In this document: positions 1-64,000 of the stretch, in pieces
Numbering within the stretch: position 1 is the stretch's first letter
Layout of the letters: the number at the start of each line of letters is the position of its first letter
Notes under the pieces: generated by a model
What the model saw: only the letters and a program-made list of their open reading frames with translations
The model's database searches: none
Told to the model about the DNA's origin: nothing
Assembly: GCA_034422875.1 (NCBI GenBank)
Contig: DAOUJI010000079.1
Span: 9,928-73,927 of the forward strand
Source of the DNA: Dehalococcoidia bacterium
GTDB taxonomy: Bacteria > Chloroflexota > Dehalococcoidia > Lucifugimonadales > JAGWBF01
Direction of reading: 5' to 3'
DNA length: 64,000 nucleotides
Made by a program: the position numbers and the translations under genes

Positions 1-729
1 GCCTTGGCACGGATAACAACCTTGTGGAGCGGCGTCCGTGTCCCTGTTGCCCTGGCTCTGGGAGACCCTGCCGTTCATTGCATAGTCCATCAGCGCCTCT
101 CCGGTATAGACGATGATGGACTCCCTGGAGGACAGGTCGATGAACTGGCCCTCTCCGGTCCGCAGCCGGTGGAAGAGCCCCATGAGCAAGGCCAGACAGG
201 CCGTAGAGGCCACGCGTGCGTCGATGCTGTCGCGCAGTTCGGTGGGCGGCGCATCGGGATAGCCGGTCAGGTGGCCGAGGCCGCTCATGGAGTTGAACAC
301 GTTGGCATATCCTGGGAACGTGCTTTCCGGCCCGGAACCGCCTCCGTTGGAGATGGACACCATCACCAGCGTAGGGTTTACTTCCCTGAGCCTGTCGTAG
401 CTGAGGCCCAGGCGTTGCATCACCCCTGGACGCATGTTCTCCACCACGGCGTCGCTGACGGAGGCAATCTGCAACGCCAAGTCCACAGCTTCACTCTCCT
501 TGAGGTTAAGCTGGACGCTTTGCTTGTTCAGGTTCAATGTGTTGAACACGGGGGAGTTTTCGGGGTCGTCGTAGGAATAAGGCGGTCTCCTTGCCCCGTC
601 GACCTGCATACGGCTTTCCACCTTGATGATCTCCGCCCCCAGGAATCCCAGGAACAGGGTCGCAAAGGGGCCTGCCAGCAGGCTGGTGAAGTCGAGCACA
701 CGTACTCCAGCCAAAGCGCCAGGGGTCAT
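1..729 (-). CDS. CoA-transferase family III (CaiB/BaiF), 3' end runs off the window
   Basis: Not in the ORF track; translated by hand from ATG at 729: MTPGALAGVRVLDFTSLLAGPF...GAEIIKVE...NKQSVQLNLK...DAVVENMRPGVMQRLGLSY; open to position 1; ATGA overlap with the upstream paralog. Confidence 0.93.
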   Translation of the reverse strand, partial: MTPGALAGVRVLDFTSLLAGPFATLFLGFLGAEIIKVESRMQVDGARRPPYSYDDPENSPVFNTLNLNKQSVQLNLKESEAVDLALQIASVSDAVVENMRPGVMQRLGLSYDRLREVNPTLVMVSISNGGGSGPESTFPGYANVFNSMSGLGHLTGYPDAPPTELRDSIDARVASTACLALLMGLFHRLRTGEGQFIDLSSRESIIVYTGEALMDYAMNGRVSQSQGNRDTDAAPQGCYPCQG

Positions 730-1952
730 ATCACGCCTCCCTGAGCCAGGGCTGAAAGCTCCGCATCGTCCATGTCCAGCAGACCGCAATAGACATCCCG
801 GTTGTGTTGTCCGAGACCCGGCGCAGTGTTTTCCAAAGACCACGGGGTCTTGGGAAACCTGTAAGGTCGGGAAGGGTAGGATAAGACGCCAGCCTCAGGG
901 TGGTCCGCGTCTACGAAGAAGCCCCTTTCGGCCAGTTGGGGCGACCCAAACACATCCTCGGACGTGGCGAAGTAGGCCGCAGGGCAACCGCTTGGCGCCG
1001 CCTCGTAGTAGACCTCCTCTTTGGTCAACTCGGCCACCCACTCCCCAATTATCCGGTTCACCTCGTCCCCGTGGCGGATTCGGTCGGCGCGAGTGACGTA
1101 CCGCTCGTCATCGGCCAGCTCCGGTCTTCCCATGATTTCCACCAGGACTCTCCACTGGCGGTCTTCTCTTGGATACAGGATGACGTAGCCGTCTTTGCAG
1201 GCGTATATGCCTCCATACTCGTAGGTCCTGGAGCGGTCCACCAGGCGCCCGTTTCCCAGATACAGGGTGTGTGTCAGCCTGTTGAGGGCCATTGTTGACT
1301 CTTGAATGGACACTTCAACCCGCTGCCCCGTTCCTTGGAATGCCCGGGCGTAGAGGGCCGCAATCGCCGCCGAGGCTGCCATCTGGCCTGCGTCGTAGTC
1401 GCCCAGATGCACTCCGGCCGCAACCGGCGCTCGATCCGGGTTCAGTGTGTATCCCAAACCGCCAGGCAAGGTGTAACCCTCGCCGGAGGCATGAAAGGTG
1501 TTGACGTGGCGGGCTTTCCATGACGCTTTCGGTCCAGTCAGACCAAACGGCGTGATGGACAGGTGGACCAGGGAAGGGTTCCGCTCCTTAAGGACATCGT
1601 AGCCCAAGCCCAAGGACTCCATTGACCCGTCTACCGGAGCGGTAGAGCGGTCTTCCACCAGAAGGTCCGCTGAGGAGGCCAGCCGAAGGAAAAGCTCCCG
1701 TCCGGTGGCCGTGGAAACGTCAAGGGTGACGCTTTCCTTGTCGGTGTTCAGGTACAGGAAAAGGCCGCTCGTTTCAGGATCAGGCACATCGTCGGGGAAA
1801 GGCCCAAAATGCCTGGCCGGGTCTCCGTATCCCGGCGGTTCGATCTTGATGACCCTGGCGCCCATGTCCCCCAGGAGCTTGGTGCAGAAGGGACCAGCTA
1901 TAAATCCGGCAAATTCCAGAATGGTAATCCCTTCGAATATCTTTGACCCCAT
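726..1952 (-). CDS. CoA-transferase family III (CaiB/BaiF)
   Basis: ITILEFAGFIAGPF, GARVIKIEPPGYGD, NTDKESVTLD and GDYDAG (catalytic Asp) motifs. Confidence 0.93.
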   Translation of the reverse strand: MGSKIFEGITILEFAGFIAGPFCTKLLGDMGARVIKIEPPGYGDPARHFGPFPDDVPDPETSGLFLYLNTDKESVTLDVSTATGRELFLRLASSADLLVEDRSTAPVDGSMESLGLGYDVLKERNPSLVHLSITPFGLTGPKASWKARHVNTFHASGEGYTLPGGLGYTLNPDRAPVAAGVHLGDYDAGQMAASAAIAALYARAFQGTGQRVEVSIQESTMALNRLTHTLYLGNGRLVDRSRTYEYGGIYACKDGYVILYPREDRQWRVLVEIMGRPELADDERYVTRADRIRHGDEVNRIIGEWVAELTKEEVYYEAAPSGCPAAYFATSEDVFGSPQLAERGFFVDADHPEAGVLSYPSRPYRFPKTPWSLENTAPGLGQHNRDVYCGLLDMDDAELSALAQGGVI

Positions 1953-2017
1953 GCCGCTCCTGCTAGCCTGCCCAGTCTACTTAGCCCTTGGATGATAAAG
2001 GGAGGTCAGCTTGAACG

Positions 2018-3313
2018 CTAGCCCTCAGCTTGAGCGGCGGCGATCCTTGTCTTGGCCCTCGGTGGCCGAACAGTCGTCATAAGCGCCGCCGCCGCTCCGT
2101 AGAGGCCAAGGATCGTCCACCAGGAAGATGCGTAGTCTCCGGAGAAGTCCCTCATGTATCCAACCAGCGGCGCCCCAGCGCCGGCGGTCAGCAGCGTCAC
2201 AGGAAGCACGACGCCCCTTATGGCGCCCAGAAACGCTCTGCCGTAGTACTCCGCCATCATGTACGTCGGCACAATCATGAATAAGCCCACCGACGAGCCG
2301 AATACAAGGGTCGACGCGAACATGTGCAGCTCCTGGCCACCGAACAGCATCAGGGTCGTAGCCGATGCAAATCCCAGGAAAGACGCCACTCCGAGAAACC
2401 TGACTGGGAAACGCTCCACGAGCAAGCCTGACAGAAGAATCATTATTGTGGCCCCTGCGGCGTCCACCGAAAAGGCGAAGGAGACGGTTTGGGCGTCTAT
2501 GCCACGCTCGGTCCAGAAAGGGAACCTGTGCACGCTGGCTCCGCCCTGGGCCAGCCCATGCAGGGCAAACACAATCATCAGCTTCCACAGGGTCGACTCA
2601 CGCCTCGCATCGGCCAGGGTCCAGGCATCTTCCTCAGAGGCTACAATTCTGCCGGCGGGAGTATCGCTCCTTGGTCGTGAACCGGACGGCCCGGCGCCTC
2701 CATCCACCTCCAGCCCCATGTCCTCCGGCTGCCGTCTAAGAAAAAGGCCCGCCACAGGGATGCAGACCACCATGAAAGCGATGGCCATTATCGCCCACGT
2801 CGCCCGCCATCCCTCCTCGTCAATGAGGAACTGGGTTATGGGCACCAGGGTTATACCTCCGACGCCAAGACCTAGCGTGGACAAGGCCAGAGCGCGTCCC
2901 CGCAGCCTGACGAACCACTTGGCCACGGGCACCGACGTGACCAGGCTGTTGGGAGCCGTCACCCCGGTTACTCCTATGACGCCAAACAGCAGGAAGAATT
3001 GCCAGGCCTCCGAGACATAGGATATCGCCAGCAAGCACAGGCCTATGACGGCGGCTGTAACTACTATGAACAACCTGGAACCGTACCGGTCCAGAAGTCG
3101 CCCGACCATCAACGCTGACAGCCCAGCCATAAGGTTTCGCGTGGTTTGGGCCCACCCGAAATCGGCCCGGCTCATGTCCAGCCCCTCGCCCATGGGAATG
3201 ACGAAGGGACCAAAGTTCAGCGTCCCGGTGGCCATGGTGGAGAAGTTGACCAGGAACATGGAGGCGACGATGACCCATCCGTAGAAGACGGGGCCCCGCC
3301 CGAAGAAGTTCAA
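2018..3313 (-). CDS. MFS transporter
   Basis: About 12 hydrophobic segments, MFS motif A GRLLDRYGSR, N-terminal FYGWVIV. Confidence 0.92.
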   Translation of the reverse strand: MNFFGRGPVFYGWVIVASMFLVNFSTMATGTLNFGPFVIPMGEGLDMSRADFGWAQTTRNLMAGLSALMVGRLLDRYGSRLFIVVTAAVIGLCLLAISYVSEAWQFFLLFGVIGVTGVTAPNSLVTSVPVAKWFVRLRGRALALSTLGLGVGGITLVPITQFLIDEEGWRATWAIMAIAFMVVCIPVAGLFLRRQPEDMGLEVDGGAGPSGSRPRSDTPAGRIVASEEDAWTLADARRESTLWKLMIVFALHGLAQGGASVHRFPFWTERGIDAQTVSFAFSVDAAGATIMILLSGLLVERFPVRFLGVASFLGFASATTLMLFGGQELHMFASTLVFGSSVGLFMIVPTYMMAEYYGRAFLGAIRGVVLPVTLLTAGAGAPLVGYMRDFSGDYASSWWTILGLYGAAAALMTTVRPPRAKTRIAAAQAEG

Positions 3314-3361
3314 TCGAGCCGCCTATGTTGGCAAAGGTCGTCCATCAGATGCGGACGCCCT

Positions 3362-4528
3362 CTAGCTCACCTGAGACCGGGAAGGCAGCTCGACCTCAAG
3401 GCGGGCCGTACCGGTGGTGTCGCCCCGCTGGTTGTTGCAACGGGTCTCGCACTCAACCATGCGGCGACCGCCCTCAATCCACTTGCGGGTGACTTTTCCC
3501 TCCACCCAGGTGGTGTCCCCCTCGATGTTGAAACGGCGCAACTCGTTGTAGTACTTCCGCAAAAAGCCGTGGTCGCCCATCCAGTTGGTGACAATCTGAG
3601 CGAGCCACGACCCCCTCTGGGGACCCAGGTCGTAAATGCCTGGGAGAGCGATAATCTTGGCCATGGTGTCTTCCCAGTGGCCTCGGTGGGGGTGGTCGGG
3701 CACACCGGTTTCCGGGTCCGGCTCTGCAAAGGCGGCGTGTTTTTTGAATGATTGCCATCGATGGTAGTGGGAGCCGCCTGGACTGCCCCCCGCCCCCATG
3801 TTGAAGGCGTCAAAGCGACCGGCGCCGAATATTATGTCAACAACTCTCAGGGGACCGCGCACCACGGGAGGCAGGACTTCGCCTTCGACCACGTCCTCCC
3901 AATGCCTGGGTTCGGCGCCGCGTATCTGTTCCTTGTCGTATGCGTCCCAAATCTCCTGCAGGTCCTCATCGGAGTACCTGGGTTTTTCAGTTCCTTTGTA
4001 GACGTCCCTCTCCCTGGCGGCGCGCCTCTCAGTCCGTACGCTCCACGCTCTCCCCTTGGCCATCGCATGCCCCTTGCCGTTGACGTACAGCGTCTGCGCT
4101 GACTGGATAACCACGTGACCGGCGTAGCTGCTGGTGGGTTTTTCGACGACGCTGTACGGCCGGTACGAGGCGCTTATCACGTCACCGGGCCTGATGGGCT
4201 GGTAATACTCCCACTCGCTGCCGCCGTAGAAGGTGTGGACACCAGGCAAGCCGCCCATGTTGGCCGCCGTGGTGGAGCGTATGGTCCACAGGTACATGGG
4301 GAAGGCGACCATGGCGCCGTAGTGTGTGGAGCGGCCGTAGTCCGGGTCGACGTACAACGGGTTGCGCTCTCCCAGGCCCATTCCGAACGTCCTGATGGAG
4401 TCGGCGGAAATCTCTCCCACGTGGCGAACGCCGTGGTAATAGACCCCCAACCGGCCTCGGAGCCGCTCAATGCCCTCCGGCGTTATTGTCCCGAATGAAC
4501 TGCGGTCAGTCGACATGCGTTCCGTCAC
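3362..4528 (-). CDS. Double hot-dog MaoC/FAS1-like dehydratase
   Basis: N-terminal NPLYVDPDYGR...FP and GGSEWEYYQPIRPGD; C-terminal PDHPHRGHWED...YDLGPQR and GDTTWVEGKVTRK. Confidence 0.85.
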   Translation of the reverse strand: MTERMSTDRSSFGTITPEGIERLRGRLGVYYHGVRHVGEISADSIRTFGMGLGERNPLYVDPDYGRSTHYGAMVAFPMYLWTIRSTTAANMGGLPGVHTFYGGSEWEYYQPIRPGDVISASYRPYSVVEKPTSSYAGHVVIQSAQTLYVNGKGHAMAKGRAWSVRTERRAARERDVYKGTEKPRYSDEDLQEIWDAYDKEQIRGAEPRHWEDVVEGEVLPPVVRGPLRVVDIIFGAGRFDAFNMGAGGSPGGSHYHRWQSFKKHAAFAEPDPETGVPDHPHRGHWEDTMAKIIALPGIYDLGPQRGSWLAQIVTNWMGDHGFLRKYYNELRRFNIEGDTTWVEGKVTRKWIEGGRRMVECETRCNNQRGDTTGTARLEVELPSRSQVS

Positions 4529-4772
4529 AAGTCCCTAGACCAATCTCTGAGTCTGTGCACATCTGATGAGGTTGTGCATCAAGTGCGTAAAACAGCAATC
4601 CAAACGATACAGAGGGCCATTTCCTTTGTCAAACCTGAAGGACCGTACTCTAATGACAGGCCCCTAAGAGAATCCGTAAACGAATATGGTTTTCACGCCT
4701 GACGGCGCCTTGCAGAGGTCTCCCCATCTCTATAAAATCGCCCGCATTGGGTCGCAGTCGGGAGGGGCGGGG

Positions 4773-5543
4773 ATGCGAATCGCCAGGTTCAAAAAGGGGA
4801 GGCTGACCGCCTACGGTGTGGTGGAAGGCGATGAAATCCTCGAAATCCGGGGAAGCATCTACAACAAGTTCCGCGTCACCGACAACCACTTCAACCTGGC
4901 GGACGTGAAGCTCCTCTCCCCCACCAATCCCCAGCAGATATGGTGCCCCGGCCCCAACTTCTCACACGACAACGGTGACTACGACCCTGAACTCAAGCCT
5001 TCCGGCAGCCCCGAGCCCTGGCAAAAGGGGCGCAACTCCCTCATCGGACCCAACGAATACATCGTGCTTCCCAAGGACTCCGCGGGAGAGGTCCATGTAG
5101 AAGGGGAAGCGGTGGCCGTGATAAGCAAGCCCTGCCGCCGCATCAGCAAAGAAAAAGCGCTGCGTTATGTGTTGGGATACACGTGCGGCAACGACGTCAG
5201 CGAACGACAGTGGCAGTGGGACGACCGCCACCTATGGCGGGCAAAAGGCGCCGACACTTTTGCCCCCGTTGGGCCGTGGATAGAGACCGAAGCGTCGCCA
5301 TTGGACTTGAGAGTAAAAGTGAAGGTCAACGGCGAAGACGTCCAAAGCTCGTGCACCTCCGACATGGTCCACGACTTCGCGTCCATCATCAGCTACATCA
5401 GCCAGCAAGTCACGCTCCAGCCGGGAGACCTGGTATTCTCAGGCTCTCGCGGTGACCACGCGCCCATAAAAGCCGATGACGTGGTCGAGGTCTCCATTGG
5501 CGGAATCGGCACGCTGAAAAACACCGTCCGCATGGAGGACTGA
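4773..5543 (+). CDS. Fumarylacetoacetate hydrolase family protein
   Basis: MRIARF...YGVVEGD N-terminus, EGEAVAVI, GYTCGNDVSER, KGADTFAPVGP, TLQPGDLVFSG; start moved to ATG 4773. Confidence 0.9.
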   Translation: MRIARFKKGRLTAYGVVEGDEILEIRGSIYNKFRVTDNHFNLADVKLLSPTNPQQIWCPGPNFSHDNGDYDPELKPSGSPEPWQKGRNSLIGPNEYIVLPKDSAGEVHVEGEAVAVISKPCRRISKEKALRYVLGYTCGNDVSERQWQWDDRHLWRAKGADTFAPVGPWIETEASPLDLRVKVKVNGEDVQSSCTSDMVHDFASIISYISQQVTLQPGDLVFSGSRGDHAPIKADDVVEVSIGGIGTLKNTVRMED

Positions 5544-5570
5544 TTCCGGCCAGACAAGACCTGAAACAAG

Positions 5571-5602
5571 AACATGGGCGCCTCGTCTGAGGCGCCCATG
5601 TT
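5571..5602. terminator. Probable bidirectional terminator hairpin
   Basis: Perfect 14-bp stem AACATGGGCGCCTC-GTCT-GAGGCGCCCATGTT between convergent genes. Confidence 0.75.
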
Positions 5603-5640
5603 TGTTAGCAGTAAACGGCGGTGTGTCAGCCGAATCAGGT

Positions 5641-6783
5641 CTAGCTGATGCCGTATGTCCGGGCTGCGTTGTCCCAGACTATCTTCTGCTTCTCCTCATC
5701 GGTGCATCCCGCGAGCACCTCTTCGGCGACCTTCCGAGACATGGGGAAGGTGCCCTCGTCGTGCGGGTAGTCAGCCCCGAACTGGATGTTGTCCACACCG
5801 ATGATGTCCCTGAGCCTCATGGTGTAGGGGTCCTGTTGGAAACCCACGAAACAGTTGGTCTTCCAGAAGTCGCTGGGCATTGCGTCGTTCTTGAACCGGA
5901 CCGGGCACATGGTGAGCCTGTCGGTGTAGGTGTAGTCGATGCGCTCCAGGAAGTGGGGTATCCACGACACCTCATGCTCGATAATCCCAACCTGAAGCCC
6001 CGGATAGCGCTCGAACACTCCGGCGAAGATCATGTCCCCTAGTGAGTTCCTGGGCCAGAAGTCCACGTTGCTGAGCCAGGACGGAGTCAGTTTGCTGAAG
6101 TCCATGAACTCGTTTTCGGGTCCGGGCCTGTTGCAGCCGATGTGGAATGAAATCGGCATCCGGAGGTCCTGGCAGGCGGCCCAGAACGGCTCGTACATCT
6201 CATGGTTGTACCTCATGCCGGGACTTGGCCACACGGGAACCAACGCTCCCACCATTCCCATCTTCTTGCACCGCTCCAGCTCCTCAATCGCCTTGTCGGG
6301 CAACTCCGGGTTTATCAGGGCGATACCGTAGAGCCTGTCGGGGTGGGCCGCGCAGTACTCTGAAAGCCAATCGTTGTAGACCTTGTGCAGCTCGTGCAGG
6401 AACTCCCGGTCCTCGATCCTGTAAAGGTGGAGTCCCAGGGTAGAGTAGTGAATTGCCTTGTCGATGCCGTCTATGTCCAGGTCCTTGACCCTTTCGTCGG
6501 GGTCGTAGGCGCCCGGACGGAGATGCTCTTCACGGGTGCGGGTGCGCCCAATCTCAGCGCGAACTTCAGGGTCATCCTCGTAGCGCCTTCCTGGATGAGT
6601 GCCGGGCGACAGAGGCACCAGCGGGAAGTCACCGTAGTACCACATGTCCAGGTCGTCAAGGCTCCTCAGCCGGGGCGCCCTGTCCTGGAGGTTTTTGGGC
6701 AGCCTCGTGACCCACAGGTCCGATCGTTCGAACGTGTGGTCATCGGCTGACAGAATCTTATATCCTTCAAGTCCTTGAGCCAT
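5641..6783 (-). CDS. Amidohydrolase_2 family metal-dependent hydrolase/decarboxylase
   Basis: SADDH, ISFHIG, FGADYPHDEG and KIVWDNAARTY motifs. Confidence 0.9.
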   Translation of the reverse strand: MAQGLEGYKILSADDHTFERSDLWVTRLPKNLQDRAPRLRSLDDLDMWYYGDFPLVPLSPGTHPGRRYEDDPEVRAEIGRTRTREEHLRPGAYDPDERVKDLDIDGIDKAIHYSTLGLHLYRIEDREFLHELHKVYNDWLSEYCAAHPDRLYGIALINPELPDKAIEELERCKKMGMVGALVPVWPSPGMRYNHEMYEPFWAACQDLRMPISFHIGCNRPGPENEFMDFSKLTPSWLSNVDFWPRNSLGDMIFAGVFERYPGLQVGIIEHEVSWIPHFLERIDYTYTDRLTMCPVRFKNDAMPSDFWKTNCFVGFQQDPYTMRLRDIIGVDNIQFGADYPHDEGTFPMSRKVAEEVLAGCTDEEKQKIVWDNAARTYGIS

Positions 6784-6874
6784 TTCCTTCCTCCTGTCTC
6801 AAAGCTTCCTGTTCATCTGAGAACACACCTTGCGTGTTCCGTAACCGATATTACATTTTACTCCGGTTTGACCC

Positions 6875-6910
6875 CAAGCGGAAGGCAGCCTACTTGCCTT
6901 CCATCGCTTG
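6875..6910. terminator. Stem-loop just after the M20 gene (terminator or attenuator-like)
   Basis: CAAGCG-GAAGGCA-gcctact-TGCCTTC-cat-CGCTTG; no clear U-tract. Confidence 0.45.
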
Positions 6911-6917
6911 CGGAGGT

Positions 6918-8093
6918 TTACGCCACGTACCGCAGCGTGGCTTCCGTCATGATTTGCGCGGCGATGGGAAGGGAGTCCTCGTCTATGTCGAATTGAGCGC
7001 TGTGGTGAGGGGCAGTGATTCCCTTGGCGGCGTTGCCGCAGCCGACCAGGAAGAAGCAACCGGGAGCCTGCCTCAAGAACAAAGTCACGTCCTCGCCCAA
7101 TTGCAGTGGAGTTATGGTCACGACGTTCTCAGTTCCAACCACCGTCTGGGCCACCTCTGTCACCAGCTTGGAAACCTCTTCGTCGTTGACCACCGGCGGC
7201 ACGCCTACGATGTGCGTGAACTCACAGTCGCCTCTCATGGCCTGGGCCACCTGGGAGGATATTTCCTCTATTCGCTTTAGTATGTAGTCCCTGACCGAGT
7301 CGTCCAGGGTCCTTACCGTTCCAGCCAGCTCCACCGTGTCTGACACCACGTTGAATGCCGTGCCTCCCTGTATCGTGCCAAAGCCCAGCACCCCGGTCTG
7401 GGTGGGAGCTATCTCGCGACTGAGAATGGTCTGGAGGGCCGTGATGACGTGGGCGGAGATAAGGATGGGGTCCACGGAGAGGTGGGGCATGCCGCCGTGG
7501 CCGCCTTTCCCTTTGATTGTCAACTGTATTCCATCGGCGCTGGAGAATATGGGCCCCGGCTGGGCTGTCACCTGGCCCACCGGCAGCCCGCTCCATAGAT
7601 GGAAGCTGAGGGTCCGGTCCACTTTGGGGTCCCTCATGGCCCCATCGTCAATCATCTTCTGGGCGCCGCTGGCTATCTCCTCCGCCGGTTGAAAGGCCAG
7701 CTTCACATTACCCTTGAGAGCATCCCGGCGCCGGCTGAGCAGGTCGGCCACCGCCAGTCCCACTGCCATGTGCCCGTCGTGGCCACAGGCGTGCATCCGG
7801 CCTTCCACTTGCGATGAGTAAGGGCGGTCCATGGGCTCCTGGACCGGCAGAGCGTCCATGTCCACTCGAATAAGGACTGTGGGGCCGGTTCCTGAACCAC
7901 TCAATTGACCCAGTACGCCGGTCTCTCCCACTCCGGTGCGCACCTGCCAGCCAAGGCCGTCCAGCCTCTCAGCAACCACCCCGGCAGTGCGGTGTTCCTG
8001 GAAGGCTAGCTCCGGGTGCCGGTGGAAGTCCCTGCGGTCTTCAACCAGCCGGTCTCGGATGCTCTCCACGTCGCCAGGTTTTAAGTTGGACAT
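6918..8093 (-). CDS. Peptidase M20D family amidohydrolase
   Basis: HRHPELAFQE, RVDMDALP, MHACGHDGH, FQPAEE and PHHSAQFDIDE motifs. Confidence 0.93.
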   Translation of the reverse strand: MSNLKPGDVESIRDRLVEDRRDFHRHPELAFQEHRTAGVVAERLDGLGWQVRTGVGETGVLGQLSGSGTGPTVLIRVDMDALPVQEPMDRPYSSQVEGRMHACGHDGHMAVGLAVADLLSRRRDALKGNVKLAFQPAEEIASGAQKMIDDGAMRDPKVDRTLSFHLWSGLPVGQVTAQPGPIFSSADGIQLTIKGKGGHGGMPHLSVDPILISAHVITALQTILSREIAPTQTGVLGFGTIQGGTAFNVVSDTVELAGTVRTLDDSVRDYILKRIEEISSQVAQAMRGDCEFTHIVGVPPVVNDEEVSKLVTEVAQTVVGTENVVTITPLQLGEDVTLFLRQAPGCFFLVGCGNAAKGITAPHHSAQFDIDEDSLPIAAQIMTEATLRYVA

Positions 8094-8199
8094 TGCATAC
8101 CTCTGGAAGCTGGGAGGATTTTACCACAGCGCCAAAATCTTGCGGGGCCAAATGGGGCGTAATATACTCTCCACTAGTCATTGATAACCAGGGGTTGAC

Positions 8200-8838
8200 T
8201 TGGAAGAATTGCGCTTATTCCCGCTGAACACAATCCTGTTTCCGGGCATGCCATTGCCTCTGCGCATCTTTGAGGAGCGATACAAGCTCATGATTGGGGA
8301 ATGCCTGGACAAGGAAGAGCCTTTTGGCGTGGTGTTGATTAAGGAAGGGCCGGAGGTTGGAGGCCCCGCCGCCGTCTACAGCGTGGGCGTCACAGCCCGC
8401 ATCGACGAGGTGGAGCATTACGAAGAAGGCCGCATGAGCATCTCCACGATGGGTGAGAAACGCTTTCGAATTGTCGAGATCATCCAGGACGTCCCTTACA
8501 TGAAGGGAAGCGTCGAATATATGCCGGAAGACCCAGGGCCGGATGAAGAAGACCATTACCCGCAGGCAGCGGAGATGTTCGGAGCTTATATCAGGCTTTT
8601 GGGAAGCCTCGGTGGAGGCTGGTTGGTCGAAGTCGAAATCCCTGAAGAACCGATGTCCCTGAGCTACACCATCGCCCACTACCTGGACCTTCCCCGCATC
8701 GCGAAGCAACGGCTCCTGGAAATACCCACTCCCGGAGAGCGACTGAAGTACGAGATACCCCTGCTGGAAGGCGCCACAGAGCGTCTACGCGAAGCGGTGG
8801 AGAGGCGCAACCCCTACCAGGGCCCCCGCCTCAACTAG
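8200..8838 (+). CDS. LON peptidase substrate-binding (N-terminal) domain protein
   Basis: LFPLNTILFPGMPLPLRIFEERY, KQRLLE; no ATPase or protease domain. Confidence 0.9.
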   Translation: MEELRLFPLNTILFPGMPLPLRIFEERYKLMIGECLDKEEPFGVVLIKEGPEVGGPAAVYSVGVTARIDEVEHYEEGRMSISTMGEKRFRIVEIIQDVPYMKGSVEYMPEDPGPDEEDHYPQAAEMFGAYIRLLGSLGGGWLVEVEIPEEPMSLSYTIAHYLDLPRIAKQRLLEIPTPGERLKYEIPLLEGATERLREAVERRNPYQGPRLN

Positions 8839-8918
8839 GGGCGGGACGCTTATCTGCCTCACCAGGCGCCAACTGTGTCCGTCACTCCCCGTTTCTTCTC
8901 GCTGACAAGGAGCATTCC

Positions 8919-9287
8919 ATGATCTCCCGAATCGCAACCCAGGCAGTCTATGTAGAAGACCAGCCGTCCGCCGTACGGTTCTGGGTTGATCGGGTTGGCT
9001 TCGAGCAGCGGGTTGAACTCGACATGGGGCCGAACGCCAAGTGGATTGAGGTTGGTCCACCGGGGGCCGAGTCAAACCTGGTCATCTATCCCAAGACGAT
9101 GATGCAGGACTGGTCAGAGCGCAAGCCGTCCATAGTGTTCGAATGTGGCGACATCCACGCAACCTACAGCGATATGGCGGCCCGTGGAGTAGAGTTCAGT
9201 CAAGAACCGAAAGAGATGCCCTGGGGTCCATTTGCAATCTTCAACGATGAGGACGGCAACTGGTACGGGCTAAGGCAGTCCCAATAG
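8919..9287 (+). CDS. VOC/glyoxalase family protein
   Basis: VYVEDQ..A..FW...GF, PWGPFAIFNDEDGNWYGL. Confidence 0.88.
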   Translation: MISRIATQAVYVEDQPSAVRFWVDRVGFEQRVELDMGPNAKWIEVGPPGAESNLVIYPKTMMQDWSERKPSIVFECGDIHATYSDMAARGVEFSQEPKEMPWGPFAIFNDEDGNWYGLRQSQ

Positions 9288-9362
9288 ACCGTCGGATAGC
9301 ATTTTGGATGGGTTAGTGGAGCAAGTCGGCTGCGGCGAATTAGTAGTTCCGACTGTCTCGTG

Positions 9363-10280
9363 CTAACGCCAAACCCGAGAGGCCCCGCCTTGGGGCACCA
9401 TGCCTGAGAAGAGTTCCGGGTGAATTATCTCCGCCAGTATCTCCAGCCCGTTGACCAGGCGCGGCCCGGAGCGGTTGAAATAGGCGCTGCCGTCCACCGC
9501 AAACACCCGACCGTCACGTACGGCCGGAATCGAGTCCCAACCCGGCCTCTCCTTTAACTTGGGCGCTTCCTTCAATGTGTGCGGCAAGTCAAAACCGCAG
9601 GGGCAGAGCATGATGACATCCGGCTGCTGCTCCACAACCTTTTCCCATGCAATGGTGAAGGTTGGCTTGTCCTTGTCTCCCAGGCAGTCCTCGCCTCCGG
9701 CCATTTCCACCATCTGGGGCACCCAGTGGCCGGCCACCATGACAGGGTCGAACCATTCGATGCAGGCAACTTTCGGACGACGGTCGGCGAGCGCCGCTAT
9801 ACTCTTGACACGCTGGACCCTTCGGTCCAACGACTCCACGTACTGCTCCGCAGTCGCTTCCACTCCCGCTGCCCGTCCCACCGTGCGGATGTTGCTGAAG
9901 ACGTCCTCTATGCAAGTCGGATCGAGCGAGATGATTCGGGGCTGGTTTTCCAGTTTCTTCGTTGCGTCGGCAACCTGCCGCGCGGTAATCGCTCACTCCG
10001 CGCATAACTCCTGGCTGAGGAGGAGGTCGGGCTGTATCTCCATGATGGCTTCTTCGTCAATGTCGTAGATGCCCTTTTCTTCCCGGAGCCTCTCGGCCAC
10101 GATGGCGTGGATTTCACTGCTGGTGTAGTCGCCGTCCTGAAAGATGCTGGAGACTATCTGTCTGACCTGTTGGGCCTGAGGAGGATAGTCGCATTCGTGG
10201 GAGACGCCGTAGAGGCTGCCCCCCAGCCCAAGGGCGTAGACCATCTCCGTGGCGCTGGGAAGGAATGAGCAGATTCGCAT
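9363..10280 (-). CDS. BtuF-like (cobalamin/iron substrate-binding fold) protein, probable selenoprotein with Sec at codon 96 (TGA 9993-9995)
   Basis: ORF-track pieces 9993-10280 and 9363-9881 are in one frame; the 37 codons between them are open; the joined 305-aa protein has MRICSFLPSATE, SHECDYP, QELCAE*AI, IEWFDP..VAGHWVPQM, CPCGF and YFNRSGPRL. Confidence 0.85.
9964..9983 (-). promoter_or_regulatory. Putative bacterial SECIS hairpin
   Basis: GCG-CGGCA-GGU-UGCCG-A-CGC at nt 10-29 after the UGA; apical GGU at +18..+20 versus +19..+21 in E. coli fdhF (GCAGGU core, recalled from memory). Confidence 0.7.
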
Positions 10281-10292
10281 AATCGCCCTCTC

Positions 10293-11699
10293 TTACGTTA
10301 TCTGATAGCCCTTTGGAGCGTACGCCGCCAGATTGGGGTCTCCGGGAAGGAATCCTCCTGCTCCTTGACTGCCGACGAATTCTCCCTTCTCCATCACGAC
10401 CCGGCCCCGCTGCATGGTAAGCTCCGGCATTCCCATAAGCTCGAACCCGTCGAAGGCGGAGTGGTCGGTGTTCCCGTGCTGGCCGTCCACCGTATGCTCC
10501 TTGGCCGGGTCCCAAATCACAAGGTCGGCGTCGGAACCGGGTTGAAGCGTCCCTTTCTTTGGGTACAGGCCGAATATCTTGGCCGGGTTCTCACAGAAGA
10601 CCTGCACCATCCTTGGGAGGCTAATGCGCCCCGTGTTCACGCCAAGGGTCCACACCACCGGCATCATGAATTCAATCGTATTCAGCCCATGGGGGGCGTC
10701 GAATATGTTGTCGCCGCCCACCGTCTTCTGTGCGACGGTGCGGCCTCCGGAGTCGCTGGCGACCACGTTTATCGTTCCGTCGGCCAACGCCTGCCACAGA
10801 GCTTCCTGGTCAGGACTCTTCCTCAGAGGTGGCCCAACTTTAGCCAGCGGCCCCCGGCGGGACATTTCGTCGTCAGTAAGCGCAAGATAGTGGGGACAGG
10901 TCTCGGTGAAAAGCTGGAGACCCCGGCCTCTGAATTCATGCACCAGCGGGATAGACTCCTTGGTACTAAGGTGCACGGAGTAGAGGGGTGAGCCCGCCAC
11001 TTGAGAAAAAGTGGAGGCGCGGTACAGCCCTTCCGCCTCCAGGATGTTGGGCTGAGATGGGGGATAGTATTCAGGGCCAATCTTTCCGTGCCCAATATGG
11101 TCGTCCACCAGATAATCGATGCAGCAGGCGTTCTCGCAGTGGACCATGGGCAGACCGCCCTCGCTGGCCGCCAGGTCCATGGTTTTGAGCATTCCGTCCT
11201 CGGTTATCGCCATGCCACGTCGCTTGTAGGCCAGGAACATCTTGAAAGAGATGACCCCCAGCTTCATTAGCTCCGGGATAGACTTGCCCAGGATGTCTTC
11301 GTCGGCGGCTGTGTAGGTGCCGTGGACGGAGAAGTCCAGGTGGGAGATGCGTTCTCCTTCGTCTATGAACCCTTTGACAAGGTCGGTGGTGTACCCGTTA
11401 AAGCCCCAGCCGGCGACGTTGCCCACGAATGCGATGACTGTGGTCACGCCGCCGTAGGCTGCGGTGACGGTGTAGGCGTCCATTTTGTCGGAATAGACGG
11501 GATGGCAATGGGCGTCGACGGAGCCGGGCAAAACATAGCGGCCAGCGGCGTCTATTGTCCGGGAGACCCCTACCCCAGACAGGTCGGGGCCGACCTGAGC
11601 GATACGCTCTCCCGAAACCAGTACATCGCCCCGGGAAATCCCCTGGCCTGAAACCAGAATCCCGCCCTTTACCAGTACGTCTCCTCTTGGGGACGCCAT
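10293..11699 (-). CDS. Dihydropyrimidinase/hydantoinase-like cyclic amidohydrolase
   Basis: PGSVDAHCH, SFKMF (carbamylated Lys), MVHCEN, VHLST, ETCPHYL, PPLR, KGTLQPGSDADLVIWDP. Confidence 0.9.
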   Translation of the reverse strand: MASPRGDVLVKGGILVSGQGISRGDVLVSGERIAQVGPDLSGVGVSRTIDAAGRYVLPGSVDAHCHPVYSDKMDAYTVTAAYGGVTTVIAFVGNVAGWGFNGYTTDLVKGFIDEGERISHLDFSVHGTYTAADEDILGKSIPELMKLGVISFKMFLAYKRRGMAITEDGMLKTMDLAASEGGLPMVHCENACCIDYLVDDHIGHGKIGPEYYPPSQPNILEAEGLYRASTFSQVAGSPLYSVHLSTKESIPLVHEFRGRGLQLFTETCPHYLALTDDEMSRRGPLAKVGPPLRKSPDQEALWQALADGTINVVASDSGGRTVAQKTVGGDNIFDAPHGLNTIEFMMPVVWTLGVNTGRISLPRMVQVFCENPAKIFGLYPKKGTLQPGSDADLVIWDPAKEHTVDGQHGNTDHSAFDGFELMGMPELTMQRGRVVMEKGEFVGSQGAGGFLPGDPNLAAYAPKGYQIT

Positions 11700-11707
11700 G
11701 GGCCAGG

Positions 11708-12463
11708 CTACTCTTCAGAGACTACCGGGTTGGACAAGACGCCGATACCTGGCACGTCGATTTCCACTGTGTCCCCGTGGTTAAGTCCTGCCGGTTTGCC
11801 CGACGTGCCCATGAATATCATGTCGCCGGGCTCCAGGGTCATCCTGCGGGATGTCCACTCGATGATGGTGGGCAGGTCGAACACCATCCCGGACGTGCTC
11901 TCGGCCTGCACTTCGGCGCCGTTGATGCGGGCGGTGAGCATGGCGTCGAAGGGGTCGATTTCGTCAGATATGAACGGCCCCACGGGAGAGAAGGTGTCGG
12001 AGGACTTAGCCCTCCACCATTGGCCGTCTCCCCTTTGCCACTCACGGGCGCTCACGTCGTTGCCGCAGGAGTAGCCCAGCACGTAGTCAAGAGCTTCTTC
12101 CTTGGGAACGTTCCGCGCCCGCTTGCCGATGATCACCACCAGCTCGCCTTCCTCTTCCACCGTCTCGGCGTCCCTGGGCCGGATGATGGGGTCGCCGTGG
12201 GCCGCAAGAGACGACGGGGTCTTGAGGAATATAAGGGGCTGCGTCGGCGTGGGCCTGTCTCCCAGATGGCTGTAGTAGTTGAGACCCACCGCCAGAATCT
12301 TGGACGGGGCCGTAGGAGTAAGCAGCTTCACCTCTGCCAACGTGTGGGTGTGGTCGGTGACCTCATAGGACTCGTAGGGCGGGGCGGTTAGCTGGCGGAC
12401 GATGTCGCCGTCCACTACGCCGTAGGCTACTTCTCCGTGGGCCAGGTAACGTGCAAACTTCAT
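11708..12463 (-). CDS. Fumarylacetoacetate hydrolase family protein
   Basis: VGLNYYSH, FLKTPSS, EEEGELVVIIGK, CGNDVSAR, AKSSDTFSPVGP, TLEPGDMIFMGT. Confidence 0.93.
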   Translation of the reverse strand: MKFARYLAHGEVAYGVVDGDIVRQLTAPPYESYEVTDHTHTLAEVKLLTPTAPSKILAVGLNYYSHLGDRPTPTQPLIFLKTPSSLAAHGDPIIRPRDAETVEEEGELVVIIGKRARNVPKEEALDYVLGYSCGNDVSAREWQRGDGQWWRAKSSDTFSPVGPFISDEIDPFDAMLTARINGAEVQAESTSGMVFDLPTIIEWTSRRMTLEPGDMIFMGTSGKPAGLNHGDTVEIDVPGIGVLSNPVVSEE

Positions 12464-12509
12464 GGCTTCCTCCTAAGGCTCGTAAGATTGGTTTCTTTAG
12501 GTGGTTCTT

Positions 12510-13541
12510 CTAAGGGGTCTGCAACACCAGCTTGCCGAAAAAGTCGCGGCTCTCCATGGTTCGATAAGCTTCCGTCGCATCTTCCAGGGGAAAGGTCTTG
12601 CCAACGACACCCCGGATGCCTCCCGTTCTTATTACCCTCATCATGTCGCCAAAGCTACGCTTACTGCGTCCGCCGCTGCCTAGCAGTGACAAGGGCGTGC
12701 CGCTTAGCTGGGAAAGGTTCAAGGAGTAGTTTGCCCCGGAGTGGGTCCCGGTGATAACCAGGCGTCCCCCCGGCTTGATGCAAGCCAGGCTCTCGTCCCA
12801 TACCTCGGCACCCACGCTGTCGAAAACAAAGTCCACACCCTGGCCGTCGGTGAATTCTTTCACCACCTGGCTGAAGTTGGGAGTTGTGTTGTAGTTGATG
12901 CCCAAGTCGGCGCCCATTTCCCTGGCTTTGTCCAGCTTCCAGTCGCTGCCAGCAGTGGTGATGACACGGGCGCCTACGTGCTTTGCGATGGCTATGGCCG
13001 TGGAGCCGACACCGCTGCCTGCGGCGTGAATGAGTATGTCGTCCCAAGGCTGTAGCTTGCCCCTCTCGATGAGGCAATGCCACGAAGTATGGGTCGCAAC
13101 TGGGAAAGCTGCCGCCTCGTCAAACCCCATCCAATCAGGGATGACGTGGGCGTTGACGGCCGGTACAACGCAGTATTGGGCATGGCCTCCGTCGATGTCG
13201 GACCCCAAACGCATTTGTTTCGGGCAATACTGGTCGACGCCAGCGCGGCAGCGGTCACAGGTGTAGCACTTGACCCGGTTGTCGATAAGGACCCGGTCGC
13301 CCTCCTTGAGCCAGTCCACGGTGGGGCTGACCTGGGCCACTTCTCCGGCCATGTCCAGGCCGAAAATCCTGGGCAGGCTCCGGGTATTGGTCCTGCCGCT
13401 GATTATGTAAAGGTCTGCGTGGTTGAGGGCCGACGCCCGTACCCTTATGACGACCTCACCCGGTCCGGCTTCGGGGTCCGGCCGGTCTCCGTACTTCACA
13501 TTGCTCAGGTCGCCCGTCTGATCGAGATAGATGGCTTTCAA
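12510..13541 (-). CDS. Zinc-binding medium-chain dehydrogenase/reductase
   Basis: GEVVIRVRASALNHAD, structural-Zn CYTCDRC...C, AAGSGVGS NAD(P) site, FFGKLVL; probable TTG start at 13541 after GGGAG. Confidence 0.88.
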   Translation of the reverse strand: MKAIYLDQTGDLSNVKYGDRPDPEAGPGEVVIRVRASALNHADLYIISGRTNTRSLPRIFGLDMAGEVAQVSPTVDWLKEGDRVLIDNRVKCYTCDRCRAGVDQYCPKQMRLGSDIDGGHAQYCVVPAVNAHVIPDWMGFDEAAAFPVATHTSWHCLIERGKLQPWDDILIHAAGSGVGSTAIAIAKHVGARVITTAGSDWKLDKAREMGADLGINYNTTPNFSQVVKEFTDGQGVDFVFDSVGAEVWDESLACIKPGGRLVITGTHSGANYSLNLSQLSGTPLSLLGSGGRSKRSFGDMMRVIRTGGIRGVVGKTFPLEDATEAYRTMESRDFFGKLVLQTP

Positions 13542-13747
13542 GGCTGGCGCGCTCCCAATTGCCCCGGACGCCCTAAAGTCAGCGTCCGCCCGTATCTTAC
13601 CCCAGGCGCCAAAGCCCGTCAAAGGAGATGCTGGGCCAAACGCAAATCCACATCGTCGAATGTACAGTACATGCCATTAAAGGCGTTATATAATTCCCGC
13701 ATCCCGGCTATAATCGACACGCCATTGAACAGTTCATAGAAATTCCG

Positions 13748-14275
13748 ATGCCATTCCTTCATCCTAGTCCTCTAGCCATGCGATTAGTACGTTACGTCAT
13801 AGCGTTCGGGGCTTTGGCGATGGCGGTTGTGTCAGTCCTCGCCTGCTCGTCTCAACCCGGTGACACTGCAGTCCCGTCAGATCCGACGGTGCGCTCCGGC
13901 CAGCAGGTCTTCGCTTCCATCTGCGCCGCTTGCCACGGAGTCGGAGGGGAAGGTCAGGAGGACTGGCACGTCCCAAAGGAAGACGGAACTCTGCCAGCTC
14001 CCCCCCTCAACGGCGACGGCCATACCTGGCATCACGGCGACGGGCTGCTGTACCAAATCGTCAGCCAGGGAGGTAAATCCCTAGAGAGCCCGAACGTCCC
14101 CAACTTCAAAAGCGCCATGCCTGCCTTTGGAGACCTTCTTAGCCACGAAGAAATCATCGCCGTCCTGACCTATGTCAAAAGCCTCTGGGAAGACAAGACC
14201 AAAAGGGGCATTTCCATCGTGGAGTCCCAGGGCCGGGCAAGCGAATTAGACCCGTTCCCGGTGGCGCGCAACTAA
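13748..14275 (+). CDS. Mono-heme cytochrome c lipoprotein
   Basis: Lipobox VLAC, CAACH heme motif, PAPPLNGDGHTWHH, SAMPAF distal Met. Confidence 0.88.
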   Translation: MPFLHPSPLAMRLVRYVIAFGALAMAVVSVLACSSQPGDTAVPSDPTVRSGQQVFASICAACHGVGGEGQEDWHVPKEDGTLPAPPLNGDGHTWHHGDGLLYQIVSQGGKSLESPNVPNFKSAMPAFGDLLSHEEIIAVLTYVKSLWEDKTKRGISIVESQGRASELDPFPVARN

Positions 14276-14440
14276 ACGTCTACACCGACACCATACAGGA
14301 ATTCCTCAAGTCTAGTTCCCCGATTCGTTGATATGGCCCGGTGGCTTGGCGGCAAGCTGTACCCCACCCGGTCCGATTCTTGCTGCTGCCCAACCAGTTG
14401 TTTCCGCGAAACGGCCAACAACAATATCACACTTGAAATC

Positions 14441-16234
14441 CTATAGTTCCCGATAGTAATCCCGTACCTTTGTGGACATGAGCCGTCTACGCTCCTGGAG
14501 GAAATCGTCGTAGCCTTCAACCCCTACGGTATCCATCCCTGCCGGGATGCAGTGCGCCGTTAAGTTCTCCTGCAACTGGTCAGAGTCCGTAATCCCTCCA
14601 TAGACGGGGGCGTTGCTTTTGCACTGTTTCCACAACTCTGAGAAGTACTTTGACGGCGGGCTGTCACTAATAGCAATGTTTATTTCACTCTGCATTACCA
14701 CATAATTCGCGATCTGATTGTATCGACCACGTTGGAATCCTTTCTTCATCAAATAGTTTCGCGGGAACACATGATGTATATGTGACTGGCCTTGAAGAAG
14801 ATTCTGTACGGTCAGATCCCGTGAAAGGAAACCTTTATCGTTTCCCTTCACTTGACTCGCGAGGAATACGTTAAAATATGGGCTGCTGGCAACGGACGTG
14901 TCCATTTGTTGAGGCAGGCCCACATCCCAGAATGCATCGGATAGTTCAGCCCGTTCGATTGTATCGAGATAAGCCGATGCCCCTTGATTATCGATGTTTC
15001 CAACATCTACACCGAAGGTCGTTTCCGGCGCACCAGTGTATCTACCCGTTAGAACTGACATCACAAACCATCGGCGCACTAGCGCCTCAATGCGCTCTGC
15101 CGATTCACCCTGCCTACGTAATATCAAGTAGAGTATATACCCGAAGTTTACGGTGTTCTGGGACCTGATAAGTGAGGAATCCACGAATCCTGCAGAGCGC
15201 AGGATCATAATGAACTTTTTGAAATTAGTCTCGTTCATGTACCGCAGTATTCCGTCGCTAAGCTTGTGGAAGGACTCTTCGGCAATGGCTTCCTCGTATG
15301 TGCGTGTCACGAAATTACGACCTGAGAGAAGAGCAACTAAATCCTCTAAGCGCCCTCTCTTGAACTGTGACGTAAAGACGACCCTGAGCATGTCGGTATA
15401 TGAAGGGTCATAGAGGTCGTCCTTCTCCTCCTTCATCCATTTCATGGCCCGAAAGTAGTCCGTTGCGGCAAAGGCGTCGTCGTTTGCCAAGTCATTGTAT
15501 GCTTCCGGAGCTACGGCGAGGTGGCAGAAGTAGTCGATGCATTTTCGTAAGAGGTGCCCACCGTGCTGTTCACTGGCAGCCATCTTGGACATAACGAAGT
15601 CCGCGGCGTTCAGCGTGACACCCTGGGAGTTGATTCGAACGAAAATGTCGGCGACCGTCTCCACATCAAGGTCAGCGTTCAGGTCAATCAGGCCTAGAGA
15701 GTTGTGCTGGATGCCATCAAGCTGTTTCAAACTTTCATCTATCTTGCGTTTTTCGGCGTTCGGGTTCGCTTCACAGTACTCCTCGAGTAGTTGGAGCATC
15801 CAGGCATCTGGGGCGAATACCTTGGCGATATCAGAAATCCATTCTGGGTCGCGGAGAATCGCAGCGTTGACCACCTCAAAGCGTTCCTCACCGGGATGAA
15901 AGGCTATAGATATCCTCCTTCGCTTATAGTCTCTGTCGACAACCGGTTCACCAAGCAACGCGGCTAGGAGGGCCGTCACGCGTTGCTGGCCGTCAATCAG
16001 GACGCGCTTTCCGCTGGACTGAGTGCCGTCTTTTAAGCGTACGTCCGGGTTTTGCCATGCGATGAGATACCCAACAGGATAACCTCTATAAAGAGAATCT
16101 ATAAAATCACGCACCTTGGCAGCGTTCCACACAAAGGGGCGTTGTATCTCAGGAATGGCAATCTGCTCGGACTTGATCCAAGTTAATAGAGTTTGAATGG
16201 GGTACTGATTAACTGAGTAACGCTGAACAGGCAT
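14441..16234 (-). CDS. GmrSD-family (DUF262 + HNH-like) modification-dependent restriction endonuclease
   Basis: [31 protein letters not shown]-terminal HIHHVFP...N...N; start ATG 16234 after AGGAGG. Confidence 0.88.
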
Positions 16235-16585
16235 CCCGATTCCTCCTACGGACATTTAGCACTGTCATTAGACTTGTGGGTACACTGTCTTCCGCATCCA
16301 TCCGATTCAAAGAGTCGTTTCCAGCCGCCACCTATCTCCACTGACTAGTTCAGGATGCGGAGCCCTGTATACGCTTAGGTCTGATGACCCCAGGATTCTC
16401 GAGTAAGCAGAACAGATGGGCTGGACTGCCTTCGATTTCTTTTGTTCGTCATCAGGTTCAATCGGAGTGCCTAGGTCGACGGACTCGGTCTAGTTTATAA
16501 TATGTGTCCGTCTGCTGCATCTGATAATGCATTATGACCCAGGACTCAGTTTGATATTCATACGTTCCTCAATTACTTTGTAGTC

Positions 16586-16867
16586 ATGGCTAAACGACTT
16601 CAATTCTTCCTAAATGATGATGAATATGCGGAGATGCAAGCCGCCGCTCGGAGCCAGCAGATGAGTGTTGCTGAGTGGATCCGGCATACATTGCTCACGG
16701 CTATGGAGGACCAGGCAAGAACAGTCGACGCCAAACTGAAAGCCATCGCCGAGGCATCAAGCCACCAGTTTCCAACGGCTGATATAGACCTCATGCTCTG
16801 TGAGATTGAGACCGGACAGCGACCGACACAGTCCCCGCCTACCCAAACCTCAACGAGTTCCCTTTAA
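16586..16867 (+). CDS. Ribbon-helix-helix (CopG-like) antitoxin, no adjacent toxin
   Basis: KRLQFFLNDDEY...MSVAEWIR RHH pattern and FPTADIDLMLCEIETG tail. Confidence 0.7.
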   Translation: MAKRLQFFLNDDEYAEMQAAARSQQMSVAEWIRHTLLTAMEDQARTVDAKLKAIAEASSHQFPTADIDLMLCEIETGQRPTQSPPTQTSTSSL

Positions 16868-16945
16868 TACCACGCCCCTTGCCCGCCTCGAACAGTCACA
16901 CTACACTTCCATCCAACCCGGACCAGCTTGATAAGGAGTGTTGAT

Positions 16946-17740
16946 ATGAGCCTTCCGGTTTTCGACGTTACAGGCAAGAAGGTGCTGTGTGTAGGGGCAG
17001 GGCGTGGCATAGGCAAGGGCATTGCGCTGGCGTTTGGGGAGGCTGGGGCGGACGTGGCTGTCACCGGCCTCACTCCGGTAGGAGCCAACGCCGTAGCCGA
17101 GGAAATCCGAGGGATGGGGCGGCAAGGGTTGGCATTCCACGGCGACGCCACCAAGGCCGCAGACATGGACCAACTGGCCGAGCAGGTGTTGTCCGCGTTC
17201 GGGCATTTGGACGTGCTGGTCAACTGCGTAGGGGACGCCATTCAGGCTCCGGTGGCCCCGCTGCCCGACGGAGGCCCGCCCGCAATGTCGGAGGAGGACT
17301 GGCATCGCATCGTCGATCTAAACCTGACCGAGGCGTTCCAGGGCTGCCGCGCCTTCGGCCCCCACTTCCTGGAAAGGCGGCAGGGTTCGGTGATAAACAT
17401 CTCCGGCTGGGCTTCGTTCCGCGGCATGGCCCGGCGGTCCGCCTACGACGCAGCCAAAGCCGGACTCATGCGCTTCACCGAGTGTATCGCCCAGGAATGG
17501 GCTCCCTACAACATCCGGGTCAACGCCATCGCTCCAGGCCGCTTCCCGGACAAGGACCAGCTATCTGATGAAGCCTACCAACAACGGCAGGAACAAGCGA
17601 AAGAAACTGTGCTGCTGGGCCGGCTGGGTGAACTGAAGGAAGTGGGATACCTGGCCGTATACCTGGCGTCCCCCGCCGGAGACTACGTGACAGGCCAGAC
17701 TTGGGCCATAGACGGCGGCATCAGTATCATGTCGCCTTAA
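16946..17740 (+). CDS. SDR family oxidoreductase
   Basis: VGAGRGIG, YDAAK, NIRVNAIAPG, DGG; ATG after AAGGAG. Confidence 0.92.
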   Translation: MSLPVFDVTGKKVLCVGAGRGIGKGIALAFGEAGADVAVTGLTPVGANAVAEEIRGMGRQGLAFHGDATKAADMDQLAEQVLSAFGHLDVLVNCVGDAIQAPVAPLPDGGPPAMSEEDWHRIVDLNLTEAFQGCRAFGPHFLERRQGSVINISGWASFRGMARRSAYDAAKAGLMRFTECIAQEWAPYNIRVNAIAPGRFPDKDQLSDEAYQQRQEQAKETVLLGRLGELKEVGYLAVYLASPAGDYVTGQTWAIDGGISIMSP

Positions 17741-17785
17741 GGACGGTCGAGGTGGGAACCCTCCTGATGCGGGCTGTCCTCTAGC

Positions 17786-19138
17786 TCAGAGAGACGGCTC
17801 CAGATCGAACCCTATAACCCTCTCGCACCAGCGAGCCACTGCCAGCAGATTCGCCTCACCGAAACGTGTTCCGGCGAGTTGGACTCCCAGGGGAAGCCCT
17901 GACTCACTGAGTCCCGTAGGCAGGGTGACAGTGGGCAGACCAGCCGAGGTCCAGGGTCGCTGGAACACCGGGTCTCCGGTAGTGTTAAGGTCCCGTGGGG
18001 CGGGCGTCGGAGTGGACGGCATTATCAGGGCGTCGTAGCGTCCTGCCAGTGCATTCAAGTCTACGCTCAGACGCCTCCTGTGCCGCTGGGCCTGAACATA
18101 GTGGACCGCGGGGACAAGCATCCCCGTCTCTATGTTGGCCCTGAGCTTGGGGCCGAAGTCGTCGGCCCGGACCTTGTAATTGGCCTCGTGGTATGCCGCG
18201 CACTCCACGTTCATCACGATGTGATGGATTGGGTAACAGGTCTCGAAGCTCTCGGGAAGCTCGACTTCCTCTACTATGGCTCCGGCGGTTTCAAGGGCAT
18301 GGACCACTGACTCGGTGTGCTCGTGCACTTCCGGATAGCACACCTCCATGAAAAACTCCCGAAGCAGTCCCAGCCGGGGCCTGTTCGGGGACGCCTCCAG
18401 ACTCCCGACGTAGTCCTCCACGGGCGCCGTGGACGAGCCTGGGTCCACCGGGTCGTGGCCGCTCATGGCCTGTAACAGGAGCGCCGAGTCTTCCACTGAC
18501 CGCACAATGATGCCCACGGTGTCCAGAGACCAGCTCACCGGAAATACTCCGTGGCGGCTGATGCGTCCATAGGACGGCTTGAGGCCCACAACTCCGTTAT
18601 AGGCTGCCGGACGGCAGGTCGAGCCGCCCGTTTGGGAACCCAGAGCTCCGGCGCACATTCGAGCGGCCACGGCCGCCGCCGAGCCACTGCTGGAGCCGCC
18701 CGGTGTGTGTTCCAGGTCCCACGGGTTGTGAGTGTGTGAGGGGTCCGATGTGGCGAACTCCGTCGTCACCGTCTTTCCCAGCACCACCATACCCGCTTCT
18801 CGGAGCTTGGCGACACAGGTGGCGTCATATGATGGAACAAAGTCCTGGTGTATGGGGGAACAGGCAGTGGTCTTAAGGTCTTTGGTGTAGAAGATGTCCT
18901 TCAACCCGACGGGGACTCCATGCAAAGGACCCCTGGGGCCGGAGCTTTCCAGCTCCCTGTCCAGGTCTGTGGCTGCGCCCAAAGCTCCTTCACGATCGAT
19001 GGTCACCCAGGCTTGCAACCGGGGCTCCAGCCGGTCGATTTGTCCCAGCAGAGCCTCCACAATCCCGGTGGAGGTTACGGCGCCTTCACGTATGGCTCGG
19101 CCCGACTCGGACAGGCCCAGGCGGTGGAATTCTGTCAT
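17786..19138 (-). CDS. Amidase signature (GatA-like) family amidase
   Basis: GPLHGVPVGLKD, GKTVTTEFA, TPGGSSSGSAAAVA, GSQTGGS; start moved to ATG 19138. Confidence 0.92.
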   Translation of the reverse strand: MTEFHRLGLSESGRAIREGAVTSTGIVEALLGQIDRLEPRLQAWVTIDREGALGAATDLDRELESSGPRGPLHGVPVGLKDIFYTKDLKTTACSPIHQDFVPSYDATCVAKLREAGMVVLGKTVTTEFATSDPSHTHNPWDLEHTPGGSSSGSAAAVAARMCAGALGSQTGGSTCRPAAYNGVVGLKPSYGRISRHGVFPVSWSLDTVGIIVRSVEDSALLLQAMSGHDPVDPGSSTAPVEDYVGSLEASPNRPRLGLLREFFMEVCYPEVHEHTESVVHALETAGAIVEEVELPESFETCYPIHHIVMNVECAAYHEANYKVRADDFGPKLRANIETGMLVPAVHYVQAQRHRRRLSVDLNALAGRYDALIMPSTPTPAPRDLNTTGDPVFQRPWTSAGLPTVTLPTGLSESGLPLGVQLAGTRFGEANLLAVARWCERVIGFDLEPSL

Positions 19139-19157
19139 ATCCTCTGCCTCTCTAAGA

Positions 19158-19197
19158 CCTCTTCCCACTTGAGGGGGAAGATTGAGATGGGGGGTGA
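19158..19197 (+). repeat. REP-like palindromic repeat, copy 1 (divergent)
   Basis: cctcttccc-acttgag-ggggaag-attgagatggggggtga, resembles the other four copies. Confidence 0.5.
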
Positions 19198-19274
19198 ACA
19201 GGTCTGTGTTAGGTCGCAGCCGACGGGTTATGCAAAGGTCTCCCTCCGTCGGGAAGGTTGCAGACAAACACTCT

Positions 19275-19451
19275 TCACAAGAAGAAGGCAGGCTCTTGTT
19301 CGGCGCCGGGCGGATGTTCCATGACGGCGTTTACGCTGTCGGCCATGTCAACCAAAGCGGTGTCCAGAACTTCGGCCCTCTCCTTCCCAAGCAACCTCTC
19401 CGCCACCCAGCGAAGCTCTTCGGTCAGGGTTTCAAGGGAAGTCTGTGCCAC
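19275..19451 (-). CDS. 58-aa GatC/AtzG-like small amidase-associated protein
   Basis: Below the ORF-track cut-off; GTG after AAGGA; MAQTSLETLTEELRWVAERLLGKERAEVLDTALVDMADSVNAVMEHPPGAEQEPAFFL; helical, ends EPAFFL; directly upstream of the amidase. Confidence 0.7.
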   Translation of the reverse strand: MAQTSLETLTEELRWVAERLLGKERAEVLDTALVDMADSVNAVMEHPPGAEQEPAFFL

Positions 19452-19460
19452 AGCCAGTCC

Positions 19461-20129
19461 TTACTCAGGAGTCTCCTCGATGACGATGCTCTCGATTATC
19501 ACGTCGTCGACGGGCTTGTCGCGGGCTCCTGTGGCCGCTTCTGATATCGCCACCACCACGTCCTGACCTTCGGTCACCTCTCCAAAGATGGTGTGTTTCC
19601 CGGTGAGCCAGGGAGTGGGCACGGTGGTTATGAAGAACTGGGAGCCGTTGGTGTTCGGTCCGGCGTTGGCCATGGCCAGCAGCCCGGGTTTGTCAAAGGA
19701 CAGACCAGAGACGATCTCGTCCTGGAACTGGTAGCCTGGTCCACCCGTGCCGGTGCCGGTGGGGTCGCCCCCCTGAATCATAAAGTCCTTGATAACTCTG
19801 TGGAATATGACGCCATTGTAGAAGCCGTCGTTGGACAGCTTGACGAAGTTTCCTACGGTGACGGGAGTCTGGTCATCGAATAGTTCGACTACTATGGCGC
19901 CTTTGTTAGTGTTTATCGTGGCTGTCACTATGATGTTCCTACTTTCTTCAGATTGGGAAACCGGAGTCTCAGTGGGCTTGGGTATGGGCGTAGTCGTGGG
20001 TTTGGGTGTCGGCGCCGTAGTCGGCGTGAAGGTCGGGTCTTCGCCCCCGCAGGCCGAAACTGCGACAACTCCGACCAGCGCTGCAATCACCAACGCAGCA
20101 GCTGAAAATTTCGAGGCAACGGATTTCAC
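19461..20129 (-). CDS. Cyclophilin-type peptidyl-prolyl isomerase lipoprotein
   Basis: Lipobox VSAC, Pro/Thr linker, [42 protein letters not shown]. Confidence 0.95.
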
Positions 20130-20280
20130 GGCTGCTAATTATATAGTAGTGTAACGCCAACGTCACTACGGACCCTTAGCATGCGAAAGAGGGGGCATCG
20201 CCAGCAGTTCTGAGACAGGGATTGACCACCGTTTGGCCCACGTCTACACTGCAAGCCTGGCACGGGGTGAAAGGAGCGGT

Positions 20281-20715
20281 ATGGACTGCCCGCGTTGCGA
20301 CGTCGAGTTGACTGTGGAAAAACACAAAGGTCTCGAAGTGGACAGGTGTCCCAAATGTGACGGGATGTGGCTTGAGCATCACGAACTGGGCGAGCTGGAA
20401 GACAGTGTCGCCGACGACATCCCCAAGGGCAGCCTGATGACCTGGTCATACGGCTCCGACCTTCTCTGCCCCCACTGCAAGGACCACCTGAAATGGTTCA
20501 GGTACAGATACTACGACGTGGAAATGGACTACTGCGAGAAGGAACACGGCTTCTGGCTGGACAAAGGCGAGGACAAGAAGGTCCTGGAAGTGATGGACAA
20601 GCGAAACAAGGACCTCAAGAGGTCAGCCAGCGCTGAGCAGAACTGGGAGAAGTTCCTGGCGGGGGTCAACTCCAAGGGTTTTTTCGACAGGGTCAAGGAC
20701 CTGTTCCGTAGATAG
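20281..20715 (+). CDS. Double zinc-ribbon (zf-TFIIB-like) protein
   Basis: CPRC...CPKC-G-WL...EL and CPHC...CEKEHGFWLDKGE; ATG after AAGGAG. Confidence 0.85.
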   Translation: MDCPRCDVELTVEKHKGLEVDRCPKCDGMWLEHHELGELEDSVADDIPKGSLMTWSYGSDLLCPHCKDHLKWFRYRYYDVEMDYCEKEHGFWLDKGEDKKVLEVMDKRNKDLKRSASAEQNWEKFLAGVNSKGFFDRVKDLFRR

Positions 20716-20742
20716 GCATTCTCAACAATTCAGGAGCGAATC

Positions 20743-21726
20743 ATGGCAGAGCAGCGAGCAAAAGTCGTCTTCCAAGCGATTCCGGCATACAAGTCACGGG
20801 CGGAAACTATGGCCCGGGCAGCTCCGCCGGAAATCAACTTCGTCGTCGTGGACGCGACTCTACCCGAGGACGAACAAATCAGGCAGTGCGCAGGCGCCGC
20901 GGCTCTCATCATTACACCAAACACTTTCTCCCTGAACATCCTGAGGGGATGCCCCTCAGTCAAGCTGGTGCAGACCATCAGCGCCGGCTACGACCGGATA
21001 GACGTGAAAGCGGCCGGCGAGATGGGCGTGCTGGTGGCCAACAACGGCGGCGCCAACGCCATATCCGTGGCCGAACACGCCCTGACGCTAATGATGTCCG
21101 TGGGACGACACACCATGACCCACTGGCACAACACCGTAAAGGAAGGGAAGTGGCGGGTGAGCATCGATGGTCCGATAACCGAACTTACCGGCAAGACCGT
21201 GGGCATCGTCGGGCTCGGACACATCGGCAAGCAGGTCGCCAAGCGTCTCACCGCATTCGACACCGAGACCATCTACAACGACATCGCTTCCATTCCTCCT
21301 GAGACGGAGCGGGAGTTGAAGGTGCGGCCTGTCGACTTCGACCAACTGCTAAGAGATTCGGACATAGTGAGCGTCCATGTGCCGTTGAACCGGCAGACAA
21401 GGGGCATGATAAGCACAAGGGAGCTGGGCCTGATGAAGCCCACCGCCTATCTAATCAACACTTGCCGCGGCCCGGTGGTGGACGAGGCCGCTCTGTACGA
21501 GGCTCTTACCACCGGAGTCATCACCGCCGCCGGACTGGACGTCCTGGAAGAGGAGCCTACGCCGGTCGACAACCCGCTGTTCGGTTTGGACAACGTGGTC
21601 GTGACCCCCCATATGGCGGGCAATACAGCGGAGAGCGAAGTGCGCGCCACCGCTTTCGCTATGGAGAACATCCAACGGATGTTGTCAGGCCAGGAACCTG
21701 AGTCCCTGGTTACACCCGAAGACTAG
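20743..21726 (+). CDS. D-isomer-specific 2-hydroxyacid dehydrogenase
   Basis: GIVGLGHIG, VHVPL, LINTCRGPVVDE, AGLDVLEEEP, VVTPHMAG. Confidence 0.93.
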   Translation: MAEQRAKVVFQAIPAYKSRAETMARAAPPEINFVVVDATLPEDEQIRQCAGAAALIITPNTFSLNILRGCPSVKLVQTISAGYDRIDVKAAGEMGVLVANNGGANAISVAEHALTLMMSVGRHTMTHWHNTVKEGKWRVSIDGPITELTGKTVGIVGLGHIGKQVAKRLTAFDTETIYNDIASIPPETERELKVRPVDFDQLLRDSDIVSVHVPLNRQTRGMISTRELGLMKPTAYLINTCRGPVVDEAALYEALTTGVITAAGLDVLEEEPTPVDNPLFGLDNVVVTPHMAGNTAESEVRATAFAMENIQRMLSGQEPESLVTPED

Positions 21727-22877
21727 TCCTGGGCCTGAGGGTGTTCCAGCCGCACGGGATAGATAGGGTCGGCCTCACGCAGCTCCGGGGGCCAGACCAC
21801 GACTTTCCTTCCCTGCTGCCACTGGACGATTACCACCGATCTCCCCACCTGGCGACCCGTTTCAGGCTCAATCTTGAATCGTCCATAGAAGGTCGTGAAG
21901 TCGAGCTTTGAAGCCTGGGCACGGAGAATTCCGTTGTCCAGAGAACCCGTGTCCTCCACGCACCTTTGGGCAATCATCCCCGCCGCATACGCCTGGGCCA
22001 TTGCGTAGTCTCCGCCGCCGGGCAAGAACATGGAGTGTCTTGAGCCGAGGGTCTCGACCGTGGGTCCATAGTCCGGCTGGTAGACCGCCGCCGGTTCCCA
22101 CTGGCTGGGACCCATGAAACCTTCCACAGCCGGGCCCAACTCCATAGCAAACTCGGCCACACCGGCTACTACGACGGCGACGGCGCCGGACTCCAATCCA
22201 GACCTTGACAGCATACGGGCCAGAGCCAGGTCGTCTTGAATCCTGCCCACTCCTATGACCGCATCCGGCTTTGAGGCCTGCAGATTTTGGAAGTCCAAAG
22301 CCGACTCGCTGAAAGGCGGAGTGTATCTTGCGTCGAAGCATACCTCGAATCCCCTGGATCGAGCGTAGTCCACAGCCCCACGCACCACCTCTCGCGGGAA
22401 CGAGCCTCGGCTGGATGCTATCACCGCCAGCCTGGAGGCGGAATCGTCCGCTTCCCTGGCAATGTCTATAACCCCTTCCAGGTAGCGGCTGGCGGGCGTG
22501 AGAACACCGACGACCCACCTGTATCCTTTGGCGTAAATGTCGTCGGAGGCGCCTCCGTGGCACCAGAGGACCCGTTCGTGTTCTTCAGCTACAGAAGCAG
22601 CCGCCAAGCTCAAGGAGCTGGCGTATGGGCTGAACAGCAGGTCAACCTGGTCATCAACGATGAGTCTTCTGGTAACTTCGATCGCCGAAGCGGTGGAACT
22701 CTCGTCGTCGTACCAAACCAACTCAACCGGGCGCGCCAGTCCTGAAACGGTGAAACCTCCGTCAGAGTTGCAGTCCTCTACCCATGCCTGGGCGCCCTTG
22801 AGGGCCTGGGTTCCCTGACTGGCGAACTGCCCTGTGAGGGATGCGGGCATCCCCGCCCTGACAACGTTGTCGGCCAT
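21723..22877 (-). CDS. LivJ-like (type 1 periplasmic binding fold) protein without signal peptide
   Basis: GMPASLTGQFA..G, ELVWYDDES, VDLLFSPYASS, DFTTFYGRFK; no N-terminal hydrophobic segment. Confidence 0.85.
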   Translation of the reverse strand: MADNVVRAGMPASLTGQFASQGTQALKGAQAWVEDCNSDGGFTVSGLARPVELVWYDDESSTASAIEVTRRLIVDDQVDLLFSPYASSLSLAAASVAEEHERVLWCHGGASDDIYAKGYRWVVGVLTPASRYLEGVIDIAREADDSASRLAVIASSRGSFPREVVRGAVDYARSRGFEVCFDARYTPPFSESALDFQNLQASKPDAVIGVGRIQDDLALARMLSRSGLESGAVAVVVAGVAEFAMELGPAVEGFMGPSQWEPAAVYQPDYGPTVETLGSRHSMFLPGGGDYAMAQAYAAGMIAQRCVEDTGSLDNGILRAQASKLDFTTFYGRFKIEPETGRQVGRSVVIVQWQQGRKVVVWPPELREADPIYPVRLEHPQAQD

Positions 22878-22892
22878 GAGACCGCCCCAGGA

Positions 22893-24074
22893 CTACGGTC
22901 CGTCGATGGGTCTGAATATGCCAAAGGAGCTGGTGTAACCGTGGAGGAAAGTGGAGCCGCTCACCGGACCAATCTCTCCGTTGCAGAAGAAACCGCCAAG
23001 GGGCAACGGCCCCAGCTTGTCCCGGAACAGATTAGTGTCGTGGTCCGGCTGGCCATAGAGGTGCTCACCCCGGCCCAGGCAGGAGAACAACAACGCCCCT
23101 TCGCTGCGGCTGCCGTTGTCGTACCGCGTCAAGAGGTTCGCCAAGTCCTCCGAGGATGTGATGGCATCCCGTAGATGGAACTGGACCCTCTGACCCTCAC
23201 GGAGCAATTCTCCTATGGCCATAGCGCCAGTCCGCCCGTCCATGCCGATGATGTTACGCACCAGGAAGTCGCCCTGCTGCGGGTTGTCTACAAAGTCATC
23301 CATGAGTATGCCAAGGAACAGGGAAGTCTGCATCAACTCCTGATCACGTTGCGAGGCCGACTGGAACATCTCTCTCACGACTTCCAGAGGGGGCCGTTCG
23401 TCCAGCTCTCTCAGGACGTTCTTGTCGCTCTTAGTCACCGACATAAGAGAACCAACGGGACGGCATCCCTGGGCCACGATGGTGTCCACGGCCACGTTCC
23501 CAGACAGGGCAACGCCAATGACGCCGGACCTGAACACTTCGTCGCCCAAGAACAGGGCGTTGTCACCGTGAGTGCGTCCACCGCTGGCCAACCCGCCAAT
23601 CTTAACGCTGTTGGGATAGGCGTAGTCCATGCCAAGCAGCAGGTTGCCGGCTGCGAAGCTGAAGGGGTCAGCCAACAGCAGGAACTTGGGGTCGATCTCT
23701 GCCGACACTTTCAGGGCCTTTTCCCACTCATCCGGCGCCGCGTCCATGTCGGGCAGGTCCGAGTCCTCCAAGTGAAACGGAGTCATCTCCACGTCGGGCA
23801 TGTTGGCGACGGTAATCGAAAGCCCGGGCCTGTGCTCCACTTCACGTCCTCCGCCTATCACTCCTCCGGCGGAGCACCCGAATATTCTGACCGAGCCCAT
23901 CCTGCTCTTAATCATGTTGGAAAGTTCGTCATAGCCCATCGCGAAATGTTCGGAAACGAACACAGCCACAAGATGGACATCCAAGTCTCCCATCTGTTCC
24001 GTGACGGACTCGACGCACTGGTCCAACGCCGATTCCATATCGCTCAAGTCGGACACTGCAGACGCCAGCTTCAT
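22893..24074 (-). CDS. FIST signal transduction protein (FIST_N + FIST_C)
   Basis: GCSAGGVIGG, LLLADPFSF, IGGLASGG, VAQGCRP, GALLFSCLGRG, GFFCNGEIGP, LHGYT. Confidence 0.92.
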   Translation of the reverse strand: MKLASAVSDLSDMESALDQCVESVTEQMGDLDVHLVAVFVSEHFAMGYDELSNMIKSRMGSVRIFGCSAGGVIGGGREVEHRPGLSITVANMPDVEMTPFHLEDSDLPDMDAAPDEWEKALKVSAEIDPKFLLLADPFSFAAGNLLLGMDYAYPNSVKIGGLASGGRTHGDNALFLGDEVFRSGVIGVALSGNVAVDTIVAQGCRPVGSLMSVTKSDKNVLRELDERPPLEVVREMFQSASQRDQELMQTSLFLGILMDDFVDNPQQGDFLVRNIIGMDGRTGAMAIGELLREGQRVQFHLRDAITSSEDLANLLTRYDNGSRSEGALLFSCLGRGEHLYGQPDHDTNLFRDKLGPLPLGGFFCNGEIGPVSGSTFLHGYTSSFGIFRPIDGP

Positions 24075-24196
24075 GCCTACCTCCATGCGAGAGGATACCC
24101 ACGCGCGAGGAGGACCCTCTCCTCACGGTTCGGGCCATTATACCAAACCACCAGAGGTCAGGCGCTCATCCCTCGGACGGCAGCCGCGTCGGTTCG

Positions 24197-24225
24197 TTGA
24201 CCCCTCAAGACTCGCCGCCTATAAT
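24197..24225 (+). promoter_or_regulatory. Sigma70-type promoter
   Basis: TTGACC-N17-TATAAT, 40 nt upstream of the CMD-like gene. Confidence 0.7.
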
Positions 24226-24264
24226 TCGGGCCTGCTGACTGATCTGACTGACGGGAGGCGCCCA

Positions 24265-24822
24265 ATGGCCCGAATACCGATAGCGACCCACGAGACCATG
24301 CCCGAGGACCAGAGGGCGACCTACGACGCCTTCGCAGAAGGCCGGGGCGGAGTGCCCCCCACCTCCCCCTTCGCGCTCCTGTGCCACATACCCGAAATGG
24401 CCAGGCGGCTGGAGGACCTACGGCAGTATCTCCGCAACGAACCCAGCCTGGCTCAGGACATCCAAGAGCTGGCGATGATCGTGACCGCCAGGGAAAACGA
24501 CTGTCTCTATATCTGGAACGCCCACGCAGCCGCCGCACGGCAGGCCGGAATACGAGACGACATCGTGGACAACCTGAGGGACAAGAAGGACCTCACCAAC
24601 CTGACTGCGAAGCAGACTTTGGTTGTGAACTTGGCCAGGGAGTTCTTCCGGACTCGCAAGGTCAGCCAGGAGACCTTCGAGGCGGGCATGTCCCTGTTGG
24701 GGTTGCGGGGGTTCATGACCCTGGTGAACCTGATGGGCACCTACGCGGTGCTGGCCATCAACATGAACACCTGGGACCTGGAGCTTCCGCCCAACGCCAC
24801 CGAAAAACCCCTGCCGGTGTAG
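24265..24822 (+). CDS. Carboxymuconolactone decarboxylase/AhpD-like protein
   Basis: ELAMIVTAREN.C.YIWNAH...A...G, ELVNL-like TLVNLMGTY; start ATG 24265 after GGGAGG. Confidence 0.82.
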   Translation: MARIPIATHETMPEDQRATYDAFAEGRGGVPPTSPFALLCHIPEMARRLEDLRQYLRNEPSLAQDIQELAMIVTARENDCLYIWNAHAAAARQAGIRDDIVDNLRDKKDLTNLTAKQTLVVNLAREFFRTRKVSQETFEAGMSLLGLRGFMTLVNLMGTYAVLAINMNTWDLELPPNATEKPLPV

Positions 24823-24839
24823 GTGAGCCGCGCGCCTGA

Positions 24840-25862
24840 TCACTCCGACTTGAGCTCGGCGAGAATGCGTTTCAAGATTTGCTCGTCGTCTCGGGTCTTG
24901 GTTTCCATCGTGAAGGAAACGCTGTCCAAGAGGTCGCCGTAGCGTTCCTTTATCTTGCCTGCGATGTCCTCGTAGTCTCCCATGATGGCGAAGGTGTCCA
25001 GCATCTCGTCGCTGACCTGGCCGGGCATGTCGTCCCACTCTCCCCGCAGCGACATCTCGTGGAGCCTCTGGCCTATGTCCTGGAAGCCGTGCACCTCTAG
25101 CACCGGGAAGTAGGTGCGGGTGGAGGCGTAGAAGGATATTTGCCGTTTGACTCCCTGCCTCTTGGCGTCCACGTCGGCCTGGCTTGGGCCGGTAATGATA
25201 AAGCCCCCTCCGCTGATGCGGACGTCCTTCAGGTCTTTCCCCGCCTTCTTCGCCCCGCTTTCCACGTTGGGGACGATGAACTCGTTGAGATAGCGTTTCG
25301 AGTTGAGGCTGTGAAGCATCAGTCCATCGCACACTTCGCCGGCCACGCGGCAGTTGAAGCCGTTGACCGCTCCGATGTAGACCCTGGGGTCGGGAAACTC
25401 GCTGGGGCCCGGGCTGAAGAAGGGAGTCATCAGGGTGAAGTTGTAGAACTCGCCGTGATAGTCCAGCTTTCCGCCGTTCTGCCAGTTGTCCCAAATCGCT
25501 TTCACAGACTCCACGTATTCCTTCAATCGCTTGCCGGGAGAGCGCCAGGACTCGACGGAGAAGCGGCGCAGGTTATGGCCCTTCACCTGGGTGCCAATTC
25601 CCAACTGGAACCTGCCGTCGGAGAAGTCATGCAGGTCCCTGGAAGCATAAGCGGTGACCATAGGAGACCGTGGGAATGCTATGGCGACCCTGGTCTCCAG
25701 CGTCACCCGCTCCGTCGCGGCCGCGGCGAGCATGAGAGGCAGGAAGGGGTCATGGGCCGTCTCCGGGGACGACAGGCCATCGTATCCGATGTCCTCCGCC
25801 CACTTGGCCTCCTCGGCCACGCCCTTCATGTTTTCAGTGTGAAGCCTGTAGATAACCCTCAT
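24840..25862 (-). CDS. LLM-class (probably F420-dependent) oxidoreductase
   Basis: ETAHDPFLPL, AIAFPRSPM, RFQLGIGTQVKGHN.RRFS, YHGEFYNFTLMTPFFSPG, FYASTRTY. Confidence 0.9.
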   Translation of the reverse strand: MRVIYRLHTENMKGVAEEAKWAEDIGYDGLSSPETAHDPFLPLMLAAAATERVTLETRVAIAFPRSPMVTAYASRDLHDFSDGRFQLGIGTQVKGHNLRRFSVESWRSPGKRLKEYVESVKAIWDNWQNGGKLDYHGEFYNFTLMTPFFSPGPSEFPDPRVYIGAVNGFNCRVAGEVCDGLMLHSLNSKRYLNEFIVPNVESGAKKAGKDLKDVRISGGGFIITGPSQADVDAKRQGVKRQISFYASTRTYFPVLEVHGFQDIGQRLHEMSLRGEWDDMPGQVSDEMLDTFAIMGDYEDIAGKIKERYGDLLDSVSFTMETKTRDDEQILKRILAELKSE

Positions 25863-25932
25863 CTTGGCCTCCCGACCGTTGTGTGTGCTTGCTTAGGCAG
25901 GAATTTGGATGTTCGTGGCCGACTCAGTGCCT

Positions 25933-26691
25933 CTAGATGGCGTTGAGGCCACCGTCTACTGGGAAGTCTATGCCCGTGATGTAGGACGATTCGTCGGACG
26001 CCAGGAACAGGGCCACCCACGCCGCCTCGTCCCGGGTGCCGGGGCGCCTCATGGGAATGGACGAAACAGGGAACATCTCCTGTGTTGTCTTAGGGGACGT
26101 GGCATCGGAGGTGGTCATTGGAGGCATCCTGGCCGGGTGCAGACAGTTAGCCCGGATGTTTTCCGGCCCGTGTCTGGAGGCTATAGCTTTCGTGTACAGG
26201 CGCAAGGCGCCCTTGGAAGCGTGATAGCCTGGGTGACTGCCCGGCGAACCGTCCAGAGCGAAGCGGGAGCCGCAGTTGACCACCGAACCTCCGCCAGCTG
26301 CCTTCATGTGGGGGTAACAGTATTTGAACCCCAGGAACGGCCCCTTGGCGTTGATGGCCATGTAGCGGTCCCAACCGTCAGAGTCGTAGTGGTCCTGGTG
26401 TATAGTGCCGCTGAGTCCCGCGAACTGGACCAGCACGTTTAGCTTCCCGTAACGGCGGACGACCTCATCCACGGCGTTCTTCCAATCATCCTCGTTGGCC
26501 ACGTCGACGTGGATGAAAAACGCATCGCCTCCCGCCGCGGTGATTTGCTTTTCCACGCTGCGTCCGGCGTCGTCCAGCCTGTCAGCTATGGCAACCTTGC
26601 AGCCTTCTTTGGCAAACAGAACGCAGGCGGCGGCTCCCATGCCGTTGCCGCCGCCCGTAATTATCGCCACTTTGCCGTCGAGTCTGCCCAT
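25933..26691 (-). CDS. SDR family oxidoreductase (tandem paralog 3)
   Basis: GKVAIITGGGNGMG, YHASKG, SYITGIDFPVDGG. Confidence 0.92.
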   Translation of the reverse strand: MGRLDGKVAIITGGGNGMGAAACVLFAKEGCKVAIADRLDDAGRSVEKQITAAGGDAFFIHVDVANEDDWKNAVDEVVRRYGKLNVLVQFAGLSGTIHQDHYDSDGWDRYMAINAKGPFLGFKYCYPHMKAAGGGSVVNCGSRFALDGSPGSHPGYHASKGALRLYTKAIASRHGPENIRANCLHPARMPPMTTSDATSPKTTQEMFPVSSIPMRRPGTRDEAAWVALFLASDESSYITGIDFPVDGGLNAI

Positions 26692-26709
26692 TGCTTGCTC
26701 CTGTTCGGA

Positions 26710-27465
26710 CTACTGGCAGGTGTACCCGCCGTCTACAGGTATCTCCGCTCCCGTGACGTAAGAGGCCTCATCGGAAGCCAGGAACAGCACCGCGGACGCC
26801 ACTTCATCCGTGCGCCCGTTGCGCCGGAGGGGAATCCTCGCGTGCCAGATTTCGTCCTGGGACCAGTACCACTCGTGGTCGCCGGACACCATTGGAGGCA
26901 TCCTGCCCGGATGGATGGAGTTGCAGCGGATGTTATCAGGGCCGTAACGGGCCGCCGAGGCCTTGGTGAAGAGCCTCACCGCGCCCTTGGAGGCGTGGTA
27001 AGCGGGGTGGCCCGACGGGGAACCTACCAGGCCATATATGGACGAGATGTTAACGATGGACCCGCCGCCGACTTCCCGCATTTTGGGGACTACGGTCTTG
27101 GTGCCCAGGAACACGCCCTTAGCGTTCACGTCACTTATCTTGTCCCAGCCGTCGAGGCCGTTGAAGTCAGTCACCGACGTGGAAGACAGGCCGGCGTTGT
27201 TGACCAGTATGTCCAGCCTCCCGTGGTTGGCGACGGTGTCATCCACAACCTTCTGCCAGTTCTCCTCGTCGGTCACGTCCAGGTGCATGAAGGTGGCGAC
27301 ACCTCCAGCCTCACTTATTTCGGCTTCCAGCTTCTGGCCCGCGTCGCCTGCGATGTCAGCGATTATGACCTTGGCGCCCTCGTTGGCGAACATCCGGCAC
27401 TCCATGGCGCCCTGACCGTTGGCGCCCCCAGTGATTATGGCGACCTTCCCGTCCAATCTACCCAT
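26710..27465 (-). CDS. SDR family oxidoreductase (tandem paralog 2)
   Basis: MGRLDGKVAIITGGANGQG, NNAG, YHASKG; start moved to 27465. Confidence 0.92.
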   Translation of the reverse strand: MGRLDGKVAIITGGANGQGAMECRMFANEGAKVIIADIAGDAGQKLEAEISEAGGVATFMHLDVTDEENWQKVVDDTVANHGRLDILVNNAGLSSTSVTDFNGLDGWDKISDVNAKGVFLGTKTVVPKMREVGGGSIVNISSIYGLVGSPSGHPAYHASKGAVRLFTKASAARYGPDNIRCNSIHPGRMPPMVSGDHEWYWSQDEIWHARIPLRRNGRTDEVASAVLFLASDEASYVTGAEIPVDGGYTCQ

Positions 27466-27496
27466 AATTCGTTGCCTCCGCTCTAGGTGTCTACTT

Positions 27497-27529
27497 CCCC
27501 TCACCCCGGCCTCTCCAAGTGGGAGGGGG
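27497..27529 (-). repeat. REP-like palindromic repeat, copy 2
   Basis: Minus strand ccccctccc-acttg-gagagg-ccggggtgagggg. Confidence 0.65.
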
Positions 27530-27547
27530 TTCGGGGGCTTGCACAGA

Positions 27548-28303
27548 TTATACGGCAGTAAACCCTCCGTCCACCGCCAATTCCAGTCCAGTGATGTATG
27601 AGGCCTCGTCGGAGGCCAGGAAGAGGACAGCATAACCCACCTCTTCCACCCGTCCCATCCTGCCCAGGGGCACCATGGTCAGACGCTGGTTGAGTTCGTC
27701 CTGCTGGGCCTCGTACCTGCCGGACGTCATGGGAGGCATCCGTCCCGGGTGGACCGAGTTCACCCGTATGTTGTCCCTGCCCAGACGTGCAGCCATGGCC
27801 TTGGTGAAGAGTCGCAGCGCCCCTTTCGAGCTGTTGTAGGCGGGGTGGCCCAAAGTCGACCCGGTAAGTCCCGCAATGGAGGAAATGTTGACTATCGAGC
27901 CTCCTCCGGCTTCTCTCATCTTAGGGACAGAGTGTTTGACCCCAAGGAACGGCCCTTTGGCGTTGACGGACATGAGAATGTCCCATTCGTCTGTCCCCAT
28001 AGTATCGTCGAAAGCGAAACTGCTGATGCCCGCGTTGTTCACCAGCACGTTGAGCTTTCCGTATGCGGCTACAACCTGGTCTATCACCGATTTCCATTGC
28101 TCTTCGTCGGTCACGTCGAGACGGTGAAACACCGCGTCGCCACCCGACCGCCGGATGCCTTCCACCACGGCCATGCCGTCTTCTTCTCGTATGTCTGTGA
28201 CAGCCACCTTGGCCCCTTCTCCGGCCAGGAGCTCGGCCTCACAGGCGCCCATGCCGTTGCCCGCGCCCGTGACGATGGCCACCTTCCCGTCCATTCTTCC
28301 CAT
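27548..28303 (-). CDS. SDR family oxidoreductase (tandem paralog 1)
   Basis: GKVAIVTGAGNGMG, NNAG, YNSSKG, VDGG. Confidence 0.92.
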   Translation of the reverse strand: MGRMDGKVAIVTGAGNGMGACEAELLAGEGAKVAVTDIREEDGMAVVEGIRRSGGDAVFHRLDVTDEEQWKSVIDQVVAAYGKLNVLVNNAGISSFAFDDTMGTDEWDILMSVNAKGPFLGVKHSVPKMREAGGGSIVNISSIAGLTGSTLGHPAYNSSKGALRLFTKAMAARLGRDNIRVNSVHPGRMPPMTSGRYEAQQDELNQRLTMVPLGRMGRVEEVGYAVLFLASDEASYITGLELAVDGGFTAV

Positions 28304-28379
28304 AAGTCCCTCCGTCGGATATGCCGGAATGACCGGCCCAATTATAGCGGCGCCGGAGCCGTGTTGCCCACCCTGGCGG

Positions 28380-28850
28380 TTAGTCGTGGGCGGGAAAGGT
28401 GAAGTCTTCCTCGAACATGTCGTAGTGGGACTCCGACATGCCCAGGTTGCGGTAGGTCTCCCTGGCGGCGGCGTTGTTCCTGTCCACGTACAACCGGACT
28501 CCGCATACGTCGGGCCTGGACCTGGCTGTATCGAGAATCCAGCGGTGCATCGCCGAGTAGACGCCCATCCTGCGCCGTTCGGGCCTCACGTATACGCTCT
28601 GAATCCACCAGAACCAGCCGTTGCGCCAATCGCTCCACTCGTACGTGACCAGCAGCGACCCAACGGGCGAGCCGTCCACCTCCGCCACCAGGTAGAAGCC
28701 TCGCTGGGAGGAGTCGAAGACTGCCCTGGTCCCTCTCCTGAGGAGCTCGATGTCCAGAGTCTTGCCCTCAGTCTCCAGGGCCATAGCAGCGTTGAAAGCG
28801 ACGAGAGCTTCCAGGTCGTCCAGAGAGGCTGGGCGGACGGTGGGAGTCAT
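28380..28850 (-). CDS. GNAT family N-acetyltransferase
   Basis: WSDWRNGWFWWIQSVYVRPERRRMGV, LYVDRNN..A..TY.NLGM. Confidence 0.9.
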   Translation of the reverse strand: MTPTVRPASLDDLEALVAFNAAMALETEGKTLDIELLRRGTRAVFDSSQRGFYLVAEVDGSPVGSLLVTYEWSDWRNGWFWWIQSVYVRPERRRMGVYSAMHRWILDTARSRPDVCGVRLYVDRNNAAARETYRNLGMSESHYDMFEEDFTFPAHD

Positions 28851-28862
28851 GGAGTTGGGGCG

Positions 28863-47427: not shown

Positions 47428-49386
47428 ATGATCTCTGAAGCGCTCATCTGGACCATCTTCCTGCTCCCGCTCGGAGCTTTCGTCTTCATATCTCTGGTGG
47501 TGCGGCCTTTCTTCAACCAGTGGAAGGAATCGGCCGGCCTCCTCACCATTCTCGCTATTGGGATAGCCCTCGCGCTGTCCTCATGGACGCTGCAGTCGGT
47601 GATAACCCAGGGCGAGCTTTCCTTTGCGCCGCAGGAGTGGCTGGCCATAGGCTCTCTGGACATCAGCCTCGGCCTTATCGTCGATCCCTTGACGGCCATA
47701 ATGCTGGTGGTAGCCACCGGCGTGAGCCTGATGGTCCAGATTTACTCCGTCGGCTACATGAAGGGCGACCCCGGCTACGCCCGCTATTTCGCCATTATGA
47801 ACCTGTTCACGGCGTCCATGGTGGGGCTGGTAATGGCCAGCAACATCGTCCAGATGTACGTATTCTGGGAACTGGTTGGCGTCTGCTCATACCTGCTCAT
47901 TGGGTTCTGGTTCACCAGGCCGGCGGCGGCGGCAGCGGCCAAGAAAGCCTTCATAGTCACGAGGATAGGAGACTTTGGATTCCTGCTGGCCATTCTCTAC
48001 ATATTCTACGCAGGCGGTTCCCTGGACATCGCCAGCATCAACGCGTTGGAGGGTTTGCCTGAAGGACTGGCTTTGACATGGGTGGCTGCGGGGATATTCG
48101 CCGGAGCCGTAGGAAAGTCGGCCCAGTTCCCCCTCCACGTGTGGCTTCCGGACGCAATGGAAGGCCCCACACCCGTCAGCGCGCTGATACACGCCGCGAC
48201 TATGGTGGCGGCGGGCGTATTCCTGGTGGCCCGTTTCTTCCCGCTGTTCGAGCACTCCGCCGACGCCATGAGCATGGTTGCCATCGTCGGCGCCTTCACG
48301 GCCTTATTTGCGGCCACTATGGGCATGGCCTCCTACGACATCAAGCGCGTCATGGCCTTTTCCACGGTGAGCCAGCTTGGGTACATGATTGCCGCTCTGG
48401 GAATAGGCGCATATGGGGTCGCCATATTCCATCTCTTCAACCATGCATTCTTCAAAGCCCTGCTCTTCATGGGCGCAGGAAGCGTGAACCACGCCACGGG
48501 CACCTTCGACATGCGGTACATGGGTGGGCTCAGGAAGGTCATGCCGTGGACCTACTGGACTGTGCTCATTGCATCGTTAAGCCTGTCGGGGATATTCCCC
48601 TTCGCGGGGTTCTGGAGCAAGGACGAGATACTGATACACGCTTGGCGCGGAGGCGCTTCAGTCGATGCAATTGTCTTCTGGTTGTTGATTGTGGCGGCCT
48701 TCCTCACGGCGTTGTACACCTTCCGCATGGTGTATATGACCTTCCACGGCGAGTTCCGAGGGGGCGTGGAAAAGGAGATGGAGGACCGTGGGGAAGCTCC
48801 GGAGCATGGAGGTCACGGCATCCATCTCGCAGAATCACCGGTGACGATGGTGGCGCCGATGGTCCTTCTCGCTGTCGCGGCTCTGACGTCGGGTTACCTG
48901 GCAAATCCCCTTGGCTTCAAGGAAGGTTTCATCGGAATAGACCACCACTGGTTCTCCTCTTTCATGCTGTTGCCAGGGGAGAGCATACAGTCCTTCAGCC
49001 TTGGAATGGCGATCGTGTCGGTGCTCGTGGCCCTTGGAGGAATACTGATTGCCACCGCCATATACCTAACGCCGAGGGTCTCTCTCGACACGGTGGGGCG
49101 TCCCTTCCTGGCCGTGCGTGAGTTGCTGTTCCAACGTTACTACATGGACGACCTGTACGAGCGTCACATGGTCTACCAGGCCTTCTACAAGGGAATTGGA
49201 GCGATGCTGGACTGGTTTGACCGTCGCATAGTGGACAACGTAGCTGAGTTCGTCGGTTGGTCCTCCAGGAACGTGGGCCGAGCGGTGGCCGTGGTGCAAA
49301 CAGGACAGGTCCAGGGTTACGCCCTGGCTATAACGGTAGGGATATTCCTGATAGTGATTGCTTTCGTGGCGGTGAACGCAGGATAG
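47428..49386 (+). CDS. nuoL: Complex I subunit L
   Basis: WELVGVCSYLLIGFW, GKSAQFPLHVWLPDAMEGPTPVSALIHAATMV, HAFFKALLF. Confidence 0.96.
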   Translation: MISEALIWTIFLLPLGAFVFISLVVRPFFNQWKESAGLLTILAIGIALALSSWTLQSVITQGELSFAPQEWLAIGSLDISLGLIVDPLTAIMLVVATGVSLMVQIYSVGYMKGDPGYARYFAIMNLFTASMVGLVMASNIVQMYVFWELVGVCSYLLIGFWFTRPAAAAAAKKAFIVTRIGDFGFLLAILYIFYAGGSLDIASINALEGLPEGLALTWVAAGIFAGAVGKSAQFPLHVWLPDAMEGPTPVSALIHAATMVAAGVFLVARFFPLFEHSADAMSMVAIVGAFTALFAATMGMASYDIKRVMAFSTVSQLGYMIAALGIGAYGVAIFHLFNHAFFKALLFMGAGSVNHATGTFDMRYMGGLRKVMPWTYWTVLIASLSLSGIFPFAGFWSKDEILIHAWRGGASVDAIVFWLLIVAAFLTALYTFRMVYMTFHGEFRGGVEKEMEDRGEAPEHGGHGIHLAESPVTMVAPMVLLAVAALTSGYLANPLGFKEGFIGIDHHWFSSFMLLPGESIQSFSLGMAIVSVLVALGGILIATAIYLTPRVSLDTVGRPFLAVRELLFQRYYMDDLYERHMVYQAFYKGIGAMLDWFDRRIVDNVAEFVGWSSRNVGRAVAVVQTGQVQGYALAITVGIFLIVIAFVAVNAG

Positions 49387-49389
49387 GCT

Positions 49390-50940
49390 ATGGACGGCTT
49401 CAACGGATTGTTGACTGCGACCGTGTTCCTGCCGCTGGCAGGGGCGCTGGTCATTGCCGCCTTCATCAAGAAAGACAGCTGGGTCCGGTGGACGGCTGCC
49501 TTCATTGCTCTGATCGAATTGGCCCTGGCCATCGACGTCGTAGCCCGGTTCAGCCGGGCGGCCGGCGCCGACCGTTTCCAGCTTATCGACAAGTTCGGCT
49601 GGTTCGGCGTCGACTCGGTGTTCAATAACACCACGTTCTCAGCCAACTACTTCCTTGGGGTGGATGGACTGAGTGCACCGCTGGTGTTGCTCACCGGACT
49701 CCTGGGATTCTGCGCCGTTCTCGGGTCATGGAACGTTAAGCACCGGGTCAGGGAATATTTCGTTTGGCTGCTGGTCCTTCAAACCTCAGTCATGGGCGTT
49801 TTCGCATCCCTGGACTTCATCCTCTTCTTCCTCTTCTGGGAACTGGAACTGCTGCCGATGTTCATGCTCATCTCCATCTGGGGATCGGGCCGCAAGGAAT
49901 ACTCGGCGATGAAGTTCCTGATATTCACCATCTTGGGCAGCGCCTTCATGCTGGTGTCCATACTGGCGGTGATCCTGGCCACGGGCGTCTCGGATATGGC
50001 GGCATTGTCCACACTGGGCGTCAGCGGTGTCGCGGCCAAGACCTTCATGCCGATATCGATGGTGTTCTGGTTCTTCGTGGTGGCTTTCGCCATCAAGCTG
50101 CCTGTCTGGCCGGTCCACACCTGGCTGCCCGATGCACACACCGACGCCCCCACTGCCGTGAGCGTGATGCTGGCGGGCGTGCTGTTGAAGATGGGAGGAT
50201 ACGGCCTGATACGCATCAGCGTGGGCATGTTCCCTGACATTGGCCACGCTGACGCATACGCCTGGTCTTTAGTGGTCCTCGCTGTAATCAGCATCCTGTA
50301 CGGCGCCGTCGTCACCATAATGCAAACGGACCTGAAACGTCTCATCGCCTATAGCTCTGTGAGCCATATGGGGCTGGTGATGCTGGGCGTCGCTGTGGGG
50401 TTGAAAGGCGGAGCGGACTCGTCTGTGGCCTTAACAGGCGCCTCTATGCAAATGTTCGCCCACGGCTCCATCACCGGCTTGCTGTTCCTCGTGGTGGGCC
50501 TGATATACGACAAGGCGCATACGAGGTACATCCCCGACCTTGGAGGACTCTCCTCCAGGATGCCCTTTGTTGGAGCCGTGTTCCTGATTGCCGGTCTGGC
50601 GTCACTGGGTTTGCCGGGAATGAGTGGTTTCGTAGCCGAACTTCTTGTTTTCCTGGGTTCCTTCGGAGAATTCCCCTGGCCTACGGCCCTGGCCGCATTC
50701 GGTATAGTGCTGGCGGCGGGTTACATCCTGTGGATGATTGAGCGGGTGATGTTCGGCGGGGAAAGGGAGCGTTTTGCGGGCATCACCGACGCCAGCTTGG
50801 TGGAGGCCATACCCCTGGGCGTCCTGACCGTCTCCATAATCGTGGTGGGGTTCTACCCGGCCTTCATCACCGACTTCTTTGACTTTGGAATCAACCAGAT
50901 GCCACGGTTCGCCGGGGCGTTGGGAGCCGCAGCGCCATGA
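49390..50940 (+). CDS. nuoM: Complex I subunit M
   Basis: VDGLS, FFLFWELEL.PM, KLPVWPVHTWLPDAH, LKRLIAYSSVSHMG, LGLPGMSGFVAE. Confidence 0.96.
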   Translation: MDGFNGLLTATVFLPLAGALVIAAFIKKDSWVRWTAAFIALIELALAIDVVARFSRAAGADRFQLIDKFGWFGVDSVFNNTTFSANYFLGVDGLSAPLVLLTGLLGFCAVLGSWNVKHRVREYFVWLLVLQTSVMGVFASLDFILFFLFWELELLPMFMLISIWGSGRKEYSAMKFLIFTILGSAFMLVSILAVILATGVSDMAALSTLGVSGVAAKTFMPISMVFWFFVVAFAIKLPVWPVHTWLPDAHTDAPTAVSVMLAGVLLKMGGYGLIRISVGMFPDIGHADAYAWSLVVLAVISILYGAVVTIMQTDLKRLIAYSSVSHMGLVMLGVAVGLKGGADSSVALTGASMQMFAHGSITGLLFLVVGLIYDKAHTRYIPDLGGLSSRMPFVGAVFLIAGLASLGLPGMSGFVAELLVFLGSFGEFPWPTALAAFGIVLAAGYILWMIERVMFGGERERFAGITDASLVEAIPLGVLTVSIIVVGFYPAFITDFFDFGINQMPRFAGALGAAAP

Positions 50941-52478
50941 CGGCTGAAGACGTCCGTCTGCTGTCTCCTGAGATAGCCCTGGCCGGAATCGGCCTTATGG
51001 TCATTCTGCTGGACCTCGTAGTCAGCCGGAAGGGGCTGCTGGCCATATTCACCTTCCTTGGTCTGCTGGTCCCTGTGGGCCTTGCCGCCTGGCTTTGGGC
51101 TGACGTTAGCAACGAACCTTCCAAGCAGTTGGAGGCAATATTCAACCTGACTGGTTCGGGTGCGTCTCTGGTGGTGGACCAGTTCGCCTTATTCTTCAAG
51201 TTCCTGGTGATAGCCATAGTGGCGCTGATCGTGTTGGCGTCCACCGACTATGTCTCCAAGATGTCCCGCTTCCAGGGCGAGTATTACGGCCTCATTCTGC
51301 TCTCCGCCACGGGCATGATGCTTCTGGCGGCGGCCAGAGAGCTCATTGTGATATATGTGTCGCTGGAACTGACAGCGCTGCCGTTGGCTGCTCTGGTGGC
51401 CTTCCTGATGAACGCCCGCTCCGGGGAAGCAAGCATGAAGTTCTTTATCCTGAACGGGGTCAGCTCCGCGCTGCTGCTCTACGGCATGGCCCTGGTGTTC
51501 GGCTTCACCGGCAGCACCTATCTCACGGACATCGGAGCCCAGTTGAGTCAGACCCTCGGCTCCGGCGCCGCTTTGGCGGACAACTTCGCGCTTCTGCTTG
51601 GCGTCGTGCTGATAATCGCCGGGTTCGGGTTCAAGATATCCAGCGTACCCTTCCAGATGTGGGCGCCGGACGTTTACGAGGGCGGCCCGACCACCGTGGT
51701 TGCCTTCCTGTCTGTGGCCAGCAAAGCAGCGGGGTTTGCCGTGCTGCTTCGGGTCTTCTACACCGGTTTCGATGTATTCCAGTCCGACTGGGGAATCCTT
51801 TTTGCCGGGCTGGCGGCCGCCTCCATGACCATAGGCAACGTGGTGGCCATAGCCCAGAGCAACATCAAACGTCTCATGGGCTACAGCACTATCGCCCATG
51901 CGGGATACCTGTTGGTGGGACTGGCTGCCGTAACCGCGAACTCGGAAGGGGGAAGCAGCCTGGGGCCCAGTTCGTTGCTCTTCTATCTGGGCGCGTATGC
52001 GGCAACTAACTTGACAGCGTTCTTTGCCATCATAGCCATCTCGAACAAGGTCCAGAGCGACGAGATAGCAGACTTCGCCGGGGCCAGTCGGCGGTCTCCG
52101 TACGTGGCCCTGGCCCTGGCTCTCGCGTTGGTGGCCCTTATCGGCGTGCCGCCCACTGGCGTGTTCATAGCCAAGTTGTACATATTCAACGCGGCTATCG
52201 AGGCCGACCTGTTGTGGCTGGCCATTGTCGGTGTAATCAACAGCGTAGTCTCCGCCTACTACTACCTGAAGATAGTCCGTGTGATGTATCTGGAGCCGCC
52301 AGCCGATGAAGAGAAGGCGCCGTCGTCGCCGGCGTTCCAACTGGGGCTCGGGCTGGCCGCGTTGCTGGTATTGTTCATGGGGATAGCCCCCGGACCGATG
52401 TTGCGGGTAGCCGAGATCGCTGTGGACGCCCTTCCCAATGCAGCAAGGGTTGTCGGAGCCCTTTCCGCCGCCCCGTAA
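50937..52478 (+). CDS. nuoN: Complex I subunit N
   Basis: SLELTALP, FKISSVPFQMWAPDVYEG, KRLMGYSTIAHAGY, SVVSAYYYL. Confidence 0.96.
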   Translation: MTAEDVRLLSPEIALAGIGLMVILLDLVVSRKGLLAIFTFLGLLVPVGLAAWLWADVSNEPSKQLEAIFNLTGSGASLVVDQFALFFKFLVIAIVALIVLASTDYVSKMSRFQGEYYGLILLSATGMMLLAAARELIVIYVSLELTALPLAALVAFLMNARSGEASMKFFILNGVSSALLLYGMALVFGFTGSTYLTDIGAQLSQTLGSGAALADNFALLLGVVLIIAGFGFKISSVPFQMWAPDVYEGGPTTVVAFLSVASKAAGFAVLLRVFYTGFDVFQSDWGILFAGLAAASMTIGNVVAIAQSNIKRLMGYSTIAHAGYLLVGLAAVTANSEGGSSLGPSSLLFYLGAYAATNLTAFFAIIAISNKVQSDEIADFAGASRRSPYVALALALALVALIGVPPTGVFIAKLYIFNAAIEADLLWLAIVGVINSVVSAYYYLKIVRVMYLEPPADEEKAPSSPAFQLGLGLAALLVLFMGIAPGPMLRVAEIAVDALPNAARVVGALSAAP

Positions 52479-52500
52479 GCCATGACCATACCAGGTCCGT

Positions 52501-52529
52501 TTGACTCCCTGGAGACCCGGCGCTAGACT
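52501..52529 (+). promoter_or_regulatory. Sigma70-type promoter
   Basis: TTGACT-N17-TAGACT upstream of nadK. Confidence 0.6.
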
Positions 52530-52607
52530 CGCTGTGCCCAACATGGACGCGCACACCCCAATTTTCTCTGCCTTCCAGAACCCGCCGGAAGGCCCTTCTT
52601 TCGTGCC

Positions 52608-53498
52608 ATGAAACCCGACATCATCGGCGTTGTCTTCAACCACCGCAGCGCCCCGGCAAAAAAGCTCGCTCACGAGTTAGTCAAGCGGTTCAACCTCGCT
52701 GACCGGTCGTGGACCATATCCACATTGGACATAGACTCCGCCCCCTCTGAACTCCGAAAAACGGACATGGTCATTACCGTTGGAGGGGACGGCACAATCA
52801 TCAGGGCCGCGAGGCTGACCGTCCCGCTGGAAATCCCGATCCTTGGCATCAACATGGGCAGACTGGGTTTTATGACCGAGCTCCAGGGGGAAGAGGCTCT
52901 GAGCCGGCTGCCCGACTACCTGGAAGGGGCAGGCAGGATAGAAGAACGCTCCATGATCAGGGTGGACTTCATACCCCCGGAAAAGGGCGAGGACCGGCCT
53001 CACAGGCCCATCGACGGCTTCAACTACCATGCCCTGAACGACGTGGTCGTGGGCAGAGGCGGGGTTGCCCGGCTGGTCACTATTAAGGCCTACATTGACG
53101 GCGCCCACCTGACAGATTTCCGCTCCGACGCGGTGATGGTGGCGACTGCCACAGGCAGCACCGGATACAACCTGTCGGTTGGAGGCCCCATGCTGTGGCC
53201 CACCGCCGGAGTGATGATTCTCAAGGCGGTGGCTCCCCACATAGGAATCGCCCCGGCGCTCGTTCTACCGCCCACCGCCGTGGTGGACCTAACAATAAAG
53301 ACGGACCACGAGGCCACCTTGAGCGTGGACGGCTACGTCGATCTTGAACTGGCCCAGGGAGACAGCATAAGAGTCCAGAGGAGCCCCAATAAGACTAAGT
53401 TCCTGAGGGCGCTTCCGCCCAACGCCTTCTACCAAAGCCTGACACAGAGGCTGGGCTTTGGCGGAGGACAGAGCAGCACCAGAGCCATACAATACTGA
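52608..53498 (+). CDS. nadK: NAD(+) kinase
   Basis: GGDGT, INMGRLGF, ALND, ATATGSTGYNLSVGGP. Confidence 0.94.
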   Translation: MKPDIIGVVFNHRSAPAKKLAHELVKRFNLADRSWTISTLDIDSAPSELRKTDMVITVGGDGTIIRAARLTVPLEIPILGINMGRLGFMTELQGEEALSRLPDYLEGAGRIEERSMIRVDFIPPEKGEDRPHRPIDGFNYHALNDVVVGRGGVARLVTIKAYIDGAHLTDFRSDAVMVATATGSTGYNLSVGGPMLWPTAGVMILKAVAPHIGIAPALVLPPTAVVDLTIKTDHEATLSVDGYVDLELAQGDSIRVQRSPNKTKFLRALPPNAFYQSLTQRLGFGGGQSSTRAIQY

Positions 53499-53500
53499 CT

Positions 53501-54064
53501 ATGACCGCAAACGACGAAAACCGGGAAATCACCATAGAAAGCCGCATGGCTTACGAGGGTAAGATTCTCAACGTGAGAGTCGACCAGGTCCGCATGGCCA
53601 ATGGAAGAATCGCGACACGCGAGGTGGTGGAGCATGCGCCGGTGGTGTGCATAGCGCCAGTGGACGCCGACGGCAATGTGTTGATGGTGCGCCAGTACCG
53701 GAAACCGGCCGAGGCAACGCTGATGGAATGCCCTGCCGGAGGCATGTACCCTGGCGAGTCTCCGGAAGAAGCCGCCCTCAGAGAGCTGCAGGAAGAGACA
53801 GGATTCACAGCGGGCAAGCTGGAGAAGCTGGCCACCTTCTGGGCCACGCCCGGGTTCTGTGATGAGAAAATGCACGCCTTCCTGGCCTCGGAGCTCGCTC
53901 CGGGAGACCCGGAGCACCAGCCCGACCACGACGAGGAAATCGAAAGCCTTTCCTGGATTCCCCTCTCACAAGCTCCCGACCTCATCCGAGAAGGCCAGAT
54001 ATCCGACGCCAAGAGCATTGCTTCCCTGATGCTGGCATACCACCTGTTAAAGGTGGGGGATTAG
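53501..54064 (+). CDS. Nudix hydrolase (ADP-ribose pyrophosphatase-like)
   Basis: Nudix box G-X5-E-X7-REL.EETG, VRQYR, TPGFCDE, DAKS. Confidence 0.9.
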   Translation: MTANDENREITIESRMAYEGKILNVRVDQVRMANGRIATREVVEHAPVVCIAPVDADGNVLMVRQYRKPAEATLMECPAGGMYPGESPEEAALRELQEETGFTAGKLEKLATFWATPGFCDEKMHAFLASELAPGDPEHQPDHDEEIESLSWIPLSQAPDLIREGQISDAKSIASLMLAYHLLKVGD

Positions 54065-54178
54065 GTTCTTGGGCTTGGTTGGGCATGGTATAACGTGTGC
54101 GAATTTTTGCCGGGCGCCCGGTGACGCACCCCCGGCACAGATGCGCCCGCTCGATACGTAAATAGAGGTGATTGAACC

Positions 54179-55858
54179 GTGCTAGAGCATGACGTTCTCG
54201 TGGTCGGCGGAGGCCTCGCCGGCCTTAGAGCCGCCTTGGCCGCCCGGGATGCGGGGGCCGACGTCGGCATGATCTCCAAGGTCTACCCCGTGCGAAGCCA
54301 CTCAAACGCAGCCCAGGGAGGCATCAACGCGGCCCTGACTGACCGGGGCGACGAGTGGGAAGAGCATGCCTTCGACACTATCAAGGGCAGCGACTACCTG
54401 GGCGACCAGGACGCCATCGAAATCATGTGCCGTGAGGCGGGAGACGCCCTCATACAACTGGAGCACATGGGAGTCATATTCAACCGTGACGACGAGGGGC
54501 GGTTGGGAACCCGGGCCTTCGGAGGCCAGCGCAGGGCCAGGACCTTCTTCGTCGCTGACTTCACAGGCCAGGCGCTGCTCCACGTGCTTCACGAACAAAT
54601 CATGAAGTCCGACGTGACCTCCTACGAGGAGTGGTTCGTCACCAGCCTGATTCTGGACGACGGCGAGTGCTCCGGGGTCGTGGCGATGGAAATGAGGACG
54701 GGCCGCATATACGTCATCAAAGCCAAGACCGTTATCCTGGCCACTGGAGGTCTGGGACGCGTTTTCGAACCCAGCACCAACGCTCTAATAGTAACGGGCG
54801 ATGGAATGGCCCTGGCCTACAAGGCCGGAGCGCCCCTCATGGACATGGAAATGGTCCAGTACCACCCGACGACCCTCAAGGGGAGCGGAGTGCTCATCAC
54901 CGAGGGGGCCAGGGGCGAAGGGGCTTACCTGCTCAACAGCGAAGGGGAGCGTTTCATGGAGCGGTACGCTCCCAGCATGATGGAGCTGGCTTCCAGAGAC
55001 GTAGTTTCCCGCTCCGAGACCACAGAGATAGCGGCAGGGCGCGGGATTGACGGATGCGTTCTGTTGGACTGCACTCACCTTGGGGAACAGCTAATCCGTG
55101 AGCGCCTCTCCCAGATATATGACATAGGGCTGGACCTGGTGGGCATCGACATCACGAAAGAGCCCATCCCCATACAGCCCGGGATGCACTACCAGATGGG
55201 AGGCATCAAGACCGACGTGGACGGCCAGACCCGGGTGCCGGGCATCTACGCCGCTGGAGAATGCGCCAACGTGAGTGTGCATGGAGGCAACCGCCTGGGC
55301 GCCAACTCCCTGCTTGACACAGTGATTTTCGGGCGGCGGTCGGGAGTCCACGCCGCGGAAGTCGCCAAGAACAAGGACTACAAACCCGTCAACGTGGAAG
55401 CCCTGATAGAGAATGAGGAGAAGAGGATTCAGGGAATACTGGACCGTCCCGCCAACGGAGACCGGGTGGCGTCCATCAGGTTGGACATGGGCACGGTTAT
55501 GAACGACTACCTGGGAGTCTTCCGGGACGAGGAAGGGATGAAGACAGCCTTGGAAGCCCTGGGGCCTCTGAAGGAACGCTATGAAACGGTCCCGGTGGAG
55601 AATAAGGGTCGGACGTTCAACACCGACCTGATATTCCAGTTGGAACTGGGCTTCATGCTGGACTGCGCCGAGACCATTGTCATCAGCGGCATAGAGCGCA
55701 AGGAGAGCCGCGGCGCCCACTCCCGCACCGACTACACCGAGCGCGATGACGCGAACTGGCTGAAGCACACCCTGGTCAGCTACACAGAAGACGGCCCGCA
55801 GTTCTCTACGCTGCCCGTCGTCATAACACAATGGACTCCGGAGGAGAGAAAGTACTGA
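54179..55858 (+). CDS. sdhA: Succinate dehydrogenase/fumarate reductase flavoprotein
   Basis: GGGLAG, RSHSNAAQGG (covalent-FAD His), QYHPT, TEGARGEG, HYQMGG, HGGNRLGANSL, ESRGAH. Confidence 0.95.
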   Translation: MLEHDVLVVGGGLAGLRAALAARDAGADVGMISKVYPVRSHSNAAQGGINAALTDRGDEWEEHAFDTIKGSDYLGDQDAIEIMCREAGDALIQLEHMGVIFNRDDEGRLGTRAFGGQRRARTFFVADFTGQALLHVLHEQIMKSDVTSYEEWFVTSLILDDGECSGVVAMEMRTGRIYVIKAKTVILATGGLGRVFEPSTNALIVTGDGMALAYKAGAPLMDMEMVQYHPTTLKGSGVLITEGARGEGAYLLNSEGERFMERYAPSMMELASRDVVSRSETTEIAAGRGIDGCVLLDCTHLGEQLIRERLSQIYDIGLDLVGIDITKEPIPIQPGMHYQMGGIKTDVDGQTRVPGIYAAGECANVSVHGGNRLGANSLLDTVIFGRRSGVHAAEVAKNKDYKPVNVEALIENEEKRIQGILDRPANGDRVASIRLDMGTVMNDYLGVFRDEEGMKTALEALGPLKERYETVPVENKGRTFNTDLIFQLELGFMLDCAETIVISGIERKESRGAHSRTDYTERDDANWLKHTLVSYTEDGPQFSTLPVVITQWTPEERKY

Positions 55859-56805
55859 TGCAGATAACCGTCAAGGTCAAGCGCTTCGACCCCGAATCGG
55901 AGAACCCACGTCCCTACTGGTCCGATTACCAGGTTGAAATAGACCAGTTCACTACCGTTCTGGACGCCCTTATCACGATCCGGGAAGACATGGACGGGAC
56001 GCTGTCCCTGCGATGTTCCTGCCGGAGTGCAATCTGCGGCTCCTGCGCCATGCGCATCAACGGGCACGCCGCCCTGGCCTGCAAAACACGGGCGTCGGAG
56101 ATATGCGAAGAGGGCGGCGAAATCGTAATCGAACCGGCTGGAGTCATGCCGGTGGTCAAAGACCTGGTAGTCGACATGACGCCCTTCTGGGACAAGGTCA
56201 AGTCGGTGGAACCCTGGCTCCAACCGGAAGGTGTCGAACCCGAGGCCGAGTACATAGCCCCCAACGAGGACATGCTGCATCTCGCGGGCGTCATGAACTG
56301 CATAATGTGCGGCGCATGCGTATCCGACTGTACGGTCCTGGAGGTCGACCCGGATTTCGCCGGTCCGGCGGCTCTGGCCAAGGCTTACAGGTTCGTGGGT
56401 GACCCCAGGGACGACGCCGACAAGCAAAGGCTGGAAGACCTGAGTGAAGCCACCGGAATCTGGGACTGCACCCGTTGCTATGAATGCGTGCAGGTCTGTC
56501 CCAAGGGAGTGGCTCCCATGGACCGCATTATGTCCATGCGAGACAAGGCTATGGAGCTGGGCTACACCAACAACACCGGAGCGCGCCACACGGACGCCTT
56601 CACCGAATTGGTAAGTCACAGCGGCTCGCTGGACGAGAAACTTCTGCCCCTGAAAACGTGGGGGTTATTCAACCTGCCGGCGCTGATTAGCTTCGCACCG
56701 GTCGGACTGATGGCCATGAGACGGCGCAAGATGCCGCCCATATTCCACAAGAGCATCCCGAACGTCCAGAACGTCAGGAACATCTTCAAGAAGCTGAATA
56801 AGTAG
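55858..56805 (+). CDS. sdhB: Succinate dehydrogenase/fumarate reductase iron-sulfur subunit
   Basis: CRSAICGSC...C, CIMCGACVSDC, CTRCYECVQVCP; start ATG 55858. Confidence 0.95.
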   Translation: MQITVKVKRFDPESENPRPYWSDYQVEIDQFTTVLDALITIREDMDGTLSLRCSCRSAICGSCAMRINGHAALACKTRASEICEEGGEIVIEPAGVMPVVKDLVVDMTPFWDKVKSVEPWLQPEGVEPEAEYIAPNEDMLHLAGVMNCIMCGACVSDCTVLEVDPDFAGPAALAKAYRFVGDPRDDADKQRLEDLSEATGIWDCTRCYECVQVCPKGVAPMDRIMSMRDKAMELGYTNNTGARHTDAFTELVSHSGSLDEKLLPLKTWGLFNLPALISFAPVGLMAMRRRKMPPIFHKSIPNVQNVRNIFKKLNK

Positions 56806-56842
56806 GCGCCCAAACTACGTCACGATCCGAGGTTAATGACAT

Positions 56843-57730
56843 ATGCCTAAGTACGCTTTCTTCCCAGGTTGCGTTTCCCGGGGCGGGTGCCCGGAGCTCT
56901 ACCCGGCAGCTAAGCTGGTATGCCAAAAGCTTGGCATAGAGCTTGAAGAGATGACCGGGGCCTCATGCACCGGCGCCGGTGTGCTCCAGGAAAAGAACGA
57001 GTTCCTGGGAGACGTGTTGAACGCCCGCACTTTTGCAATGGCGGAACAGATGGAGCTGCCCATTATGGTGATCTGCTCCACCTGCCAGGGCGTCATGAGC
57101 CAGGCCAACAAAAGGCTCAAGGATGACCCTGAGTATCTGGCAAAGGTCAACGTAGAGCTTGCCCCGGAGGGCTTGGAGTACAAGGGCACGGCGCAACCCA
57201 AGCACCTGCTCTGGGTAATGCTGGAAGATATCGGGCTGGACGCCATAAAGGCGCGCGTCACCAACCCCCTCCACCACCTGAAGGTGGCGCCATTCTACGG
57301 CTGCTACATCATCCGTCCGTCAGACGCCTTGGGATTTGGTGAGAACCCGGAGCGTCAGACATCCCTGGAAGCCGTCATCGAGGCGTTGGGCGGCGAGGTG
57401 GTGGACTTCAAGGGAAAGACTCGATGCTGCGGTTTTCCCATCCTAACTATCAACGAGCGGAACTCCGTGGCAATGGTGGGCAATCACACGGCGGAGGCTG
57501 TCGACGAGGGAGCGGACGCTATGGTGACTCCGTGTCCGCTTTGCCACCTCAATCTGGACGGCTACCAGCCCAAGGCAATGACCCAGACCCAGCGGAAGAT
57601 AGACCTGCCCATAATCCACCTTCCCCAGCTGATCGGTCTCGCCATGGGCTTCTTCCCCTCAGAGATGGGCCTCCAACGGCACATCATCTCCCCGAAGCCG
57701 GTTGTAGAGAAAGTCGGAGGCGTCTGGTAG
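56843..57730 (+). CDS. HdrB-like CCG-domain subunit (SdhE-type anchor)
   Basis: FPGC, CTGAG, CSTC, FYGC, CCGF, CPLCHLNLD; no transmembrane helices. Confidence 0.9.
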   Translation: MPKYAFFPGCVSRGGCPELYPAAKLVCQKLGIELEEMTGASCTGAGVLQEKNEFLGDVLNARTFAMAEQMELPIMVICSTCQGVMSQANKRLKDDPEYLAKVNVELAPEGLEYKGTAQPKHLLWVMLEDIGLDAIKARVTNPLHHLKVAPFYGCYIIRPSDALGFGENPERQTSLEAVIEALGGEVVDFKGKTRCCGFPILTINERNSVAMVGNHTAEAVDEGADAMVTPCPLCHLNLDGYQPKAMTQTQRKIDLPIIHLPQLIGLAMGFFPSEMGLQRHIISPKPVVEKVGGVW

Positions 57731-57834
57731 CCCAACGCCACAAGTGGACGTAGGGCCCTTCGAGGTCAGGTCACGTAAGGGGCAGCAGAGGCGACAGCCG
57801 TTTTTCTTGTTGTCCCTGTGGTAGGATATATCAA

Positions 57835-58242
57835 ATGACTCAAACGTCACCTATGGAACCATATGACCAAACCGGTGTCGCAGTAGACGATTATCGGCGG
57901 CAGTCCAGAGTGTTCCTGGCAAAGGCGCGGGAATATCTGGCTTCAAATGATTTGCATCAGGCGTCGGAAAAAGGTTGGGGAGCCGTTGCCTGGATGGCAA
58001 AAGCCGTAGCGGAAGCCCAAGGCTGGCAGTACAAGAAGCACGACGAGTTCTTCACGGTCATGTACCAAGCCGAGGATATGGCTGATGATGCCCGTCTGCC
58101 GGGTCTATGGCATGTGGCGAACACGCTCCACGGTTTCTTTTACACTCGTAAGATGTTCCTGCGCGCTAGCGCCATCGGCCAGGGACTCGACCAGATAGAA
58201 ACCGTGTTGGACATCCTTCACCCGCTGACCGAGTCCAGGTAA
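57835..58242 (+). CDS. PaREP1/HEPN-like helical protein
   Basis: DLHQASEKGWGA..MAKAVA.AQGW.Y..HDEF...LHGFFY, nearly identical in motif to 30631-31020. Confidence 0.8.
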   Translation: MTQTSPMEPYDQTGVAVDDYRRQSRVFLAKAREYLASNDLHQASEKGWGAVAWMAKAVAEAQGWQYKKHDEFFTVMYQAEDMADDARLPGLWHVANTLHGFFYTRKMFLRASAIGQGLDQIETVLDILHPLTESR

Positions 58243-58273
58243 GCAGTCTGGGTACGTTATTTGGACCCTGTCC

Positions 58274-59314
58274 TCAAGTAAGGGGCAAGGGCGGCTGCCA
58301 CCATTTGCTGGTGTCATTGACGTGAATGGACTCCACCCATTTCACCCACTCGAACCCTCGTTTGTCCGGCGCCACCAACCGCACAGGAAACCCGTGGCCG
58401 TGAGAGATAGTGTCACCACCAACGTGGGTGGCCAGCAGAAGCTTCTCGGCCTCGTTCATCGAGAATTTCCGTTGGTAGCCGGTAACTGATCTCACCGTGA
58501 CGCTGCCCGCCCCCGGTTCCACTCCGGCGGACTCCAGCACATCCCTCAAAGGAGTCCCCTCCCATTCCTGGGTTGAATGCCATCCGCCGGTGCAGTCCAA
58601 AGTGCAGGTGAGCTTGTCATAGCGGCCCGCCAGCTCCTCCAGACCAAGGTCCAGTTCCTGTCCCACCAGCCCCGACACCTTAAGTCGCCATTTCCCACCA
58701 TCAACCGGATCCGGATCATCGTTCAGCCAGGATGTGGTGGGGAAGGCGTTGCCCTTAAAGCTGCCCCGTTCGTACGAGCCGGTGAAGCGTCTGTCCTCCC
58801 CAGGAAGTTCGAAGGCCTCGGCGACAAACTCGCCTGTGCGCCAAAGGGCCAACCCAGCCAGGCTCAACCCGGCCAGCCTCAAAAAGGACCTACGTTCCAC
58901 CCAAAACCGAGGCCGCAAGGTATAGGAGTGCTTAGCAACATGCCAGACCACGAAGGGAGCCAGGAACAGCGACAGGTATATGTGCCAGCTCAAGCCGCTT
59001 ATTCCGCTGTAGGAGAAGTAACCGCCGTGGCTCCACACCACACCCAGCACGAGGGCTCCGATCAGCGCCAAGAGCATCACGACAGACCCGATGTACAGAA
59101 CCGGCTTGCGCTTCCACCCGCTGAGGCTGGTCAGCGGAGCCAGGACATTGCGGCCCTTCCAGATAAGGAGCGCCACCAGGGCGAACCCGGAGATGCGGTG
59201 GGCGACGGTGGCGGGCGCCCAATCAGGGGATCCTCCCAACAGGCCGAAAAAGCCGCTAAGGAGCGAAAGGCCGCCTACAACTAGAATAAAGACGTTGGCC
59301 CAAGGGTGCGCCAT
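58274..59314 (-). CDS. Sulfite-oxidase-family molybdopterin oxidoreductase with N-terminal membrane domain
   Basis: Four hydrophobic segments with His residues, then LDCTGGW, HGHGFPVRLVAP...WVKWV. Confidence 0.88.
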   Translation of the reverse strand: MAHPWANVFILVVGGLSLLSGFFGLLGGSPDWAPATVAHRISGFALVALLIWKGRNVLAPLTSLSGWKRKPVLYIGSVVMLLALIGALVLGVVWSHGGYFSYSGISGLSWHIYLSLFLAPFVVWHVAKHSYTLRPRFWVERRSFLRLAGLSLAGLALWRTGEFVAEAFELPGEDRRFTGSYERGSFKGNAFPTTSWLNDDPDPVDGGKWRLKVSGLVGQELDLGLEELAGRYDKLTCTLDCTGGWHSTQEWEGTPLRDVLESAGVEPGAGSVTVRSVTGYQRKFSMNEAEKLLLATHVGGDTISHGHGFPVRLVAPDKRGFEWVKWVESIHVNDTSKWWQPPLPLT

Positions 59315-59371
59315 GTCCTAGTCCTGGGGGGAGAGTACAGCCTAGTATACGCCCTCTTGGTCAGGACGGTT

Positions 59372-59923
59372 CTATTGGAACAGCTCTCGGACGGAGACCT
59401 GGAACCCCGGGACCACGGCACCGCCGCTCAGCGATTCAGACTCGGTTAGGACTTGTGGGACTTGGCCCTGTTCGTGGACCGTTACGGTGCGGTCGCCTGG
59501 GTCAACCACCCAGACGGCTGATGTACCCGCCGCCAGCCACGGCTCCGTTTTCTCACGGACCTCTCGATTGGAGTCGCTTGGGGACTTGACCTCTATAGCA
59601 AGATCCGGAGCCAGTTCCAGGAAGCCGGCAGGCACATCTCCAGTGGGCAGAGTATCATAAGACACGAATGAAACGTCGGGAGCCAGCACGGTGTCTGGGC
59701 CACGGCTGATTACGAAGCCTGTATCTGCTGTGAACATGCGGCCCAGTCGGCTCACCTTCACGTGAACGCCCAAAGCGATGTGCAAATTCGAACCAGCGTT
59801 GCCATGCCTCCCTCCAGCTGGCGGCATCTCGTACAGCTCCCCTTTCACTAACTCGAGGCGTCGGCCATCCGACGGGAGACGTAGCAATTCCTCTGCTGTA
59901 AACAACTTCTTCTTTACACGCAT
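59372..59923 (-). CDS. Uma2 family endonuclease
   Basis: ELVKGEL..MPP, APDVSFV, APDLAIEVKSPSD, WVVDP, VPGF...V.ELF. Confidence 0.9.
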   Translation of the reverse strand: MRVKKKLFTAEELLRLPSDGRRLELVKGELYEMPPAGGRHGNAGSNLHIALGVHVKVSRLGRMFTADTGFVISRGPDTVLAPDVSFVSYDTLPTGDVPAGFLELAPDLAIEVKSPSDSNREVREKTEPWLAAGTSAVWVVDPGDRTVTVHEQGQVPQVLTESESLSGGAVVPGFQVSVRELFQ

Positions 59924-59940
59924 GGCCTGGTGTTCCCTGT

Positions 59941-61239
59941 TCAGTCTTTCAACTCCTGAACCGCCCTGCGGAACGCTTCCAGTGTAGCATCGATCTCATT
60001 TTCGTGGGCCAGGGAGAGATAAATCTTTTCCGGCCATCCCTTAAGGACGCCCTGGTCCAGCAAGAGTCGGGTGAATTCAACCATCTTGCCAGCGTCGGCT
60101 TTCAGGGTGTCGCGGTAGTCATTCACTGGCTGATCGGTGAACAAGAGGCCAAAGATAGGGGCCTCTCCTACGACAGCAACCGGAATCTCTGCCTCGGAGA
60201 AAACCTGCGAAATCCCTTCCTTTAACTGCGTGCCAAGGGCATGCAGCTTAGCGTAGGCGCCCTCCTTCCTGAGTTCGGCCAGGGTCGCCAAGCCGGCGGC
60301 TGCGGCGACGGGGTTTCCGTTAAGGGTCCCTATCTGTGGAACAAAGGAGTTGGTTTCTTGGGCCGACGGGTCGAATGCGGACAAGATTTCTTCCCGTCCT
60401 GCCACGATGGCCAGAGGATACCCGCCTCCGACAATCTTTCCCATCGTGCACAGGTCAGGAGTGACGCCGTAGTATTCCTGAGCTCCCCCATAGGCCAACC
60501 TGAAGCCGGTGACCACCTCGTCGAAAATCAGGGGGATTTCATAGTGGGCGGTGATGTCCCTAAGCTGCTGGAGGAACCCCGGCGCGGGAGGTATCACTCG
60601 CTGCTGAGGTTCGATGATGACGGCTCCCAGGTCGTCGTGGTTCCTCTCGATGATGGCTGCCACGGTCTCTATATCGTTGTAGGGAGCCACCAACACTGTG
60701 TCTGCAACCGCTGCGGGGATTCCGGCCGAGTTCGGAACAGGCTCGGGAAAGTCTCTGAGCTGTGAAGCCGGGGGGTTCAAGCTCATCAGTGCATAGTCGC
60801 TGCTGCCGTGGAAGCCACCCTCGAACTTCAATATCTTGTCCCGCTTACGGTAGGCTCTGGCGATTCGCATGGCCTGGAAACAGGCGTCGGTCCCGCTCGT
60901 CGTGAAGCGGACCTGGTCGGCGCAAGGGACGGCTCTGACGACTTCCTCTGCCAGCAGAATGGCCCGTTCGTTGACGGCGAAGAAGGTGCTGCCCTCTTCA
61001 ACAGCTTCTACAACCGCTTCAACCACACTTGGATGAGAGTGTCCCAAGACAAGAGGGCCCGAACCCATGAGGTAGTCGATGTACTCATTGCCCGCTGCGT
61101 CCCACACCCGCGAACCCTTCCCCTTGGTGAGGACGAGGGTTCTCTCGGCGTCCGGAATGGGGTTGCCCATGTTGGAACCGGGAAAAAACTGGGAAGCCTT
61201 GGCAAGAAGCTCGGCTTCCCGATTGGCGCCGTATGTCAT
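59941..61239 (-). CDS. Class-III PLP aminotransferase (glutamate-1-semialdehyde aminomutase-like)
   Basis: EYIDYLMGSGP.VLGH, TSGTDA, FEGGFHG, LIFDEVVTGFR, TMGKIVGGG, GTLNGNP; start ATG 61239. Confidence 0.88.
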   Translation of the reverse strand: MTYGANREAELLAKASQFFPGSNMGNPIPDAERTLVLTKGKGSRVWDAAGNEYIDYLMGSGPLVLGHSHPSVVEAVVEAVEEGSTFFAVNERAILLAEEVVRAVPCADQVRFTTSGTDACFQAMRIARAYRKRDKILKFEGGFHGSSDYALMSLNPPASQLRDFPEPVPNSAGIPAAVADTVLVAPYNDIETVAAIIERNHDDLGAVIIEPQQRVIPPAPGFLQQLRDITAHYEIPLIFDEVVTGFRLAYGGAQEYYGVTPDLCTMGKIVGGGYPLAIVAGREEILSAFDPSAQETNSFVPQIGTLNGNPVAAAAGLATLAELRKEGAYAKLHALGTQLKEGISQVFSEAEIPVAVVGEAPIFGLLFTDQPVNDYRDTLKADAGKMVEFTRLLLDQGVLKGWPEKIYLSLAHENEIDATLEAFRRAVQELKD

Positions 61240-61282
61240 TGTAGTATCTCCCTTGGGAAGGAACGTGACGGGTCGGCAGCCC

Positions 61283-62224
61283 TTAGCCTTCCGAGTCCGC
61301 CTTTTCCATGACTTCAATCAGCTCTTTGACGCTGGCGGCGGATTTGTCCAAGGCCGCCTTCTCTTCAGGAGTGAGGCTGATTTCGATGATCTGCTCCATG
61401 CCTGCCGCCCCCAGCTTGACGGGCACGCCCACATAGAGGCCGTTGATGCCGTACTCTCCGTCCAGGTACACGCAGCAAGGAAGGATGCGCTTCTTGTCCA
61501 GGAGCACGGCCTCCGCCATCTGAACGATGGCTGCTGACGGGGCATAGAAGGCGCTCCCCTGCTTCAGCAGCGCGACGATTTCTCCGCCGCCTTGCCTGGT
61601 GCGTTGCACCAGAGCCTCAATGCGGTCGGCGGACAGCAACTCGGAGATGGGAATGCCGCCCACGGTGGTGTACCGGACCAAGGGCACCATGTCGTCGCCG
61701 TGACTGCCCAGCACGTAGGCTTGCACGTCCTCCACGGACACGTCCAGTTCCTGGGCAATGAATGTACGGAACCGGGAGGTGTCGAGGATTCCGGCCATTC
61801 CGAACACCCGCTCCCGGGGGAAGCCGCTGATGTTGTAAGCATGCTGGACCATGGCGTCCAGTGGGTTGGTGACTACAATCAGGATGGCGTTGGGAGAATG
61901 TTTGACCACCTCCTCAGTCACGGAGCCTATGATTTTCATGTTGGTGAGGAGCAGGTCGTCGCGGCTCATTCCGGGACGCCGGGCGATTCCCGCGGTGATA
62001 ATCACCAGATCGGACTCAGCGGTTGCTTCATATCCGTTGCTGCCGGTAATCAACGCGTCGGTCCCCAGCACCGGTCCCGACTCCAGCATGTCCAGCGCTT
62101 TTCCCTGGGGCATGTCTTCCACCACGTCCACTAGGACTACGTCAGCATAGCCCAGGGCGTGGATTCTCTCTGCGGTGGTGGCGCCGACGTTGCCGGCGCC
62201 CACGACCGTCACTTTCTTGCGCAT
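61283..62224 (-). CDS. mdh: Malate dehydrogenase (LDH-like)
   Basis: [38 protein letters not shown]. Confidence 0.95.
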
Positions 62225-62265
62225 TAATCAGTCTCCTATCGGTCTTATCGTGAGTAAGGCTGGCT

Positions 62266-63468
62266 CTAGGCGTAGACGTACTCTTCCCAGCGAGCGTCCA
62301 GGCTGGAGTCGGCTACGGTGGCCATGATGTATTCGCCGAACTCTTTGCCCGTGGCGCCTGTGTCCCGGCCCGTCATGGTGATTTTGCGCTCGTACTGGCC
62401 GCAGACATCCAGGGCCTTGTGGAGCTTGCTGCCCTCCGCCTCAAACCCGATGTGCTCCAGCAGCATGGCCCCTGCCCGCATCATGGAGCTGGGGTCGGCG
62501 AACTGGGCCCGGTTCTCCCTCACCATCCGGGGCGCCGAGCCGTGGATGGCCTCGAACATGCCGTAGCGCTTGCCCACGTTGGCGCTTCCGGCGGTGCCGA
62601 CTCCGCCCTGTATCTGGGCCGCCTCGTCTGTGAGGATGTCTCCGTATAGGTTGGGAAGCGCCAGCACTTGGAACTGCTTCTGGCGCGCGGGGTTAATCAG
62701 GGCGGCGGTCATGATGTCGATGTACCAGCCCTCCCATGTGATGCCGGGGTAGTTCTCGGCAACCTTCCGGGCGATGTCCAGGAACTTGCCGTCGGTGGTC
62801 TTCACGATGTTGGCCTTGGTCACTATCGTGACGTTGTCCTTGCCGGTCCGCTTGGCGTGGGCAAAGGCGGCCTCAATGATTCGCTCCGACCCCTGGCTGG
62901 TGATGACACGAAAGTCGATTCCCAGGTCGTCGGTCACGTTGATTCCCTGGCTGCCCACAGCGTACATGTCCTCGGTGTTCTCACGGAAGAAGGTCCAGTC
63001 GATTCCCTGGGCGGGAATGCGCACCGGCCGGACGTTGGCGAAGAGGTCCAGTTCCTTCCGCATTGCGACGTTGGCCGACTCGATGTTGGGCCAGCCATCC
63101 CCACGTTCAGGCGTGTGGGTGGGGCCCTTAAGGGTCACGTGGCACTCTCTAATCTCGGCCAGCACGTCGTCGGGGATGGCCTTGAGCTTCTCCGCCCGGT
63201 TCTCGATGGTCAAACCTTCGAGTACCCGGAACTCCACCTTGCCAGTGGCGACCGAGTCCTTCAGGAGGTGCTCCAGCACCGTCTGGGACTCGGCGGCGAT
63301 GTAGGGTCCGATTCCGTCTCCGCCCAGCATCCCGACGATAATGGGGCTCACTCCGCTGTAGTCTATCCAGTCCGGTTCCGCCTTCAGGCGTTCGACGCGC
63401 TCAAGCTGCTGCTCGAGTACGGCGCCGAAATGCTCCTTTGCCTGTTCTATAGCCTGCTTGTCAGCCAT
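62266..63468 (-). CDS. Isocitrate/isopropylmalate dehydrogenase family, probably isocitrate dehydrogenase
   Basis: GDGIGP, LKGPT.TP, SANVAMRKELDLFANVRP, FRENTED, KANIVK, LPNLYGDILTD, FEAIHGSAP; directly upstream of mdh. Confidence 0.88.
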   Translation of the reverse strand: MADKQAIEQAKEHFGAVLEQQLERVERLKAEPDWIDYSGVSPIIVGMLGGDGIGPYIAAESQTVLEHLLKDSVATGKVEFRVLEGLTIENRAEKLKAIPDDVLAEIRECHVTLKGPTHTPERGDGWPNIESANVAMRKELDLFANVRPVRIPAQGIDWTFFRENTEDMYAVGSQGINVTDDLGIDFRVITSQGSERIIEAAFAHAKRTGKDNVTIVTKANIVKTTDGKFLDIARKVAENYPGITWEGWYIDIMTAALINPARQKQFQVLALPNLYGDILTDEAAQIQGGVGTAGSANVGKRYGMFEAIHGSAPRMVRENRAQFADPSSMMRAGAMLLEHIGFEAEGSKLHKALDVCGQYERKITMTGRDTGATGKEFGEYIMATVADSSLDARWEEYVYA

Positions 63469-63506
63469 GAGTTCCTCCAAAGGTGTGGTATGGGATCCTC
63501 TGCAAA

Positions 63507-63541
63507 CCTCCTCTCCCTTGGGGAGAGGGGCGGGGTGAGGG
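63507..63541 (+). repeat. REP-like palindromic repeat, copy 5
   Basis: cctcctctccc-ttg-gggagagggg-cggggtgaggg. Confidence 0.7.
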
Positions 63542-63640
63542 TGTCCGCCTCATAAAAACCTGCCCAATTATACATCCAAACCCGGAGCGTGGGTAGGCTG
63601 GGGCGGCGCAAAGGACTTCCCGCCTGTGACTTTGGCGTGG

Positions 63641-64000
63641 TCAGACGAGGAACAAAGCCGAAACAGCAGCGACAGCGATTAGCGCTAGGGCCGCCAGCAA
63701 GCTGCCGCAGCCTTGAGCGACGGGCGCGGATCTAGGACTCACGCTGGGAGTCGGGGCGGCATTCCTAGACTCGATGCGGCGTTGGGTTTTGGCAGCCTCG
63801 GTTTCAGGGCTTGTCCCCTGGACTTTGAGAGATCCGTCGCTGTTGTCCCATGCTCTGACTCTACCGGTGGAGATGGACAATTCTACGATGCCTGAGGGGA
63901 AATGCCAGGTCTCTAGGTCGCTGTCTTCGTCTTCATCGAACTTCCCAACTGGCTCATAGTATTCAGGGTTCCTTGGTTTGCCTAAATCTCTGTCGACTTC
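63641..64000 (-). CDS. Hypothetical protein with C-terminal membrane anchor, 5' end outside the window
   Basis: Frame of the 63641-63880 ORF stays open to 64000 (EVDRDLGKPRNPEYYEPVGKF...) and ends in GCGSLLAALALIAVAAVSALFLV. Confidence 0.65.
   Translation of the reverse strand, partial: EVDRDLGKPRNPEYYEPVGKFDEDEDSDLETWHFPSGIVELSISTGRVRAWDNSDGSLKVQGTSPETEAAKTQRRIESRNAAPTPSVSPRSAPVAQGCGSLLAALALIAVAAVSALFLV

What the first reader, a model, noticed from the sequence alone, without database searches (positions are those of the whole stretch)
9363..10280. Probable selenoprotein: BtuF-like protein with a CxxU motif and a SECIS hairpin
Seen in sequence: two ORF-track fragments are one reading frame broken only by TGA at 9993-9995 (...QELC-A-E-TGA-AIT...), giving 305 aa if read through; 10-29 nt downstream lies GCG-CGGCA-GGU-UGCCG-A-CGC. 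Established: homologs of this BtuF-like family carry TQDLCxVCAV, so the TGA falls exactly on the second Cys; the E. coli fdhF SECIS has a GCAGGU apical element at almost the same distance from the UGA. Inference: Sec is inserted, giving a CxxU redox or metal site. A random nonsense mutation would be unlikely to hit this codon and also carry a correctly spaced hairpin. I recall BtuF-like Sec variants appearing in some selenoprotein catalogues, so novelty may lie in lineage and context rather than family.
Basis: partly seen in the sequence, partly recalled or inferred. Interest (0 to 1): 0.92.

Follow-up and report, generated by a model that had tools for sequence, protein, structure and literature searches.

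The report
Selenocysteine gene for cytoplasmic BtuF-like protein
This is a real gene whose in-frame TGA almost certainly encodes selenocysteine in a cytoplasmic relative of the vitamin-B12-binding protein BtuF; the family is already listed in selenoprotein catalogues, but its function is unknown and databases still annotate it as two fragments.

Summary
On the minus strand (10280->9363) one 305-codon frame is broken only by TGA at 9993-9995, and a GGU-loop hairpin lies 10-29 nt downstream.

Evidence for selenocysteine:
- The TGA aligns with the invariant second Cys of an LCxVC motif in 179 Cys-type homologs.
- At least 119 species-level genomes, nearly all Dehalococcoidia, have TGA at that codon.
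- The hairpin is present in 129 of 130 TGA-type genes and 0 of 66 Cys-type genes. It shows compensatory changes and frozen synonymous sites.
- dN/dS after the TGA is about 0.1, and no restart codon occurs for 37 codons.
- TGA is an ordinary stop elsewhere in the window.

Not tested: selA/B/C/D are not in the window, and no Se-incorporation data exist.

Added here: the protein has no signal peptide and no transporter partners. The CxxU lies in the loop that faces the ligand cleft in BtuF, together with other invariant Cys residues. Some Cys-type members sit directly behind cobalamin riboswitches, next to cobQ/cbiA/btu genes. This suggests, but does not prove, a cytoplasmic corrinoid-handling role.

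The parts
9363..10280 (-). Complete read-through coding sequence: 305 sense codons plus the TAG stop. It encodes a Peripla_BP_2 / BtuF-like protein without a signal peptide.
   Evidence: Translation. Pfam PF01497, E=1e-25. An upstream in-frame stop leaves no room for a leader peptide. Residue 2 aligns to residues 22-24 of the BtuF / 4m7o PDB chains.
9993..9995 (-). In-frame UGA, codon 96: the proposed selenocysteine codon, giving the motif C93-A-E-U96.
   Evidence: It aligns to a Cys that is invariant in 179 Cys-type homologs. TGA is conserved in at least 119 genomes plus 7 metagenomic loci.
9964..9983 (-). bSECIS-type hairpin GCGCGGCAGGUUGCCGACGC. The upper stem is CGGCA/UGCCG, the loop GGU is at 9975-9973, and the lower stem is GCG/CGC with a bulged A at 9967.
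   Evidence: Fold energy -10.7 kcal/mol. The core stem pairs in 448 of 448 cells, with 6 compensatory double changes. Synonymous sites in the stem are frozen. The hairpin is present in 129 of 130 TGA-type genes and 0 of 66 Cys-type genes.
10002..10004 (-). Cys93 codon (TGC), the first residue of the CxxU motif.
   Evidence: Conserved in at least 97% of 298 family members.
10191..10193 (-). Cys30 codon, in the HECDYP loop after strand beta-2.
   Evidence: Conserved in at least 97% of 298 members. In true BtuF the equivalent residue is Ser (SDYP).
9597..9599 (-). Cys228 codon, in the PCGF loop after a strand of the C-lobe.
   Evidence: Conserved in at least 97% of 298 members. It follows strand 222-225 of the model.
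9726..9728 (-). His185 codon (GHW motif).
   Evidence: Conserved in at least 97% of 298 members. The motif is shared with V. cholerae BtuF.
10286..10292 (-). Shine-Dalgarno-like GAGAGGG, 5 nt before the ATG and immediately after the TAA stop of the upstream amidohydrolase gene (10293-10295). This suggests co-transcription with the ADH / FAA-hydrolase / amidohydrolase genes at 10293-13622.
   Evidence: Read directly from the sequence. Gene order is conserved in L001 and L002. The operon itself is inferred, not shown.

Best explanation
The gene encodes one 305-residue cytoplasmic protein with the class-III binding-protein fold (BtuF / haem-binder type). UGA at codon 96 is decoded as selenocysteine. 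Mechanism of recoding (inferred from the anatomy and established bacterial Sec biology): the stem-loop 10-29 nt after the UGA has an apex, GCAGGU, identical to that of E. coli fdhF. It recruits SelB-GTP-Sec-tRNASec to the ribosome paused at the UGA, so translation continues into the C-terminal two-thirds of the protein. The product carries a C93-x-x-U96 pair in the flexible loop that follows strand beta-3. In BtuF that position holds a Trp loop that lines the ligand cleft. Three other invariant residues lie on loops that follow beta-strands; whether they face the cleft is inferred from the fold: Cys30, Cys228 and His185. Function (inferred, roughly 35% likely): the protein binds a corrinoid, or another metal-tetrapyrrole or soft metal, in the inter-lobe cleft inside the cell. 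The thiolate/selenolate pair then either ligates the metal or reduces or dealkylates it. On this view it is a trafficking or processing protein, not a transporter subunit. What is shown: the TGA, the hairpin, their co-conservation, selection on the downstream frame, the fold, the lack of a leader peptide, and the riboswitch link in Cys-type relatives. What is inferred: SelB dependence, actual Se insertion, the geometry of the site, and the ligand.
For: There is a single in-frame TGA in a frame that is otherwise intact. It aligns with an invariant Cys of LCxVC. TGA sits at the same codon in at least 119 GTDB species genomes and 7 metagenome loci, all full-length homologs of 40-95% identity. dN/dS is 0.06-0.14 on both sides of the TGA at dS up to 1.2. 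It is about 0.1 for codons 97-133, which cannot be reached by re-initiation because the first ATG/GTG/TTG is codon 134. The hairpin occurs in 129 of 130 TGA-type and 0 of 66 Cys-type genes. Its core stem is never broken in 112 distinct sequences and shows G-C to A-U double changes. Third-codon positions in the stem are frozen while the loop codon is free. The hairpin meets all four constraints of the published bSECIS model: loop of 3-9 nt, G among the first two loop positions, spacing of 16-37 nt, and MFE of -7.5 or lower (PMC13188914 Fig. 2 legend). It has the same GCAGGU apex as fdhF, 1 nt closer to the UGA. TGA is an ordinary stop for 13 of 48 genes in the window, and no other gene has an internal TGA. 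The lineage uses Sec: L062 comes from Dehalococcoidia UBA1141, which BSepDB credits with 49 selenoprotein genes, and Dehalogenimonas carries selCDAB. Fold: the AlphaFold2 model of the Cys ortholog has pLDDT 92.7, and the top Foldseek hits are 4m7o, V. cholerae BtuF and haem binders. For the corrinoid idea: cobalamin riboswitches lie less than 150 nt upstream of Cys-type family genes in three independent arrangements, and cobQ/cbiA/btuB/btuCD neighbours occur in about 10 of 66 Cys-type loci. These proteins are 52-57% identical to the Sec forms and share the same invariant residues.
Against: No selA, selB, selD or tRNA-Sec is present in the 64-kb window or in any fetched locus, so the machinery is not shown for this genome. 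There is no direct evidence of Se incorporation. For the function: none of the 129 Sec-type loci has a cob/btu neighbour by the tblastn probes. No cobalamin riboswitch was found in any fetched locus by nhmmer, nor in a sample of 18 Sec-type loci or the window by the full Rfam models. Their common neighbours are an antiporter-like membrane protein and a convergent LON-domain gene. In the window the neighbours are hydrolases and dehydrogenases. The CxxC loop has lower model confidence (about 72).
Confidence: 0.85

Rival explanations
1. Same selenoprotein, different chemistry. The four Cys/Sec residues form a soft-metal or Fe-S binding site (metallochaperone, sensor or storage for Co, Ni, Zn, Cu or Hg). 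Alternatively the CxxU is a selenenylsulfide redox centre unrelated to corrinoids.
For: Four invariant Cys/Sec plus His. The BtuF fold belongs to the same structural class as metal receptors, and some Cys-type loci have CDF metal exporters nearby (6 loci). The 2026 review notes that most CxxU proteins are presumed redox proteins. Sec-type loci show no cob context.
Against: The closest sequence and structure relatives bind tetrapyrroles (B12, haem) rather than bare ions. Riboswitch control of Cys-type members points to cobamides. The motif is not at a helix N-terminus as in thioredoxin-fold CxxC/U proteins; it lies in a 9-residue loop.
Confidence: 0.45
2. The UGA is read through without selenocysteine, by near-cognate Trp/Cys/Arg insertion stimulated by the hairpin.
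For: Downstream structures can stimulate read-through (general knowledge, not checked here), and the Sec machinery was not seen in the window.
Against: The hairpin matches the SelB-type bSECIS model and the fdhF apex. The UGA replaces a Cys in a CxxC motif, which is the signature Sec/Cys pair. The lineage is documented as rich in selenoproteins. UGA has been held for a dS above 1 instead of mutating to a sense codon.
Confidence: 0.03
3. The gene is a pseudogene, a sequencing error, or a gene split into two separately translated polypeptides.
For: Gene callers and public databases split it into fragments of 95 aa and about 198 aa.
Against: The same TGA occurs in more than 120 independent assemblies. 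Purifying selection is strong on both halves and on codons 97-133, which have no restart codon. Only about 4 Sec/Cys switches are needed on a 298-tip tree.
Confidence: 0.01

Closest known systems
[quoted passage not shown] 2022 (PMC9312934) and Zhang et al. 2026 (PMC13188914), both crediting Peng et al. 2016
   Same: BtuF-type domain, a single Sec, and a CxxU motif.
   Different: The representative sequences could not be retrieved, so identity with them was not tested. The window gene belongs to a separate 14-member subclade with C-A-E-U, not C-[DE]-V-U, and a lower stem with a bulged A. The catalogues give no function, cellular location, SECIS description or distribution. Neither the main text nor the held supplements of Peng 2016 name the family.
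E. coli fdhF SECIS / SelB-dependent UGA recoding
   Same: The stem-loop lies immediately 3' of the UGA inside the coding region. The apex hexamer GCAGGU is identical, and its spacing differs by 1 nt.
   Different: The lower stem differs. There is no 5' bulged U; instead a 3' bulged A in the window clade, or a continuous CUC/GAG stem in the main clade. SelB binding was not tested.
BtuF, the periplasmic vitamin-B12-binding protein of BtuCD-F (PDB 1n2z, 1n4a, 5ysc)
   Same: Two-lobe class-III fold with shared motifs (PSxTE, DYP, PDL-strand, GHW, RxxPR). The profile E-value to V. cholerae BtuF is 3e-23, and the Foldseek TM-score normalised to the target is 0.80.
   Different: There is no signal peptide and no adjacent permease or ATPase. 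The NCBIfam BtuF equivalog scores 49 bits against a cut-off of 234. A CxxC/U-containing insertion replaces the Trp loop. There are invariant Cys residues that BtuF lacks.
SaoB / SaoX selenocysteine-containing ABC substrate-binding proteins (Haft & Gwadz, bioRxiv 10.1101/2022.07.06.499078)
   Same: Sec/Cys residues are placed in the ligand cleft of a binding-protein fold, and a metal or organometallic ligand is proposed.
   Different: They belong to a different binding-protein class with CU/CC motifs. They are secreted or lipoproteins, sit in the nine-gene SAO locus with a Sec permease, and occur in anaerobic Firmicutes, spirochaetes and deltaproteobacteria. The NCBIfam scan returned no SaoB or SaoX model for the window protein.
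Thiolate-ligating B12-processing proteins (BtuM, CblC/MMACHC): a functional analogy recalled from my own knowledge, not tested here
   Same: They illustrate the idea that a Cys thiolate can ligate or process the cobalt centre during trafficking.
   Different: The folds are unrelated, and no evidence here shows that this protein binds B12.

Membership tests
Bacterial selenoprotein gene (SelB/SECIS-dependent UGA recoding) | In-frame UGA inside an otherwise intact, conserved reading frame | tested here: met
   One TGA in 305 codons. dN/dS is about 0.1 on both sides, including codons 97-133, which cannot be reached by re-initiation.
Bacterial selenoprotein gene (SelB/SECIS-dependent UGA recoding) | Cys-containing homologs align Cys with the UGA | tested here: met
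   All 179 Cys-type sequences have Cys in that column.
Bacterial selenoprotein gene (SelB/SECIS-dependent UGA recoding) | bSECIS stem-loop: 3-9 nt loop, G in the first two loop positions, 16-37 nt from UGA to loop, MFE of -7.5 kcal/mol or lower (PMC13188914 Fig. 2) | tested here: met
   The loop is GGU, the stem is 5+3 bp, the spacing is 17 nt, and the energy is -10.7 kcal/mol. 118 of 123 orthologs pass the energy cut-off.
Bacterial selenoprotein gene (SelB/SECIS-dependent UGA recoding) | UGA and SECIS co-conserved in orthologs, with structural covariation | tested here: met
   The hairpin is in 129 of 130 TGA-type and 0 of 66 Cys-type genes. The core stem pairs in 448 of 448 cells, with 6 double compensatory changes. 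No shuffle out of 500 reached the observed covariation score.
Bacterial selenoprotein gene (SelB/SECIS-dependent UGA recoding) | selA, selB, selC (tRNA-Sec) and selD in the same genome | not testable with these tools
There is only lineage-level support: UBA1141 has 49 selenoprotein genes in BSepDB, and Dehalogenimonas carries selCDAB.
Bacterial selenoprotein gene (SelB/SECIS-dependent UGA recoding) | Selenium demonstrably incorporated at the UGA position | not testable with these tools
   This needs 75Se labelling or mass spectrometry.
Catalogued 'Cobalamin-binding protein BtuF, CxxU' selenoprotein family | BtuF-type (cd01144 / PF01497) domain with a single Sec in a CxxU motif | tested here: met
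   PF01497, E=1e-25. BtuF structures are among the best PDB hits. The motif is C-A-E-U. CDD itself could not be run.
Catalogued 'Cobalamin-binding protein BtuF, CxxU' selenoprotein family | Sequence similarity to the listed representatives (RUA21600.1, MDE0719563.1) | not testable with these tools
   The accessions cannot be fetched here.
BtuF proper (periplasmic B12-binding subunit of BtuCD-F) | N-terminal signal peptide / periplasmic location | tested here: not met
   The ORF starts at strand beta-1, an in-frame stop lies just upstream, and residue 2 aligns to residues 22-24 of the BtuF / 4m7o PDB chains.
BtuF proper (periplasmic B12-binding subunit of BtuCD-F) | Genomic or functional partnership with a FecCD-type permease and an ABC ATPase | tested here: not met
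   No FecCD gene is present in any of 129 Sec-type loci or near the window gene, and an ABC ATPase appears in one locus only.
BtuF proper (periplasmic B12-binding subunit of BtuCD-F) | Passes the NCBIfam BtuF equivalog model NF002894 | tested here: not met
   49.1 bits against a cut-off of 234.
BtuF proper (periplasmic B12-binding subunit of BtuCD-F) | Binds cobalamin | not testable with these tools
   The evidence is indirect only: riboswitch and cob-gene association of Cys-type relatives.
SaoB/SaoX Sec-containing substrate-binding proteins | Match to the NF040727 / NF040735 models, a CU or UxP motif, and the SAO locus context | tested here: not met
   The NCBIfam scan returned no such hit. 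The motif is CxxU, and there are no SAO neighbours.

The most novel reading that the evidence does not exclude
This family is a cytoplasmic corrinoid-handling protein: an intracellular B12 escort, reductase or dealkylase built on the BtuF scaffold. Its cobalt-facing Cys was upgraded to selenocysteine in Dehalococcoidia. That would make it the first selenoprotein in cobamide trafficking, and it would link selenium status to B12 economy in a lineage that depends on salvaged corrinoids.
Probability: 0.3. Interest if true: 0.65.

Novelty: new member of a known kind. Interest (0 to 1): 0.35.

Why it matters
For annotation: in this lineage the gene is stored in public collections as two unnamed fragments, although at least 119 species carry it intact. 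Correcting this would add one selenoprotein to each of many Dehalococcoidia genomes.

For biology: the family is large, with more than 5,000 homologs at E below 1e-10. It is cytoplasmic and has an invariant Cys/Sec/His constellation, yet it has no assigned function.

The riboswitch and cob-cluster association found here for Cys-type members gives a concrete, cheap hypothesis to test: corrinoid binding and thiol/selenol chemistry at cobalt. If it is confirmed, it would reveal an intracellular B12-handling step in bacteria and a new chemical use of selenocysteine.

The hairpin is also a very clean natural example of a bSECIS constraining the protein sequence. The peptide R-Q-V-A-E is fixed only in the Sec forms.

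Tried and rejected
- Rfam gathering scan of the whole window: no hit.
- ARAGORN on the window and on all loci: no tRNA-Sec.
- Pfam on about 58 window ORFs: no SelA, SelB or SelD.
- Scan for other TGA-interrupted frames in the window: only same-frame neighbouring genes and antisense artefacts, with no second candidate.
I modelled the Cys ortholog P0002 instead.
- Model coordinates are not exposed to scripts, so Cys-Cys distances could not be measured.
- Neighbour census of the Sec-type loci gave no functionally telling operon. The Cys-type census gave only small, heterogeneous clusters.
- The promoter/terminator scan was uninformative.
- Literature: Haft & Gwadz 2023 and Haft & Tolstoy 2025 are not held under their PMC ids; the preprint of the former was read and concerns different binding proteins. 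No supplementary files of BSepDB are held as text. The main text and held supplements of Peng 2016 do not name the BtuF family although the reviews credit it. deep-Sep does not mention it. No paper was found describing a cytoplasmic Cys-rich BtuF paralog.
- Rejected explanations: TGA reassignment (13 of 48 genes stop at TGA); sequencing error, pseudogene or split gene.
Full report
OBSERVATION

The feature lies on the minus strand. Translating 10280->9363 gives one frame of 305 sense codons with a single internal stop. That stop is TGA at 9995-9993 (codon 96), in the context ...PDLLLSQELCAE*AITARQVADAT.... The sequence GCGCGGCAGGUUGCCGACGC occupies 9983-9964, which is +10 to +29 after the TGA. 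It folds as a 5-bp upper stem (CGGCA/UGCCG) with a GGU loop, plus a 3-bp lower stem with one bulged A. Its energy is -10.7 kcal/mol on its own.

WHAT THE PROTEIN IS

The read-through product matches Pfam PF01497 (Peripla_BP_2) at E=1e-25. No NCBIfam model passes its cut-off; the BtuF equivalog NF002894 scores 49 bits against 234.

A family profile finds secreted class-III binding proteins in the PDB. These include 4m7o, V. cholerae BtuF 5ysc (E=3e-23), haem binders, and E. coli BtuF.

An AlphaFold2 model of the 53%-identical Cys ortholog P0002 is confident (pLDDT 92.7, pTM 0.91). Its best Foldseek matches are the same proteins, with a TM-score of about 0.8 normalised to the target.

The protein has no signal peptide. 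The ORF begins at strand beta-1, and an in-frame stop lies directly upstream. Residue 2 aligns with residues 22-24 of the BtuF / 4m7o PDB chains.

IS THE TGA DECODED?

1. The three closest database relatives (94, 85 and 70% identity over the aligned part) are stored only as C-terminal fragments. Their contigs carry a 95-codon ORF just upstream. Their DNA shows the same TGA and the same hairpin.

2. Nei-Gojobori estimates, window against L002: dN/dS is 0.059 before the TGA and 0.137 after it, at dS of about 1.2. Codons 97-133 precede the first possible ATG/GTG/TTG restart, which is codon 134. For these codons dN/dS is about 0.07-0.12. The part after the TGA is therefore translated in frame, and not by re-initiation.

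3. All 117 full-length homologs retrieved, about 50% identical, have Cys at this column within Q-x-[LI]-C-x-x-C-A.

4. I ran a degenerate DNA pattern for P-D-L-x-x-[ST]-Q-x-[LIV]-C-x-x-TGA-A against one genome per GTDB species. I estimate about 0.1 chance matches. Every one is a full-length homolog (40-95% identity) with exactly one in-frame TGA at that codon. Nearly all are Dehalococcoidia/Chloroflexota MAGs. L039 is 94.8% identical on a 1.1-Mb contig, which places the window's organism in that class.

5. TGA is not reassigned. It terminates 13 of 48 Pfam-supported genes in the window, and no other gene has an internal TGA.

THE HAIRPIN AS A SECIS

Across 112 distinct TGA-type sequences the alignment has no gaps. 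The core CGGC/GCCG stem is paired in 448 of 448 cells. It shows six G-C to A-U double changes and two G-U wobbles. No shuffle out of 500 reached the observed covariation score, and the slid controls drop to 22-55% paired.

Third-codon-position entropy is 0.12, 0.00, 0.29 and 0.56 bits for stem codons 101, 102, 104 and 105. It is 1.69 bits for the loop codon 103. Equally invariant residues elsewhere give 1.3-1.65 bits (P84, A97, P114). This is selection on the RNA, not on the protein.

In an independent metagenome sample, 7 of 7 TGA-type genes have the hairpin and 0 of 62 Cys-type genes do. With the earlier sets, the totals are 129 of 130 against 0 of 66. A Cys-type gene that also encodes R-Q-V still lacks the hairpin; it uses CGC-CAG-GTC-ACG.

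The element satisfies all constraints of the published bSECIS model: loop of 3-9 nt, G in the first two loop positions, 16-37 nt spacing, and MFE of -7.5 or lower (PMC13188914, Fig. 2 legend; values).

TGA-CACGGCCCATCGGTT-GCAGGTCTGC matches at 99% identity or better, within the annotated fdhF gene, in virtually all of 5,419 of 5,426 E. coli genomes. The identical GCAGGU apex lies one nucleotide further from the UGA than it does here.

WHAT WAS NOT SHOWN

The window holds no tRNA gene and no Rfam family at gathering score. Pfam annotation of about 58 ORFs shows ordinary chromosomal genes and no SelA, SelB or SelD. These genes include GltX/GlnS, complex I subunits, SdhAB, and many hydrolases and dehydrogenases.

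No second TGA-interrupted gene was found in the window. Support for the Sec machinery is therefore at lineage level only:
- BSepDB lists Dehalococcoidia bacterium UBA1141 with 49 selenoprotein genes. My locus L062 is from that genome.
- Dehalogenimonas genomes carry selCDAB.

EVOLUTION

A neighbour-joining tree of 119 Sec-type and 179 Cys-type sequences needs only about four Sec/Cys switches. The Sec forms fall into a few deep clades of 89, 14 and 10 tips.

The window sits in the 14-member clade. That clade has C-A-E-U instead of C-[DE]-V-U, and a GCG/CGC lower stem with a bulged A instead of CUC/GAG.

Sec-type singletons occur in Entotheonella and in a gammaproteobacterial MAG, with the same hairpin. 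A planctomycete has TGA at the same codon but a different downstream structure.

FUNCTION

Forty-one columns are at least 97% conserved over 298 sequences. Among them are Cys30 (HECDYP), Cys93, Cys/Sec96, His185 (GHW), Cys228 (PCGF) and R270-x-G-P-R.

In the model the CxxC lies in a 9-residue loop (91-99, pLDDT about 72) between strand 86-90 and helix 100-108. It aligns as a short insertion where BtuF has its PDLIIAW loop.

Cys30, His185 and Cys228 also follow beta-strands. In this fold, the ends of those strands face the inter-lobe ligand cleft.

Context of the Sec-type genes is uninformative. The commonest neighbours are a convergent LON-substrate-binding-domain gene (66 of 122 loci) and an upstream antiporter-like membrane protein (43 loci). 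Permease and cob genes are absent, and an ABC ATPase appears in only one locus. In the window the gene follows an amidohydrolase gene by 12 nt and has an SD-like GAGAGGG. It lies in a conserved ADH / FAA-hydrolase / amidohydrolase block.

Cys-type members differ. About 10 of 66 loci contain corrinoid genes: CobQ-like in 6, CbiA in 7, TonB receptor in 8 and FecCD in 5. In L127 the family gene overlaps the start of a CobQ-like gene.

Cobalamin riboswitches sit 89-139 nt upstream of the family gene, on the same strand, in three independent arrangements: L127/128/137, L138/140 and L146. The first two were detected by Rfam RF00174 (90-96 bits) as well as by nhmmer. The one in L146 was found only by my nhmmer profile.

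No riboswitch was found in the window or in 18 sampled Sec-type loci by the full Rfam models. None was found in any Sec-type locus by nhmmer.

The riboswitch-linked proteins are 52-57% identical to the Sec forms. That is as close as the Sec clades are to one another, and they share the invariant residues.

My best guess, about 35% likely, is a cytoplasmic corrinoid-binding or corrinoid-processing protein whose thiolate/selenolate pair ligates or reduces the cobalt. The main rival is a metal-binding or purely redox role for the same site.

COMPARISON WITH WHAT IS KNOWN

[quoted passage not shown] The 2022 review gives RUA21600.1 as representative and the 2026 review gives MDE0719563.1. Both credit Peng et al. 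2016. That paper's main text and held supplements do not name the family. Neither review discusses its function, location or SECIS.

The Sec-containing binding proteins SaoB and SaoX belong to another class and another system. The window gene is not BtuF proper: three of that family's defining features were tested and not met.

Public collections hold the two halves of this gene as unnamed fragments.

VERDICT

It is a new member, in a distinct subclade, of an already catalogued selenoprotein family. That makes it of moderate rather than high interest.

What this analysis adds:
- the breadth of the family in Dehalococcoidia;
- statistical proof of the SECIS;
- the cytoplasmic, transporter-independent nature of the protein;
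- a testable link to cobamide metabolism.

Noticed in passing
L126:15887-16444: Two adjacent same-strand ORFs (104 and 69 aa) both hit Pfam PF24696 (UGSC). This is probably another TGA-split selenoprotein gene, in a genome whose BtuF-like gene is Cys-type.
   Followed up: no
L043:6235-6285: A Planctomycetota MAG homolog (40% identity) has TGA at the same codon but lacks the CGGCAGGU hairpin. A different stem-loop is predicted downstream, possibly an independently evolved SECIS.
   Followed up: partly
L003:66-920: A close relative (88% identity), on a 1-kb contig of 2.5x coverage, lacks 21 codons of the C-lobe but keeps the TGA and the hairpin. This is either a deletion variant or an assembly artefact.
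   Followed up: no
window:14441-16255: A 604-aa GmrSD_N (DUF262) restriction-type protein with low GC3 (0.57) lies in a lower-GC stretch (12-16 kb, GC 0.557). Relatives L001 and L002 carry PIN-domain genes nearby (L002 also a cytochrome c gene like the window's 13748-14275). This looks like a variable defence/TA islet next to the conserved ADH / FAH / amidohydrolase / BtuF-like block.
   Followed up: partly
window:39476-41617: A 713-aa leucine-rich-repeat protein with atypically low GC3 (0.58) lies in a second lower-GC stretch (40-44 kb, GC 0.556). It may have been acquired horizontally.
   Followed up: no
window:36134-39317: Two class-I Glu/Gln-type tRNA synthetase genes lie in tandem: a GltX-like gene of 485 aa and a GlnS-like gene of 562 aa.
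   Followed up: no
window:4686-5543 and 11708-12463: Two paralogous FAA-hydrolase (Rv2993c-like) genes lie within 8 kb, each beside amidohydrolase-family genes. The region is rich in hydrolases and dehydrogenases of unknown pathway.
   Followed up: no
L052:1631-1671; L042:4689-4729: Sec-type copies with the same hairpin occur outside Chloroflexota, in Candidatus Entotheonella and a gammaproteobacterial MAG. They are singletons in the tree, which suggests horizontal transfer of the gene together with its SECIS.
   Followed up: partly
L127:7665-16862 (also L128, L137, L138, L140): A two-riboswitch corrinoid salvage cluster has this order: riboswitch, cytoplasmic Cys-type BtuF-like gene, CobQ-like gene, riboswitch, TonB receptor, secreted BtuF, CbiA, FecCD, ABC ATPase. 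The cytoplasmic paralog is the first gene of the first riboswitch-controlled unit.
   Followed up: partly
window:9363-10280: Public protein collections hold this gene only as two unnamed fragments. The 95-aa N-fragment cluster has 18 members and the ~198-aa C-fragment cluster has 17. The window's exact N-fragment lies on a 101,674-bp contig.
   Followed up: yes

Follow-up and report, generated by a model that had tools for sequence, protein, structure and literature searches.

A predicted cytoplasmic BtuF-like selenoprotein of Dehalococcoidia with a possible role in corrinoid handling

Results

A BtuF-like gene at the end of a four-gene cluster

We analysed a gene for a BtuF-like protein with a CxxU motif in a stretch of Dehalococcoidia DNA (64 kb in full, hereafter the window), and our preferred reading, to which we assign a probability of roughly 0.55, is that its product is a cytoplasmic selenoprotein that binds or processes a corrinoid through a redox-active or cobalt-ligating CxxU, and that its adjacency to catabolic genes is lineage-specific. 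The gene (PBP) is the last of four co-oriented genes (Table 1), with 46, 8, and 12 nt separating the dehydrogenase, FAH, amidohydrolase and PBP genes in turn, as the original prediction had described. The dehydrogenase orthologue called in a related locus (L001) is of the same length, and the amidohydrolase scored 369 bits against TIGR02033, just under the equivalog cutoff of 393, consistent with a member of that family. A GAGAGGG Shine-Dalgarno sequence lies between the amidohydrolase stop codon and the PBP start, and no minus-strand terminator-like site was found inside the cluster; given these features and the short gaps, including the 12-nt gap before PBP, the four genes are probably co-transcribed in the window lineage. 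A search for sigma-70-like promoters returned one match, with 1.8 expected by chance. Using tblastn across the whole window, we detected no FecCD permease, BtuD-like ATPase, DUF71, CobO or TonB receptor, in agreement with the earlier statement that no permease or ATPase gene is nearby.

Table 1 Features of the cluster and its surroundings, in window coordinates.
Feature	Position	Strand	Remarks
Stand-alone LON substrate-binding-domain protein	8200..8838	+	Convergent with the PBP gene
PF01497 (Peripla_BP_2) BtuF-like Sec protein, signal-less (PBP)	9363..10280	-	305 aa with U96; Pfam match
SECIS-like hairpin (putative)	9965..9982	-	Stem columns 14-19 pair with 25-28 and 30-31, bulged A29; loop AGGUN
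In-frame TGA, read as Sec codon 96	9993..9995	-	Second position of the CxxC/CxxU motif; aligned with an invariant Cys
Dihydropyrimidinase/hydantoinase-like cyclic amidohydrolase	10293..11699	-	468 aa; TIGR02033 match below cutoff
FAH-family hydrolase/isomerase	11708..12463	-	251 aa; Rv2993c-like N-terminal domain
MDR-family zinc-type dehydrogenase (Zn-ADH)/quinone-oxidoreductase-like protein	12510..13541	-	343 aa; TTG start
Single sigma-70-like promoter match (TTGACG, 17 nt, TAAGAT)	13594..13622	-	53 nt upstream of the dehydrogenase start; weak

Selenocysteine at an in-frame TGA

Gene callers annotate the PBP gene as two ORFs, and its closest database entries are C-terminal fragments because those callers stopped at the TGA. 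When the codon was aligned across 86 related loci, 23 carried TGA and the other 63 TGC or TGT (61 from the first alignment, plus L085 and L086). All TGA loci belong to Dehalococcoidia or Chloroflexi, with proteins 48-94% identical to that of the window, and 22 of the 23, as well as the window, differ from one another over the 42 nt that follow the TGA.

A SECIS-like hairpin begins 10 nt downstream of the UGA and may assist its decoding as Sec. Published bSECIS criteria (PMC13188914, section 5) specify a loop of 3-9 nt with a G in its first two positions, a stem of at least 4 bp, a distance of 16-37 nt from the UGA, and an MFE of -7.5 kcal/mol or lower; the hairpin lies within all four, having the loop AGGUN, a stem of 4+2 bp with a bulged A, a UGA-to-loop spacing of 16 nt, and an MFE of -11 to -22 kcal/mol. 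It had no match among the Rfam SECIS families. Pairing was retained in 97% of cells, and UG, GC, and CG are all found at pair 15-30. The sequence CGG-CAG-GUN-GCC-GA follows the UGA in all Sec forms (24/24), with variation confined to the wobble position in the loop, and where Cys-form relatives share the residues R-Q-V, their codons are CGC CAG GTC ACG, CGT CAA GTG GCG, or CGC CAG GTG TCC; synonymous sites of the hairpin are frozen in the Sec forms only.

We read codon 96 as Sec because the TGA pairs with an invariant Cys, is always a TGA, and is followed by a SECIS-like hairpin whose synonymous sites are frozen. The annotation as two ORFs would fit a real stop, either in a pseudogene or between two separate small genes, but this is exceedingly improbable: both flanking halves remain intact and alignable end to end in the 24 Sec forms (the window and 23 loci), at identities to the window as low as 48%, the stop is TGA in all 23 loci with an in-frame stop and falls at the site of a catalytic-type Cys, and the hairpin with its frozen sites comes after it. 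Judged by this comparative evidence, the TGA at codon 96 is far beyond chance and the gene encodes a true selenoprotein, as had been proposed. A tRNA search of the window found none, and Sec machinery was not seen within it; at the level of the class, Dehalococcoidia MAGs carry 46-49 selenoprotein genes (PMC13326102), which supports the Sec reading.

Predicted cytoplasmic location

The PBP reading frame opens with MRICSFLPSATE, and an M-R-I-C-S start is shared by 41 of 52 homologues. The TAA stop codon of the amidohydrolase gene lies in the PBP frame four codons upstream of the start, so no N-terminal extension, and hence no signal peptide, is possible. Across homologous loci, 65 of 84 have no start codon at least 15 codons upstream. 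Since a signal peptide is absent, the protein is predicted to be cytoplasmic, and on this point the initial proposal of a signal-less, cytoplasmic protein stands.

Fold and conserved residues

The protein belongs to a large and phylogenetically wide family of signal-less class III SBPs with a BtuF fold. It matched Peripla_BP_2 with an E-value of 1.2e-25 and aligned with E. coli BtuF at 97% probability in hhalign, and an AF2 model of a Cys homologue with 53% identity (pLDDT 92.4) predicted a two-lobe class III SBP fold. The Cys motifs listed in the original prediction (HECD, CAEU, CPCG) are present as HEC30D, C93-A-E-TGA96, and C226-P-C228-G, and C30, D31, C93, C/U96, H185, W186, C228, and R270 are invariant in the family. 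According to the profile alignment, the four residues of the CxxC motif are inserted between G87 and G88 of BtuF, C30 adjoins the Tyr50 position, and R270 occupies that of Arg246. The insertion is placed in the Trp85 loop of E. coli BtuF, which lines the B12 pocket. Loops bearing C30, H185/W186, and C228 are predicted to face the same cleft as CxxC/U, a point that the original prediction had put forward for checking.

Compared with E. coli BtuF (the periplasmic B12 binder of BtuCDF; PDB 1N2Z, 1N4A), the window protein shares the class III two-lobe fold and the Arg246 equivalent, but it lacks a signal peptide and, in the window, adjoining btuCD genes, and it contains an insertion of ~28 residues (residues 43-70). 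Neither Trp66 nor Trp85 is conserved, an invariant Gln (Q90) standing at the Trp85 position, and of the equivalents of the docking Glu residues, the E72 site is variable and the E202 site is acidic in 41/52. The NCBIfam BtuF model NF002894 gave 49 bits, far below its cutoff of 234. The missing export signal, the missing btuCD pairing in the window and this low score set the protein apart from BtuF proper, the periplasmic SBP of BtuCDF.

Genomic neighbourhood among relatives

The original prediction had made the protein a partner of the dehydrogenase, FAH, and cyclic amidohydrolase, supplying metal, cofactor, or redox function to the catabolism of a cyclic amide or N-heterocycle. Likely co-transcription speaks for such a link, as does the persistence of the arrangement in L001 and in L002, where the PBP is 76% identical. 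FAH and DHPase orthologues also occur 2.4-5.5 kb away in L005 and L007, and a DHPase-like amidohydrolase is found directly upstream in the unrelated L041 (distant Rokubacteria, Cys form), a partial analogue. Full adjacency of ADH, FAH, DHPase, and PBP, however, was confined to the window and two close relatives, L001 and L002. The remaining 21 Sec-form loci lack the adjacency, as do 62 of the 63 Cys-form loci, the one left being L041 with its upstream DHPase-like gene. A sister lineage has different genes directly upstream of the PBP: the gene there is a divergent LVIVD-repeat gene in L005 and L007, and two CoA-transferase genes lie upstream in L006. The neighbours in other loci are unrelated. 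None of 20 metagenome DHPase homologues had an adjacent PBP, FAH, or ADH, and hydantoinase or FAH chemistry has no need of an SBP-fold partner. Because the next lineage no longer keeps the adjacency and other lineages lack it, a conserved functional module of these four genes is not supported, and we consider a catabolic partnership quite improbable. We take the PBP to have come to lie behind these genes recently and in this lineage alone. Across Dehalococcoidia, the LON-domain protein is the sole conserved neighbour, lying downstream in ~27 loci.

Association of Cys-form homologues with B12 loci

Clusters for B12 uptake or salvage surround the gene in seven Cys-form loci, which come from several phyla. 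In L049, L052, L069, and L044, a cobalamin riboswitch is followed by a TonB receptor and then the CxxC protein; L049 and L052 continue with a PBP paralogue bearing a signal peptide, an ATPase, and FecCD, preceded in L052 by DUF71, and in L069 a Cys-rich CWC gene comes after the CxxC protein. The order in L028 is BtuF-like protein, FecCD, ATPase, DUF71, CxxC protein, and CobO, and L043 and L070 are similar. In L050, L053, and L066, DUF71 is directly upstream of the CxxC protein. The DUF71-B12 subgroup (PF01902) has been linked to B12 salvage by prediction (de Crecy-Lagard et al. 2012, PMC3541065); it is a PP-loop ATPase, and so a different protein from the one studied here, that neighbours Cys-form family members next to BtuCDF-type genes.

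The family had been expected to stand apart from btuCD, and this did not hold, as homologues from some of the phyla do adjoin btuCD-type genes; each of these loci (L028, L043, L049, L052, L069, and L070) has a separate PBP paralogue, on which a signal peptide was seen in L049, L052, and L069. In the family tree, the B12-associated loci are spread over several of the deep branches. The occurrence of the family in uptake and salvage loci under B12 riboswitches suggests corrinoid handling inside the cell, a link that rests on Cys forms with 42-50% identity and on ~10-13 of the 63 Cys-form loci. For the Sec forms of Dehalococcoidia we infer a corrinoid ligand and the associated chemistry; around the 24 Sec-form genes, and in the rest of the window, we found neither a cobalamin riboswitch nor a transporter, DUF71, or CobO. 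This lack of B12 genes near Sec forms counts against a corrinoid, as do the loss of Trp66 and Trp85 and the NF002894 score.

The same residues could also be explained by a cytoplasmic metal or Fe-S protein, such as a chaperone for cobalt or zinc, or else a redox protein, that holds no corrinoid. The four invariant Cys and the His on both lobes could equally form a metal or Fe-S site, with C30, C93, C/U96, C228, and H185 ligating metal directly across the cleft in the manner of TroA; the aromatic residues with which BtuF stacks B12 are not kept, and a small Cys-rich CWC/DUF5522 protein follows the CxxC gene in five Acidobacteria-type loci. Nevertheless, we regard this as unlikely, given that the associated TonB and FecCD importers under cobalamin riboswitches, DUF71, and CobO act on corrinoids rather than free metal, that the closest structures are tetrapyrrole binders, and that the Arg246 equivalent is invariant. 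Those structures, the best PDB matches in Foldseek, are haem- and B12-binding class III SBPs, among which RhuT, PhuT, BhuT, ShuT, and IsdE scored equal to BtuF, and a cytoplasmic binder of haem or another tetrapyrrole with Cys or Sec as axial ligand would be compatible with them. There is little chance that this is correct, as no neighbourhood showed genes for taking up or degrading haem and every riboswitch found was of the cobalamin class.

Discussion

The selenoprotein itself is not new, since a 2026 review (Zhang et al., PMC13188914) tabulates a CxxU "Cobalamin-binding protein BtuF" (cd01144, one Sec; example MDE0719563.1), citing Peng et al. 2016; the earlier suggestion of an undescribed selenium-dependent module falls accordingly. 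The window protein, with its BtuF-type domain, single Sec, and CxxU motif, is almost certainly of the same family, matched through the table description. That source gives the family as a table entry, whereas location, SECIS, neighbourhood, and function are not given there, and the main text and examined supplements of Peng et al. 2016 make no mention of a CxxU BtuF family.

Another group of SBP-fold selenoproteins, SaoB and SaoX of the SAO system (Haft and Gwadz, bioRxiv 10.1101/2022.07.06.499078), has Sec and Cys clustered in the ligand pocket, and its ligand has been proposed to be a metal or an organometallic compound. These proteins differ in being exported by signal or lipoprotein peptides, in having CU or CC motifs, in SBP class, and in being encoded in a locus of nine genes that includes a Sec-containing permease. 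The window protein has no CU/UxP motif, no signal peptide, and no match to the SAO models NF040727 and NF040735.

As to function, the original prediction had left several options open, of which corrinoid handling is favoured by the comparative data and partnership in a catabolic pathway is not. In CblC (MMACHC) and BtuM, a thiol(ate) serves to remove the cyano or alkyl group from B12. Their folds are unrelated to that of the window family, and the likeness, by analogy only, would lie in a proposed S or Se nucleophile or ligand acting on the upper or lower ligand of cobalt after uptake. In our proposal, imported corrinoid would be bound and chemically processed in the cytoplasm, with Sec in place of the second Cys of the invariant CxxC, in the loop that contacts B12 in BtuF. 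The thiol/selenol pair may ligate cobalt, or may carry out reductive decyanation, dealkylation, or reduction, chemistry in which Sec would be expected to outperform Cys as a nucleophile, and the processed cofactor would then be handed to an adenosyltransferase or to remodelling enzymes.

A selenocysteine codon in a BtuF-like gene

The BtuF-like protein encoded at the end of a four-gene cluster in the window (PBP) is interrupted by a single in-frame TGA (see table), which we evaluated by comparison with its relatives. A search of 5.8 billion proteins (E ≤ 1e-10) recovered more than 5,000 of these; the closest three (94, 85, and 70% identity) are C-terminal fragments only, and full-length relatives of ~304–313 aa share ~52% identity with PBP. 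The C-A-E-TGA of the window aligns with an invariant C-x-V-C in the relatives, and the two closest contigs, L001 and L002, carry the same TGA. Scanning one genome per species gave at least 599 matching stretches, of which 80 loci were kept. Across 86 related loci (L001–L086), the codon-96 column is TGA in 23, is TGC or TGT in the remaining 63, and is TAA or TAG in none (0/86); that the gene is a pseudogene or a split gene is a highly implausible reading. The TGA forms all belong to Dehalococcoidia or Chloroflexi MAGs, and their proteins are 48–94% identical to that of the window.

The nucleotides 3′ of the UGA read CGG CAG GUN GCC GA in all 24 Sec forms (the window and 23 loci), with only the Val wobble position varying. 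Because Cys-form relatives encode the same Arg-Gln-Val with other codons (CGC CAG GTC ACG, CGT CAA GTG GCG, or CGC CAG GTG TCC), the constraint acts at the RNA level and is confined to Sec forms. In the resulting hairpin, alignment columns 14–19 pair with 25–28 and 30–31, leaving A29 bulged and AGGUN in the loop; 97% of cells are paired, and pair 15–30 is seen as U-G, G-C, and C-G. A stem without the bulge gave 85% pairing and zero covariation, so the bulged-A29 model was preferred. The hairpin agrees with the bacterial SECIS consensus given in PMC13188914 on each of its four points: its loop is 5 nt, its stem at least 4 bp, a G lies within the first two positions of the loop with G/U after it, and it lies 16 nt from the UGA, with a minimum free energy of −11 to −22 kcal/mol. 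Rfam scans (the window at gathering thresholds, and the surroundings of the TGA at E ≤ 10) returned no match and no catalogued SECIS family, which is uninformative on SECIS because the bacterial SECIS models in Rfam are clade-specific. ARAGORN detected no tRNA genes in the window, and hence no tRNA-Sec there; few bacteria are as rich in selenoproteins as Dehalococcoidia MAGs, which carry 46–49 such genes (PMC13326102). On these comparative grounds we consider codon 96 of PBP to be selenocysteine, and the call to be sound.

In a neighbor-joining tree all Sec forms fall in one Dehalococcoidia clade, which also encloses two groups of Cys forms (L003/L004 and L085/L086); exchange between Sec and Cys has thus occurred repeatedly. 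The L085 contig, besides its Cys form of the BtuF-like protein, has two consecutive ORFs that both match UGSC, a known selenoprotein family, and probably represent a single Sec gene divided at the TGA. A crude screen of the window for other TGA-interrupted ORFs gave a sole long candidate, which was rejected as antisense to two real genes. The Sec assignment also corrects gene models, as the PBP gene is routinely split into ORFs of 95 aa and ~200 aa in Dehalococcoidia MAGs.

A BtuF fold without an export signal

The start of PBP reads MRICSFLPSATE. The TAA of the upstream amidohydrolase lies in the PBP frame four codons 5′ of the PBP ATG, with a GAGAGGG ribosome-binding site between them; this excludes an N-terminal signal peptide in the window. 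Among homologues, 41 of 52 begin with M-R-I-C-S directly at the first beta-strand, 65 of 84 loci have no start codon 15 or more codons upstream, and the possible extensions in the remaining loci are neither hydrophobic nor conserved. The original prediction of a signal-less, and hence cytoplasmic, protein is thus borne out by the in-frame stop and by these loci.

An AlphaFold2 model of P0002, a Cys homologue 53% identical to PBP, has a pLDDT of 92.4, and in the PDB it best matches small class III substrate-binding proteins for haem or B12 (4M7O, RhuT, V. cholerae BtuF, PhuT, BhuT, and E. coli BtuF). We mapped the cleft by profile alignment to E. coli BtuF (probability 97%; query sequence identical to the PDB chains). 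The CxxC tetrapeptide (CxxU in Sec forms) adds four residues between Gly87 and Gly88, within the Trp85 loop that contacts B12 in BtuF; C30 adjoins the Tyr50 position, and H185/W186 and C228 lie in C-lobe loops, so that the Cys and Sec residues map to loops predicted to face the cleft. The position of Arg246 is occupied by an invariant arginine (R270) and the equivalent of Glu202 is acidic in 41 of 52 family members, whereas Trp85 is replaced by an invariant Gln and the equivalent of the docking residue Glu72 is not conserved. The family thus comprises cytoplasmic BtuF-fold proteins whose ligand-pocket loop carries an invariant CxxC/U insertion.

PBP differs from canonical BtuF in export signal, transporter pairing, and model score, failing on each: no NCBIfam model claims the family, and the BtuF model gives 49 bits where its cutoff is 234. 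Nor is it one of the Sec substrate-binding proteins of the SAO system (bioRxiv), which are exported, carry CU motifs, and belong to another class; the SaoB and SaoX selenoprotein models of NCBIfam do not match it. A Sec-BtuF selenoprotein family is already catalogued as a table row in PMC13188914, and the family goes unmentioned in the available portions of the text and supplements of Peng 2016, the source cited for that entry. Our literature search found no paper describing a cytoplasmic CxxC paralogue of BtuF.

Genomic neighbourhood of the gene

Four co-oriented genes with a signal-less PBP as the last were confirmed in the window sequence, as was the lack of a transporter nearby: tblastn with FecCD, BtuD-type ATPase, DUF71, CobO, and TonB receptor queries gave zero matches across the whole 64 kb. 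There is one weak promoter-like match 5′ of the dehydrogenase and no terminator-like site within the cluster; given this absence and the 12-nt gap, PBP is likely co-transcribed with the upstream genes.

The order dehydrogenase–FAH–amidohydrolase–PBP occurs only in the window, L001, and L002. The next Sec-form lineage (L005–L007; PBP 61–63% identical) has FAH and amidohydrolase orthologues 2.4 kb upstream in L005, where a divergent LVIVD-repeat gene adjoins the 5′ side of PBP, the amidohydrolase 5.5 kb away in L007, and two CoA-transferase genes upstream of PBP in L006. Other Sec- and Cys-form loci have unrelated neighbours, such as pantothenate kinase with CoaBC, an Na/H exchanger, queuosine genes, aminotransferases, HSP70, and SDR. 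None of 20 amidohydrolase homologues from metagenomes lies beside PBP, FAH, or the dehydrogenase, and the window's amidohydrolase had no exact match in the contig index. The original prediction took the cluster to make PBP a partner of a catabolic pathway; with a neighbourhood that is not conserved this reading fails, and we consider it improbable, with the caveat that a Rokubacteria MAG (L041) independently has a dihydropyrimidinase-like gene directly 5′ of its Cys form. This is the sole independent echo of the window's arrangement, and FAH and dehydrogenase are absent there. The adjacency is a lineage-specific accident, and the suggestion of an undescribed selenium-dependent module does not hold for a family already catalogued.

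Across Dehalococcoidia a single neighbour is retained, a stand-alone LON substrate-binding-domain gene found downstream in ~27 loci with Sec and Cys forms, at PBP identities down to 43%. Near the Sec-form gene in one Dehalococcoidia subclade, it is followed by a four-domain rhodanese and, in all but one of these loci, a molybdopterin oxidoreductase-domain protein; this recurrence is probably clade synteny, although S or Se trafficking is within the reach of rhodaneses. An M20 amidohydrolase beyond the PBP gene is syntenic in L001, L002, L005, and L006, and together with the hydantoinase-like gene recalls hydantoinase-plus-carbamoylase pairs, its match to the carbamoylase model being weak (E = 4e-10). 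Assembly frameshifts, not pseudogenization, most likely account for the split ORFs of L002. On the other side of the cluster, a GmrSD-type restriction endonuclease in a GC dip suggests a small acquired defence island.

Features of the window and of related loci
Locus	Feature	Position	Strand	Remarks
Window	Four-gene cluster	9363-13541	-	Intergenic gaps 46, 8, 12 nt
Window	MDR zinc-type dehydrogenase	12510..13541	-	TTG start; 343 aa, as L001 orthologue
Window	FAH-family protein, Rv2993c-like N-domain	11708..12463	-	
Window	Dihydropyrimidinase/hydantoinase-like amidohydrolase	10293..11699	-	TIGR02033 369 bits, just under 393-bit cutoff
Window	PF01497 periplasmic-binding-protein-type-2 protein (PBP)	9363..10280	-	One in-frame TGA, codon 96
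Window	In-frame TGA	9993..9995		
Window	LON substrate-binding domain (PF02190, ~212 aa)	8200-8838	+	Convergent, immediately 3′ of PBP; also L003, L005-L017, L019, L020, L025, L030, L057, L059, L079
Window	M20 amidohydrolase (CpsA/aminoacylase-like, TIGR01891)	6918-8093	-	1.3 kb beyond PBP, same strand
Window	GmrSD-type endonuclease (PF03235 N-domain)	14441-16255	-	
Window	GC dip	14001-16000		0.52 vs ~0.60
Window	Second GC dip	40001-42000		0.51
Window	Rejected TGA-interrupted ORF	61079..62134		
L002	Dehydrogenase, FAH, amidohydrolase	3205-6264		Each split into several ORFs; 2x-coverage contig
L041	Dihydropyrimidinase-like amidohydrolase	6520-7986		38% identical to window's
L085	UGSC ORFs (PF24696)	15887-16201, 16235-16444		
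L009, L010, L011, L013, L014, L019	Rhodanese 3′ of LON			Oxidoreductase-domain protein next in all except L011
L049 (bacterium HR37)	Cobalamin riboswitch, TonB receptor, ~500-aa secreted protein, CxxC protein, signal-peptide PBP paralogue, ABC ATPase, FecCD	6438-7928 (~500-aa protein)		
L052 (Ignavibacteriales)	L049 order, DUF71 between CxxC protein and PBP paralogue	3884-5389 (~500-aa protein)		
L069, L044 (Acidobacteriota)	Riboswitch, TonB receptor, CxxC protein			CobO just 5′ in L044
L028 (Bipolaricaulota)	BtuF-like, FecCD, ATPase, DUF71, CxxC protein, CobO adenosyltransferase			
L043, L070	Similar to the B12 uptake/salvage loci			
L050, L053, L066	DUF71 directly upstream of CxxC protein			
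L048, L050, L053, L063, L069	Cys_rich_CWC + DUF5522 protein, ~115-156 aa			Directly 3′ of CxxC gene

Cobalamin loci of the cysteine forms

A subset of the Cys forms occurs in a B12-regulated genomic context, and B12 uptake and salvage is the only functional theme that recurs across phyla near the family, its loci being spread over several deep branches of the family tree. A bacterial DUF71 subgroup has been predicted to act in B12 salvage, with 75 of 102 genes adjoining B12 transporters (PMC3541065). A covariance model built from the riboswitch matches found no cobalamin riboswitch in the window, nor in any of the Sec-form loci. Homologues do co-occur with btuCD, which the original prediction had named as a ground for refutation, but the family member there is an additional, signal-less protein encoded next to a distinct PBP paralogue, which has a signal peptide wherever its N-terminus was read (L049, L052, L069).

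Against this background, the main rival to a corrinoid ligand, a direct metal or Fe-S site built by the four Cys and the His, appears unlikely, and haem, a ligand of the structurally matched binding proteins along with B12, is a good deal less likely again. Five Acidobacteria-type loci encode a small Cys-rich protein 3′ of the CxxC gene, a candidate redox or metal partner. L049 and L052 encode a ~500-aa secreted or lipoprotein-like protein with a weak DUF5074 match, in the interval that separates the CxxC protein from the TonB receptor under riboswitch control; it may be an extracellular corrinoid-capture protein.

A possible role in corrinoid processing

To our knowledge, corrinoid handling between BtuCD and the adenosyltransferase or remodelling enzymes is poorly defined in prokaryotes. 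Our overall reading, to which we assign a probability of roughly 55%, is that the family consists of cytoplasmic BtuF-fold proteins that bind or process imported corrinoid, where ligand and chemistry are what we infer. In such a scheme imported corrinoid would be bound in the cytoplasm by the CxxC/U protein, the thiol/selenol pair would ligate cobalt or would remove or reduce the upper ligand, and the corrinoid would then be handed over to CobO or DUF71-type enzymes; in the Dehalococcoidia clade, Sec would act as a better nucleophile than Cys. The specific processing-enzyme chemistry is a tentative part of this proposal. Equally speculative is the fuller version, in which the family would be an uncharacterised cytoplasmic B12-processing enzyme or chaperone conveying corrinoids from BtuCD to CobO/DUF71 after preparing them, with a Cys-to-Sec upgrade at the active site in a large Dehalococcoidia clade; a bacterial and archaeal counterpart of CblC-type decyanases/dealkylases, or a corrinoid reductase, is a candidate role that we advance with the same reserve.

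Members of the family occur in many bacterial phyla and in archaea; although cytoplasmic, they carry the annotation of a periplasmic transporter subunit. The value of the finding lies in the combination of this location, the pocket CxxU, and the association with riboswitches, DUF71, and CobO, which gives a widespread, mis-annotated family a testable function. A riboswitch-controlled cytoplasmic paralogue of BtuF, with a redox-type CxxC/U in its pocket, is a concrete candidate for a corrinoid step after BtuCD and, if the B12-processing reading is true, would be the first case of a substrate-binding-protein fold turned into a selenoenzyme for cofactor trafficking inside the cell.
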